Assembly (NCBI RefSeq): GCF_000092105.1
Contig: NC_014148.1
Span: 2,160,001-2,192,000 of the forward strand
Reading direction: 5' to 3'
Source: Planctopirus limnophila DSM 3776
GTDB lineage: Bacteria; Planctomycetota; Planctomycetia; Planctomycetales; Planctomycetaceae
Length of the DNA: 32,000 nt
Both the position numbers and the translations under genes were made by a program. Numbering within the stretch: position 1 is the stretch's first letter; each line of letters starts with the position of its first letter. Shown piece after piece: positions 1-32,000 of the stretch. The notes beneath the pieces are model-generated. The model saw nothing but the letters and a program-made list of their open reading frames with translations, ran no database searches and was not told the origin of the DNA.

Positions 1-920
1 CCGCCCGGGCCGAGATTTCTCGCCGTATGGTCGATCAACTGCGATCCCAGTTTCCCGACGAAGAATCGCTCAAGCCGATGAATTTTGCAGCGGCGAATGC
101 CGCCATGCTGATTTCTCGCGTGCATGGTTTCGAAGGTCCATCGCTGGTCATCGATGCCGCTTGTGCCTCATCACTGATGGCATTGAGTCAGGCTTCCTAC
201 GCCTTGGCACGTGGCGAAATCGATATGGCCGTGGCCGGTGGGGCATCGTACAGCAAGTGGTTTGGCCTCGTTCTGTTTTCGATGGCGATGTCCATCAGTG
301 CAACCGGGTCAAGACCCTTTGATGCCGACGCCGATGGGCTCATCAGTTCAGACGGTTATGGGCTGGTTGTTCTCAAGACTCTCCCGAAAGCGCTCGCCGA
401 TGGTGATCGAATTCTGTCGGTCATCCGCGGGATTGGTGTCTCTTCTGATGGACGCGGTAAAAGCCTTTGGGCACCACGCCAGGAAGGACAGATTCTCGCT
501 GTCGAACGGGCTTACTCGAAGAACATCGACCCCGCGTCGCTGCAATACATCGAATGTCATGCCACATCAACTCAGGTCGGCGATGCCACTGAACTCAAGT
601 CCCTGGCTCAAGTGCTGACTGGCAAGATCCCGGCTGGTCGAAAAATACCGATTGGAAGCGTGAAGGCTAATATCGGCCATGCTCTCGAGGCCGCAGGGAT
701 TGCAGGGTTTATCAAAACCGTCCTCGCCATGGAACATGGCGTGATCCCCCCCCAGATCAATTTCAAGACGCCTAATCCTGAAATTGAATGGAAGAACGTA
801 CCTTTTGAAGTTGCTACTAACGCCAGAGAGTGGGATCGTCCCGCAGGAGGAATGCCGCGACGAGCTGCCGTGAACTCGTTTGGTATCGGTGGGCTCAATG
901 TCCACATGGTGCTCGATGAC
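1..920 (+). other. Ketosynthase (KS) domain, partial at the N-terminus, catalytically intact
   Basis: Cys46 in DAACASS (TGT 162-164), His178 in IECHATSTQ, His218 in KANIGHALEAAG, and the C-terminal NSFGIGGLNVHMVL motif. Confidence 0.9.
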
Positions 921-3900
921 GGGCTATTGCCGGGTGAAAAATCCAAGACCTCTGTGGCCGTACCATCGGCACAGCCAAACAGCAACGTGGCACCGGCTCC
1001 GGTTCAGCAGCCGATGGCCGTCATTGGCATGGCATCAATCCTTCCCGGTGCTTTGACAAAAGCCGCCCTGTGGGAAGCACTCATCGCCGGCAAAGATCCC
1101 AAGTGCGAGTTTCCCAAAGAAAACAGCACCTTGGCCTCTACACTCCTCGCCGAAGAGCAGAAGTCACAAAAGCCAGAACTGACATCGCGCGGTGGTTACG
1201 TCGCAGATTTCGTTTACGATTGGAAGCGGCATAAAGTTCCACCCAAACAGGTCGCGAATGCCAATCCACTACAGTTCATGCTGCTCGATGCGGCTGACCA
1301 GGCTCTGACAGATGCCGGTTACGAAAAGAAGCCTTTTGATCGCAATCGTTCAACAGTCATTGTCGGAACGATGTTTGGAGGTGACTTTGCTGTTCAACTC
1401 CAGTTGGGTCTGCGTTTGCCACATATCCAAAAGGTGCTGCGCGAACATCTGGAAGCGAATGGCACAAAACCAGATCAGATTGACGAAGCTCTGCTTCAAT
1501 ATGAAAAGCACTTCTTGAAAGTTTTGCCGGCATTACTGGATGAAACTGGCAGTTTCACCAGCAGTACCCTCGCTTCAAGACTTTCGAAAACCTTCGATTT
1601 CCGCGGTGGGGCGTTTGCCCTCGAAGCTGAAGAAGTTTCCGGGCTGGTGGCTGTCAACCTGGGGATCAACATGCTCGAAACCGGCACGACAGATCTCGTT
1701 CTGTGTGCTGCCGGCCATCAATCGATGAGTTACAACAGCTTCGAAAAACTCGTCGAGAAAGATCTTCTGAGCAAAGGCCAATCCCGCTCGGCCTTCGATG
1801 CCGATTTCGATGGCATTCTGCCTGCAGAAGGCGTGGCCGTTCTCGTCCTGAAACGGCTTGCAGATGCCGAACGTGACGGGGATACAATCCGTGCAGTCAT
1901 TCGCGGAACTGGCCAGTGCAACCGTCGTAATGATGAAGCCGGTGCCCTGCGCGAGTCGTTTAACACGGCTCTCAAAGTTGCCAACACGTCACCCAAAGCC
2001 ATTGGTGCGATTGAAGTCTCTGGTGTCGATTGCAAAGACCGCAATTTCAACCAGCTCGAACTGGCCAAAACCATCGATCAGGAAAGTGGCCAGCCACAAG
2101 CCTTGATTGGCTCGCTGACTCCACAAATCGGTTACCTGCGTGGTGCCTCGGGAGTGGCTTCGATTGTCAAATCGATTCTCGAGTTGCAGAACGGTCAAAT
2201 CGCCCCGCAATTTGGTCTCAAAAAGCTGGCTGCGGAAGTTCAGCCTGTCGCACATGCGATTCCTCAAAAGGTCATGCCGCTCTATGCGACTGCCCCAGGA
2301 GAGAAGGGGCAGATTGCCATCAGCAACAGCTCTCTCGATGGATCGGGTTTCAGCCTGATACTCGAAAGTGCCCAGAAACTCCCACTCCGCCCGGTAACCA
2401 CTCCTTCAGTCGCAATCAGCCAACCAGCCAGTGCAAAACAGGCCCCGGCGACTCTGTCTTCCAGGCAGATAACCTCTCAGTCACGGAGGTCTAAGCTGGC
2501 TCTCGCCTTTCCTGGGCAGGGGTCTTACTACGCAGGGATGGGCGCTGACCTGATTGCAAATTACACCGAAGTCCGGCAGAAACTGGCCGAGTTCAACGAA
2601 GTCCTCAAACTCGAAAACTGCCCCGATTTTGAAACGCTGTCCGCAGACCCAGGCAACAGCATTCTCAATGCTCAACTCTCGATGCTCGTCATCGATCTGC
2701 TCTACTACACCGCCTACAAGACGGCGGGAATTCAGCCAGATTATGTCTGCGGACACAGTTATGGCGAGTTTCCTGCATTGGTGGCTGCCGGAGCACTGAC
2801 CTTCCGCAGTGCGGTCATTGCCACACGCGATCGATCGCATGTCGTGGAAGAGTTTGCCGGCAAGCAGGGGACCTTACTCGCGGTCTCTTCGGATGCTTCC
2901 ACTTTGCGCCATCTGTTGACGAGAGCACCAGTCGAAGTCTTCATTGCCAATATGAATTCACCCGAACAAACCGTTCTGGGTGGAACAATTGATGATTTGA
3001 AGCAATTCGAAAAGATCCTGCGGGAACGCCGGATAGGTAGCCGACTTCTGAAAGTCCCGGCTGCCTATCACACACCACTGCTCGAGCCGGCGCTCGTCAC
3101 TTATCGTGACTGCATTCGAGCTTTGCCAATTTCTGTTCCACAGATTCCAGTCATCAGTGGCATCGGCAATCGAGAAGTCACCGATCCGGAAGAGATTCGC
3201 GAGAATCTCGTAATGCAACTGGTCAGCCCCATGGACTTTGTGGGGATGGTTCAACTTTTAAGACAGCTTTCTGTCGGGATGGTGGTCGAAGTGGGGCCGC
3301 GTAAGGTGCTCACGCAACTGATCCAGAAAACAGCCAACGAAGGTCAGTTGGAATGCCTCCCCATGGATCCTCGCGACAATTCGTCGTCAGACTGGCAATC
3401 CACGCTCAGAAGCAAATATGAAGGATCTGTCGGCAATGCCTCACCGGCTGCTGCAACGCCTCAGAAAACGCCAGCTTCCCCAGTACCAGCACAGGCTCAA
3501 AAGCCAGTTTCGCAGCCACAGAAGCCCGCAGTTCAGCCTGCTGCAGCGAACTCATCCGTTTCGAAACCTGGCCAGACGAAATCTTGCCAGATTAATCCCA
3601 CTCCCGCAACGACCAACGTACCAACCACAGGTTCAAAAGTGACAGACCGTCCCCGTATCGTTCACTTCGACGCGACCGCGAAACGAAAAGAAGAAAATCG
3701 TCTGCGGGCAATCCAGCAGCGTGCAGAATCCGGGCGGCCTGTGGTCACATCGGCCAGTCCGAAAACAACGCAAAACTCACCTGCCATTTCGCACAGCGAC
3801 CTCGCTGAGACAAATGGACATTCCGGGCACTTCGAGAAGAATGGACACGCTTCGGATGTCACGAGCAAAGCACCAGCTCTCAACTCCGCTCAGATGAAAG

Positions 3901-6900
3901 AAGAGATCGTCCCTCCAGTCGTTGTGATCGAAGAGGTTCCAGCGGCTCCACGCAAGTTGCCCAATCGTGCTGAACTCGAAGCGTTTGTTGTCGAGTACAT
4001 CGTCGATCAGACTGGCTACCCGCCGGAGATGGTCGAACTCGAAGCTGATCTCGAAGCTGATCTGGGCATCGACAGTATCAAGAAGGCCCAGATGCTCGGG
4101 GAGTGCGCCCAGAAGTTCGAACTTCACTGGCTCGCCAATGAAGTCGCCGATCTGTCACTTGATCAGTTCCCGAATCTCGCTTCGATCATCAAGTTCCTGA
4201 CTGAAGATGCCGCCAAGGCCACTGCATCACCTTCGGAAGAACAACTTGCTGAATCCGTACCTGCCGCTGCTCTGCCAGCCGTAGCTATCGTGACTGAAAC
4301 CAGCGAAGAGGTAGTTCCACGCAAGTTGCCTAATCGTGCGGAACTTGAAGCATTCGTTGTCGAATACATCGTCGATCAGACGGGTTATCCGCCGGAGATG
4401 GTTGAACTCGAAGCGGATCTCGAAGCCGACCTCGGTATCGACAGCATCAAGAAGGCCCAGATGCTCGGCGAGTGCGCTCAGAAGTTCGAACTCCACTGGC
4501 TCGCCAATGAAGTCGCCGACCTTTCACTCGATCAGTTCCCGAATCTGGCTTCGATCATCAAGTTCCTGACCGAAGATGCCGCTAAAGCGTCTTCGAGTGC
4601 GAATACGATTGATGCGGTCGCGATTTCCAAATCGGTCGACACTGATGCCCCGAGGGAACCAGCTCATCAATCCGCCGAGACGTTGCCTGCTGTCCCCGCG
4701 ACCACAGTGACCAGCGAAACAGTGACCAGCGAAGAGGTGGCTCCTCGCAAGTTGCCCAATCGTGCGGAACTCGAAGCGTTTGTTGTCGAGTACATCGTCG
4801 ATCAGACTGGCTACCCGCCGGAGATGGTTGAACTCGAAGCGGATCTCGAAGCTGATCTGGGCATCGACAGTATCAAGAAGGCCCAGATGCTCGGGGAGTG
4901 CGCCCAGAAGTTCGAACTTCACTGGCTCGCCAATGAAGTCGCCGATCTGTCACTCGATCAGTTCCCCAATCTCGCTTCGATCATCAAGTTCCTGACTGAA
5001 GATGCCGCCAAGGCCACTGCATCACCTGCGGAAGAACAGCCTGCTGAAGCCGTACCTGCCGCTGCTCTGCCAGCTATTGCCATCGTGACTGAAACCAGCG
5101 AAGAGGTAGTTCCACGCAAGTTGCCTAATCGTGCTGAACTCGAAGCGTTCGTTGTCGAATACATCGTCGATCAGACTGGCTACCCGCCGGAGATGGTTGA
5201 ACTCGAAGCGGATCTCGAAGCTGATCTGGGGATCGACAGCATCAAGAAAGCCCAGATGCTCGGTGAATGTGCCCAGAAGTTCGAACTCCACTGGCTCGCC
5301 AATGAAGTCGCAGATCTCTCGCTCGATCAGTTCCCGAATCTGGCTTCGATCATCAAGTTCCTGACCGAAGATGCCGCCAAGGCGTCTTCGACATCACGAT
5401 CAGCATCGCATGTCGCCTCACCGGAGACCGAACTGGAACTTCAGGATTCCAGTACTGCCACAGCCACACTGACTGAACCAGCAAGTGTTTCCACACAAGC
5501 TGTGACCCAGGTCGTCGAAGCCGTGCCTGCGGTTTCAATAGTGAGAGAATCTGTCATGATTCTTCAAGGCAGCCCTTACGAAATGGGCTTCCAGCATGGT
5601 CAGAAAGAGAAAGCCGCCATCCACGGCATTCTTGAACGTCAGATCACGCGCTATGGTGCCCGACTCGACAACATGCCCGAGTTAGACGAGGCTGTCAGTG
5701 ATCCCGCACGATACTTCGGAGAAGATGAAGTCGCCGAGCTTAAAGGGATTGCCGACGGTGCCGAACTCCCTCTCGCATTCCTGATTGGCCATAACCTGGG
5801 CCTCTGCGAAGACTACGTCCCGGGCTGTGCCCAGTTTGCTGTCTCTGCCCAGGCCAATGGTGGGAAGGGAATGATCCATGCCGCCAACGAAGATTCTTCG
5901 CTCGCACTCAGTTTGACGGATTGCCTCCGCCGTGTGGTGCAGTGCCGAATTCCTGCCCATGGTTATCGACACATCGTCTTCAGCGTGAGTGGACAGGTCA
6001 GCGGCATCAATGGTACCAACGAAAAGGGCCTGACTGTCACCAGCACTTTGCTGCTGGATCGAGCCCCTCGCGACATCACGGCACCTGGCGACATCCATCC
6101 CGTGCTCATCAAGAAAATCCTCGAAAAGGCCGCCACACCGGCTGAAGCCATCGAGATCCTCAAAAGCTCCAAGCGAAATGGTGCCTGGGGAGTCTGCATC
6201 AGCCATGCCGATACCGATTCACTCTGCTATGTCGAATACGACAGTGATCAACTGGAAGTTCGCAGTGGGATGACTCGCGTCATTGGCACGAACCACTCGT
6301 TGCTGCTCGGCGCCACACATCCGACACCTCCACACTCCATGCACCGTATGGATCGCCTGCAAGAACTGCTGGCCAAGGAAGAAGCTATGGGGCTCGACTT
6401 CCCGGCTGCTGAAAAAACTCTTCGCGATCAGTTCGATGGTGGGCGTCAGCGAGTCACTGCTCATGCGACCATGAACACGATCTGCCGTGTCGATAACCAG
6501 ATCAGTGTGGTCTTTGGCCCAAGCGAGAAGACAATTCGTGTAACTCCCGGTTCATATCGCAAAGAATTTGCACATGAATTCTCCACGCTTGATGTCGATG
6601 GCTTCTTCGGTGGTGCTGATGAATTAGTCGTCAACGATGTCCCGACAAACTCAAACACGGGCTCCAGCGTCGGTTCGACATCAAAATTAATACCAGCACA
6701 GCAGACCGATCTCCCTCGATTAGCTGGTTTACCAGTTATCGATGAGCGTGTAATGCATCGGGTCATCCTGCGTCCGCGTTTGTCACCGCTCTCGCATGCA
6801 GCACAAAAGGTAAGTCTCACTGGTAAAACAGTTGTCTATGGTTTCGGTGAAGTTGCCAGGGCCTTGATCTCCAAGTTGAAGTCCACAGGCCTCGAAGTTG

Positions 6901-9900
6901 CTGTGATACCTACCTGTTTTGATGTGACAAAGCTGGAAGCTGAGTTCGAAAATCTGGCAGCGCTCAAATCTGCCAGGAATCTGATTCTGGTGGGGCCACG
7001 ATCCTCAGATGAAGTCAGTGAAGCGAGTGCTTCTGCACGATTCCTGACAGCCTTCCGTCTTTGCCAGTTATGGACTCAAAGCGGTCAGGAAATCTGCCCG
7101 CTGGCCGAGAGATCGTTAACCTTTGTCTCCTTCATGGGAGGAAATTTCGGTCTCGAAGGGAGCCCAGCCAATGCCGATGGTGGTGCCATGTCTGGCCTTG
7201 CCAAGGCCCTTCGCCGCGAACTGGCACCTCTGGTTGTCCGCACTGTCGATTTTGCCAGTGACGATGTAACAGACAGGGTCGTGGATCAGCTTGCCAATGA
7301 ACTCTCACAATCTTTTGAAATATGCGAAGTTGCCTATTCGCGTGGTGAGCGTTTTGTTGTGGCAGCCCGCCCTGTGCCGGCGACTCCGGTACCACAAAAT
7401 GGGCCAACACCTGGATCGGCATGGATCATTTCCGGTGGTGCCCGAGGCGTCACTGCGGTCGTCGCCAGAGAACTTGGAGTTCGTTATGGAGTCCACCTTC
7501 ATCTGATTGGTTCTTCACCAATCCCTGAACTGGATCCATCACTTCTGGAGGCTTCAGCCGAAGAGTTGAAAGCCTTGCGTCGGAAAATCATGTCCGAGGC
7601 GCGTGAACGTGGCGAAGTTCCTCTCGATGCCTGGAGCACATTCGAACGCAGCCTCGAAGCCCGTCGCAACCTGCGTGACATGCGGCAAGCAGGTGTTTCA
7701 GTCACTTATCATTGCTGCGATATCAGTCAACCCGATGCCGTTGAAAAAACGGTTGCAGCCATCCGTACCTTCAATCATCCGATTGAAGGGGTCATTCACG
7801 GAGCCGGGGTGGAACATGCCTGTCGATTTGAACGCAAGCAGTTACCCAAGGTCCAAAAGACCTTCGATGTCAAAGTCGAAGGCGCACGTCACCTGGCTGC
7901 AGCACTCGAACATGATCCCGTGGCGTACTTTGTGGGATTCGGTTCCACCAGTGGTCGCTTCGGTGGTTTAGGTCAGGCCGATTACTCGGCAGCTTCCGAT
8001 GCACTCGCCAAGTTCTGTAATGAACTGGGCCGCAAGAATCCCGACTGGCGGACCATTGTGGTTCACTGGCCACCCTGGGGCGAAGTGGGCATGGCAGCCC
8101 GCCCTGAAAGTAAACTCGCTCTCGAAGCCGGCGGAATGGCGTTTATGCCACCACAAGAAGGCGTCGCCTTCCTGCTGGAAGAATTGGCTTCAACGTCACC
8201 AGAACCAGAAATCCTGATTGTCGATAAGCCAGATGGCCTCGATCTCGATCGTACGCTTCCTGAACTGGCAGCATGGAAAGATTTCGCAGCCGCCCAGCAA
8301 GTGGTCGATGCCTCGCCTCTGCTGGATACCGTGATCGCCCTGACTCCTGGGGAGTATGTCGAAGTCGAAGTTCGATTGAACCCGGCACAAGATCCCTTCC
8401 TGTACGATCATCAACATCGCAATGCCCCCATTCTCCCAATGACATTCGGTCTGGAGACATTGGCTCAGGCATTCAGAGTTCTGCTACCCGCAACCGAGCA
8501 GGTGACTGTGCTCGATGGGGAAATTGTCAATCCCATGCGGTTCTTTGCGGATCGTCAAGAACTCGCCATCGCTCGCATCCGTCGCTCGGGAGACAGCTTC
8601 GAAGGGGAACTCGTCACCAGGTTCTTCAATCGCAAGGGCGTCTTGCTCAAGCACGAACGGGTGCTCGTCAAAGCCCGGCTCAAACCCGGTGTCGATGCAC
8701 CGGACGCAGCCAAACCTTTCAAATCATCCATGCAGCTCAAGAAAGTTCAGTACGCAGAAACGTGGGATCAAGTCGCTGCATTGAATCTGGGGAGTGTCTT
8801 CACGGGCCCCTCCATTCGAGGATTGACGGAGTTCGCTTACGAAGGGAAGACCTTCGAAGGGATCATCGTTCCACCACCGATCAGTGGATTTGCCGGAAAT
8901 CGCCCGGCAACCGGCTGGATGTTGAATCCTGCTGTGCTTGATGCCTGCCTCATTGGGTGTGATCGCTGGGCAGCACAGGCCGTCGAGCGGCAAAGCCTTC
9001 CCGTGAACATCGAAAAGGTCAGCCTGTATCGACCCGCCATCGATGGTGATCTCTGCCGGATTGATGGTCAGGTGCTCGAAGTCACTGAGAAAAATCTGCG
9101 ATTCAACTTCTCTCTCTGGAACTCGAAAAACGAAATCATTCTGCGGGTCGAAGGATTCTGCACTACGGCAGTAATGGGCGGTTCACAACCGGAAACATCA
9201 GCAGAAATTCCTGCCGGGATCGCTTCCAGAGCCATCCCGGAATTGAAATCCCTCAACCCTGCCGATCTGCACTTGCTGTTCCCCGTCGAAGCCGTCACAG
9301 CCAGTGCTGATCATTGGGAAGCCGAAGTGCGGATCGAGCCTTTGACAGAGCCATTAATGACGGCTCACCGGTTTAACAACTCGCCACTCCTCCCCGGAGC
9401 AGCGATGGTCGAGTTGTTTGCCGAAGCTTTGCAGCAGGTTCTTCCGGGCCCTGGTGTGGCTCGAATTCGCAACTTCTCCATTCAGCATTCGCTGCACCTG
9501 AAGGCTGCTCTCCCGCGTCGTGTGCAGGTCGTGGCACATAAAGAAGCTGATGGCTATCGCTGCCAGCTAATTGATCTCGATGGTGGTTCGATCACTCTGG
9601 CAACGGCTCTGATTGACCGAGTGGATGCAGCCAACCTGCAATTGCCACAACTCGATCAGCCCAAGGGCAGCTATAGCCCCATGAAGTATCCCGATATGGG
9701 GCCTCTGATTCATGGCGCACCACTGCGCAGCCTGCAGGCGATGTGTTCCGGGCGTGATGATGCGTGGGCCGAAATCGTTCCGACAGATATGAGCAAATTG
9801 CTTGGGCCGAATTCGAAATGTCAGCCGGTCATTCACCCGGCTGTCCTCGATGGCAGCTTCTACGCCTGTGGAATTCACGCCTGGATCAACTGCTTCGGAA

Positions 9901-10109
9901 GAGTCGAGTTACCACTTGGTTTTGAGGAACTGCTGATTCTCCGTGATCAGCCATTAAGCAAAACCGACAAACTGGTCACTCGTGTCCGATACCGCGACAG
10001 TGACGACAAAGGTTCTTCATATGAAATCTCCGTTTTCGACAAACAGAAACAACCAGTCTATGTTGTCAGGAACTATCGCAGTGTTGCTAAAGGCAGCGTG
10101 ACATTGTGA
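1..10109 (+). CDS. Giant iterative type I PKS / PUFA-synthase-like secondary-lipid megasynthase, 5'-truncated by the window edge. Domains: KS, KS0 (CLF-like), AT, 4x ACP, C45/IAT-like acyltransferase, KR, DH, DH.
   Basis: Uninterrupted 3360-aa ORF from 27. The frame stays open back to nt 3 (ARAEISRR upstream of the first Met), and only about 55 aa precede the KS active-site Cys, so the N-terminus lies outside the window. Motifs seen: DAACASS / ECHATST / NIGHALEAAG (KS), GHSYGE (AT, 2751-2768), four LGIDSIKK phosphopantetheine sites, SGGARGVT Rossmann plus ADYSAAS (KR), and two HxxxNxxxxP plus LDxxx hot-dog DH motifs. Confidence 0.95.
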   Translation, partial: ARAEISRRMVDQLRSQFPDEESLKPMNFAAANAAMLISRVHGFEGPSLVIDAACASSLMALSQASYALARGEIDMAVAGGASYSKWFGLVLFSMAMSISATGSRPFDADADGLISSDGYGLVVLKTLPKALADGDRILSVIRGIGVSSDGRGKSLWAPRQEGQILAVERAYSKNIDPASLQYIECHATSTQVGDATELKSLAQVLTGKIPAGRKIPIGSVKANIGHALEAAGIAGFIKTVLAMEHGVIPPQINFKTPNPEIEWKNVPFEVATNAREWDRPAGGMPRRAAVNSFGIGGLNVHMVLDDGLLPGEKSKTSVAVPSAQPNSNVAPAPVQQPMAVIGMASILPGALTKAALWEALIAGKDPKCEFPKENSTLASTLLAEEQKSQKPELTSRGGYVADFVYDWKRHKVPPKQVANANPLQFMLLDAADQALTDAGYEKKPFDRNRSTVIVGTMFGGDFAVQLQLGLRLPHIQKVLREHLEANGTKPDQIDEALLQYEKHFLKVLPALLDETGSFTSSTLASRLSKTFDFRGGAFALEAEEVSGLVAVNLGINMLETGTTDLVLCAAGHQSMSYNSFEKLVEKDLLSKGQSRSAFDADFDGILPAEGVAVLVLKRLADAERDGDTIRAVIRGTGQCNRRNDEAGALRESFNTALKVANTSPKAIGAIEVSGVDCKDRNFNQLELAKTIDQESGQPQALIGSLTPQIGYLRGASGVASIVKSILELQNGQIAPQFGLKKLAAEVQPVAHAIPQKVMPLYATAPGEKGQIAISNSSLDGSGFSLILESAQKLPLRPVTTPSVAISQPASAKQAPATLSSRQITSQSRRSKLALAFPGQGSYYAGMGADLIANYTEVRQKLAEFNEVLKLENCPDFETLSADPGNSILNAQLSMLVIDLLYYTAYKTAGIQPDYVCGHSYGEFPALVAAGALTFRSAVIATRDRSHVVEEFAGKQGTLLAVSSDASTLRHLLTRAPVEVFIANMNSPEQTVLGGTIDDLKQFEKILRERRIGSRLLKVPAAYHTPLLEPALVTYRDCIRALPISVPQIPVISGIGNREVTDPEEIRENLVMQLVSPMDFVGMVQLLRQLSVGMVVEVGPRKVLTQLIQKTANEGQLECLPMDPRDNSSSDWQSTLRSKYEGSVGNASPAAATPQKTPASPVPAQAQKPVSQPQKPAVQPAAANSSVSKPGQTKSCQINPTPATTNVPTTGSKVTDRPRIVHFDATAKRKEENRLRAIQQRAESGRPVVTSASPKTTQNSPAISHSDLAETNGHSGHFEKNGHASDVTSKAPALNSAQMKEEIVPPVVVIEEVPAAPRKLPNRAELEAFVVEYIVDQTGYPPEMVELEADLEADLGIDSIKKAQMLGECAQKFELHWLANEVADLSLDQFPNLASIIKFLTEDAAKATASPSEEQLAESVPAAALPAVAIVTETSEEVVPRKLPNRAELEAFVVEYIVDQTGYPPEMVELEADLEADLGIDSIKKAQMLGECAQKFELHWLANEVADLSLDQFPNLASIIKFLTEDAAKASSSANTIDAVAISKSVDTDAPREPAHQSAETLPAVPATTVTSETVTSEEVAPRKLPNRAELEAFVVEYIVDQTGYPPEMVELEADLEADLGIDSIKKAQMLGECAQKFELHWLANEVADLSLDQFPNLASIIKFLTEDAAKATASPAEEQPAEAVPAAALPAIAIVTETSEEVVPRKLPNRAELEAFVVEYIVDQTGYPPEMVELEADLEADLGIDSIKKAQMLGECAQKFELHWLANEVADLSLDQFPNLASIIKFLTEDAAKASSTSRSASHVASPETELELQDSSTATATLTEPASVSTQAVTQVVEAVPAVSIVRESVMILQGSPYEMGFQHGQKEKAAIHGILERQITRYGARLDNMPELDEAVSDPARYFGEDEVAELKGIADGAELPLAFLIGHNLGLCEDYVPGCAQFAVSAQANGGKGMIHAANEDSSLALSLTDCLRRVVQCRIPAHGYRHIVFSVSGQVSGINGTNEKGLTVTSTLLLDRAPRDITAPGDIHPVLIKKILEKAATPAEAIEILKSSKRNGAWGVCISHADTDSLCYVEYDSDQLEVRSGMTRVIGTNHSLLLGATHPTPPHSMHRMDRLQELLAKEEAMGLDFPAAEKTLRDQFDGGRQRVTAHATMNTICRVDNQISVVFGPSEKTIRVTPGSYRKEFAHEFSTLDVDGFFGGADELVVNDVPTNSNTGSSVGSTSKLIPAQQTDLPRLAGLPVIDERVMHRVILRPRLSPLSHAAQKVSLTGKTVVYGFGEVARALISKLKSTGLEVAVIPTCFDVTKLEAEFENLAALKSARNLILVGPRSSDEVSEASASARFLTAFRLCQLWTQSGQEICPLAERSLTFVSFMGGNFGLEGSPANADGGAMSGLAKALRRELAPLVVRTVDFASDDVTDRVVDQLANELSQSFEICEVAYSRGERFVVAARPVPATPVPQNGPTPGSAWIISGGARGVTAVVARELGVRYGVHLHLIGSSPIPELDPSLLEASAEELKALRRKIMSEARERGEVPLDAWSTFERSLEARRNLRDMRQAGVSVTYHCCDISQPDAVEKTVAAIRTFNHPIEGVIHGAGVEHACRFERKQLPKVQKTFDVKVEGARHLAAALEHDPVAYFVGFGSTSGRFGGLGQADYSAASDALAKFCNELGRKNPDWRTIVVHWPPWGEVGMAARPESKLALEAGGMAFMPPQEGVAFLLEELASTSPEPEILIVDKPDGLDLDRTLPELAAWKDFAAAQQVVDASPLLDTVIALTPGEYVEVEVRLNPAQDPFLYDHQHRNAPILPMTFGLETLAQAFRVLLPATEQVTVLDGEIVNPMRFFADRQELAIARIRRSGDSFEGELVTRFFNRKGVLLKHERVLVKARLKPGVDAPDAAKPFKSSMQLKKVQYAETWDQVAALNLGSVFTGPSIRGLTEFAYEGKTFEGIIVPPPISGFAGNRPATGWMLNPAVLDACLIGCDRWAAQAVERQSLPVNIEKVSLYRPAIDGDLCRIDGQVLEVTEKNLRFNFSLWNSKNEIILRVEGFCTTAVMGGSQPETSAEIPAGIASRAIPELKSLNPADLHLLFPVEAVTASADHWEAEVRIEPLTEPLMTAHRFNNSPLLPGAAMVELFAEALQQVLPGPGVARIRNFSIQHSLHLKAALPRRVQVVAHKEADGYRCQLIDLDGGSITLATALIDRVDAANLQLPQLDQPKGSYSPMKYPDMGPLIHGAPLRSLQAMCSGRDDAWAEIVPTDMSKLLGPNSKCQPVIHPAVLDGSFYACGIHAWINCFGRVELPLGFEELLILRDQPLSKTDKLVTRVRYRDSDDKGSSYEISVFDKQKQPVYVVRNYRSVAKGSVTL
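1008..2372 (+). other. Degenerate KS / chain-length-factor-like domain (KS0)
   Basis: KS-fold similarity over aa ~328-782. In a hand alignment to the upstream KS the catalytic triad is replaced: Cys->Glu536 (ALEAEEVSG, 1632-1634), His->Ser665 (IEVSG), His->Tyr703 (QIGYLRGASG). Confidence 0.8.
2490..3371 (+). other. Acyltransferase (malonyl-CoA:ACP transacylase-like) domain
   Basis: FPGQGSYY N-terminal motif, GHSYGE active-site serine motif at 2751-2768, and the downstream AAYHTPLL motif. Confidence 0.85.
3951..5384 (+). repeat. Tandem array of four ACP-encoding repeat units (3951-4220, 4320-4589, 4746-5015, 5115-5384)
   Basis: A 90-codon core (RKLPNRAELEAFVVEYIVDQTGYPPEMVELEADLEADLGIDSIKKAQMLGECAQKFELHWLANEVADLSLDQFPNLASIIKFLTEDAAKA) occurs four times in frame. 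Unit offsets are 369, 426 and 369 nt. Linkers 1 and 3 resemble each other, as do the tails after units 2 and 4 (795-nt super-repeat). Ppant serines are at 4074, 4443, 4869 and 5238. Confidence 0.95.
5553..6581 (+). other. Peptidase C45 / acyl-CoA:6-aminopenicillanic-acid acyltransferase (IAT)-like Ntn-hydrolase-fold domain embedded in the PKS
   Basis: Hand alignment to Penicillium IAT (PenDE) over aa ~1843-2185. ILQGSPYEMGFQHG matches ILCQGTPFEIGYEHG, ELKGIADGAELP matches EIRGIAKGAERD, VPGCAQFAV matches RDGCTTAY (the Gly-Cys processing site), and IGTNHSL matches VHTNHCL. Confidence 0.8.
6759..8201 (+). other. Ketoreductase region (structural pseudo-KR subdomain plus catalytic KR)
   Basis: NADPH-binding motif AWIISGGARGVTAVVARELG. 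SDR-like catalytic region GFGSTSGRFGGLGQADYSAASDAL. A Rossmann-like structural half lacking the cofactor motif lies upstream. Confidence 0.8.
8319..9176 (+). other. PKS-type (double hot-dog) dehydratase domain 1
   Basis: LYDHQHRNAPILP matches the HxxxGxxxxP motif with Asn at the Gly position (His codon 8409-8411). The second-half PAVLDACL motif is present. Confidence 0.7.
9279..10106 (+). other. PKS-type (double hot-dog) dehydratase domain 2
   Basis: TAHRFNNSPLLP matches HxxxGxxxxP, again with Asn (His codon 9366-9368). The second-half PAVLDGSFYA motif is present. Confidence 0.7.
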
Positions 10110-10915
10110 TCAGTAACGACGGAATGAGTGACTGCGGGGTCAGGGAGGGTATGACTTCTCAATTCGAGATTCATACCGCCACCAGGGCACAACTACGAAC
10201 CGAACTGCACTCAAGCAGTCTCGGAGAAAAGTTTGCCATCGGTGCGGAAATGTTCCTCGACCCTGCCCGCAAAGAATCGTGGGAACTGAGCCGATTTTTG
10301 ATCGCGAGTCGAGTTTTTACGCTGCTGAAAACTGATCGCTCTCAGGATTTCTTGTCTCCCGAGTTATCAGAGATCGAAGTATGGACTCGCAATGATCAGG
10401 GCAGGGGGATTCCACCAGCAGTTTTCATCGACAACCAACCCATCCCCTGGACATTTTCGCTCTCACATGCAGGAGACAATTACGCACTCGCCATTTGCAG
10501 GCAGCCGCAGTTACGACCCGGAGTGGATCTGGTCAACACCAGCACTTTCACTCAGGCAGCCTTACAAATGTGGTTCACGCCGGAGGAAAGAACATATCTC
10601 GCAACGCAGGATGAGCGGGCCGCAGGAACCATCTGGGCACTCAAGGAAGCGGTCTACAAAGCCACAAATTGCGGGGAACCATTTCGACCAAGGCAGATAG
10701 AAATTCTTCCAGAAGGCAAAAAGTTGATTTGCCGTGTGAGGGGGATTCATGTGCACCTTGATGAGGCAATCATCCGCTTCATCGAAAAAGATTGTCTGCT
10801 CGCAGCCGTCTTAATCAAGCAGAACTCTTTCCCGAACACTGATAAAAACCACTTCGATAACAAAACCAATTCTCACTCAATCAATGACACATCTCACGAT
10901 CTGATCATGCATTGA
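10106..10915 (+). CDS. 4'-phosphopantetheinyl transferase (Sfp-type)
   Basis: PPTase motifs PGVDLV and IWALKEAVYKA. The GTG start overlaps the PKS stop (GTGA at 10106-10109). Alternative ATG starts are at 10124 and 10151; the latter is preceded by GGAGG. Confidence 0.85.
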   Translation: MISNDGMSDCGVREGMTSQFEIHTATRAQLRTELHSSSLGEKFAIGAEMFLDPARKESWELSRFLIASRVFTLLKTDRSQDFLSPELSEIEVWTRNDQGRGIPPAVFIDNQPIPWTFSLSHAGDNYALAICRQPQLRPGVDLVNTSTFTQAALQMWFTPEERTYLATQDERAAGTIWALKEAVYKATNCGEPFRPRQIEILPEGKKLICRVRGIHVHLDEAIIRFIEKDCLLAAVLIKQNSFPNTDKNHFDNKTNSHSINDTSHDLIMH

Positions 10916-10975
10916 TGTTAAGACCTGAAAACGCGAATTCTCACTCCCGGAATTACAGAGTCAAAGGCCACTCGA

Positions 10976-11740
10976 ATGATTGATTTAACCAATAAGATCG
11001 CCCTCGTCTCCGGGGCCTCACGCGGCATTGGTCGCGCGACAGCATTGCAACTTGCCCGCGCCGGGGCTGACGTGGTCATCAATTATGTACAATCTCGCGA
11101 CAGTGCTGACCGAGTGGCAGAAGAGATCGCCGCCATGGGCCGCCGCGTGGCCATTGTCCGTGCGGATGTCAGCGAGCAGAGCGATGTTCAGAGCATGATG
11201 GAATTTGTGGGCAATGAATTTGGCAGGCTCGACATTCTCGTCAGTAATGCTGCATCGGGGGGATTCCGCCCCTTGCTGGCGGCCACTCCCAAGAATTTCG
11301 AAGCCGCGATGAATACCAATGTCCGCGCACTTCTATTCCTCGTACAGGCCGCACATCCTTTGTTGGGGCAAAGTGTCGATCGAGCCAAGATTGTGGCCAT
11401 TTCGAGCCATGGCTCACACATGGCACTCCCATGGTATGGCCTGATTGGTACCTCCAAAGCAGCACTGGAAAGCCTGATTCGCCACATGGCACTTGAGTTT
11501 GGCGACCAGGGAATGAACTTCAACGTCGTCCAGGCGGGACTGGTTCCCACAGACTCCACCAAGATGATTCCTGGCTCCGAAGTCATGTTCAATGCGCGAA
11601 GCTCCAAGACCATGATGGGTGATCGCCAACTGGAACCCGAAGACGTTGCGAACGCAGTCCTTTACCTTTGCAGTCCACTGAGCGATCTGGTGCAAGGGCA
11701 AGTCTTGATCATCGACGGCGGGGCCGCCATTCACGTCTAA
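10976..11740 (+). CDS. fabL: SDR-family enoyl-[ACP] reductase, FabL-like
   Basis: 254-aa classical SDR with VSGASRGIGRA cofactor motif, the NAASGGFRP motif typical of FabL (B. subtilis NNAASGVLRP), and ISSHGS...Y..IGTSKAALESL catalytic Tyr/Lys. It aligns end to end with B. subtilis FabL as I recall that sequence. Confidence 0.7.
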   Translation: MIDLTNKIALVSGASRGIGRATALQLARAGADVVINYVQSRDSADRVAEEIAAMGRRVAIVRADVSEQSDVQSMMEFVGNEFGRLDILVSNAASGGFRPLLAATPKNFEAAMNTNVRALLFLVQAAHPLLGQSVDRAKIVAISSHGSHMALPWYGLIGTSKAALESLIRHMALEFGDQGMNFNVVQAGLVPTDSTKMIPGSEVMFNARSSKTMMGDRQLEPEDVANAVLYLCSPLSDLVQGQVLIIDGGAAIHV

Positions 11741-11832
11741 TGAGTTATTGCCTTTTCCAAGTGGTCTTCGAGTTGGCACTAACCATCTGATCGCGGCCAC
11801 TTTGCCAGAACTGCTCTACGGAATGCTGCACG

Positions 11833-13512
11833 ATGCTCAATCTGATCTTCTCCATGATCGGCAGTTTCCTGGCACGGAAAGTCGGCCAGCAGCGAATGGC
11901 GTTTCATCAAGCCACAATGCGCCCCCGCGAATCGCAACAGGCCTTCTTAAAAGAATTACTTGCTGCCCATGCGGATTCGGCGTTTGGCAAGGATCATTTT
12001 TTTCGAGAAATTCAAACTGCGGCTGATTTCCAGAAGAGATTGCCAATCGCTGAGTACGAGAACTTTGCCCCCTACATCGAGCGCGTCAAAGCGGGTGAAA
12101 CCACCGCGATGTTCTGCAACGAACAGATTGTCATGTTCAATCTCACCAGTGGTACGAGCAGCACTCGAAAATTTATTCCCGTCACCAATCGCTACCTCAG
12201 TGATTACCGACGCGGCTGGTCGATGTGGGGCTTACAGACTTTCGAAAAGTACCCGCAGCTTTTCCTGCAGCCAAAAGTCAGCTTTGGCAGTGCCTCGAAG
12301 GAATCGGTCACGTCAGCGGGCATTCCGTGTGGCAGTTTGAGTGGCCTGACTGTCAAAATGAATCCTGCTGTCGTACGCAGCACCTATTGCCTCCCTGCTG
12401 ATACGGCTGACCATGCCGACGCTTTCGCCAGATGTTACCTCAACTGGCGAATCGGCATCCAAAGAAACCTTGGCATGGGTGTCGCCCCGAATCCGGGTTT
12501 GCTTCTCCAGTTCGCTCGCTATGGAACCGAGAACGCCGAATGTCTCATTCGCGAACTTCATGACGGCACTCATTCCTGTACGGCTGCCTTGCCGCGGCAT
12601 CTCCAGAATTGGCTCAAACGCCAGATCCGCCCAAATCGCAAACGTGCTCGCGAACTGGAGCAGATCTTTACTCGCCAGATGACTCTCCACCCGAAAGATG
12701 TCTGGCCTCAGCTCAAACTGATTGCCTGTTGGCTGGGTGGGCCAACCAGAGCTTATATCTCACAGATTCCCGAGTATTTCGGAGATGTCACATTGCGGGA
12801 TATTGGCCTGATCTCCAGTGAAAGCCGCATCAGCCTTCCCAAAGAAGACAACACACCTGCGGGTATTCTCGATGTGACCAGTGCCTATTTTGAGTTCGTA
12901 CCTGTCGACGAAATGGATTCCAGCAATCCCGTTGTGCTCGATGCTGCCGAACTCGAAACCGGCAAAGAGTATTACATCCTTTTGACAACGACCAGTGGGC
13001 TCTATCGATACAACATTCATGATGTGGTACGAGTCGTTGACTGGCACGAAAAAACACCCATGATCGAATTTCTGCATAAAGGAAGCAGAATTGCCAATCT
13101 CTTCGGTGAAAAACTCACGGAGAGCCAGATTGTCAAAGCGGTCACAACGTTCGTTCAATCAACAGCCACGCCTCTGGGCGATTTTTCACTGACTATGCCT
13201 CTGCCACATGAGCCGATGGCCTATCGGTTTTACGCCGAAATGCGAGATGCATTCTCTTCCGATTCGATCGCCACTCTGGCTCGGCAACTGGACGAATCTC
13301 TGGGTGAGCAGAACTATCTGTACCGCCGTAAAAGAGTCGAAGGCCTGCTCCATCCCCTGGAATTGATCGTCATTCCACAAGGTGCCTGGCGCGCCTGGGA
13401 TCTCCGCCAACTCGCCCGCAATGGCGGCACCATGGATCAGTACAAGCATCCTTTTCTGATCACCAATCGCAGCCTGATTGACGATCTTCAGGTTGAGCCT
13501 GTCAGTTCTTAA
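11833..13512 (+). CDS. GH3 family acyl-acid amido synthetase (GH3 auxin-responsive promoter family, ANL-like adenylating enzyme)
   Basis: 559 aa. GH3 motifs NLTSGTSSTRKFIP (12145-12180), GLYRYNIHDVVRV and NLFGEKLTESQ. The length is typical of bacterial GH3 proteins. Confidence 0.85.
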   Translation: MLNLIFSMIGSFLARKVGQQRMAFHQATMRPRESQQAFLKELLAAHADSAFGKDHFFREIQTAADFQKRLPIAEYENFAPYIERVKAGETTAMFCNEQIVMFNLTSGTSSTRKFIPVTNRYLSDYRRGWSMWGLQTFEKYPQLFLQPKVSFGSASKESVTSAGIPCGSLSGLTVKMNPAVVRSTYCLPADTADHADAFARCYLNWRIGIQRNLGMGVAPNPGLLLQFARYGTENAECLIRELHDGTHSCTAALPRHLQNWLKRQIRPNRKRARELEQIFTRQMTLHPKDVWPQLKLIACWLGGPTRAYISQIPEYFGDVTLRDIGLISSESRISLPKEDNTPAGILDVTSAYFEFVPVDEMDSSNPVVLDAAELETGKEYYILLTTTSGLYRYNIHDVVRVVDWHEKTPMIEFLHKGSRIANLFGEKLTESQIVKAVTTFVQSTATPLGDFSLTMPLPHEPMAYRFYAEMRDAFSSDSIATLARQLDESLGEQNYLYRRKRVEGLLHPLELIVIPQGAWRAWDLRQLARNGGTMDQYKHPFLITNRSLIDDLQVEPVSS

Positions 13513-13710
13513 CCAGCCACCTTACGCACCGAACACCATTACTCAGTCTGCCAACATCCTGTAAATCGGATTGTTCAGGCAACGGCATGAGATGATGGTC
13601 TGTTACTATTTCTTTTGTGATTCGATATCGGTTGCCGGGCGCACAATCGTTCTTCTGGCAACTGGAATCCCCTGAACGATCCAATCGTCCAAGCTCAGGC
13701 CGAAAACTAT

Positions 13711-14727
13711 ATGCCTTCCATTTCAAACTGCCGTCAGCAGCTCCAGCAAAAACTTTTCCCTCAGGGAATTCCCCGACTCTGGTGCCCCTCACTGACTCAC
13801 TTCTCAGCCGCCGCTCAGTTCGACGTCCAGAGAATTCGCGCTCATGTCACGGCGATGTCACCCTGGATCGGTGGACTACTGGTTCCCGGATCGACAGGCG
13901 AAGGCTGGGAGATGACCGATGACGATATTGAGCAGTTGCTGGAAATCACGTTCGAGATCGCCAACTCCCTCAATCTGCCTGTCCTGATTGGTGTCTTGAA
14001 AACTTCGACAGACAACGTGATGAGTGGCATCCAGAGGCTGCATCAATTTTCACAGCATCCACGGTTTGCCGGATTCACTGTCTGTCCACCGCAAGGTGAA
14101 AAGTTAACACAGCCCGAAATTCTGGCTGGATTACGCACGGTCTTCGATACAGGATACCCAATTGCTCTCTATCAGTTGCCACAAGTTACCAGGAATGAAG
14201 TCTCACGCGAGACAGTGCAATGGCTGGCGGCCAACTACCACAATCTCATCCTGTTCAAAGACACCAGCGGACATGACCGTGTCGCAAACTCCGGCGTCGA
14301 TCTGCAGGGCGTCTTTCTGGTTCGCGGTGCGGAAGCTGGCGGCTATGCGCCTTGGCTGAAAGAAGCGGGCGGGCCCTACGATGGATTTCTACTGAGCACT
14401 GCCAATGTCTTTGCGAAAGAACTGGCGACCATGATTCAACTCGCAGAAACGGGCCAGATCGACGAAGCAAGAGCACTATCGACTCGACTGGAAACTCTCG
14501 TACAACAGACCTTCGATTCCGTGAAATCCATCTCGGCAGGAAATCCCTTTACCAATGCCAACAAAGTGCTCGATCACATCCGGGCTTATGGAGAAAGCTT
14601 TCACATTCAGCCAGCACCACTGCTTTACAGTGGTATTTCACTTCCGTGGGAACCCATAGCTCAAGGACATGAACGACTGAAAGTGTGGCAGCAAGCACCA
14701 CTGACCGGATATCTCAACACTCTGTGA
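13711..14727 (+). CDS. Dihydrodipicolinate synthase / N-acetylneuraminate lyase family class I aldolase
   Basis: 338 aa. VPGSTGEGWEMT (GxTGE motif), LYQLPQVT (Tyr motif) and LILFKDTSG (candidate Schiff-base Lys) occur in the order expected for the DHDPS family. Confidence 0.7.
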   Translation: MPSISNCRQQLQQKLFPQGIPRLWCPSLTHFSAAAQFDVQRIRAHVTAMSPWIGGLLVPGSTGEGWEMTDDDIEQLLEITFEIANSLNLPVLIGVLKTSTDNVMSGIQRLHQFSQHPRFAGFTVCPPQGEKLTQPEILAGLRTVFDTGYPIALYQLPQVTRNEVSRETVQWLAANYHNLILFKDTSGHDRVANSGVDLQGVFLVRGAEAGGYAPWLKEAGGPYDGFLLSTANVFAKELATMIQLAETGQIDEARALSTRLETLVQQTFDSVKSISAGNPFTNANKVLDHIRAYGESFHIQPAPLLYSGISLPWEPIAQGHERLKVWQQAPLTGYLNTL

Positions 14728-14854
14728 TCTTTGCCGCAAAACACTCGATTTTTACCGTTTCCTTGGCGTGGCATCGCTGTTTATCGTCTCGTATAACGAT
14801 GACACTCGAATGACACCAAATGTTCTGATCCTGTTATCTCCATGAGGTTCTTCC

Positions 14855-15421
14855 GTGTCACAGCCCAAAGTTCTCATCGTTGTCGGAGACGCGACAGAAA
14901 CCGTCGATACGCTTTATCCTTACTACCGCTTAATTGAAGGGGGATATCAGCCTGTCGTGGCTGCTCCGGAGAAACGCAAGTATCAGATGGTTCTGCACGA
15001 AGTGAAGCCCGGTTGGACGATCACCAAAGAGTGGGAAGGCTATTCGATTGATGCAGAGATCGCCTTCAAAGACATTCGCCCTGAAGATTATGCCGGAATC
15101 TTCTTCAGTGGGGGCAGGGCTCCTGAATACATTCGCGAAGACGAAGATCTGCTGAACATCACCCGCTGGTTCTGGGAAAAGCGCCTGCCGATGGCCAGTG
15201 TTTGCCATGGAGTTGAAATTCCGGCGCGTGCTGGCATTGTCAAAGGTCTACGCATGGCGACTGTCGCCAAATGCCGCTTCGATCTTGAAATCTGCGGCGG
15301 AATCTACGTCAACGAACCCTGTGTGATCGATCGCAACATGGTGAGTGGTCGCACCTACCACGACAGCGGCCACTTTGTGGGCCCATGGATTCAAATGCTC
15401 GATCGCTGTCGCAAAGCCTGA
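14855..15421 (+). CDS. DJ-1/PfpI family protein (class I glutamine amidotransferase-like fold)
   Basis: 188 aa with a GTG start. The nucleophile elbow MASVCHG and overall DJ-1/PfpI pattern are present (VLIVVGD..., FFSGGRAPE). Confidence 0.8.
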   Translation: MSQPKVLIVVGDATETVDTLYPYYRLIEGGYQPVVAAPEKRKYQMVLHEVKPGWTITKEWEGYSIDAEIAFKDIRPEDYAGIFFSGGRAPEYIREDEDLLNITRWFWEKRLPMASVCHGVEIPARAGIVKGLRMATVAKCRFDLEICGGIYVNEPCVIDRNMVSGRTYHDSGHFVGPWIQMLDRCRKA

Positions 15422-15506
15422 AGGGGCAGGCTCCTCGGTATTTGATGTCGGTAGGACAAGTCAAACGCATGGCGCTGCGTCTTGTCCTCGTGCCTCTGCA
15501 CGACAA

Positions 15507-15527
15507 CCCGGCCACGAGTTGGCCGGG
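15507..15527. terminator. GC-rich hairpin between convergent genes (candidate bidirectional terminator)
   Basis: cccggcca (15507-15514) pairs perfectly with tggccggg (15520-15527) around a 5-nt loop. It lies 8 nt beyond the avtA stop on the minus strand and 86 nt beyond the DJ-1 stop. There is no clear U-tract. Confidence 0.35.
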
Positions 15528-15534
15528 CCACCCG

Positions 15535-16824
15535 TTATCCGCGACAAACCAGACTCACCTCGCTGGCGATCACTTCAAAAGCCTTTTCAAGCACATGTGC
15601 AGGTTGTGCAAAGTTGAGGCGAATACATTGCTCGGCATGCTTCCACGGCTCTTCCAGTCCAAAGAAGAATTCTTCTCCGGGAACAATCAGCACCTTTCTC
15701 AGCTTCAGTCGCTCATAGAGCTTTTGCGAGCTGATCGGGAGCCCGGGTAGCCAGAGCCACAGAAAAAAGGCACCTTCACTAACGTGAATTCGTCCATCAA
15801 CTGTATGTCGCTTCAACGCATCGGTCAGACACTGGACGGCAAACCGACTCTTCTCTTCGTAGAATGGACGTAAAACTTTTGGCCCGAGATCGACAATCTG
15901 GCCCGACTCGATCAGATCGGCCACAAGTTGCTGGCCTACGGTTCCATGCGAAAGCCCTGTCACGGCCGACATGGCTGTGATGGCCTTAATGATCTGCGGA
16001 GCAGCCACCACAAAAGCCGTGCGTGTCCCTGGCAAACCAAGTTTCGAGAGACTGAACGTCGTGATCATCGACTCGTTCCAAACAGGAGTCGTCGGCTGAA
16101 AAACCACCCCTGGGAATGGTGCCCCGTAAGCATTATCGATAATCACCGGCACCCGATGCCTGGTGGCGAGTTCGACGATTTCACCTGTCTCTTCATCGGA
16201 TAAAAAATTCCCGGAAGGATTCGTGGGCCTCGAAATCGCTACGGCCCCAATGGAATGTCGCGATAGAGCCGACTCCACGGCCTCCAGATCAACATGGTAC
16301 TTGAAGAGATGTGGCTGAGACTCATCAGGGGTCGATATCCTGGGCCGACAACCCACAAAGAGTCCCTCACCAAACCCCAATGGCGAATAACCGATGTATT
16401 CCGGAGTGACGGGCAATAAAATTCGCCGGTACGAGCCATCAGGCATCTGACCCGCCAGCAGGTTGAAGAGATAAAAGAAAGCCGTCTGGCCACCGCTCGT
16501 CACCGCAATATTTTCTGTGGTGACATTCCAGCCATAATGAGTGCGAAGCAGTTTGGCCAATGATTCAATGACCTGTAGATTCCCCTGAGGGGGATCATAC
16601 TGGCCCAGCGTTCGATCTATCGCTCCAGTATTGAGGAGCACCTCGATTCGCTCTCTCCAAAGCTGTGTCATTTCGGGAATCAGAGCCGGATTCCCTCCTC
16701 CCAGCATTAGCATATGCGGGTCAGAAGCCAATGCCCGGCCCAGGTCATCCATCAAGGTTAAAATTCCTGATGGCCCCGCCAGCTTTCCACCCATCCTGGA
16801 GAATTCAAACTGCATTTCGGTCAC
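15535..16824 (-). CDS. avtA: Valine--pyruvate aminotransferase (AvtA-like, PLP fold type I)
   Basis: 429 aa, colinear with E. coli AvtA as recalled: LGGGNPALIPEM vs LGGGNPAQIPEM, TSGGQTAFFYLFNLLAG vs TNGSQSAFFYLFNLFAG, SRPTNPSGN vs SRPTNPTGN, IIDNAYGAPFPGVVF, SLSKLGLPG (PLP Lys), EGAFFLWLW. The start is GTG at 16824 or ATG at 16815. Confidence 0.9.
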   Translation of the reverse strand: MTEMQFEFSRMGGKLAGPSGILTLMDDLGRALASDPHMLMLGGGNPALIPEMTQLWRERIEVLLNTGAIDRTLGQYDPPQGNLQVIESLAKLLRTHYGWNVTTENIAVTSGGQTAFFYLFNLLAGQMPDGSYRRILLPVTPEYIGYSPLGFGEGLFVGCRPRISTPDESQPHLFKYHVDLEAVESALSRHSIGAVAISRPTNPSGNFLSDEETGEIVELATRHRVPVIIDNAYGAPFPGVVFQPTTPVWNESMITTFSLSKLGLPGTRTAFVVAAPQIIKAITAMSAVTGLSHGTVGQQLVADLIESGQIVDLGPKVLRPFYEEKSRFAVQCLTDALKRHTVDGRIHVSEGAFFLWLWLPGLPISSQKLYERLKLRKVLIVPGEEFFFGLEEPWKHAEQCIRLNFAQPAHVLEKAFEVIASEVSLVCRG

Positions 16825-17221
16825 TCACTCTGGAACGTTAAGCCACTGACAAGATCAGCTCTGACGAGCTGGTGATGGATCAGATTCATGATTGCTCAAG
16901 ATTCATCGAGCAATGTGCTTTGAAGAAGTCTTCTGGATGAGTTTACCGCTTCATCCCCACTCCGCTTTCATAGTGTGGAATGTATCAACCCTTCTGACAT
17001 CATGTCATGTTCACCGCCGATAAACCGTTTCCATCAGGGTAACTCCGGGTGCCGACAAGATTGATGGCGTTTTCCAGCCTGCCAAGCCAGAGGCAACGAT
17101 TCTCACCGATTCCCCAGGAAAGTCACAGAATCCCGGACATGAGTCGCGACCGGTAGTAGCCCACATTCAAGGCATCACCGCTCGATTCATTTGCAAAACA
17201 CGTGTTCACGGCCAAGAATAT

Positions 17222-18403
17222 TTGAATATTTTGGCATCCCCGCCCAGATTGATTAGCAATCGAGCCTTGAAACGCCTATATTACAGGCAATCGACTCCCG
17301 GTAAGCGAGCGTTTTCTTCCTCATGCGATGATCTCATGAGTTCCAACTTAATGTCGAATGGCACAAAAGGCGGTTTTTCCGTCATGGACACGATGATTGG
17401 CACCAGCCAATCGATGCTGGATGTGCATCGACTTGTCCGTCAAGTGGCATCCACATCAGCGACAGTTCTTCTCCTTGGTGAAACCGGGACAGGAAAAGAG
17501 CTTGTTGCCAAAGCCGTTCACGAAATGAGCCCGCGGGCCTCAGGTCCATTTATCCGGGTCAATTGTGGCGCATTGAGCGAAAGCCTGCTTGAGAGCGAAC
17601 TCTTTGGTCACGTGAAGGGTGCTTTCACGAGTGCTTTCGAAAATCGCACGGGGCGTTTTGAAGCCGCCCATGGGGGCACAATTTTTCTGGACGAAATCAA
17701 CTCCATGAGTTACACGCTGCAGGTCAAACTGCTGCGTGTGCTGCAGGAGCAGGAATTCGAACGCGTTGGCGATACAAAGACCATTCGGGTGGATTGCCGG
17801 ATCGTCGCCGCCACAAACCGTGACCTGCTCGATGAAATCGATGCCGGTCGCTTCCGTGAAGACCTCTATTATCGCCTGAACGTCGTCCCGATCTATCTGC
17901 CGCCATTGCGCGATCGACCAGACGATCTGGCAGACCTCATTGCTCACTTTGCGAAGCGATATGCGATAGCCAACAGCCGCCCCGTTCCTAAAGTTTCCGA
18001 AGATGTGATCGCTGTCCTGAGATCCTACGCGTGGCCGGGAAACGTGCGAGAACTCCAGAACTATGTCGAGCGTGCGATTGTCTTGTCCTCGGGCGAGACG
18101 TTAACACTCGATCTTTTCCCTCCGCATGTTCGCGGCATGGCACCCATCCGCCTGAATCGATCCCGCTCCAACAACCTCGAAACTCTTTGTAGCGAACTGG
18201 TCACGCTGGGCCTGCTGGATGCAGGAGAAGATTGCACCAACGCCTATGACCGCGTGGTGACTCTCGTCGAGAAAGAACTGATCCTGCAGGTTCTGCGAAC
18301 TTGCCAGGGAGTCCAAACCAAAGCGGCGACTAAGCTGGGGATCAACCGGAACACACTGCATAAGAAAATCACCGATTATCACCTCGAATCTGAGGCTCGA
18401 TAA
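17222..18403 (+). CDS. Sigma-54-dependent transcriptional activator (bacterial enhancer-binding protein) with only the AAA+ and Fis-type HTH domains
   Basis: Walker A GETGTGKE, Walker [11 protein letters not shown]1 loop GAFTSA (17618-17635), R-finger region, and C-terminal [22 protein letters not shown]. The ORF-track start is TTG at 17222. ATG at 17336 is the more likely start and leaves about 20 aa before the AAA+ core. Confidence 0.9.
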
Positions 18404-18457
18404 CCAGTGAGATGAGTGCTGTTTCTACCTCGATCCAGATAGAAATCGCTGAGGACA

Positions 18458-19405
18458 CTACTTCAGGTTGACGAGATTTCTCGGCTTTTCCCCGCGAAAA
18501 ACCTGAACGATCTGTTCCATGACTTCCCGCCGCATTTGTTCGAGGGATTGCTCAGAAATAAAAGCCGCATGGGGGGTGACGATGACGCGTTCATCCTGAA
18601 AAAGTGGTCTGCTTAAATCGCAAGGTTCCGGATCGAAGACATCCAGCGCTGCACCGGCAATACATCCCGACTTGATGGCCTCTTCCAACGCCGCCTCATC
18701 AATCAATCCACCACGCGAAGTATTGATGAGATACGCCGTCGGCTTCATCTGGCGAAACTGCTCTTTCCCGAACATCTTGCGTGTGGCCGGAGTGAGTGGA
18801 GCATGTACCGAGATAAAGTCGCTTTGCGACAAAAGCTCTCCCAGGCTCACCATCTGGCAGCCCGTCCCGTAATCATTGCCACTGGATGTATGGGCCAGAA
18901 TCTCCAAGCCGAGGGCTCTGGCTTTGGGTACCAGTGCGCGAGCCGTATTTCCCAATCCCACAAGCCCCAGCTTTTGGCCTTTGATGCGGGTTAAAGGCAA
19001 CCCCGCCCCCAGGTTGTATTCGCCCTGTTTGGTTCGATGATGAAAAAAGGCAATCTTTCTCGACAAGGCCAACAGCAATCCGAGGGCATGATCAGAAACT
19101 TCGTGAGTGCAGTAGTCGGGTGAATTGGTGACGGGAATCCCACGGGCCGTACATTCGGGAATCGCAATGTTATCCAGTCCAATTCCCAGACGTGCCACAG
19201 TTTTCAACCGCGGTGCTGCTGCTATCACTGCTGGCGTCACCTTGGCCCAGTTGGTGGCAATCGCGTCGGCCTCTGCTGCCAGTTCGCAGAGTGTTTTTTC
19301 ATCACCTGCCGGAGCTTCAATTAATCTGGCACCGGCTGCGGCCAGCACTTCCGTTTCGATATCCAGGCTGGGCCAGGCACGATCTGTCAGCAGAACTTGA
19401 TACAT
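18458..19405 (-). CDS. D-isomer-specific 2-hydroxyacid dehydrogenase family protein (CtBP/PGDH-like), NAD-binding
   Basis: 315 aa. GLVGLGNTARAL (GxGxxG), INTSRGGLIDEAAL, ALDVFDPEP, and TPHAAFIS with the catalytic His. Confidence 0.85.
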   Translation of the reverse strand: MYQVLLTDRAWPSLDIETEVLAAAGARLIEAPAGDEKTLCELAAEADAIATNWAKVTPAVIAAAPRLKTVARLGIGLDNIAIPECTARGIPVTNSPDYCTHEVSDHALGLLLALSRKIAFFHHRTKQGEYNLGAGLPLTRIKGQKLGLVGLGNTARALVPKARALGLEILAHTSSGNDYGTGCQMVSLGELLSQSDFISVHAPLTPATRKMFGKEQFRQMKPTAYLINTSRGGLIDEAALEEAIKSGCIAGAALDVFDPEPCDLSRPLFQDERVIVTPHAAFISEQSLEQMRREVMEQIVQVFRGEKPRNLVNLK

Positions 19406-20017
19406 CTTGAAAAATGACTCCCTGTTGAACCTTCAGACCACTTCTTCCAGATGAAACAGACATCTCTGAGATAGTTCTTGAAGCATCAATTCTGTTTGAT
19501 AGACGCCAGAATCCACTCGGTTTGAGAGTCTAAGCATACACACCCAGCCACAAATCTCCCAAACTGAGCCTAAGTACTTTGAGAATCTGAAGATCGAAAC
19601 TGCTTTCAACTCAGTAGAAAAGATAGTCTCTCTGAAGATAGGATTTTTCTGACAATCAGCTCACCCCACCGGAACCGGCACTCACGAACGACGCAAACAA
19701 CAACAGAATAACACTTTACAACGAAACAACACTTGTCAGCTTGAGTAGAATTCAGGTTGTCCTCGGCCTCGCTTTTGAGCTAATATCCGCTCGCTGCGCT
19801 AACACTTCCCACAAAGCCCTATTCCATTCCGCAATCTTCTCCCGCCAGCACTTCAATTCGTACTGTCAGTCACGTTCGGAAATTTCGTCAGAAACTCCTT
19901 TCGCCTGATCTCACACCAATTTCACGTTGTTCGTTTTGAGGCCCCAGTTTGCCCCAGCCTGAACGCACAATTCCGGCTTTGATTCGGCCCTTGGATGCTG
20001 CTTCCAGGTGCCTGGGA

Positions 20018-21277
20018 ATGTTCGTCATTTGTTTCAGCTTGTTGTGCAGTGGCTTAACGGGGATCGCCGCCGAAAAAGTCCTTCTCCTGGATGGCAGCAT
20101 TCTAATTGGCAACAGTCAATCCGTGGAAAATGGGAATGTTCTCTGGCGAACACAAACGGGAGAAGATGTTCGCATTCCCATCAACCAGATCGTGCGAATT
20201 GATGCCGAAGAACTAACCGGTTCAACCAACTTGCCGGCCAGATCCGCCCCTCAAAATTCATCTCAGCAGAACACAAGTCCCCCTCCCGATATCAAGATGC
20301 CAAGCTCTGAGAAACCAATCTTCTCATCCAGTGCTAAAGCCCTCAACAATTCTCCAGAAAACTCTCTGTTGAAAGGCATGAATACGGAGCCAACGACACC
20401 GCCCCTAATGCAGAAAGATCCTCTGTTAGAAATCCAAAATCCCCTCGTAGAAGTCATCGACCTGACACCTCCCGAAGAAGCCTTCGGTCACGACGCTATC
20501 GAAGAGACATGGACGGAGTCTGTTCCTCTCCTGGGTTCCTCAGTCAATGCGATCAGTTCCGTACTTTCCACGGCGCAACACACCGCCACAGCGGCCACCA
20601 ACCAGGCTTCTTTGTGGACCAATCGCATTCAACTGGGTGGAAACTTTACGAACGGAAATTCGAACATCGACATCATCGATGTTCTTGCTCAATTCGAACG
20701 TTCAACCAAAGTCAGCCTCAGACAAATGGATGTGGGCGGGCAGTGGGCACAGACAACCGGGAACGTGACTGCCAACCGCTGGTGGCTTAACGGTAACTTT
20801 GACTGGCCATTCTCGAGCGAAGAAGACCGCTGGATTACATTCTTGAGTACCAAAAATGAATACAACCAGCTCGCAAATCTGAACATTCGCAGCACCAACA
20901 CGACAGGATTAGGCTACCGCTTTTATTACGAACCCAAAAAACGATTGATCACTCGTATTGGCCCCGCTGTGACCGTCGAAGCGTTTGACTCTCCTGACAA
21001 TACGCGAACCACGTTTGACTTGTTTTCGGAGGTTGAATTGCGCTGGCCGATTGCCAAACGGACATCTCTTGAATCGCGGATCCGCTATCAGCCGGGGCTT
21101 CTCGACGGAGCGATCTACCGTGTCTTCTCCACCTCTTCCATCATGTGGGATCTCGACGAAGAGAATCGCTGGAAGCTCGCCCTGAATCTTCGCACAGAGT
21201 ACGTTTCAGTGCCCAGTCCCGGTCGAAAGTCCACCGACTGGTTCACTGTTGTTTCGCTGGTCTATCAGAGAAAATAG
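20018..21277 (+). CDS. DUF481 (YdiY-like) outer-membrane beta-barrel protein with a signal peptide and a low-complexity Ser/Pro/Asn-rich spacer
   Basis: The ORF opens at TTG 19949, but ATG 20018 yields a signal-peptide-like MFVICFSLLCSGLTGIAAEK. The C-terminal half shows DUF481-like alternating beta-strand patterning (GGNFTNGNSN..., TGLGYRFYYEP..., EVELRWPI..., TVVSLVYQ). Confidence 0.55.
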   Translation: MFVICFSLLCSGLTGIAAEKVLLLDGSILIGNSQSVENGNVLWRTQTGEDVRIPINQIVRIDAEELTGSTNLPARSAPQNSSQQNTSPPPDIKMPSSEKPIFSSSAKALNNSPENSLLKGMNTEPTTPPLMQKDPLLEIQNPLVEVIDLTPPEEAFGHDAIEETWTESVPLLGSSVNAISSVLSTAQHTATAATNQASLWTNRIQLGGNFTNGNSNIDIIDVLAQFERSTKVSLRQMDVGGQWAQTTGNVTANRWWLNGNFDWPFSSEEDRWITFLSTKNEYNQLANLNIRSTNTTGLGYRFYYEPKKRLITRIGPAVTVEAFDSPDNTRTTFDLFSEVELRWPIAKRTSLESRIRYQPGLLDGAIYRVFSTSSIMWDLDEENRWKLALNLRTEYVSVPSPGRKSTDWFTVVSLVYQRK

Positions 21278-21455
21278 TCGATTGGCTTCCAAAGAATCTC
21301 GACCCGGAACTCTGGGGACTGGTTGCACAATGCACAACGGGCTAACATTTCGCACATCAACTGGTCAAACTATGGAGGAATCCAGTCACATTTTGCCTGC
21401 TGGATTGTCATTCGAATTGACCGCACCTGAGACAGACTACTGAAGGATTGGCTCC

Positions 21456-22319
21456 ATGACTTCCCACAAACCGTATTGGCCTATTGGTGTATTTACATCT
21501 GTCGATGCCGGGTTAGGTGTCCATCTGGAAGTGGCACAGGATCTCAAGGTTCCCACGGTTCAGGTGCATGCCCCTCATCCGCATACGCGAACTCGTGAAC
21601 ATGCTCAGGCTTTTCGAGCCAAGTGCGATGCAGCCGGCATTCAGGTAACTGTTATCTTCGGTGGCTTTGATGGAGAAAGTTACGCCGATATCCCCACCAC
21701 GGCACGAACTGTCGGGCTCGTCCCTCTTGAAACGCGTGCCAGTCGCGTCGCAGAAATGAAAGAGATTTCAGACTTCGCCAGTTGGGTCGGTTGCCCGGCT
21801 ATTGGATTGCATATTGGTTTCGTCCCTGAAAGTTCCAGCCCCGATTACAGCGAACTGGTTCGCGTCACCCAGGATCTGCTCACTCATGCAGCAAACCATG
21901 GCCAGGCCGTCCATCTGGAAACAGGGCAGGAATCGGCAGATCACCTGCTGGAATTCATCGAAGATGTCAACCGCCCTAATCTGGGAATCAATTTCGACCC
22001 GGCCAATATGATCCTCTACGGGACAGGCAACCCGATTGAAGCGCTTCGCAAAGTGGCCCGTTATGTCCGCAGTATTCATTGTAAAGATGCTCTCTGGGCC
22101 CCAGTCAACGAACGTGGAAAATCATGGGGCCAGGAAGTCGCATTGGGGACTGGCGATGTCGGGATGGAAGCTTACCTCACGACACTCTGGGAGATCGGCT
22201 ATCGCGGCCCACTCACCATCGAACGCGAAATTCCACACGATCCGGTTCAACAGAAGAAAGATCTCGCCAGTGCTCTGGAACTCCTGACAGGGCTGCGGAA
22301 GAAAATTGCCAACTGCTGA
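21456..22319 (+). CDS. Sugar phosphate isomerase/epimerase (xylose isomerase-like TIM barrel)
   Basis: 287 aa. The pattern is typical of the AP_endonuc_2/xylose-isomerase-like family (VHLETGQESA, GINFDPANMILYG, HCKD..., LTIEREI). Confidence 0.75.
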   Translation: MTSHKPYWPIGVFTSVDAGLGVHLEVAQDLKVPTVQVHAPHPHTRTREHAQAFRAKCDAAGIQVTVIFGGFDGESYADIPTTARTVGLVPLETRASRVAEMKEISDFASWVGCPAIGLHIGFVPESSSPDYSELVRVTQDLLTHAANHGQAVHLETGQESADHLLEFIEDVNRPNLGINFDPANMILYGTGNPIEALRKVARYVRSIHCKDALWAPVNERGKSWGQEVALGTGDVGMEAYLTTLWEIGYRGPLTIEREIPHDPVQQKKDLASALELLTGLRKKIANC

Positions 22320-22360
22320 AGCCTGGCCCCGGCGGTTTCTGCCGCACGCACATACTCAAA

Positions 22361-22402
22361 GCCCAGCCCGCAGACATCACCGGCGAAGTTTGCGGGCTGG
22401 GC
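22361..22402 (+). terminator. Perfect 12-bp stem hairpin downstream of the isomerase gene (candidate terminator)
   Basis: gcccagcccgca (22361-22372) and tgcgggctgggc (22391-22402) are exact reverse complements around an 18-nt loop. The hairpin starts 42 nt after the stop at 22319. It is followed by tggattta, which is only a weak U-tract. Confidence 0.4.
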
Positions 22403-22508
22403 TGGATTTAATGGCATTATTCGTCGATAAACAGGTTGTTGGCTTCGATGGGCTTCTGAACTTTGTCACCTTCAGAATGCAGAATTCTTCACGAACGCGG
22501 ATCAGGAA

Positions 22509-23282
22509 ATGCCCGACTATCGCGTTCAACTCGACACCTTCAGCGGTCCTCTGGACCTGCTGCTCTATCTGGTGCGCCGCAACGAAATCGATCTGCTCGA
22601 TTTGCCTATCTCGCAGATTACTAATCAGTTTCTCACATTTCTGCAGGTCCTTGAGCTGATCGATCTGGATACCGTGGGAGAATTTGTCGTCATGGCAAGT
22701 TCTCTGATCGAGATCAAAAGCCGCCTCGTTCTCCCTCGGGCTGAGGATCAGGCCCAGGAAGCTCAATCAGCCATGGGGGAAGACCCCCGGGCAGAACTCG
22801 TGGAGCAGTTACTCGAATACAAGCGATATCGAGATGCAGGACAAGCCCTGCAGAAACAGGCCGACGACTGGCACAATCATTTCCCGAGAATGACCAGTGA
22901 AAAGCCCAAATCGAGCCGGGATATCGCCAACGACTCTTTCAAAGAAGTCGAACTCTGGGATCTGGTGAGTGCCCTGACTCGAGTCATGCAGAAGAAGATC
23001 GTCGTCGAAACAGCTGCTATTCGTTACGACGACACTCCCATTTCTGTCTATGTCGAACGAATTGGAGCACATGTCCGCAAGACCGGTCGGGCATCGTTCA
23101 GCGAATTCTTCGAAGGTGCCAACGAGCGCAGCAAAATCGTGGGCATCTTTCTGGCTGTCCTTGAACTTCTCAGGCATCACCAGTTTCATGCCGAGCAACC
23201 AGAGCCTCATGGCGAGATCTATCTCATGCCACCTGACAATCCGGAGCATGCCTCGTCAGTCGATCCTGCTGAAACTCCCTGA
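22509..23282 (+). CDS. scpA: Segregation and condensation protein A (kleisin ScpA)
   Basis: 257 aa. The N-terminus YRVQLDTFSGPLDLLLYLVRRNEIDLLDLPISQITNQFL is the canonical ScpA signature. The C-terminal winged-helix region is present (VGIFLAVLELLRH). Confidence 0.9.
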   Translation: MPDYRVQLDTFSGPLDLLLYLVRRNEIDLLDLPISQITNQFLTFLQVLELIDLDTVGEFVVMASSLIEIKSRLVLPRAEDQAQEAQSAMGEDPRAELVEQLLEYKRYRDAGQALQKQADDWHNHFPRMTSEKPKSSRDIANDSFKEVELWDLVSALTRVMQKKIVVETAAIRYDDTPISVYVERIGAHVRKTGRASFSEFFEGANERSKIVGIFLAVLELLRHHQFHAEQPEPHGEIYLMPPDNPEHASSVDPAETP

Positions 23283-23389
23283 GAGACTGCCGGTGATTTT
23301 CTGATAATCAATTTGGCTTTTGCAAAAACTTTTGCCAAGATCGGCCATCCCTCTGCGTAATATCTCGGGATCAGAAACCGGAGGCCACC

Positions 23390-23839
23390 ATGTCAATTGC
23401 CGATGAACTCTTCAAACTGCAGCAGCTTCGCGATAACGGTACGATCTCGAATGAAGAATTCGAGCTTCAAAAAGCCCGGCTGATTGAACCCAAGCCAGCA
23501 CTCAATCTGGATGTGAAGCAATGGTCTGTGCTACTCCACCTCTCACAATTGTTGAATCTGGTGACGGGCTTTGGCGGAATTATTGCCCCCATTGTCATCT
23601 GGATGCTCTTCCGCGATCAATCACCAGAGATTGACCAGCACGGAAAGAACATCGTGAACTGGTGGATTTCCAGCTTCATCTACGGAGTTGTCAGCGGCAT
23701 TCTCTGTGTCGTGATCATTGGCATCCCGATGTTGATTGTGCTGGTGATCCTGACGATCCTCTTCCCCATCATCGGTGCCATTAAGGCCGGTAATGGAGAG
23801 GTCTGGAAATATCCAATGACCATCGCCTTTATCAAGTAG
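23390..23839 (+). CDS. SHOCT domain fused to a DUF4870-type multi-pass membrane domain
   Basis: N-terminal SIADELFKLQQLRDNGTISNEEFELQKARLI matches the SHOCT pattern. About three hydrophobic helices follow, with the DUF4870-like HLSQLLNLVTGFGGIIAPIVIW...HGKNIVNWWIS. GGAGG lies 5 nt upstream of the ATG. Confidence 0.7.
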   Translation: MSIADELFKLQQLRDNGTISNEEFELQKARLIEPKPALNLDVKQWSVLLHLSQLLNLVTGFGGIIAPIVIWMLFRDQSPEIDQHGKNIVNWWISSFIYGVVSGILCVVIIGIPMLIVLVILTILFPIIGAIKAGNGEVWKYPMTIAFIK

Positions 23840-24212
23840 TCGTCTTTGCGGGTGATGTTTTGTACCAGGCGAACACAAAGAGCCCCGCAAACAAAAAATC
23901 AATCGCAGCAGCACCTACGAGTGGCCACGGCAAACGTCCCACGACTGTCAGAATCAGGGCGGGAATGACAAAGCCCACTTTCTCGATAATCCCAGGGATG
24001 ATCATCAATCGGTAGCGCTTGATATCCCAGGACATGATCACGTAAGCCACTTGCCAGGCAATCGTCACCCCCAGAAAACCATAATAGAACTCAGTATGAG
24101 TAATTGCGGGTGGATACTCGGCGGAGAATGTCGATTCCGCAGCATACATCGGCAGCAGCACCACCAGGCCATAGATCCCTGCGACAAGAAAAATGACTCG
24201 GGCTGCGAACAT
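23832..24212 (-). CDS. Hypothetical small integral membrane protein (about 4 TM helices)
   Basis: 126-aa ORF with an ATG start and four clearly hydrophobic segments. Its 3' end overlaps the convergent SHOCT gene by 8 nt. I recognise no family. Confidence 0.55.
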   Translation of the reverse strand: MFAARVIFLVAGIYGLVVLLPMYAAESTFSAEYPPAITHTEFYYGFLGVTIAWQVAYVIMSWDIKRYRLMIIPGIIEKVGFVIPALILTVVGRLPWPLVGAAAIDFLFAGLFVFAWYKTSPAKTTT

Positions 24213-24351
24213 CCAGGTATCCTCGCAAAATGATCATCAGCTCAAATTGTTAACCACTGTCGTTTGACTATGTTGATCGCCCAGAACAGCGGCCAGCCAG
24301 CAAAACGGCACGAGTCATTCTATTTCGGCAGCAGCATCAAGCTGGCTGGCA

Positions 24352-25539
24352 TTATGCCGGGTCATTCACATGCCGGGCAGGGCGGCGCGGCCGCTGAGTT
24401 TCGAAATCTCGTATCTCGTACCGGGCCAGTTCCTTGTTGACTCGGATTTCAATGTTGGTCAACTGGTCACCTTCTTCTCGCGTAACGAAGGTAATCGCGG
24501 AGCCAATTTTTTCCGTCGATGACAAGCGGCCTGTTCGACCAATCCGATGCACATAGTCATCGCAATCCATAGGGACGTCGTAATTTACAATATGAGATAT
24601 GCCACTGATATCAATGCCACGCCCCATGACATCGGTCGCAATCAACAGTCTCAAACGACCATCACGGAAGCGGGAAAGCACACCTTCTCTCAGATTCTGC
24701 GACAAATCACCGTGGATAAAGCCGATTCTCGGCAAGCGACCGCTGAACTTGCGGTACACCTCTTCCGCACCACGTTTGGTTCTTGTGAATACCAGCACCT
24801 GCTGTGGCTTTTCTTGCGAGAGCACACGAATCAAAGTGCGAAACTTGCGATCCTGATCCACAGGCACATAGAACTGCGTAATCGAATTCTGAGAATCCGC
24901 CCCGATGTGAGAAACATCGACTCGTTCGGGATCATTCATATACTTTTGTGCCAGCCGTGCCACAGGTGCTGGCAATGTGGCAGAGAGCAACAGCGTCTGT
25001 CTTTCGGTCGGGCATTTTCTCAGAATTCGCTCGATATCTGGCCGAAAACCAATGTCAAGCATCCGATCGGCTTCGTCTAACACCACCATTTTCAACCGCG
25101 AAGTGTCGAGTTCCCCCCGTTGCATCAGATCGATGATGCGCCCGGGGGTTCCGATAACAAGCTGAGCCCCTTTCTTCAGATCAGTAATCTGCGGGCGTAT
25201 ATTTCGGCCACCCACGCAACAAACAGATCTCAAAGGATGCTTCAGTGAAAGGCGGCTTGCCTCTTCGGCAATCTGCTGGCTCAATTCGCGAGTAGGAGTC
25301 AGGACGAGCGCCTGAGGATAACCTTTCTCAGCATCGACTCGTTCAAGAATCGGCAGCACAAAAGCTGCTGTTTTCCCAGACCCGGTGCGTGCCTGACCAA
25401 TGACATCTTTACCTGATAGTGCCAGCGGAACAAATGCAGCTTGAATCGGGCTGGGGGTTGCAAACCCCATTTTATTAACAGCTGCCAGAGTTGTTTCACT
25501 CAGGCCCAAATCTTCAAAACGAACTGTCTGATTCTCCAT
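24352..25539 (-). CDS. DEAD-box ATP-dependent RNA helicase (core only, RhlE-like)
   Basis: Q motif GFATPSPIQ, motif I ARTGSGKT, PTRELS, motif II VLDEADRMLD, SAT, and motif VI HRIGRTGR. At 395 aa it has no long C-terminal extension. Confidence 0.95.
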   Translation of the reverse strand: MENQTVRFEDLGLSETTLAAVNKMGFATPSPIQAAFVPLALSGKDVIGQARTGSGKTAAFVLPILERVDAEKGYPQALVLTPTRELSQQIAEEASRLSLKHPLRSVCCVGGRNIRPQITDLKKGAQLVIGTPGRIIDLMQRGELDTSRLKMVVLDEADRMLDIGFRPDIERILRKCPTERQTLLLSATLPAPVARLAQKYMNDPERVDVSHIGADSQNSITQFYVPVDQDRKFRTLIRVLSQEKPQQVLVFTRTKRGAEEVYRKFSGRLPRIGFIHGDLSQNLREGVLSRFRDGRLRLLIATDVMGRGIDISGISHIVNYDVPMDCDDYVHRIGRTGRLSSTEKIGSAITFVTREEGDQLTNIEIRVNKELARYEIRDFETQRPRRPARHVNDPA

Positions 25540-25800
25540 CCGGGGAGCAATACCTCATACAAACATGATTGGGAGAACCGTCGCGTCTCCCTCGCGTCAT
25601 CTACATCGAAACTCTGGCGGAACACACCACAAACTGGCAGTGCGAACATCGCTCATCAAGTTTTCCGACAGATCCAGAGAGACTTGCAGTCGCAAAACAT
25701 TCTCTCATGTGACTTGACAGACTACCGCCCCGCACTCTCGAACACAATCTGGATTTTTTGCTTCTTTGAGGAAGGTGGCAGCGAAAACATCACTGATCAG

Positions 25801-27519
25801 TTACCCGGAAGTCGAATTCGACGCGGTTTGACCAGCCAGGTCTTCTGGCTCGAGCACATAATTCTTGATGTTCAACGTGTAACGATCGCGAAAGAACGAC
25901 GCCATGTGTTTCTCAAACGATTCGTCCCACGTCCTCAATGTATGCCACGTCGCGCCTGTCGGGGTCGATCGCAACTCCCCGCCATCGACGACCACTTCAC
26001 CACCTTTGAGAACATAACGGGGGATTTCGAACATCTCCCGGAGATCATCCTGCCGGGAATAGATGGTCACATCGGCATCCGCACCACAGCCCAGGTGACC
26101 TTTGTTCGCCAAACCGAGCATCCTGGCCGGGGCAGCTCTCGTGATGATGGCAATTTCGCGCAAACTGTACTCTCGCTTTAAATCTCCCAGAATCGTCTTC
26201 GACCGCATGGCCGCCGGTAAACGAGCCAGCATTTCGGCTCGCAACGATTCACTCATCAGAAAGGCGATAATCTGCGGATACGCCAGAAACGAGGCCCCAT
26301 TCGGATGGTCGGTACTCATGGCAATTCGCCATGGATCACTCATCAGCAGATACCACTCCAGGCCAATGGCCCATTGAAGAGCATGGACAGCACTTTTATC
26401 GCGATAGGTGATCGGTACGACACCACAGCCACCTTCGACTTCCGTATCGCCGCTGAACCACCGGCGTCCCGTCAGTCGATGCAGGTAGTAACCGACCTGA
26501 CTGTCTCCGGTCATCGAAACTGTGTCACCAAAGAGCACCTGCCCCACATCGACGGTAATCTCCGGATGACTCTCGACGTACTCAACCAGTTGTGCAGTTG
26601 CCGAACCAAACGTCGCCTGATCATTCGGTTCACCGGCATAGCTGTGATACTGGATATGTGTGAAATGCCCGCGATGTCCCTCCAGAGACTGCATCGTTGC
26701 CAAAGTCGTACGCCAGTTACCGGGAATCCCCAGATGGTTGCAATGGATATGCACAGGATGCGGCAGACGCAGTCGATCTGCAGCTTCGGCCAGTTGTCTC
26801 ACAATACGACGAGGTGTCACTCGCTCACTTCCAATGGGCATATCGAGATCATCAAGGGGCAAACGAGCACTTTTCCAGTATTCTACTCCCCCGGGATTCA
26901 CGATCTTTACGGCATATCCATAGGCAGCATTCAGCACCCACGCCACGAACGCCTCCAGAGCCGGCTGATTATTCTGCGCGAGGCATTGCATCACGAACTG
27001 GTTATTACCCAGAAGCGTATAAAAGCCCTTATCAAGAATGGGAAGATCCGCAAACTCGGCATGCACAGCTCTGGCATGTAATGGAGGAATCGCGGCATCA
27101 AACGCCGTCGTATACCCCAGTCCCGCGTACAGATATCCCGTGGCAAAACTTGATGGCACCGGGCCGGCATTTCCCGCCCGCGGAAACTGGGGCACTCCAA
27201 GCTGCCTCGCACTTCGCTGGGCACCAGCCAGCATGCGACGTGCGGCATTCACTTTCGGCCCCGCGATATGACAGTGCATATCGACTCCACCAGGCATCAC
27301 GACACAACCACTGGCATCCAGCTCTTTGTCAGCTCGGAAAGCAGGATCGGCAGGTGGTTCGACAACTTTGCCATTTTCGATCCATAGATCGATGATTTCG
27401 CCATCTCGATGATGGAGAGGATCATAAACCGCTCCACCACGGATTACTAAAGTTGCCACTCGGTTTTCCTTCACGACCGATCCATCTGGCCAGCGATGAT
27501 GATCGTCATGACCATCCAC
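25801..27519 (-). CDS. Formylmethanofuran dehydrogenase subunit A / formyltransferase-hydrolase complex subunit A-like amidohydrolase (FwdA/FhcA family)
   Basis: 572 aa, the typical FwdA length. The N-terminal beta-sandwich lead-in is IRGGAVYDP...GKVV. The metal motif is PGGVDMHCHIAGP (HxH). The amidohydrolase fold continues throughout. The start is GTG at 27519; an alternative GTG at 27459 is preceded by AAGGAA. Confidence 0.75.
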   Translation of the reverse strand: MDGHDDHHRWPDGSVVKENRVATLVIRGGAVYDPLHHRDGEIIDLWIENGKVVEPPADPAFRADKELDASGCVVMPGGVDMHCHIAGPKVNAARRMLAGAQRSARQLGVPQFPRAGNAGPVPSSFATGYLYAGLGYTTAFDAAIPPLHARAVHAEFADLPILDKGFYTLLGNNQFVMQCLAQNNQPALEAFVAWVLNAAYGYAVKIVNPGGVEYWKSARLPLDDLDMPIGSERVTPRRIVRQLAEAADRLRLPHPVHIHCNHLGIPGNWRTTLATMQSLEGHRGHFTHIQYHSYAGEPNDQATFGSATAQLVEYVESHPEITVDVGQVLFGDTVSMTGDSQVGYYLHRLTGRRWFSGDTEVEGGCGVVPITYRDKSAVHALQWAIGLEWYLLMSDPWRIAMSTDHPNGASFLAYPQIIAFLMSESLRAEMLARLPAAMRSKTILGDLKREYSLREIAIITRAAPARMLGLANKGHLGCGADADVTIYSRQDDLREMFEIPRYVLKGGEVVVDGGELRSTPTGATWHTLRTWDESFEKHMASFFRDRYTLNIKNYVLEPEDLAGQTASNSTSG

Positions 27520-27568
27520 TCATGGTCACGACTGTAATCCATTCATGCCCAGTTCGGCAGTGAAAAAC

Positions 27569-30079
27569 TCAAATCGGCTGCTGACTCAAGACGGACGAAG
27601 GATGACCCAGTTCATCAATCAGTTGCAGCAAGGCATGGCGATCAATCGGCTTGGTCATGTACTCCGTACATCCCGCCTGCAGGCACTTCTCGCGATCACC
27701 AACCATGGCATGGGCTGTTAACGCCACAATCGGGATTTGACATCCCATACTTCGCAACCGGCGGGTCGCCTCGTAACCATCCACAAAGGGCATCTGCATA
27801 TCCATCAGGATCATGTCGATATTCTGCCCCGCTGCGATGGCCCGCTCATACAGGGCAATCGCAACTCCTCCATGCTCGGCGATTGTCAGATCATGCCCCG
27901 CTTTGCGGAGAATCAGACCAATGAGTTTCTGATTATCAACACCATCTTCAGCCAGTAGAATGCCCAGCGGCTTCTCCCGCACTCTGGCTTCAGCCTGGAG
28001 TGCTTTTGTCAACCTTGGGCCAGAGACCTGTCTCGAAGTTCCCAGAGCCGAATGACTGATTTTTCCGGTTGGCAAAGTGATCGTGAATGACGACCCACTC
28101 CCGAGAATACTCTTCACCTGCAGATCGCCACCCATTAACTCGATCAATCGCTTGCTGATCGCCAGCCCTAATCCAGTTCCTCCAAACCGTCTGCTCACCG
28201 AAGTATCAGCCTGCGAAAACGGGATGAACAACTTATCAAGATGCTCAGCCGCGATCCCGATTCCCGTATCACAAATCTGCATCTGTATTCGTGGTGCGGT
28301 CGTAAACTCTTCCGTCATTCGCACCGAGAGATCCACACCACCTTGTTCTGTAAACTTGACGGCATTACTCAACAGATTCATCAACGACTGCTTCAGCCTC
28401 AGGACATCAGTCTCGATACAGACCGGGACATTGGTCGCAAAATTGACTGTCAAACCAATCTTCTTTTGTGCGGCTTTAGGCCCGATCGATTGCATGAGAT
28501 CATGGATTAACACACGCAAGTCACATGTCGTTTTCTCGATTTCAAACAGACCGGATTCGATCTTGGAAATATCGAGAATGTCGTTAATCAGTTTGAGCAG
28601 ATGCTCACCATTCCGCCGAATGATCGACAACGCTTCACAATCCTCTGGTCGATTCAAACTCGCAGAGACTTGCTCGGCAAAACCCAGAATCGCTGTCATC
28701 GGCGTTCGAATCTCATGACTCATATTTGCCAGAAAATCAGACTTCGCACGATTCGCTGCCTCTGCCGATTTTCTTGCTTCAGAAAGACTTGTCGCCTGCT
28801 GTGCCAGTTCCTCGGCCTGAATCTTCAATCGAGCTTGAGATCTCGATGATTCTTCAATCGATTCTCGCAAGCGAGCCTCGTACCGCTTGCGCTCAGTAAT
28901 ATCTCGCACGATGCCTGTAAAATAACGTCGGGAACCTTGCCGGACTTCACTGACTGACAACTCCATAGGAAATGTCGAACCATCTCGCCGGCGGCCCACA
29001 GCTTCCCGGCCAATCCCGATCACACGTCGAGTTCCAGTCTGCTGGTACTTCTGCAGATAGCCATCATGCTCACCACGATAAGGATCCGGCATGAGCATCC
29101 GCACATTCTCACCAATCATTTCATGATGAGAGTAGCCAAACATCTTCTGAGCTGCTGAATTGAGCGACTTGATCAATCCCGATTCGTCAATCGTGATAAT
29201 CGCATCCACCGCAGTTCCGAGTATGGCTCGCACCCGCGCCTCACTGTCACGCAGTGCTTCTTCTGTTCGTTTGGAATGGGTAATGTCGCGAACAGTCCCG
29301 ACAAACAATCGCTCTTCACCGTCGGTGACTTCTGAGATCGAAAGATTCATCGGAAAAACTGTTCCGTCTTTCCGCTTACCAATCACTTCTCGACCGATCC
29401 CAATAACCCGCCTTTCTTTGGTTTCGAGATATCGCTTCAGATAGTTGTCATGCTCCTGCTGATAAGGCGACGGCATGAGCATGTTGACGTTCAGTCCCAG
29501 AACTTCATCGCTCGAAAAACCAAACAATCGCTCGGCTGCCGGATTAAATGCTTTAATGGCCCCGCGAGTGTTAATGATCACAATGGCATCCACAGCCGAA
29601 TCCAGCAGAGCCTGGTGGCGGGCTTCACTCCGTTTATAAGCACCTTCAAGCTGGCGGATGATGGAGATATCGCGAAAACTCAGCAGGTGACACAATCTCG
29701 ATGTTCCCAGTTGTGCCACCCGATGATGCACTTCGAAGGAACGATTTGACCCATTCGAATCATTGTGCTCGACGATAATCTGTTCCAGCCGATCGCCGTG
29801 GCAAGTATTCTGCAAAGAACTCAGTAATGCGGATCGATTCCAGCACCCCTCGTGGATCTCACACAGACGTTTCCCTGTAATCTCCGCCTGCTGACACGAC
29901 ATCATCTCTTCGTAGGCGAAGTTCGCATAGATCACGTCCCACTCGTTTGATCCCACGAGTAATGTGGCATGACCAATGGCTTGGAGGCACTGTTCAACGC
30001 TCTCAATCGTCGGAATGTCGGGCGACAACGACAACACCATTGGTAGGACTTTCCGACAAGCCTGTCTCAGTAGCAACAA
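27569..30079 (-). CDS. Hybrid sensor histidine kinase/response regulator with three PAS domains, two of them FixL-type haem-PAS
   Basis: H-box SHEIRTPMTAI (His455, 28715-28717). N/G1/G2 boxes NLLSNAVKFT, DTGIGI, GGTGLGLAIS. C-terminal receiver with ILMDMQMP (Asp760, 27800-27802) and KP. PAS2/PAS3 carry MLMPSPYQQEHDNYLKRY...RVIGIGRE...RKDGTVFPM and MLMPDPYRGEHDGYLQKY...RVIGIGRE...RRDGSTFPM. The ORF-track start is TTG at 30079; ATG at 30040 is the more likely start. Confidence 0.9.
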   Translation of the reverse strand: MLLLRQACRKVLPMVLSLSPDIPTIESVEQCLQAIGHATLLVGSNEWDVIYANFAYEEMMSCQQAEITGKRLCEIHEGCWNRSALLSSLQNTCHGDRLEQIIVEHNDSNGSNRSFEVHHRVAQLGTSRLCHLLSFRDISIIRQLEGAYKRSEARHQALLDSAVDAIVIINTRGAIKAFNPAAERLFGFSSDEVLGLNVNMLMPSPYQQEHDNYLKRYLETKERRVIGIGREVIGKRKDGTVFPMNLSISEVTDGEERLFVGTVRDITHSKRTEEALRDSEARVRAILGTAVDAIITIDESGLIKSLNSAAQKMFGYSHHEMIGENVRMLMPDPYRGEHDGYLQKYQQTGTRRVIGIGREAVGRRRDGSTFPMELSVSEVRQGSRRYFTGIVRDITERKRYEARLRESIEESSRSQARLKIQAEELAQQATSLSEARKSAEAANRAKSDFLANMSHEIRTPMTAILGFAEQVSASLNRPEDCEALSIIRRNGEHLLKLINDILDISKIESGLFEIEKTTCDLRVLIHDLMQSIGPKAAQKKIGLTVNFATNVPVCIETDVLRLKQSLMNLLSNAVKFTEQGGVDLSVRMTEEFTTAPRIQMQICDTGIGIAAEHLDKLFIPFSQADTSVSRRFGGTGLGLAISKRLIELMGGDLQVKSILGSGSSFTITLPTGKISHSALGTSRQVSGPRLTKALQAEARVREKPLGILLAEDGVDNQKLIGLILRKAGHDLTIAEHGGVAIALYERAIAAGQNIDMILMDMQMPFVDGYEATRRLRSMGCQIPIVALTAHAMVGDREKCLQAGCTEYMTKPIDRHALLQLIDELGHPSSVLSQQPI

Positions 30080-30547
30080 AGAACCGGCACGGAGACACTC
30101 TCAGATCACATGAATCACCAAGGATTCATCGGCCAGCCAACCATACTTCATCCACATCTGCATCGACTGCTTCGGTGAACTTTCAGTCTCCACGCGAATC
30201 AATTTGAATAACTTCAGTGAAAACACTCGCTGTTTTGGGGGGGATATTCACTGAATGTCGCTTCCCAGTATCCAGTCATCACTTCACCGCTCTGGGACTG
30301 AAAATGCTTCACGCTGACTTCGGTGCAATTTCCGGATAAATCATTGATTCGGTTCTGGATCAATTCATCGTGGAATTGAAGAGGAAAAACGCTCAAAACT
30401 CTTTGAATCTCAAGACGCCTGACGAGGGAAGCGAAGGAAAACTTATCACGAATCGTCAACGAACGACCTGTTCATCGAGTGTATTGCCCATGGTTCTCCG
30501 TTACGATTTGAAACAGTCATTTCACTGCAACTGGCAAAGGAAACCTT

Positions 30548-31564
30548 GTGGCCACAGAAAAACGAGACTTTGACGATTTTCTGGAGAAGTTCCGCAAACA
30601 CCGTGAACTGATGCAGGAAGAACTCAGCAAGATCATCGTTGGTCAAAAGCCTGTTATTGAGCAGATTCTCGGAGCTATCTTCACTGGTGGGCATTGCCTC
30701 CTGGAAGGTGTGCCTGGTCTTGCCAAAACTCTCACAGTTGCCACGATCGCTCAGATTCTGGATGTCCACTTCAAACGCGTGCAGTTCACTCCCGATCTCA
30801 TGCCTTCGGATATCACGGGTACGAACGTCCTTGACGAAAACGAAAGCGGCCGACGCGAGTTCCGTTTTGTCGAAGGCCCGGTCTTCACGAACGTCTTACT
30901 GGCCGACGAAATCAATCGTACGCCACCGAAAACACAGGCAGCACTTTTGCAGGCAATGCAGGAACGTGAGGTGACTGTCGGTCAAACCACCTACCGTCTG
31001 CCAGAGCCTTTCTTTGTCATCGCCACTCAGAATCCCATTGAGCAGGAAGGAACTTACCCACTCCCTGAGGCACAACTTGACCGCTTCATGTTCAACGTCG
31101 TCGTTGACTATCCCAATCTCTCGGAAGAAGAGGAAATTCTGACCGCGACCACACGCGGCGAACGACCGGAGATCCGTAAAGTCCTTTCAGCCAAGTCGAT
31201 TCTGTTCCTGCAAAAGCAGGTGAGCATGGTCGAAATTGGCCCGCTCACCGTGAACTATGTGGCCCGGTTAGTTCGCGCCACCAGACCGCGCGATGATTCG
31301 GCACCGAAGTTCATCCGCGACCTGGTCGATTGGGGAGCAGGGCCCAGAGCCGGGCAATTCCTGATTGCCGGGGCCAAAGCCATGGCGGCGATGGATGGTC
31401 GCCCGAGCGTCGCCATTGAAGATATTCATCGCGTGGCCATTCCTGTTCTCAGGCATCGCATTTCCACCAACTTCCAGGCCCAGGCTGAAGGACTCTCACG
31501 TGAAGCGATTATTGCCCGATTGCTCGATGCCGTCCCTGAGCCATCGATTAAGAAATACTCCTGA
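30548..31564 (+). CDS. MoxR-family AAA+ ATPase
   Basis: 338 aa with a GTG start. Walker A GVPGLAKT, Walker B LLADEINR, QAALLQAMQE, and ATQNPIEQEGTYPLPEAQLDRF, which are typical MoxR signatures. Confidence 0.9.
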   Translation: MATEKRDFDDFLEKFRKHRELMQEELSKIIVGQKPVIEQILGAIFTGGHCLLEGVPGLAKTLTVATIAQILDVHFKRVQFTPDLMPSDITGTNVLDENESGRREFRFVEGPVFTNVLLADEINRTPPKTQAALLQAMQEREVTVGQTTYRLPEPFFVIATQNPIEQEGTYPLPEAQLDRFMFNVVVDYPNLSEEEEILTATTRGERPEIRKVLSAKSILFLQKQVSMVEIGPLTVNYVARLVRATRPRDDSAPKFIRDLVDWGAGPRAGQFLIAGAKAMAAMDGRPSVAIEDIHRVAIPVLRHRISTNFQAQAEGLSREAIIARLLDAVPEPSIKKYS

Positions 31565-31634
31565 TTGTTTCTCTGCAGAGACCAGATAGAAGGCCATGAT
31601 CGACTGTTGAAACTGACCAGGTCGGAATACTGTC

Positions 31635-32000
31635 ATGCCCAACTCAGCCGAGCAGTATTTGAATCCCGAAGTGATTCGCAACGTTTCACGTCTGGATCTC
31701 CGCGCGCGTTTCATTGTCGAAGGATTTTTACAGGGGCTTCATGCCAGTCCTTTCCATGGTTTTAGCGTCGAATTCAGCGAACATCGCCGATACTCCCAGG
31801 GCGACGACCCCAAAGATATCGACTGGCTCGTCTACGCGAAAACAGACCGATACTTCGTCAAGAAATTTGAAGCCGAAACAAACATCTCTGGCATGCTGCT
31901 GATGGATCTCTCCGCCAGCATGGGCTACACCTTCCGGCAACAACTCAACAAGTTCGAGTATTCAATCTGTCTCGCTGCGGCACTCGCCTACCTGATGATT
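31635..32000 (+). CDS. DUF58 (VWA-fold) protein, partner of MoxR, 3'-truncated by the window edge
   Basis: My own translation from ATG 31635 (not in the ORF track because no stop is reached): MPNSAEQYLNPEVIRNVSRLDLRARFIVEGFLQGLHASPFHGFSVEFSEHRRYSQGDDPKDIDWLVYAKTDRYFVKKFEAETNISGMLLMDLSASMGY. This carries the DUF58 hallmarks (G.H.S...G.S.EF...R.Y..GDD.R.IDW and the DxSxS MIDAS start). Confidence 0.85.
   Translation, partial: MPNSAEQYLNPEVIRNVSRLDLRARFIVEGFLQGLHASPFHGFSVEFSEHRRYSQGDDPKDIDWLVYAKTDRYFVKKFEAETNISGMLLMDLSASMGYTFRQQLNKFEYSICLAAALAYLMI

What the first reader, a model, noticed from the sequence alone, without database searches (positions are those of the whole stretch)
1..11740. Non-canonical one-polypeptide PUFA-synthase-like assembly line lacking FabA-type DH, PfaD-type ER and TE
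**Seen.** Domain order is KS, KS0, AT, 4x ACP, C45, KR, DH, DH on one ORF, followed by a PPTase and an SDR enoyl reductase.

**Established.**
- Canonical Pfa systems split these functions over PfaA (KS-AT-ACPn-KR-DH), PfaB (AT), PfaC (KS-CLF-2x FabA-like DH) and PfaD (FMN enoyl reductase).
- The FabA-like DH/isomerases are what install cis double bonds.
- Pfa-like secondary-lipid clusters with unknown products are known to be widespread, including in Planctomycetes.

**Inference.** Here KS-CLF is fused in front of a PfaA-like module, and both DHs are PKS-type hot-dogs rather than FabA-type. The product is therefore probably not a classical omega-3 PUFA. It is more likely a saturated, monounsaturated or hydroxylated long-chain lipid or polyene.

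**Caveat.** The 5' end and anything upstream lie outside the window.
Basis: partly seen in the sequence, partly recalled or inferred. Interest (0 to 1): 0.7.

Follow-up and report, generated by a model that had tools for sequence, protein, structure and literature searches.

The report
PUFA-like lipid synthase with embedded C45
This is a giant, uncharacterised lipid-building enzyme of the freshwater bacterium Planctopirus limnophila that resembles the synthases for omega-3 fatty acids. It lacks their double-bond machinery and instead carries an internal, probably self-cleaving acyl-transfer domain, with an amide-forming GH3 ligase gene two genes downstream of the synthase, so it probably makes a new fatty-acyl amino-acid lipid.

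Summary
**Observation confirmed.**
- The window holds the last 3368 of 3527 residues of P. limnophila ADG67503.1, annotated only as 'type I polyketide synthase'.
- The domain order is KS, Cys-less KS (CLF), AT, 4 ACP, C45, KR, DH, DH. A PPTase and a FabL-like enoyl reductase with the Tyr-x6-Lys motif follow.
- Only the N-terminal half of the KS is missing. In two Planctopirus relatives (97-99% identical KS) the upstream genes are PutA and an AraC regulator, not pfaB/C/D.
- No FabA-type DH, PfaD-type ER or thioesterase was detected.

- The C45 domain is the hallmark of a large uncharacterised family: 109 clusters at 50% identity, almost always ordered KS-CLF-AT-(ACP)-C45-KR-DH.
- It models confidently as a Cys-Ntn fold (isopenicillin-N acyltransferase, TM 0.79; acid ceramidase and NAAA next). 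Its Gly-Cys aligns with the autoproteolytic Gly102-Cys103.
- A GH3 ligase follows the ER in five separate lineages, and all of them keep the Cys. A sister clade linked to fatty-acyl reductases has Cys replaced by Gly.

**Best model (inferred).** An iterative reducing synthase builds the chain, C45 releases it, and GH3 ligates it to an amino acid.

**Verdict.** New variant of a known kind; product unknown.

The parts
3..932 (+). KS domain, C-terminal two thirds (the first 159 aa of the protein lie outside the window). Active-site Cys in DAACASS (153-173); His motifs ECHATS and KANIGH.
   Evidence: Pfam Ketoacyl-synt_C and KAsynt_C_assoc; motifs; exact match to P0003 residues 160-3527.
1008..2372 (+). 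Chain-length-factor-like KS0 domain. ALEAEEVSG (1617-1643) replaces the Cys motif.
   Evidence: Second ketoacyl-synt match at residues 336-622; motif; KS-CLF collinear with PfaC KS-CLF structure 6riw, 257 bits.
2508..3341 (+). Acyltransferase domain (GHSYGE at 2751-2768). FabD-like, so presumably malonyl-specific.
   Evidence: PF00698 101.7 bits; TIGR00128 fabD 170.9 bits, below its cut-off.
3951..5384 (+). Four tandem ACP domains (3951-4220, 4320-4589, 4746-5015, 5115-5384), each with LGIDSI. The 90-aa cores are identical in protein sequence while the DNA copies are 84-98% identical.
   Evidence: PF00550, 4 stretches; direct repeats; identity matrix.
5565..6554 (+). C45 (isopenicillin-N acyltransferase-like, Cys-Ntn) domain. 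The predicted nucleophile and autoproteolysis site Gly-Cys is at 5823-5828 (Cys = residue 2101 of the full protein).
   Evidence: PF03417 and NF040521 above their cut-offs. A 95-sequence alignment puts G-C on IAT G102-C103, conserved 93% and 86%. AF2 model pLDDT 90.7; Foldseek 2x1c TM 0.79, then acid ceramidase and NAAA.
6690..8081 (+). Ketoreductase: presumed structural subdomain from about 6690 (assigned only because this stretch is conserved with the KR across the family), catalytic part 7422-8081. GGARGVT nucleotide motif; Tyr in ADYSAAS.
   Evidence: PF08659 104 bits; motifs; the region is conserved across the family.
8370..9227 (+). First PKS-type double-hot-dog dehydratase (His in HQHRNAPILP, 8409-8438).
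   Evidence: PF21089/PF14765, two stretches; weak PDB matches to CurK/CurF DH only; motif.
9255..10109 (+). Second PKS-type dehydratase (His in HRFNNSPLLP, 9366-9395), followed by the stop codon.
   Evidence: PF21089 at residues 3099-3186; motif. Many family members have only one DH.
10106..10915 (+). Sfp-type phosphopantetheinyl transferase. Its start overlaps the PKS stop (GTGA).
   Evidence: PF01648 49.6 bits; sequence of the overlap; a PPTase sits next to or near the PKS in many, but not all, relatives.
10976..11740 (+). FabL-like SDR enoyl-ACP reductase acting in trans (Tyr-x6-Lys, YGLIGTSK).
   Evidence: NF005975 264 bits (cut-off 328); PDB 3oic FabL 177 bits against 131 for the next hit; motif; 59-82% identical in full-length matches and adjacent to the PKS across the family.
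11833..13512 (+). GH3-family acyl-acid amido synthetase. The adenylating motifs TSGTSSTRK, SSE and YRYNIHD are present.
   Evidence: Pfam GH3 N/M/C at 258, 85 and 79 bits; OlsH model only 117 bits against 620; PKS-(PPT)-ER-GH3 order conserved in L089, L093, L094 and L096.
13711..15421 (+). DHDPS-family aldolase-like gene (13711-14727) and DJ-1/PfpI gene (14855-15421). They lie on the same strand, but their membership of the cluster is doubtful.
   Evidence: Pfam. They are conserved only within Planctopirus; other GH3-linked loci have GtrA, MMPL, an O-methyltransferase or a Rieske oxygenase at this position.

Best explanation
The locus encodes an iterative, reducing, PUFA-synthase-like type I synthase of Planctopirus limnophila.

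**Shown by sequence**
- KS-CLF extends and sizes a chain from malonyl units loaded by the single AT onto four identical ACPs.
- A KR, two PKS-type DHs and a dedicated FabL-type ER acting in trans provide a full reductive cycle.
- No FabA-type dehydratase/isomerase is present.

**Inferred**
- The chain is therefore a long saturated acyl chain, or one that is partly hydroxylated or trans-unsaturated, and not a methylene-interrupted cis-polyene.
- The C45 domain between the ACPs and the KR self-cleaves at Gly2100/Cys2101. This splits the protein into KS-CLF-AT-ACP4-C45alpha and C45beta-KR-DH-DH, which stay associated.
- The new N-terminal Cys takes the finished acyl chain from the ACP thioester and releases it, most simply as the free acid.
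- The GH3 enzyme encoded after the PPTase and ER genes then adenylates that acid and ligates it to an amino acid or amine. The result is an N-acyl amino-acid (lipoamino-acid) lipid.
For: **Anatomy and motifs:**

**KS-CLF:** collinear with PfaC 6riw.

**DHs:** PKS-type only.

**ER**
- FabL is the best hit in both NCBIfam and the PDB, and the Tyr-x6-Lys motif is present.
- Full-length matches are 59-82% identical next to this kind of PKS across Planctomycetota.

**C45**
- It scores above the curated cut-offs.
- A search of 1.84 billion representative proteins gave 562 hits, 109 of them at E<=1e-30. Most are long proteins with the order KS-CLF-AT-(ACP)-C45-KR-DH.
- Gly-Cys aligns to IAT G102-C103. 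IAT positions N119, D121, N246, H247, S265, R268 and R271 are conserved in at least 92% of members.
- The AF2 model has pLDDT 90.7. Its top structural hits are all self-cleaving Cys-Ntn enzymes that act on acyl amides or thioesters: IAT (TM 0.79), acid ceramidase and NAAA.

**GH3**
- PKS-(PPT)-ER-GH3 recurs in four lineages beyond Planctopirus whose GH3 is only 42-64% identical.
- All six GH3-linked C45 sequences keep the Cys. Seven loci of a sister clade carry Gly instead, and six of those have a fatty-acyl reductase gene in view. This fits C45 being the release catalyst where GH3 is present.
- The only characterised bacterial GH3, OlsH, uses free fatty acid plus ATP to N-acylate ornithine and needs neither ACP nor CoA (PMC12493201). 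That matches a hydrolytic release step upstream.
- In Polystyrenella longa a stand-alone C45 gene lies about 5 kb from a GH3 gene, separated by argB-argD-argF.
Against: - No product, self-cleavage or enzyme activity has been measured.
- The GH3 is only a distant relative of OlsH (117 bits against a 620 cut-off) and has no OlsI partner in the window. Its acid and amine substrates are unknown.
- Three or four loci linked to fatty-acyl reductases keep the C45 Cys (L087, L090, L091; also L029, where no reductase is visible in the short contig). C45 and the reductase are therefore not simple alternatives.
- C45 could equally transfer the chain straight to an amine, or load a starter acyl-CoA.
- The ER is 100% identical among Planctopirus species while its neighbours are 84-98% identical. 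It may therefore also be the housekeeping FAS-II reductase rather than a dedicated partner.
- A pfaD homologue exists elsewhere in the genome.
- Chain length and the degree of reduction cannot be read from the sequence.
Confidence: 0.45

Rival explanations
1. C45 is not a hydrolytic release domain. It may be an acyltransferase that passes the finished chain from ACP directly to an amine acceptor, as IAT does from acyl-CoA to 6-APA. Alternatively it may be a starter-unit loader that brings an acyl-CoA onto the synthase. GH3 would then act on another carboxylate, for example to prepare or extend the head group.
For: - IAT, the closest solved structure, is a thioester-to-amine acyltransferase.
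- Acid ceramidase and NAAA act on fatty-acyl amides.
- C45 with an intact Cys also occurs in loci that have a fatty-acyl reductase for release (L087, L090, L091).
- O-methyltransferase and Rieske oxygenase genes follow GH3 in L089 and L096. This hints at a modified, possibly aromatic, head group.
Against: - The domain sits after the ACPs in mid-protein, not at the N-terminus where loading domains usually lie.
- OlsH-type GH3 enzymes use free fatty acids (PMC12493201), and hydrolytic release would supply exactly that.
- The clade with a dead C45 (Cys to Gly) carries a reductase. That fits loss of a release function better than loss of a loading function.
Confidence: 0.25
2. The synthase makes a long-chain fatty alcohol, polyol or glycolipid of the heterocyst-glycolipid kind, as its relatives linked to reductases and glycosyltransferases probably do. 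The GH3 adjacency would be incidental.
For: - KS-CLF-AT fusion and absence of FabA-type DH are traits of the Hgl 'Type F' cluster (PMC3098273).
- Many relatives have a Male-sterility/NAD_binding_4 reductase next to the PKS.
- L090 adds a glycosyltransferase and four Rieske oxygenases.
Against: - No reductase of that kind and no glycosyltransferase was found among the main ORFs scanned in the window, and no reductase homologue appears in any Planctopirus locus.
- The ER-GH3 adjacency recurs in five lineages, which is hard to call incidental.
Confidence: 0.1
3. It is a functional PUFA or olefin-precursor synthase. It would borrow a PfaD-type ER from the separate Type J locus and a FabA/FabZ-type isomerase from elsewhere in the genome.
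For: - Tandem ACPs, the KS-CLF pair and the strongest NCBIfam match to PfaA (761 bits) resemble Pfa systems.
- P. limnophila carries a pfaD homologue elsewhere (PMC3098273).
Against: - The PfaA score is below the family cut-off (1010).
- There is no FabA-type domain in the protein or its neighbours.
- A dedicated SDR enoyl reductase is conserved next to the gene.
- The family-specific C45 and GH3 partners have no counterpart in Pfa systems.
Confidence: 0.05

Closest known systems
Bacterial PUFA synthase PfaABCDE (Shewanella/Moritella type)
   Same: - Iterative type I system with tandem identical ACPs.
- A KS-CLF didomain collinear with PfaC (6riw).
- AT-ACPn-KR-DH order as in PfaA.
- A PPTase gene next to the synthase.
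   Different: - All domains are on one ORF, with KS-CLF in front.
- There is no PfaB.
- There are no FabA-type dehydratase/isomerase domains.
- The ER is an SDR of FabL type instead of the FMN enzyme PfaD.
- A C45 domain is inserted between the ACPs and the KR.
- The PfaA model score is below its cut-off (761 against 1010).
Heterocyst glycolipid synthase (Hgl, 'Type F' of Shulse & Allen 2011)
   Same: - KS-CLF-AT fusion (HglC).
- No FabA-type DH.
- The product is a long, mostly reduced chain.
- Relatives of this PKS carry thioester-reductase-type and glycosyltransferase genes.
   Different: - This window has no reductase or glycosyltransferase.
- It has a C45 domain, a FabL-type ER and a GH3 ligase, none of which belongs to Hgl clusters.
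Acyl-CoA:isopenicillin N acyltransferase (IAT, MEROPS C45), with acid ceramidase and NAAA
   Same: - Same fold (TM 0.79, and 0.71-0.75 for the ceramidase and NAAA).
- Gly-Cys at the autoproteolytic and nucleophile position.
- Conserved Asn/Asp/His/Ser/Arg positions.
- These enzymes handle acyl thioesters or amides.
   Different: - Here the fold is a domain inside a 3527-aa megasynthase, not a free enzyme.
- Sequence identity is about 18%.
- The donor would be acyl-ACP.
- Self-cleavage would cut a PKS in two, for which I found no precedent in the literature searched.
OlsH, the GH3-like lyso-ornithine-lipid synthetase of Singulisphaera acidiphila (PMC12493201)
   Same: - Planctomycete GH3-family protein with all three Pfam GH3 domains and the adenylating motifs.
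[quoted passage not shown]
   Different: - It scores only 117 bits against the 620 cut-off of the OlsH model.
- No OlsI O-acyltransferase or OlsG methyltransferase lies beside it.
- It is coupled to a dedicated PKS and ER rather than to the general fatty-acid pool.
Shulse & Allen 'Type J' locus of P. limnophilus
   Same: - Same genome.
- Also a pfa-like secondary-lipid locus with an unknown product.
   Different: - Type J is a two-gene locus, pfaD [ER] plus pfaA [KS-MAT-ACP3-KR].
- The window locus has KS-CLF, four ACPs, C45 and two DHs, has PutA upstream, and was not classified in that survey.

Membership tests
Canonical Pfa PUFA synthase | PfaA-type subunit recognised by TIGR02813 above its curated cut-off | tested here: not met
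   760.8 bits against a cut-off of 1010.1, matched in 5 separate stretches.
Canonical Pfa PUFA synthase | Tandem ACP domains | tested here: met
   Four PP-binding domains with identical 90-aa cores.
Canonical Pfa PUFA synthase | KS-CLF didomain as in PfaC | tested here: met
   A single collinear match of query 30-729 to 6riw (ORF10; that this is Moritella PfaC is from my own knowledge), 257 bits. The Cys motif is replaced in the second KS.
Canonical Pfa PUFA synthase | Two FabA-type dehydratase/isomerase domains | tested here: not met
   No PF07977 hit at E<=0.01. The DHs match PS-DH/PKS_DH_N and CurK/CurF only.
Canonical Pfa PUFA synthase | PfaD-type FMN enoyl reductase and PfaB acyltransferase in the cluster | tested here: not met
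   Neither was reported among the ORFs scanned in the window or in the 9.5 kb upstream in P. hydrillae. A pfaD homologue exists at another locus (PMC3098273).
Heterocyst-glycolipid-type synthase (Type F) | KS-CLF-AT fusion and no FabA-type DH | tested here: met
   Domain order.
Heterocyst-glycolipid-type synthase (Type F) | Thioester reductase and glycosyltransferase partners | tested here: not met
   None among the ORFs scanned in the window. No reductase homologue appears in any Planctopirus locus. Both are present only in more distant relatives.
MEROPS C45 / IAT-like Cys-Ntn enzymes | Family HMMs above their curated cut-offs | tested here: met
   PF03417 50.3 bits against 23.2; NF040521 134.1 bits against 85.
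MEROPS C45 / IAT-like Cys-Ntn enzymes | Gly-Cys at the autoproteolytic and nucleophile position, and the alpha-beta-beta-alpha fold | tested here: met
   Aligned to IAT G102-C103. AF2 pLDDT 90.7; Foldseek 2x1c TM 0.79, E 9e-19. The Cys lies just before strand 95-98.
MEROPS C45 / IAT-like Cys-Ntn enzymes | Autoproteolytic maturation to an N-terminal Cys | not testable with these tools
   Needs protein mass spectrometry or a Western blot of the native or recombinant protein.
OlsH (GH3-like lyso-ornithine lipid synthetase) | Equivalog HMM NF052613 above its cut-off | tested here: not met
   116.7 bits against 620. The Pfam GH3 N, M and C domains are all present.
OlsH (GH3-like lyso-ornithine lipid synthetase) | OlsI alpha/beta-hydrolase O-acyltransferase in the same operon | tested here: not met
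   No alpha/beta-hydrolase was found among the ORFs scanned in the window. The operon criterion is from PMC12493201.
FabL enoyl-ACP reductase | Equivalog HMM NF005975 above its cut-off | tested here: not met
   263.9 bits against 328. It is still the best model by 80 bits.
FabL enoyl-ACP reductase | Tyr-x6-Lys catalytic spacing of FabI/FabL-type reductases, as opposed to Tyr-x3-Lys of ketoreductase SDRs | tested here: met
   YGLIGTSK at residues 154-161 and no Y-x3-K motif. The best PDB match is FabL 3oic. The meaning of the spacing is from my own knowledge.

The most novel reading that the evidence does not exclude
A Cys-Ntn C45 domain embedded in mid-chain makes this the first megasynthase that cuts itself in two after translation. 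It would then use the new N-terminal cysteine as its chain-release or transfer catalyst, in place of a thioesterase. The released acid would feed a dedicated GH3 ligase that builds a previously unknown class of planctomycete lipoamino acids. The same solution would be shared by more than a hundred sequence clusters in environmental Planctomycetota.
Probability: 0.3. Interest if true: 0.8.

Novelty: new variant of a known kind. Interest (0 to 1): 0.62.

Why it matters
- PUFA-synthase-like 'secondary lipid' clusters are common, but most have no known product.
- This family is widespread in Planctomycetota: 146 confirmed matches to the KS query among the GTDB species genomes, and 109 C45 clusters at E<=1e-30.
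- It replaces three hallmark Pfa parts with different solutions. The FabA-type DH is absent, an SDR stands in for the PfaD ER, and a C45 domain stands where a release enzyme would be expected.
- If C45 is the release catalyst, it adds a new off-loading mechanism to polyketide and fatty-acid enzymology, and possibly the first self-splitting megasynthase.
- The link to GH3 connects a dedicated chain-building machine to the bacterial GH3 amide ligases, first characterised in 2025. That makes a new lipid class directly testable, because P. limnophila can be manipulated genetically.

Tried and rejected
**Searches that led nowhere**
- The search for homologous proteins with the whole 3368-aa protein timed out.
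- With the C45 domain it returned only two fragments. With the DH-DH region it returned nothing. The word index evidently misses these long proteins, so I used the exhaustive representative search instead.
- The metagenome scan with the GH3 protein found only a 97%-identical Planctopirus contig already held from another look-up.
- Tandem Repeats Finder did not report the ACP repeats. The repeat finder did.
- The promoter and terminator scan gave counts equal to the shuffled expectation, so it says nothing about operon ends.

**Ideas rejected**
- That the locus is Shulse & Allen's Type J: the architecture is different.
- That it is the stieleriacine (N-acyl tyrosine) pathway: that pathway uses NasY, with no PKS or GH3 (PMC12479983).
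- That C45 and fatty-acyl reductase are strict alternatives: L087, L090 and L091 have both, with the Cys intact.
- That the minus-strand aminotransferase belongs to the cluster: it passes the valine-pyruvate transaminase equivalog.

**Literature**
- Searches for a C45/IAT-like domain inside a PKS found nothing relevant. The library holds only open-access papers.

Full report
**Source and extent**

The window comes from Planctopirus limnophila.
- The SDR gene at 10976-11740 occurs with an identical product in P. ephydatiae CP036299.1, in a run-assembly contig that is 100% identical to the window over every segment compared, and in further Planctopirus contigs.
- The large ORF is open from base 3 to the stop at 10107-10109.
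- Its 3368 residues are exactly residues 160-3527 of ADG67503.1 / WP_013109934.1. Public sources name this protein only 'type I polyketide synthase', or give automatic names such as 6-deoxyerythronolide-B synthase.
- The missing 159 residues are the N-terminal half of the KS. In the P. hydrillae orthologue (97% identical over the KS query) the KS Pfam match begins at residue 6.

**Check of the observation**

- KS: active-site motifs present.
- Second KS-like domain: ALEAEEVSG replaces the Cys motif.
- AT: GHSYGE.
- Four PP-binding domains.
- C45/AAT domain: PF03417 scores 50.3 bits against 23.2; NF040521 scores 134 against 85.
- KR.
- Two PKS-type DH domains, each with HxxxNxxxxP.

The four ACPs are direct repeats at 3944, 4313, 4739 and 5108.

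Two genes follow the PKS within the finding.
- A PPTase (PF01648) starts at a GTG that overlaps the PKS stop.
- An SDR follows it.
  - Its best family model is FabL (264 bits, below the 328 cut-off, but 80 bits above the next model).
  - Its best solved relative is B. subtilis FabL 3oic (177 bits against 131).
  - It carries Tyr-x6-Lys and no Tyr-x3-Lys. From my own knowledge, that spacing marks FabI/FabL-type enoyl reductases rather than ketoreductases.

Absences:
- No FabA or thioesterase family, and no enoyl-reductase match other than the SDR-type FabL-like protein, was reported for any ORF scanned.
- The DH region matches only CurK/CurF-type PKS dehydratases in the PDB.

- The 9.5 kb upstream of the orthologue in P. 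hydrillae encodes a ThuA/isochorismatase-like protein, an LpoB-like protein, a hypothetical protein, an AraC/PAS regulator on the other strand and a bifunctional PutA. A 510-bp gap then precedes the PKS.
- A MAG whose KS region is 99% identical shows the same ORF layout.
- Nothing upstream supplies pfaB, pfaC or pfaD functions.
- Shulse & Allen (PMC3098273) list P. limnophilus only for their Type J, a pfaD gene followed by a pfaA homologue with KS-MAT-ACP3-KR. That is another locus, and the window locus is not among their twenty types.
- One caveat follows: a pfaD homologue does exist elsewhere in this genome.

**Relation to Pfa systems**

- The KS-CLF pair aligns in one collinear stretch (query 30-729) with 6riw. 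From my own knowledge this is the KS-CLF didomain of Moritella PfaC.
- The PfaA model TIGR02813 is the best NCBIfam hit but stays under its cut-off (761 against 1010).
- The protein is therefore built from Pfa-like parts but is not a member of the canonical family. It fails on the FabA-type DH pair, PfaD and PfaB.

**The family**

A scan of one genome per GTDB species with the KS region confirmed 146 matching stretches.
- The best 80 are at least 51% identical.
- Nearly all come from Planctomycetota; a few MAGs carry other labels.

Mapping the window's domains onto these loci gave four results.
- KS-CLF-AT-ACPn-KR-DH(-DH) occurs on one ORF of about 2500-3700 residues.
- A PPTase is adjacent or nearby in many of them, but it is not universal.
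- The FabL-like ER is 59-82% identical in full-length matches.
- That makes the ER the best-conserved partner.

**The C45 domain**

An exhaustive HMMER search with the C45 domain against 1.84 billion representative proteins gave 562 hits, 109 of them at E<=1e-30. Most are long proteins. In nearly all long hits the order is KS-CLF-AT-(ACP)-C45-KR-(KR)-DH. The embedded C45 is therefore the hallmark of a large subfamily and not an oddity of one gene.

I aligned 95 of these domains with the IAT sequence recovered from the PDB alignment.
- The family's Gly-Cys falls on IAT Gly102-Cys103, the autoproteolytic site and nucleophile. Conservation is 93% for Gly and 86% for Cys.
- IAT positions N119, D121, N246, H247, S265, R268 and R271 are conserved in at least 92% of members.

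An AlphaFold2 model of the window's domain was built from a 19-sequence alignment.
- It has mean pLDDT 90.7 and pTM 0.91. The Cys lies just before a core strand, and the loop before it has low confidence.
- Foldseek against the PDB puts the IAT precursor first (TM 0.79, E 9e-19).
- Uncleaved acid ceramidase and the NAAA precursor come next (TM 0.71-0.75).
- All of these are self-cleaving Cys-Ntn enzymes that act on acyl thioesters or fatty-acyl amides.

In window coordinates the Cys codon is 5826-5828, which is residue 2101 of the full protein.

**The GH3 partner**

The gene after the ER (11833-13512) has all three Pfam GH3 domains. The sequence shows the adenylating motifs directly (TSGTSSTRK, SSE, YRYNIHD).
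- The only characterised bacterial GH3 enzyme is OlsH of the planctomycete Singulisphaera. It N-acylates ornithine with free fatty acid and ATP and needs neither ACP nor CoA (PMC12493201).
- The window's protein is not an OlsH equivalog (117 bits against 620), and no OlsI partner is present.

Genomic contexts of GH3 and PKS relatives show the same core order in four further lineages.

| Locus | GH3 identity | Gene order |
|---|---|---|
| L093 | 64% | PKS, PPT, ER, GH3, GtrA |
| L094 | 55% | PKS, PPT, ER, GH3, MMPL, GtrA |
| L089 | 43% | PKS, ER, GH3, O-methyltransferase, Rieske oxygenase |
| L096 | 42% | PKS, ER, GH3, O-methyltransferase, Rieske oxygenase |

- Every one of these PKSs has a C45 domain.
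- In Polystyrenella longa a stand-alone C45 gene lies about 5 kb from a GH3 gene, with argB-argD-argF between them and no PKS.

**State of the catalytic Cys across the family**

- All six GH3-linked C45 sequences keep Pro/Gly-Gly-Cys.
- Seven loci of a sister clade have Gly at the Cys position: L019, L025, L026, L027, L028, L041 and L043. Six of them show a fatty-acyl reductase (NAD_binding_4) gene near the PKS. L041's captured region shows none.
- The pattern fits C45 being the release catalyst where GH3 is present and being replaced by reductive release in that clade.
- The pattern is not clean. L087 (Bremerella), L090 and L091 have both a reductase and an intact Cys.
- Most C45-less relatives with enough flanking sequence carry the reductase.

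**Model**

Shown by sequence: a complete set of KS-CLF, AT, ACP, KR and DH domains, a trans ER, and no isomerising DH.

Inferred:
- Iterative synthesis yields a long, largely reduced chain.
- C45 self-cleaves at Gly2100/Cys2101, giving two associated chains.
- The new N-terminal Cys takes the acyl chain from ACP and releases it.
- GH3 adenylates the free acid and ligates it to an amino acid.
- The MMPL and GtrA genes in relatives suggest export or envelope localisation.

The main rivals are listed in the rival explanations: C45 as a direct aminoacyl-transferase or starter loader, an Hgl-like alcohol or glycolipid product, and a true PUFA synthase helped in trans.

**Cluster limits**

- The DHDPS-family and DJ-1/PfpI genes after GH3 are conserved only within Planctopirus.
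- The minus-strand aminotransferase passes a valine-pyruvate transaminase equivalog.
- I therefore take PKS-PPT-ER-GH3 (3-13512) as the core.
- The promoter and terminator scan was uninformative.

**Novelty**

- I found no paper that describes a C45/IAT-like domain inside a PKS or names a product for this family. The library holds only open-access papers.
- The stieleriacine pathway of planctomycetes uses NasY and is unrelated.
- The gene is present and generically annotated in public genomes, so the sequence itself is not new.
- The architecture and its likely mechanism are a new variant of the PUFA-synthase-like / iterative PKS kind.

Noticed in passing
window 3944-5407: The four ACP repeats encode 100% identical 90-residue cores, yet their DNA is only 84-98% identical. 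Every difference is therefore synonymous. Copies 1 and 3 pair at 98%, which suggests a duplicated doublet.
   Followed up: partly
window 10976-11740; L001, L003, L004, L005, L006: The FabL-like reductase is 100% identical in protein sequence across Planctopirus contigs, while the neighbouring PPTase is 82-87% and the PKS domains 92-100% identical. This unusually strong constraint may mean that it also serves as the housekeeping FAS-II enoyl reductase.
   Followed up: no
L019, L025, L026, L027, L028, L041, L043 (C45 region): A clade of related synthases has Gly in place of the C45 nucleophile Cys (AGG instead of PGC). Its ACP matches lie upstream of the KS, and a fatty-acyl reductase gene is nearby in six of the seven loci. 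It looks like a degenerate C45 with reductive release.
   Followed up: partly
L095 3393-11674 (Polystyrenella longa CP036281.1): A stand-alone C45 proenzyme gene (NF040521, 135 bits) lies about 5 kb from a GH3 gene, with argB, argD and argF in between and no PKS. This hints that this GH3 clade may use ornithine or a related amino acid.
   Followed up: partly
L089 23375-25783; L096 11684-14041; L090 21028-25793; L091 20042-23607: O-methyltransferase (Methyltransf_2) and Rieske Ring_hydroxyl_A oxygenase genes recur next to C45-type synthases, up to four Rieske genes in a row. Their substrate in a lipid pathway is unexplained.
   Followed up: no
L087 2751-29043 (Bremerella volcania): A larger cluster version with this gene order: fatty-acyl reductase, KS-CLF-ACP protein, PPTase, ER, a 3558-aa KS-CLF-KS-CLF-AT-C45-KR-DH protein, three hypothetical proteins, a weak Condensation-domain protein, an MMPL transporter and HGLS.
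   Followed up: no
window 3342-3950: A linker of about 200 residues, rich in Pro, Ala and Gln and of low complexity, lies between the AT and the first ACP.
   Followed up: no
window 25801-27519 (-): An ORF passes the formylmethanofuran dehydrogenase subunit A equivalog (TIGR03121, 670 bits against 393). It is unrelated to the finding.
   Followed up: no
window 17222-18403 (+); L093 14640-16127 (-): A sigma-54-dependent activator (AAA+ and HTH_8 domains; no receiver-domain match was reported) lies a few kb downstream of the GH3 gene both here and in a relative whose GH3 is 64% identical. It might regulate the cluster.
   Followed up: no
window 27569-30079 (-): A hybrid histidine kinase with two PAS domains, HisKA, HATPase and a receiver domain. 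No link to the finding is evident.
   Followed up: no

Follow-up and report, generated by a model that had tools for sequence, protein, structure and literature searches.

A C45/IAT-type Ntn domain as a conserved part of planctomycete type I megasynthases and a candidate for chain release

How iterative PUFA/HglE-like synthases without a thioesterase (TE) release their products is a recurring question, and it is raised by a megasynthase gene of the freshwater bacterium Planctopirus limnophila DSM 3776 in which a domain of the C45 family, that of isopenicillin-N acyltransferase (IAT), is a candidate catalyst of wholly different fold. The gene lies in the window, by which the whole stretch of DNA analysed here is meant (32,000 nucleotides; contig NC_014148.1, positions 2,160,001 to 2,192,000 of the forward strand). 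All features are given in window coordinates, and all are on the + strand.

The host megasynthase

The gene occupies 27..10109 and is truncated at its 5' end by the window, the reading frame being open past the window edge, with no stop in bases 3-26 and the first 167 aa missing. The full protein (WP_013109934.1 = ADG67503.1, P0010 in our set; 3527 aa) is annotated as a P. limnophila type I PKS and has the domain order KS-CLF(KS0)-AT-ACPx4-C45-psiKR/KR-DH-DH. Because the ORF runs past the 5' end of the window, the residue numbers of the preliminary description were 167 too low: the Gly-Cys pair given there as G1933/C1934 is really Gly2100/Cys2101, and the N-terminal fragment predicted to arise from cleavage would be 2100 aa long. 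The size of 1427 aa given for the C-terminal fragment (aa 1934-3360 in window numbering) was right.

The KS domain (27..926, with its N-terminal ~167 aa upstream of the window) carries the active-site motif DAACASS and is followed by a second KS-like domain of chain-length-factor type, KS0 (999..2366), which has no active-site Cys, by a FabD-like acyltransferase (2484..3356; GHSYG) and by four tandem ACP domains (3944..5407), encoded in DNA repeats at 3944-4243, 4313-4612, 4739-5038 and 5108-5407. Beyond the C45 domain come a psiKR linker with the catalytic KR (6714..8126), found directly downstream of C45 in every homologue, and two PKS-type dehydratase domains (8304..10106; PKS_DH_N / PS-DH).

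With four tandem ACPs and KS, AT and KR on one polypeptide, the protein has a PfaA-like trait, and it had been described as a PUFA synthase. This label is too specific. Against the PfaA profile TIGR02813 (omega_3_PfaA) the protein reaches 760.3 bits, below the cut-off of 1010.1, with five separate stretches matching; the synthase holds no FabA-type DH (PfaC), only PKS-type DH (PKS_DH_N, PS-DH); and the window holds no PfaD-type enoyl reductase gene, the ER candidate being a FabL-like SDR. The same features set the host apart from the HglE/PfaA-type synthases that work with an HglB-type thioester reductase, although both have the KS-CLF-AT-ACPn-KR-DH logic and an adjoining PPTase in common, and loci related to the host carry a stand-alone thioester reductase as well. 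To our knowledge, no described member of the HglE/PfaA type has a C45 domain. In current databases these proteins carry only the label 'type I polyketide synthase' or one of two wrong labels, '6-deoxyerythronolide-B synthase' and 'PpsA'. The 'Type J' cluster of P. limnophilus reported by Shulse and Allen was considered as a possible match to this gene and was rejected, as it is a separate locus composed of an ER and KS-MAT-ACP3-KR.

An intact C45/IAT-type domain

The C45 domain lies at 5553..6581 (343 aa; aa 2010-2352 of the full protein), where it had been placed before, in a stop-free translation within the single ORF 27..10109. It matches the NCBIfam profile NF040521, 'C45 family autoproteolytic acyltransferase/hydrolase', over its entire length (profile positions 1-313 of 313) with 138.9 bits (cut-off 85; E=2.2e-40), and the Pfam profile AAT (PF03417) with 54.7 bits (cut-off 23.2), so that the profile search proposed for this domain came out above cut-off in both collections. 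Among PDB sequences, IAT (2x1c/2x1d) was the only significant phmmer match (E=1.6e-4), and this match strengthened to E=1.4e-23 with a profile built from 22 family members. The structure prediction agreed: an AlphaFold2 model of window positions 5523-6611 reached a pLDDT of 93.0 and a pTM of 0.93, and its best fold match in the PDB (Foldseek) was the IAT precursor 2x1c (E=3e-19, TM 0.75-0.77), followed by uncleaved acid ceramidase and the NAAA precursor. As in IAT, the fold is the alpha-beta-beta-alpha arrangement of Ntn hydrolases, preceded by a helical alpha segment.

All four motif matches to IAT listed in the preliminary description were recovered in alignments. The segment ILQGSPYEMGFQHG of the C45 domain pairs with LCQGTPFEIGYEHG of IAT, ELKGIADGAE pairs with EIRGIAKGAE, GTNHSL pairs with HTNHCL, and in the profile alignment the family consensus 'aGC' pairs with D-G102-C103 of IAT. 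Moreover, N112-E-D114, about 20 aa beyond the Cys, falls on N-W-D121 of IAT, T-N247-H248 on T-N-H, and S262/R265/R268 on S..R..R. The Gly-Cys pair itself (5823..5828) is encoded by ggc at 5823-5825 and tgt at 5826-5828, the latter as already reported, and marks the predicted autoproteolytic site and nucleophile. It divides the domain into a presumed alpha segment (5553..5825; 91 aa, mostly helical), which ends in a variable loop and the Gly, and a presumed beta segment (5826..6581) with the motifs N-E-D, T-N-H, S..R..R and RDxFD. Within the model, confidence is at its minimum (pLDDT 67) in the loop that immediately precedes the Cys, and insertions of up to ~40 aa are tolerated there; both are consistent with a spacer that would end at the scissile bond.

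Through these results, the domain is confirmed as a genuine, full-length C45/IAT-type domain that retains intact the nucleophile Cys, the Gly before it and the remaining family motifs. Chance similarity or mis-translation is ruled out by the full-length profile matches, by the fold match and by the 62:5 ratio of synonymous to non-synonymous changes described below. With IAT (PenDE) of Penicillium chrysogenum (MEROPS C45; PDB 2x1c/2x1d/2x1e) the domain has the fold and the family profile in common, together with the N-x-D, T-N-H and S..R..R motifs, the Gly-Cys equivalent to Gly102-Cys103, and an alpha segment of ~90-100 aa before the Cys. However, IAT is a free-standing peroxisomal enzyme of 357 aa and only 17-18% identical, whereas the C45 domain described here is internal to a 3527-aa synthase; the donor of IAT is an acyl-CoA, whereas an acyl-ACP is proposed here; and cleavage splits a 40-kDa proenzyme in IAT, whereas here it is predicted to split a megasynthase. 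Acid ceramidase and NAAA (PDB 5u81, 6dxw), whose precursor forms are among the top structural matches, have the same fold, self-cleave at an internal Cys and act on long-chain fatty-acyl substrates. They are nevertheless eukaryotic lysosomal amidases of a different sequence family and are not parts of synthases; matches to the acid-ceramidase profile were marginal (E=1.7e-5 and 0.001), and the sole NAAA sequence match was to the alpha-subunit (E=0.0026).

Conservation, gene neighbourhood and loss of the cysteine

A word-index protein search misses nearly all long homologues, and an exhaustive HMMER search was therefore used. At E<1e-30 it returned 108 clusters (50% identity), most of them made up of proteins longer than 1000 aa, and the family members are mostly Planctomycetota (>100 clusters, 46 loci). 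The C45 domain lies between AT/ACP and psiKR-KR in 58 of 58 long proteins and in all 46 loci, always immediately before psiKR, while the position of the ACPs varies and in many loci these are on a separate protein. A one-off fusion or an assembly artefact was rejected, since the order is identical in the 46 loci and 58 long proteins from independent assemblies. In the 91 full-length family representatives, the Gly is kept in 95% and the Cys in 91%, and N112/D114, N247/H248, R265/R268 and D292 are kept at >=98%. The survey of homologous megasynthases called for earlier thus returned a recurrent insertion with a largely conserved Gly-Cys. The site had been described as intact, which is true of P. 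limnophila, but the loss of the Cys in 9% of homologues had not been considered.

Between P. limnophila and P. hydrillae, 62 synonymous and 5 non-synonymous codon differences were counted in C45, in comparison with 69 and 6 in KR and 56 and 15 in DH1; this codon comparison (with locus L001) used only C45 to DH2, as indels shift the register in KS, CLF, AT and ACP. Purifying selection on C45 is as strong as on KR. Taken with the constant position, this supports C45 as an integral, conserved part of the megasynthase and not a peculiarity of a single genome. A full-text literature search, with subscription-only papers outside its reach, turned up no description of a C45/AAT domain within a PKS, FAS or PUFA synthase, which is in line with the earlier remark that such an architecture was not known to have been described.

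Natural gene splits at Gly|Cys were sought among the homologues as a sign of the cleaved state, and no usable case was obtained. Protein P0027 (ACP-C45, 650 aa) looked promising at first, but the synthase on its contig, L081, is distributed over many ORFs, as in an error-rich long-read assembly, and L015 is similar. P0093, which begins 46 aa ahead of the Cys, is probably a fragment. The nearest free-standing relatives, P0159 and P0004, considered as trans-acting PKS release enzymes, both occur in unrelated contexts; among L019-L080, a KS is nearby only in L022.

The megasynthase is followed by a short set of genes. A 4'-phosphopantetheinyl transferase (PPTase; 10106..10915), whose start overlaps the synthase stop by 4 nt, adjoins the synthase in many loci. 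The FabL-like enoyl-ACP reductase (SDR; 10976..11740), presumed to be a trans-acting ER, is the most consistently co-located gene, with 58-68% identity across loci, and together these three genes form the conserved cluster. It is followed, in the window and in eight of nine members of the Planctopirus clade, by a GH3-family acyl-acid amido synthetase (11833..13512), distantly related to OlsH, the lyso-ornithine-lipid synthetase of planctomycetes; the GH3 gene is limited to that clade. OlsH, the characterised planctomycete GH3 enzyme, takes free fatty acids (PMC12493201). Across the loci, no biosynthetic gene for an amine acceptor recurs consistently in the neighbourhood.

No thioesterase, either of alpha/beta-hydrolase or of hotdog type, was found in the protein, in its neighbouring genes or in the small ORFs of the window, and no other release enzyme was found within the window. 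A TE is likewise absent from all 46 loci and all 58 long homologues, and those 58 hold no unassigned C-terminal domain. The absence of a thioesterase from the protein, on which the preliminary description had built its case, was therefore borne out and extends to the conserved cluster.

The distribution of the catalytic Cys bears on the same question. It is missing in 8 of the 91 representatives and in 8 of the 46 loci, and its loss is confined to two lineages, both with a separate thioester reductase gene upstream. This stand-alone reductase (NAD_binding_4 + SCP2) is present upstream in six of six assessable Cys-less loci. Conversely, 14 loci have 2 kb or more of upstream sequence from which this reductase is absent, and all 14 keep (G/A)-C; absence here refers to the fetched flanks only. 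The association of Cys loss with the reductase comes from only two independent evolutionary events. Loss of the Cys only where a reductase is present would fit a role in chain release, as judged from these sequences. Reductase and intact Gly-Cys nevertheless occur together in four loci (L081, L088, L094 and L107), so the two are not simple alternatives. Since the Cys-less members retain N-E-D, N-H, S/R/R and RDRFD, the domain probably has a further role for which the nucleophile is dispensable, for example in binding or as a scaffold.

Chain release and its alternatives

The reading favoured here, to which we would give about an even chance, is that the C45 domain is catalytically competent and has been recruited into an iterative PUFA/HglE-like type I synthase as a built-in chain-release catalyst. 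In such a mechanism, folding would be followed by an intramolecular N-to-S acyl shift at Gly2100-Cys2101 (G1933/C1934 in window numbering), a self-cleavage predicted because it is the established mechanism of the C45 family. The products would be KS-CLF-AT-ACP4-C45alpha (2100 aa, ~225 kDa) and C45beta-KR-DH-DH (1427 aa, ~150 kDa), the latter beginning at CAQFAVSAQANGGK, and the alpha/beta fold of the C45 domain would keep both pieces together. The Cys thus exposed at the N-terminus, with its own free amine acting as activator, would then attack the acyl-S-ACP of the finished chain to give acyl-S-Cys. In the Planctopirus clade, water would resolve this intermediate to the free acid, which the adjacent GH3 enzyme would adenylate and join to an amine, yielding an N-acyl amino-acid-type lipid; hydrolytic release followed by amidation is suggested by the GH3 gene adjoining the cluster, as this enzyme needs a free acid. 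Cleavage and activity are extrapolated from relatives at 17-18% identity, and the acyl-ACP substrate and the hydrolytic outcome are likewise inferred. IAT is also able to hydrolyse acyl-CoA thioesters, and its reaction proceeds via acyl-S-Cys103. Furthermore, the stand-alone C45 enzymes AzsT (azaserine), Tri14 (triacsin) and DobA work on substrates that are bound to the phosphopantetheine of a carrier protein (PMC10445470; bioRxiv 10.1101/2025.05.24.655970). These are, however, separate proteins of hydrazone/diazo NRPS-like pathways, and they cut an N-succinyl amide and leave the thioester intact.

Other ways of ending a TE-less chain are known. Myxobacterial Pfa3 carries a fused AGPAT domain for off-loading, and loading and unloading can be combined in one AT, as the MPT of fungal FAS illustrates; in principle, the single AT of the present synthase could also unload its chain. 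In true PUFA synthases, PfaB-type ATs are terminal acyltransferases (PMC12895367), and the idea in common is acyl transfer, or release, for an iterative PUFA-type synthase with tandem ACPs and no TE. The PfaB and AGPAT off-loaders have alpha/beta-type AT (Ser-His) or AGPAT folds and undergo no proteolytic maturation, whereas the domain described here has an Ntn Cys hydrolase fold.

Among the readings in which C45 does something else, the closest in chemistry is that the self-processed domain is an IAT-like N-acyltransferase, with an amine (an amino acid, a polyamine or a lipid head group) resolving acyl-S-Cys to give an N-acyl lipid. IAT, the closest solved relative, transfers an acyl thioester to an amine, and acid ceramidase and NAAA, which follow it among the structural matches, act on fatty-acyl amides; since most clades have no GH3, the amide- or ester-forming step could there lie in C45 itself. 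We nevertheless hold this rather unlikely, as the GH3 amido synthetase conserved beside the synthase in the window's own clade would then be redundant, no acceptor-binding residues are identifiable at 18% identity, and the loci lack a consistent amine-acceptor gene. It is unlikely, too, that C45 is mainly architectural, i.e. a scaffold or pseudo-enzyme between AT/ACP and psiKR, or a self-cleaving splitter into two docked subunits, even though the position directly before psiKR, constant while the ACPs move, could reflect a structural role, the domain persists with most motifs in the Cys-less members, and cleavage would restore a two-subunit enzyme akin to the multi-subunit true PUFA synthases. 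What a scaffold needs is exceeded by a nucleophile, N-x-D, T-N-H and Arg residues kept in 91-100% under selection of KR strength, and wherever no other release enzyme is seen, the Cys is retained.

An editing role, in which C45 would be an on-line hydrolase that removes a protecting or mis-primed group from an ACP-bound intermediate and takes no part in terminal release, would account for the loci with both an intact C45 and a thioester reductase. It also has precedent, since no C45 enzymes other than AzsT, Tri14 and DobA have yet been characterised in carrier-protein pathways, and these three hydrolyse an N-succinyl amide on the carrier protein (PMC10445470; bioRxiv 10.1101/2025.05.24.655970). 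We consider it improbable: the synthase domains are of fatty-acid type only (KS, CLF, AT, ACP, KR, DH and a trans-ER), with no domain to introduce an amide, and reductase-free loci would be left with no release activity. More improbable still is a starter-unit loader that would pass an acyl group from acyl-CoA to the Cys, the equivalent of IAT's first half-reaction, and then on to an ACP or KS thiol. The synthase has no dedicated loading domain, and acyl-CoA is the donor that IAT uses. But KS-CLF pairs normally prime themselves through decarboxylation of malonyl-ACP and can do without a loader; the domain is found where the ACPs meet the KR and not at the N-terminus, and the loss of its Cys accompanies a release-type enzyme, the thioester reductase, not an alternative loader.

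Extended to the whole family, the release reading becomes a more tentative proposal, somewhat short of an even chance: this planctomycete megasynthase family would split itself through the Ntn domain, the exposed N-terminal Cys would then release the chain, and the domain would have become a pseudo-enzyme where a reductase was acquired. If both the split and the release by the Cys were true, no PKS/FAS assembly line before it would have been known to cleave itself, and TE, R and terminal C/AT domains would be joined by a new, fourth type of release domain. Self-cleavage, if true, would by itself be new for PKS/FAS enzymology, with an assembly line split post-translationally into subunits that carry their own docking element, and it would furnish an engineering device for obtaining stoichiometric two-subunit synthases from one gene. 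The candidate release role can be addressed by a single point mutant in P. limnophila, which is genetically tractable (PMC4910669).

According to a 2025 review (PMC12078418), targeted PKS studies in Planctomycetota have so far been confined to a type III PKS cluster. The C45 domain marks out more than 100 sequence clusters, mostly from this phylum, as a large group without an assigned product, and the link to the GH3 amido synthetase suggests that new N-acyl amino-acid-type lipids may be found among them.

An IAT-type domain inside the synthase

The C45 domain (window 5553-6581) is matched by the NCBIfam model NF040521, 'C45 family autoproteolytic acyltransferase/hydrolase', with 138.9 bits against a cut-off of 85 bits (E=2e-40, model positions 1-313 of 313), and the same stretch is also matched by Pfam AAT. 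Among solved structures, isopenicillin N acyltransferase (IAT) was the sole significant sequence match, with an E value of 1.6e-4 for the single sequence, strengthened to 1.4e-23 by using a 22-member family profile. In the alignment with this profile, the family 'aGC' falls on D-Gly102-Cys103 of IAT, 'NeD' on N-W-D121, 'tNH' on T-N-H and S..R..R on S..R..R; the predicted cleavage site is encoded on the plus strand by ggc at 5823-5825 and tgt at 5826-5828. An AlphaFold2 model built from 67 sequences (pLDDT 93, pTM 0.93) found its top PDB matches in the IAT precursor and mature IAT (TM 0.72-0.77), followed by uncleaved acid ceramidase and the NAAA precursor. The only weak stretch within it is residues 91-100 (mean pLDDT 67), in a loop that ends at Gly-Cys. 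By sequence and by structure alike, the domain is a member of the C45 family, and both the IAT-type assignment and the Gly-Cys site of the preliminary description are borne out.

The host is a single very long ORF on the plus strand, listed as 27..10109. No in-frame stop occurs in bases 3-26, upstream of the listed ATG at 27, and the ORF therefore extends 5' beyond the window. The identical full-length protein, P0010 (ADG67503.1 / WP_013109934.1 / UniProt D5SX03, Planctopirus limnophila), has 3527 aa, and WP_013109934.1 is annotated as 'type I polyketide synthase' and nothing more. The first KS (27-926, plus strand) is incomplete in the window; as the true protein is 167 residues longer, all window-derived residue numbers are shifted, and those of the preliminary description were too low by this amount, its G1933/C1934 being Gly2100/Cys2101. 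The domain order obtained with Pfam and NCBIfam is KS, a KS-like domain without the active-site Cys (chain-length-factor type, CLF), AT, four ACPs, C45/AAT, psiKR plus KR, and two PKS-type DH. Since the PfaA profile scored 760 bits, under its cut-off of 1010, and neither a FabA-type DH nor PfaD was found by domain and cluster annotation, the synthase is not a bona fide PfaA, and the best name for it is a PUFA/HglE-like iterative type I synthase. The four ACPs (3944-5407, plus strand) form 300-nt DNA repeats with start-to-start spacings of 369, 426 and 369 nt. In DNA sequence, copy 1 is 98% identical to copy 3 and 84-88% identical to copies 2 and 4, a pattern that suggests gene conversion or that a unit of two ACPs was duplicated recently.

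Distribution and constraint

HMMER, run exhaustively against 1.84 billion representatives, returned 540 matches, 108 of them at E<1e-30 and mostly in proteins of 1000-3500 aa. When the window domains were mapped onto the 58 longest proteins, C45 lay between AT or ACP and psiKR-KR in every one (58/58), with neither a TE nor an unassigned C-terminal domain. The same placement without TE recurred in 18 loci of species-representative genomes and 27 from metagenomes. Most of these come from Planctomycetaceae and Pirellulales MAGs; a few belong to MAGs that carry the label of another phylum. The position of the ACPs varies (before C45, before KS, or on a separate protein), and the C45-psiKR-KR unit is unbroken in all homologues mapped. 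Free-standing C45 proteins are far more distant (at most 31% identity), the two nearest being outside PKS contexts. The presence of C45 within the synthase is a family trait and no accident. Apparent natural split genes, such as the 650-aa ACP-C45 protein P0027, are probably frameshift artefacts; the synthases of L081 (contig_14615) and L015 are broken into several ORFs in long-read-type assemblies. Some related clusters encode a further KS-CLF(-KR-DH or -ACP3) protein that lacks both AT and C45 (L097 15294-20500, L107 1954-6300), so that C45-containing systems can consist of several proteins, C45 occurring only once in each cluster.

Among 91 full-length members, Gly91 (domain numbering) is conserved in 95% and Cys92 in 91%, while N112, D114, N247, H248, R265, R268 and D292 reach 98-100%. 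The expectation of a conserved Cys thus holds for most of the family and fails in 8 of the 91, where Cys is absent or the site lost. Between P. limnophila and P. hydrillae, C45 differs by 62 synonymous and 5 non-synonymous codons, a balance equal to that of KR (69/6) and better than that of DH1 (56/15) or the psiKR linker (36/17). In distant orthologues its identity is about 40-52%, on par with KR and above AT, CLF and DH. C45-bearing synthases are widespread and under selection.

Gene neighbourhood

A PPTase gene (10106-10915, plus strand) travels with the synthase; its GTG start at 10106 overlaps the synthase end (10109) by 4 nt, which suggests translational coupling. The SDR that follows (10976-11740, plus strand; 254 aa) is the gene most consistently adjoining C45-containing synthases, with 58-68% identity across loci. 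Of the NCBIfam models, FabL enoyl-ACP reductase matches it best by a wide margin (E=1e-78, under the equivalog cut-off), and the SDR probably serves in trans as the ER that the synthase itself lacks. In several related clusters one or two genes resembling Rieske / ring-hydroxylating-oxygenase alpha subunits were observed, between PPTase and SDR or further downstream (L013 14455-15678 and 15693-16877; L003 18695-19882; L009 9643-10761; L015 14466-15593; also L085, L086 and L107); the encoded enzymes may hydroxylate or desaturate the chain.

GH3 enzymes need a free carboxylate. The window has a GH3-family amido synthetase gene (11833-13512, plus strand), and such a gene follows the synthase-SDR pair in 8 of 9 Planctopirus-type loci (L001, L003 and L082-L087; absent in L004). 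The sole NCBIfam match of the window gene, far below cut-off (E=1e-33), is to a distant relative, OlsH, the recently described planctomycete lyso-ornithine-lipid synthetase, which converts free fatty acid and ATP to N-acyl ornithine (PMC12493201). This conservation suggests a previously undescribed lipid of N-acyl amino-acid type as the product. Beyond it, at 13711-16824 and 17222-18403, lie DHDPS-family aldolase-like, DJ-1/PfpI and valine-pyruvate transaminase-like (minus strand) genes, seen in Planctopirus only, and then a sigma-54 activator; the genes after GH3 could lie outside the cluster or be part of it, for instance as amine suppliers. No TE, hotdog or alpha/beta-hydrolase gene was found among the neighbouring genes and small ORFs of the window's cluster, and the reported lack of a thioesterase in the synthase extends to its 58 longest homologues.

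Proposed chain release and its alternatives

Cys-Ntn enzymes of families C45, C59 and C89 gain activity only through an intramolecular N-to-S acyl shift, at the residue preceding Cys, that frees the Cys alpha-amine, and mature IAT forms an acyl-S-Cys103 intermediate by drawing the acyl group from a thioester. By this mechanism, C45 would split the synthase at the bond joining Gly2100 to Cys2101. The two pieces, KS-CLF-AT-ACP4-alpha (2100 aa) and beta-KR-DH-DH (1427 aa), would stay associated through the alpha/beta packing of the domain, and the exposed Cys would take the finished chain off the ACP. In the Planctopirus clade, hydrolysis followed by ATP-dependent amidation by GH3 would be favoured, because of the free carboxylate that GH3 requires. 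A self-processing release domain fits a loop before Cys in which insertions can reach about 40 aa, the lack of any other release enzyme, and the loss of Cys only where a reductase is available.

This last point comes from 8 of 91 representatives and 8 of 46 loci in which Cys is absent (Gly-Gly, Gly-Ile or deletion) or Gly and N-E-D are lost. In a neighbour-joining tree they form two lineages, a Gly-Gly clade (L009, L011, L013, L015, L016, L097, L099) and a deep L017/L018 branch. Every lineage member with enough upstream sequence carries, directly upstream, a stand-alone thioester reductase of about 508 aa (NAD_binding_4, 'male sterility'). The reductase was located upstream of the synthase in L011 (362-1885), L013 (2139-3662), L015 (2571-4070), L016 (1957-3465), L017 (2174-3700) and L018 (2257-3753), as well as in L088, L094, L097, L107 and L081; of two proteins scanned, that of L013 has an SCP2 lipid-binding domain and that of L017 lacks it. 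All 6 assessable Cys-less loci are reductase-positive, and where an upstream flank of 2 kb or more showed no reductase (14 loci), (Gly/Ala)-Cys is kept without exception. The chance of 6 Cys-less loci all falling among 11 reductase-positive of 25 is C(11,6)/C(25,6) = 0.0026 by hand, a figure that counts loci and not events, as independent Cys losses number only two.

Several observations count against this reading or complicate it. Gly-Cys is intact despite the reductase in L081, L088, L094 and L107, and the Gly-Gly clade keeps N-E-D, N-H, S/R/R and RDRFD, so that its C45 has not decayed freely. The fixed coupling of C45 is to psiKR and not to the ACPs, and the AT might itself unload the chain. 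Off-loading and self-cleavage, both proposed in the preliminary description, are plausible, with some comparative support, and we would give a self-processing release domain an even chance. The other half is shared by direct N-acyl transfer, starter loading, a mainly architectural role and on-line editing, the last modelled on AzsT, Tri14 and DobA, stand-alone C45 amidases acting on carrier-bound intermediates (PMC10445470; bioRxiv 10.1101/2025.05.24.655970).

In function, the closest precedents are IAT, these stand-alone amidases, and acyltransferases dedicated to off-loading in PUFA synthases. IAT is a separate enzyme with acyl-CoA as its donor, whereas the C45 domain is internal to the synthase polypeptide. 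The off-loading acyltransferases include the myxobacterial AGPAT fusion. Another is PfaB (PMC12895367). None of these, nor the stand-alone amidases, joins an Ntn domain to the synthase polypeptide, and full-text literature searches, with most subscription papers outside their scope, returned no description of this architecture, in line with the novelty first claimed. According to a 2025 review (PMC12078418), targeted work on planctomycete BGCs has been confined to one type III PKS cluster. Here a PUFA-like synthase is newly combined with a C45 Ntn enzyme, each partner being of a known kind, and the role of C45 in the synthase is directly testable through a single Cys mutant.

Follow-up and report, generated by a model that had tools for sequence, protein, structure and literature searches.

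The window, a 32,000-nucleotide stretch of the Planctopirus limnophila DSM 3776 genome (NC_014148.1:2160001-2192000), opens inside the gene of a giant, iterative PKS / PUFA-synthase-like megasynthase (1..10109, plus strand), whose Pfam domains are arranged as KS-KS-AT-4xACP-C45/AAT-KR-DH-DH. The 3535-aa open frame begins 474 bp before the window, and its ATG is at L110:13527. By its Pfam domains the synthase begins directly with a KS and lacks a loading domain; it contains an in-line C45 acyltransferase/hydrolase domain, and the domain scan found no thioesterase in the PKS system. The following gene, for a 4'-phosphopantetheinyl transferase (PPTase; 10106..10915, plus strand; PF01648, 4.8e-13), overlaps the PKS stop by 4 bp. 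It precedes a FabL-like SDR (10976..11740, plus strand; PF13561, 1.6e-60), which probably works in trans as an enoyl or keto reductase and which scores 264 bits against the FabL model NF005975, below the cut-off of 328. The GH3 acyl-acid amido synthetase comes next (559 aa; 11833..13512, plus strand), and then a class I aldolase of the DHDPS family (338 aa; 13711..14727, plus strand), a DJ-1/PfpI-family protein (188 aa; 14855..15421, plus strand) and an AvtA valine-pyruvate transaminase (429 aa; 15535..16824, minus strand). These last four genes had been named in the earlier note, and all four ORFs lie where it placed them; its gaps of 198 bp between GH3 and the aldolase and 127 bp between the aldolase and DJ-1 agree with the ORF coordinates, and the motifs that it quoted for GH3, TSGTSSTRKFIP, YRYNIHDVV and GEK, all occur in the translation.

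Upstream of the PKS we found PutA and a strong terminator-like hairpin with a T-run behind it, from which about 400 bp lead to the PKS ATG. We propose that the operon begins downstream of this PutA terminator, at a point ahead of the window; GH3, ending at 13512, would be its last gene. Promoter and terminator scans of the locus gave signals at chance level, so transcription may read through into the aldolase gene.

The GH3 protein and its association with the synthase

The three Pfam GH3 domains (PF03321, PF23571 and PF23572) all exceeded their gathering cut-off of 23.6 in this protein, with E-values of 1.8e-76, 3.6e-24 and 4.7e-22 (257.7, 85.1 and 79.3 bits) for the N, M and C domains. In the alignment with grape GH3-1 (4b2g), the nucleotide-binding motifs correspond to TSGTSSTRK, ISSES, YRYNIHD and GEK of the window protein, and S106, G107, T108, K113, S329, E330, Y391, R392, Y393, D397, G425, E426 and K427 are invariant in 31 GH3 homologues; the catalytic motifs are intact. 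The description of bacterial GH3 functions as essentially uncharacterised has been outdated since 2025, when OlsH (Sinac_1599) of Singulisphaera acidiphila was found to make N-acyl-ornithine from ornithine and a free fatty acid, with ATP and Mg2+ but without CoA or ACP (Rivera-Najera et al., J Biol Chem 2025, PMC12493201). This GH3-type lyso-ornithine-lipid / N-acyl-ornithine synthetase works with OlsI and OlsG (PMC12493201). The window GH3 scored 116.7 bits against the OlsH model NF052613, below the cut-off of 620, and is not an OlsH equivalog, so the substrates of OlsH cannot be transferred to it. The second GH3 of the genome (G000:C1:1219004-1220560) scored 95.5 bits against the same model.

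The phylogeny of GH3 proteins was consistent with their gene contexts. The 78 GH3s that follow a FabA/FabG/FabA/KS/KS/alpha-beta-hydrolase series form one clade (SH-aLRT 98), to which the second GH3 of P. limnophila also belongs, and the GH3s linked to a PKS or C45 gene fall outside this FAS-II-linked clade with one exception, the PKS-linked GH3 of G307 (L115), which sits inside it, its branch being very long (1.76). Forcing the PKS/C45-linked GH3s into one clade gave a better likelihood (p-AU 0.64). The OlsH-like GH3s of planctomycetes form a very distant clade, set apart by branches of more than 3 substitutions per site. GH3 subclades follow the type of the neighbouring synthase.

The earlier note had proposed to examine whether the order PKS-PPTase-ER-GH3-DHDPS is conserved. 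The PKS-PPTase-SDR-GH3 part is kept down to 53% GH3 identity, namely in L002 (75%), L009 and L010 (64%), L011 (55%) and L012 (53%), with SDR-to-GH3 gaps of 55-132 bp in these relatives, but the DHDPS gene is not kept at 75% identity or less. In L002, L009, L011 and L012 the PPTase occupies the same slot, as does an SDR of 72-88% identity; more distant SDRs (53-71%) occur in L056, L112, L114 and L115. A shorter order, PKS-SDR-GH3 without a PPTase match, was found in L028, L056, L114 and L115. Some loci are rearranged: L013 reads free AAT-GH3-NAD_binding_4-ACP-PKS, a free AAT directly precedes GH3 in G363, G453 and G484, and the two genes lie 2-5 kb apart in G416, G270 and G396, so that even in distant rearranged loci GH3 still adjoins a C45 acyltransferase gene or domain. 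A C45 homologue is present in 40 of the 201 genomes of the family, half of which (20/40) carry GH3 within 7 kb of C45 on the same strand; the other 20 are mostly fragmented assemblies. After GH3, MMPL/RND and GtrA genes are found in L011 and L012, and GtrA plus a sulfotransferase in L009; L111 has an MMPL gene near GH3. In the complete genome G410, of the same genus as G353, an NAD_binding_4 reductase fills the slot after PKS-PPTase-SDR and the sole GH3 lies 4 Mb away, so the GH3 partner is not universal. Taken at the level of sequence, these data support a functional association of GH3 with the PKS.

Genes downstream of GH3

The aldolase matches PF00701 (8e-19; 67.9 bits, cut-off 22.1), and its GSTGEG, LYQLP and LFKDTSG segments align with GTTGE, LYNVP and AIKEATG of DapA 3g0s; the Schiff-base lysine of DHDPS is conserved (LILFKDTSG versus IIAIKEATG of 3g0s). 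Assignment as DapA itself was rejected, as the protein reached 59 bits against the TIGR00674 equivalog cut-off of 206.15; it thus belongs to the DHDPS family without being the enzyme of the lysine pathway. Its homologues at 52-58% identity have glycosidases, sulfatases, an MFS transporter and a LysR regulator as neighbours, and the aldolase probably acts on a sugar acid or another 2-keto-3-deoxy acid. The DJ-1/PfpI protein (PF01965, 1.1e-26; 94.1 bits, cut-off 26.6) has a Cys-His nucleophile elbow, ASVCHG, aligning with ASICHG of Arabidopsis DJ-1D 4ofw, and scored 109.3 against the PfpI subfamily model TIGR01382, below its cut-off of 139.05. AvtA passed the NF006964 equivalog cut-off of 467 with 532.1 bits over residues 7-424.

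The full gene order is kept in the Planctopirus relatives L001, L003 and L014, whose GH3 is 97% identical, and AvtA adjoins GH3 only in these relatives. At the L002 locus the aldolase and AvtA were not found, and a DJ-1 copy of 89% identity is 8.5 kb distant from GH3, with unrelated genes in between; none of the three genes was found downstream of GH3 in L009, L011 or L012. The aldolase family occurs in one of 300 other genomes of the phylum (G244), where we found no match to a window-type GH3 and none to the PKS C45/KR, the only GH3 being OlsH-like. We judge the aldolase, DJ-1/PfpI and AvtA to be unrelated neighbours of the operon, AvtA being a housekeeping enzyme. The caution of the earlier note that linkage weakens beyond GH3 was well placed, as the link with the synthase stops at GH3; a part for DJ-1 in the pathway, which it had also considered, does not agree with the loss of this gene from beside the operon at 75% GH3 identity or less.

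Proposed pathway and alternative explanations

It is reasonably likely that PKS (with C45), PPTase, FabL-like SDR and GH3 make up the functional unit, an operon of four genes, in which GH3 joins the acyl chain of the synthase to an amino acid. The four ACPs of the iterative synthase would carry the acyl chain that it builds, either fatty or polyketide. As there is no thioesterase, we propose that the chain might be released from the carrier by the Ntn-type domain C45 or by the free-standing paralogue found in relatives. GH3 would then adenylate the free carboxylate with ATP/Mg2+ and link the acyl group to an amino acid through the amino group of the latter, as in the OlsH reaction, to give an N-acyl amino acid or aminolipid, which in some relatives may be exported by the adjacent MMPL/RND transporter and GtrA-like protein. 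The linking of a PKS-derived carboxylate to an amino acid by GH3, suggested before on the gene order, thus appears the most likely outcome in view of the conserved synteny, the separation of clades by context and the OlsH precedent. For the acceptor, we would make a weak guess at ornithine or a different basic amino acid, based on a single genus in which GH3 follows argB-argD-argF; the argD-argF pair of Planctopirus is located elsewhere. More tentatively, C45 and GH3 could constitute an undescribed off-loading and tailoring pair of a thioesterase-less iterative type I synthase, its product a new class of polyketide- or long-chain-derived aminolipids exported by MMPL/GtrA in Planctomycetaceae, with GH3 (amide) and the NAD_binding_4 reductase (aldehyde or alcohol) as interchangeable end-modules.

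GH3 may also be co-located and co-regulated with the PKS and act at another point, either in activating a starter or side-chain carboxylic acid or in amidating ordinary cellular fatty acids to an aminolipid, to which C45 would afterwards add the PKS chain to form an acyloxyacyl or N,N-diacyl lipid, comparable to OlsH followed by OlsI. An acyl-transfer/hydrolase-type partner adjoins GH3 in both contexts, C45 at the window locus and an alpha/beta hydrolase at the sister operon. The O-acyltransferase OlsI, of the alpha/beta-hydrolase type, works after OlsH, and OlsH prefers ordinary C14-C18 acids; however, the PKS opens on a KS without any loading domain, and GH3 enzymes are known only for forming amides with amino acids, not for loading carriers. 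We regard this explanation as unlikely. Sequence alone does not separate its order of events from that of the four-gene pathway.

It is far less probable that the adjacency of GH3 is functionally meaningless, a local synteny inherited in one lineage. PKS and GH3 do occur apart in G410, and in G470 a GH3 of the PKS-type grade has no PKS or C45 gene nearby, and planctomycete genomes keep few operons, which likewise speaks for this reading; but the adjacency is still seen at GH3 identities near 40%, in three or more gene orders and 20 genomes of many genera plus metagenome contigs, and the GH3 subclades track the synthase type. Equally improbable, in our opinion, is the earlier suggestion that the aldolase and AvtA make a non-standard amino- or keto-acid acceptor for GH3, DJ-1 being accessory. 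Both the aldolase and the DJ-1 gene share the strand of GH3 at short distances and the order persists in the closest relatives; against this stand the disappearance of these genes from the more distant loci, the near-absence of the aldolase from the phylum, the carbohydrate-gene contexts of its homologues, and the convergent orientation of AvtA, a housekeeping equivalog on the opposite strand.

Comparison with known systems

The GH3-containing four-gene operon shares features with several systems. OlsH likewise originates from Planctomycetota and has the GH3 fold and nucleotide-binding motifs of the window protein, the chemistry expected of both is ATP/Mg2+-dependent formation of an amide from a fatty acid and an amino acid, and both genes lie in a lipid-biosynthesis operon beside an acyl-transfer/hydrolase-type partner. 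In contrast to the OlsH system, the window locus lacks the alpha/beta-hydrolase OlsI and the OlsG methyltransferase (neither an alpha/beta hydrolase nor a methyltransferase turned up in the window genes scanned, which run from the PKS at position 1 to 21277), and a C45-containing type I PKS is the partner instead of the free fatty-acid pool. The plant GH3s (VvGH3-1 4b2g, JAR1 4epl, GH3.12/PBS3 4epm) align end to end with the window protein (residues 9-552, E 2.7e-32) and have three ATP/AMP-binding motifs in common with it, and a two-step adenylation and amino-acid conjugation would be expected here as well; however, they are only distant sequence relatives, and their substrates are hormones (IAA, JA, benzoates), whereas the bacterial context suggests long acyl chains.

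On the synthase side, the bacterial PUFA synthase PfaABCDE, together with the types A-T of secondary-lipid synthases (Shulse and Allen 2011, PMC3098273), shares the iterative KS-CLF-AT-multiACP-KR-DH organisation and a dedicated PPTase, but PUFA synthases have neither a GH3 partner nor a C45 domain, and PfaD is replaced by the FabL-like SDR at the window locus. GH3 is not mentioned in the text of that study, and its 'Type J' cluster of Planctomyces limnophilus, with pfaD and KS-MAT-ACP3-KR (PMC3098273), is a different locus from the window PKS operon. The planctomycete FAS-II-like/alpha-beta-hydrolase/GH3 operon has a GH3 of the sister clade (38-44% identity), placed last after a dedicated chain-builder and an acyl-releasing or acyl-transferring enzyme, as here; it differs in using discrete FabA-like, FabG and two FabF-like proteins alongside an alpha/beta hydrolase, where the window locus has a single megasynthase containing C45.

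Genes of the locus and operon limits

The ORF listing of the window confirmed the four genes from which the earlier note had drawn a lipid-amino-acid conjugate pathway, and judged by domain and motif matches their family assignments are solid. The GH3 gene (11833-13512, plus strand) matched all three GH3 domains, and the motifs reported for it, TSGTSSTRKFIP, YRYNIHDVV, and GEK, were found in its translation, where an alignment spanning residues 9-552 matches them to the nucleotide-binding motifs known from plant GH3s of solved structure; the closest public copy, from Planctopirus hydrillae, is 97% identical. The DHDPS-family aldolase (13711-14727, plus strand) keeps the Schiff-base lysine and scores far under the dapA cut-off, the DJ-1/PfpI protein (14855-15421, plus strand) keeps its Cys-His elbow, and the AvtA transaminase (15535-16824, minus strand) is a valine-pyruvate transaminase equivalog (532 bits vs a cut-off of 467). 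On the 5' side of GH3 lie a megasynthase (KS-KS-AT-4xACP-C45-KR-DH-DH), a PPTase whose start overlaps the megasynthase stop codon, and a FabL-like SDR.

The synthase ORF starts 474 bp 5' of the window. Ahead of it lies putA (L110:9745-13120 in the region upstream of the window, G000:C1:2155744-2159119), encoding a 1090-aa bifunctional proline dehydrogenase and aldehyde dehydrogenase. At the end of putA stand a strong inverted repeat and, behind it, a T-run (AGACCGGCCAAT...ATTGGCCGGTTTTTGG); a spacer of about 400 bp then leads to the PKS start codon. At the other end, folding of the 198 bp that separate GH3 from the aldolase gave a z-score of -1.74 without any hairpin leading into a T-run, and scans for promoter and terminator consensus sequences across 9800-17400 gave counts equal to the shuffled expectation. 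Synteny would place the operon end at 13512.

Linkage of GH3 to the synthase

The order PKS-PPTase-SDR-GH3 recurs in relatives with progressively diverged GH3 (L002, 75% identical; L009/L010, 64%; L011, 55%; L012, 53%), with SDR-to-GH3 gaps of 55-132 bp, and PKS-SDR-GH3 was found without a PPTase match in four further loci (L028, L056, L114, and L115). At more distant loci the gene order is altered, and GH3 still stands beside a C45 homologue: one locus (L013) reads free-standing C45 protein (AAT)-GH3-NAD_binding_4-ACP-PKS, three genomes (G363, G453, and G484) have GH3 directly after a free AAT, and the Polystyrenella-like genome G270 has the two 5 kb apart, with a reductase-ACP-PKS(C45)-SDR block 555 kb away. 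A C45 homologue occurs in 40 of the 201 sampled family genomes, 20 of which carry a same-strand GH3 within 7 kb of it; the remaining C45-bearing genomes are mostly fragmented assemblies with C45 and GH3 on separate contigs. In the 2-kb AAT-GH3 spacer of G416 (L116), the ORF appears non-coding and gave no PDB match. This retention of synteny in diverged relatives argues that GH3 is tied to the synthase, as the earlier note had held, and that the real feature of the locus is a conserved PKS(C45)-PPTase-SDR-GH3 operon. The wider PKS-PPTase-ER-GH3-DHDPS neighborhood, which that note had proposed to look for in related genomes, held up as far as GH3, but the DHDPS-family gene is kept beside GH3 only in Planctopirus genomes at 97% identity.

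GH3 is nevertheless replaceable in the PKS locus. In G410, a complete genome of another genus, an NAD_binding_4 gene occupies the GH3 slot after a C45-bearing PKS-PPTase-SDR (L112, G410:C1:6366000-6385900), and in two loci (L013 and L008) the reductase lies 5' of the PKS. From this arrangement, GH3 and the NAD_binding_4 reductase look like interchangeable end modules. The reductase itself is thioester-reductase-like.

The genes 3' of GH3 differ among relatives, with GtrA and a sulfotransferase in L009, and an MMPL/RND transporter and GtrA in L011 and L012. In one PKS-SDR-GH3 locus, an O-methyltransferase (PF00891, L056:12007-13134) follows GH3, which suggests that the product is tailored differently in different lineages. 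The aldolase, DJ-1, and AvtA keep synteny with GH3 only in Planctopirus genomes at 97% identity, a level at which the synteny of these three genes is uninformative on function. The Planctomyces sp. MAG locus L002 lacks the aldolase and AvtA, and its DJ-1 (89% identical) lies 8.5 kb from GH3, behind unrelated genes for an RNA ligase (PHA02142-type OB fold), MBOAT_2, a XylR/AraC regulator, a GFO/IDH/MocA oxidoreductase, and a xylose-isomerase-like TIM-barrel protein; this interval (L002:8112-16630) is a local indel hotspot. The aldolase was found in one of 300 other phylum genomes (2/301 with the window genome), and neither the window GH3 nor the C45-KR portion of the synthase had a match in that genome, which carried an OlsH-like GH3. 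Many aldolase homologues of 52-58% identity occur in Armatimonas, Tuwongella, and Pirellulaceae, adjoining glycosidases, sulfatases, an MFS transporter, an SDR, and a LysR regulator, that is, in carbohydrate contexts, and the patchy distribution suggests that the aldolase was gained horizontally. AvtA, encoded on the opposite strand, qualifies as a housekeeping equivalog. The part in building an acceptor that the earlier note had suggested for the aldolase and the transaminase is not borne out, and comparative genomics indicates that aldolase, DJ-1, and AvtA are unrelated neighbors.

GH3 phylogeny

Most of the 80 metagenomic loci fetched with the GH3 alignment hold a different and very conserved operon, namely FabA-like, FabG, FabA-like, KS, KS, alpha/beta hydrolase, and GH3, with the full set in 46 loci and at least the hydrolase in 18 short contigs; an example is L036:3710-11689 (63 other metagenome loci among L015-L093), in which both KS are FabF-like. 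The 78 GH3s of this FAS-II type, including the genome's second GH3, form one clade (SH-aLRT 98), and the PKS/C45-linked GH3s fell outside it in the tree built before five genomes were added. A tree constrained to a single PKS/C45-linked clade had a log-likelihood 10.6 units above that of the free search (p-AU 0.64). OlsH-like GH3s of the phylum form a third, very distant clade. Adding the five genomes gave the same picture with two exceptions. In G307, GH3 (L115, G307:C232:8229-9815) follows PKS-SDR and yet lies inside the FAS-II-linked clade on a branch of length 1.76; either the synthase recruited this GH3 independently, or the placement is an artefact of the long branch. The G470 GH3 belongs to the PKS-type grade and has an MMPL gene but no PKS nearby. 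In these trees, GH3 phylogeny follows genomic context apart from these two cases.

The second GH3 of the window's genome (G000:C1:1219004-1220560, L094:9882-11705, minus strand) is 40% identical. Its neighborhood has no FAS or hydrolase genes; a 640-aa protein without a Pfam match lies 3', DUF1559 proteins occur around it, and a cluster with an SNF-family Na+/amino-acid-type symporter is divergent on the 5' side. Considered as a clue to GH3 function, none of these neighbors was informative.

A proposed route and its relation to OlsH

As the most probable route, we propose that the TE-less synthase would build the chain, that the C45 Ntn-type domain would remove it from the ACP, and that GH3, whose substrate must be a free carboxylate, would then adenylate the freed acid and ligate it to an amino acid. 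In some lineages, MMPL and GtrA proteins may export the lipid. The sister operon, with its hydrolase followed by GH3, and the parallel with OlsH and its alpha/beta-hydrolase partner OlsI support the general logic of a release/transfer enzyme plus GH3. As to the acceptor, free C45/AAT, argB, argD, argF, and GH3 lie on one strand in G270 (L007:11269-17820), with a RidA-like gene on the opposite strand between AAT and argB, and G396, of the same genus, has equal AAT-to-GH3 spacing; argD-argF is a housekeeping cluster situated elsewhere in Planctopirus. The argB-argD-argF-GH3 adjacency in this one genus points weakly to ornithine or a related amino acid as the acceptor. Of the interpretation in the earlier note, the association of GH3 with the PKS operon stands, but not the inclusion of aldolase, DJ-1, and AvtA; dropping these from the pathway spares effort on a wrong model.

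With this locus, a second GH3 lineage comes to light that is phylogenetically distinct and tied to a TE-less type I megasynthase. If the proposed route is true, N-acyl amino acids or aminolipids would be reached from a polyketide/fatty-acid assembly line in a new way, the route would explain product release by C45-bearing synthases, and C45 plus GH3, with or without MMPL/GtrA or a reductase, would be a genome-mining signature for an unexplored lipid class of Planctomycetota. Planctopirus limnophila is culturable and genetically tractable, and the model is directly testable there.

To our knowledge, OlsH (2025) is the sole bacterial GH3 with a known function. This enzyme, from the planctomycete Singulisphaera acidiphila, couples a free fatty acid to ornithine with ATP and Mg2+, neither CoA nor ACP being involved, and the N-acyl-ornithine so formed receives its second acyl chain from OlsI (PMC12493201); the earlier note's premise that bacterial GH3 functions are essentially uncharacterized is outdated. 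At 116.7 bits against a cut-off of 620, the window GH3 does not qualify as an OlsH equivalog, and none of the 301 genomes sampled across the phylum reached that cut-off. According to a 2026 review (PMC12971839), which makes no reference to polyketide synthases, OlsH homologues occur in Isosphaerales and Gemmatales, and in the literature on GH3, polyketide synthases, and planctomycetes we found no description of GH3 linked to C45 or to a type I synthase. The 'Type J' cluster of Planctomyces limnophilus (Shulse and Allen, PMC3098273) is another locus. The window operon adds a new variation to the theme of fatty-acid/amino-acid ligation known from OlsH. OlsH/OlsI and the sister operon each pair GH3 with a release/transfer-type enzyme, a role that C45 would fill here.
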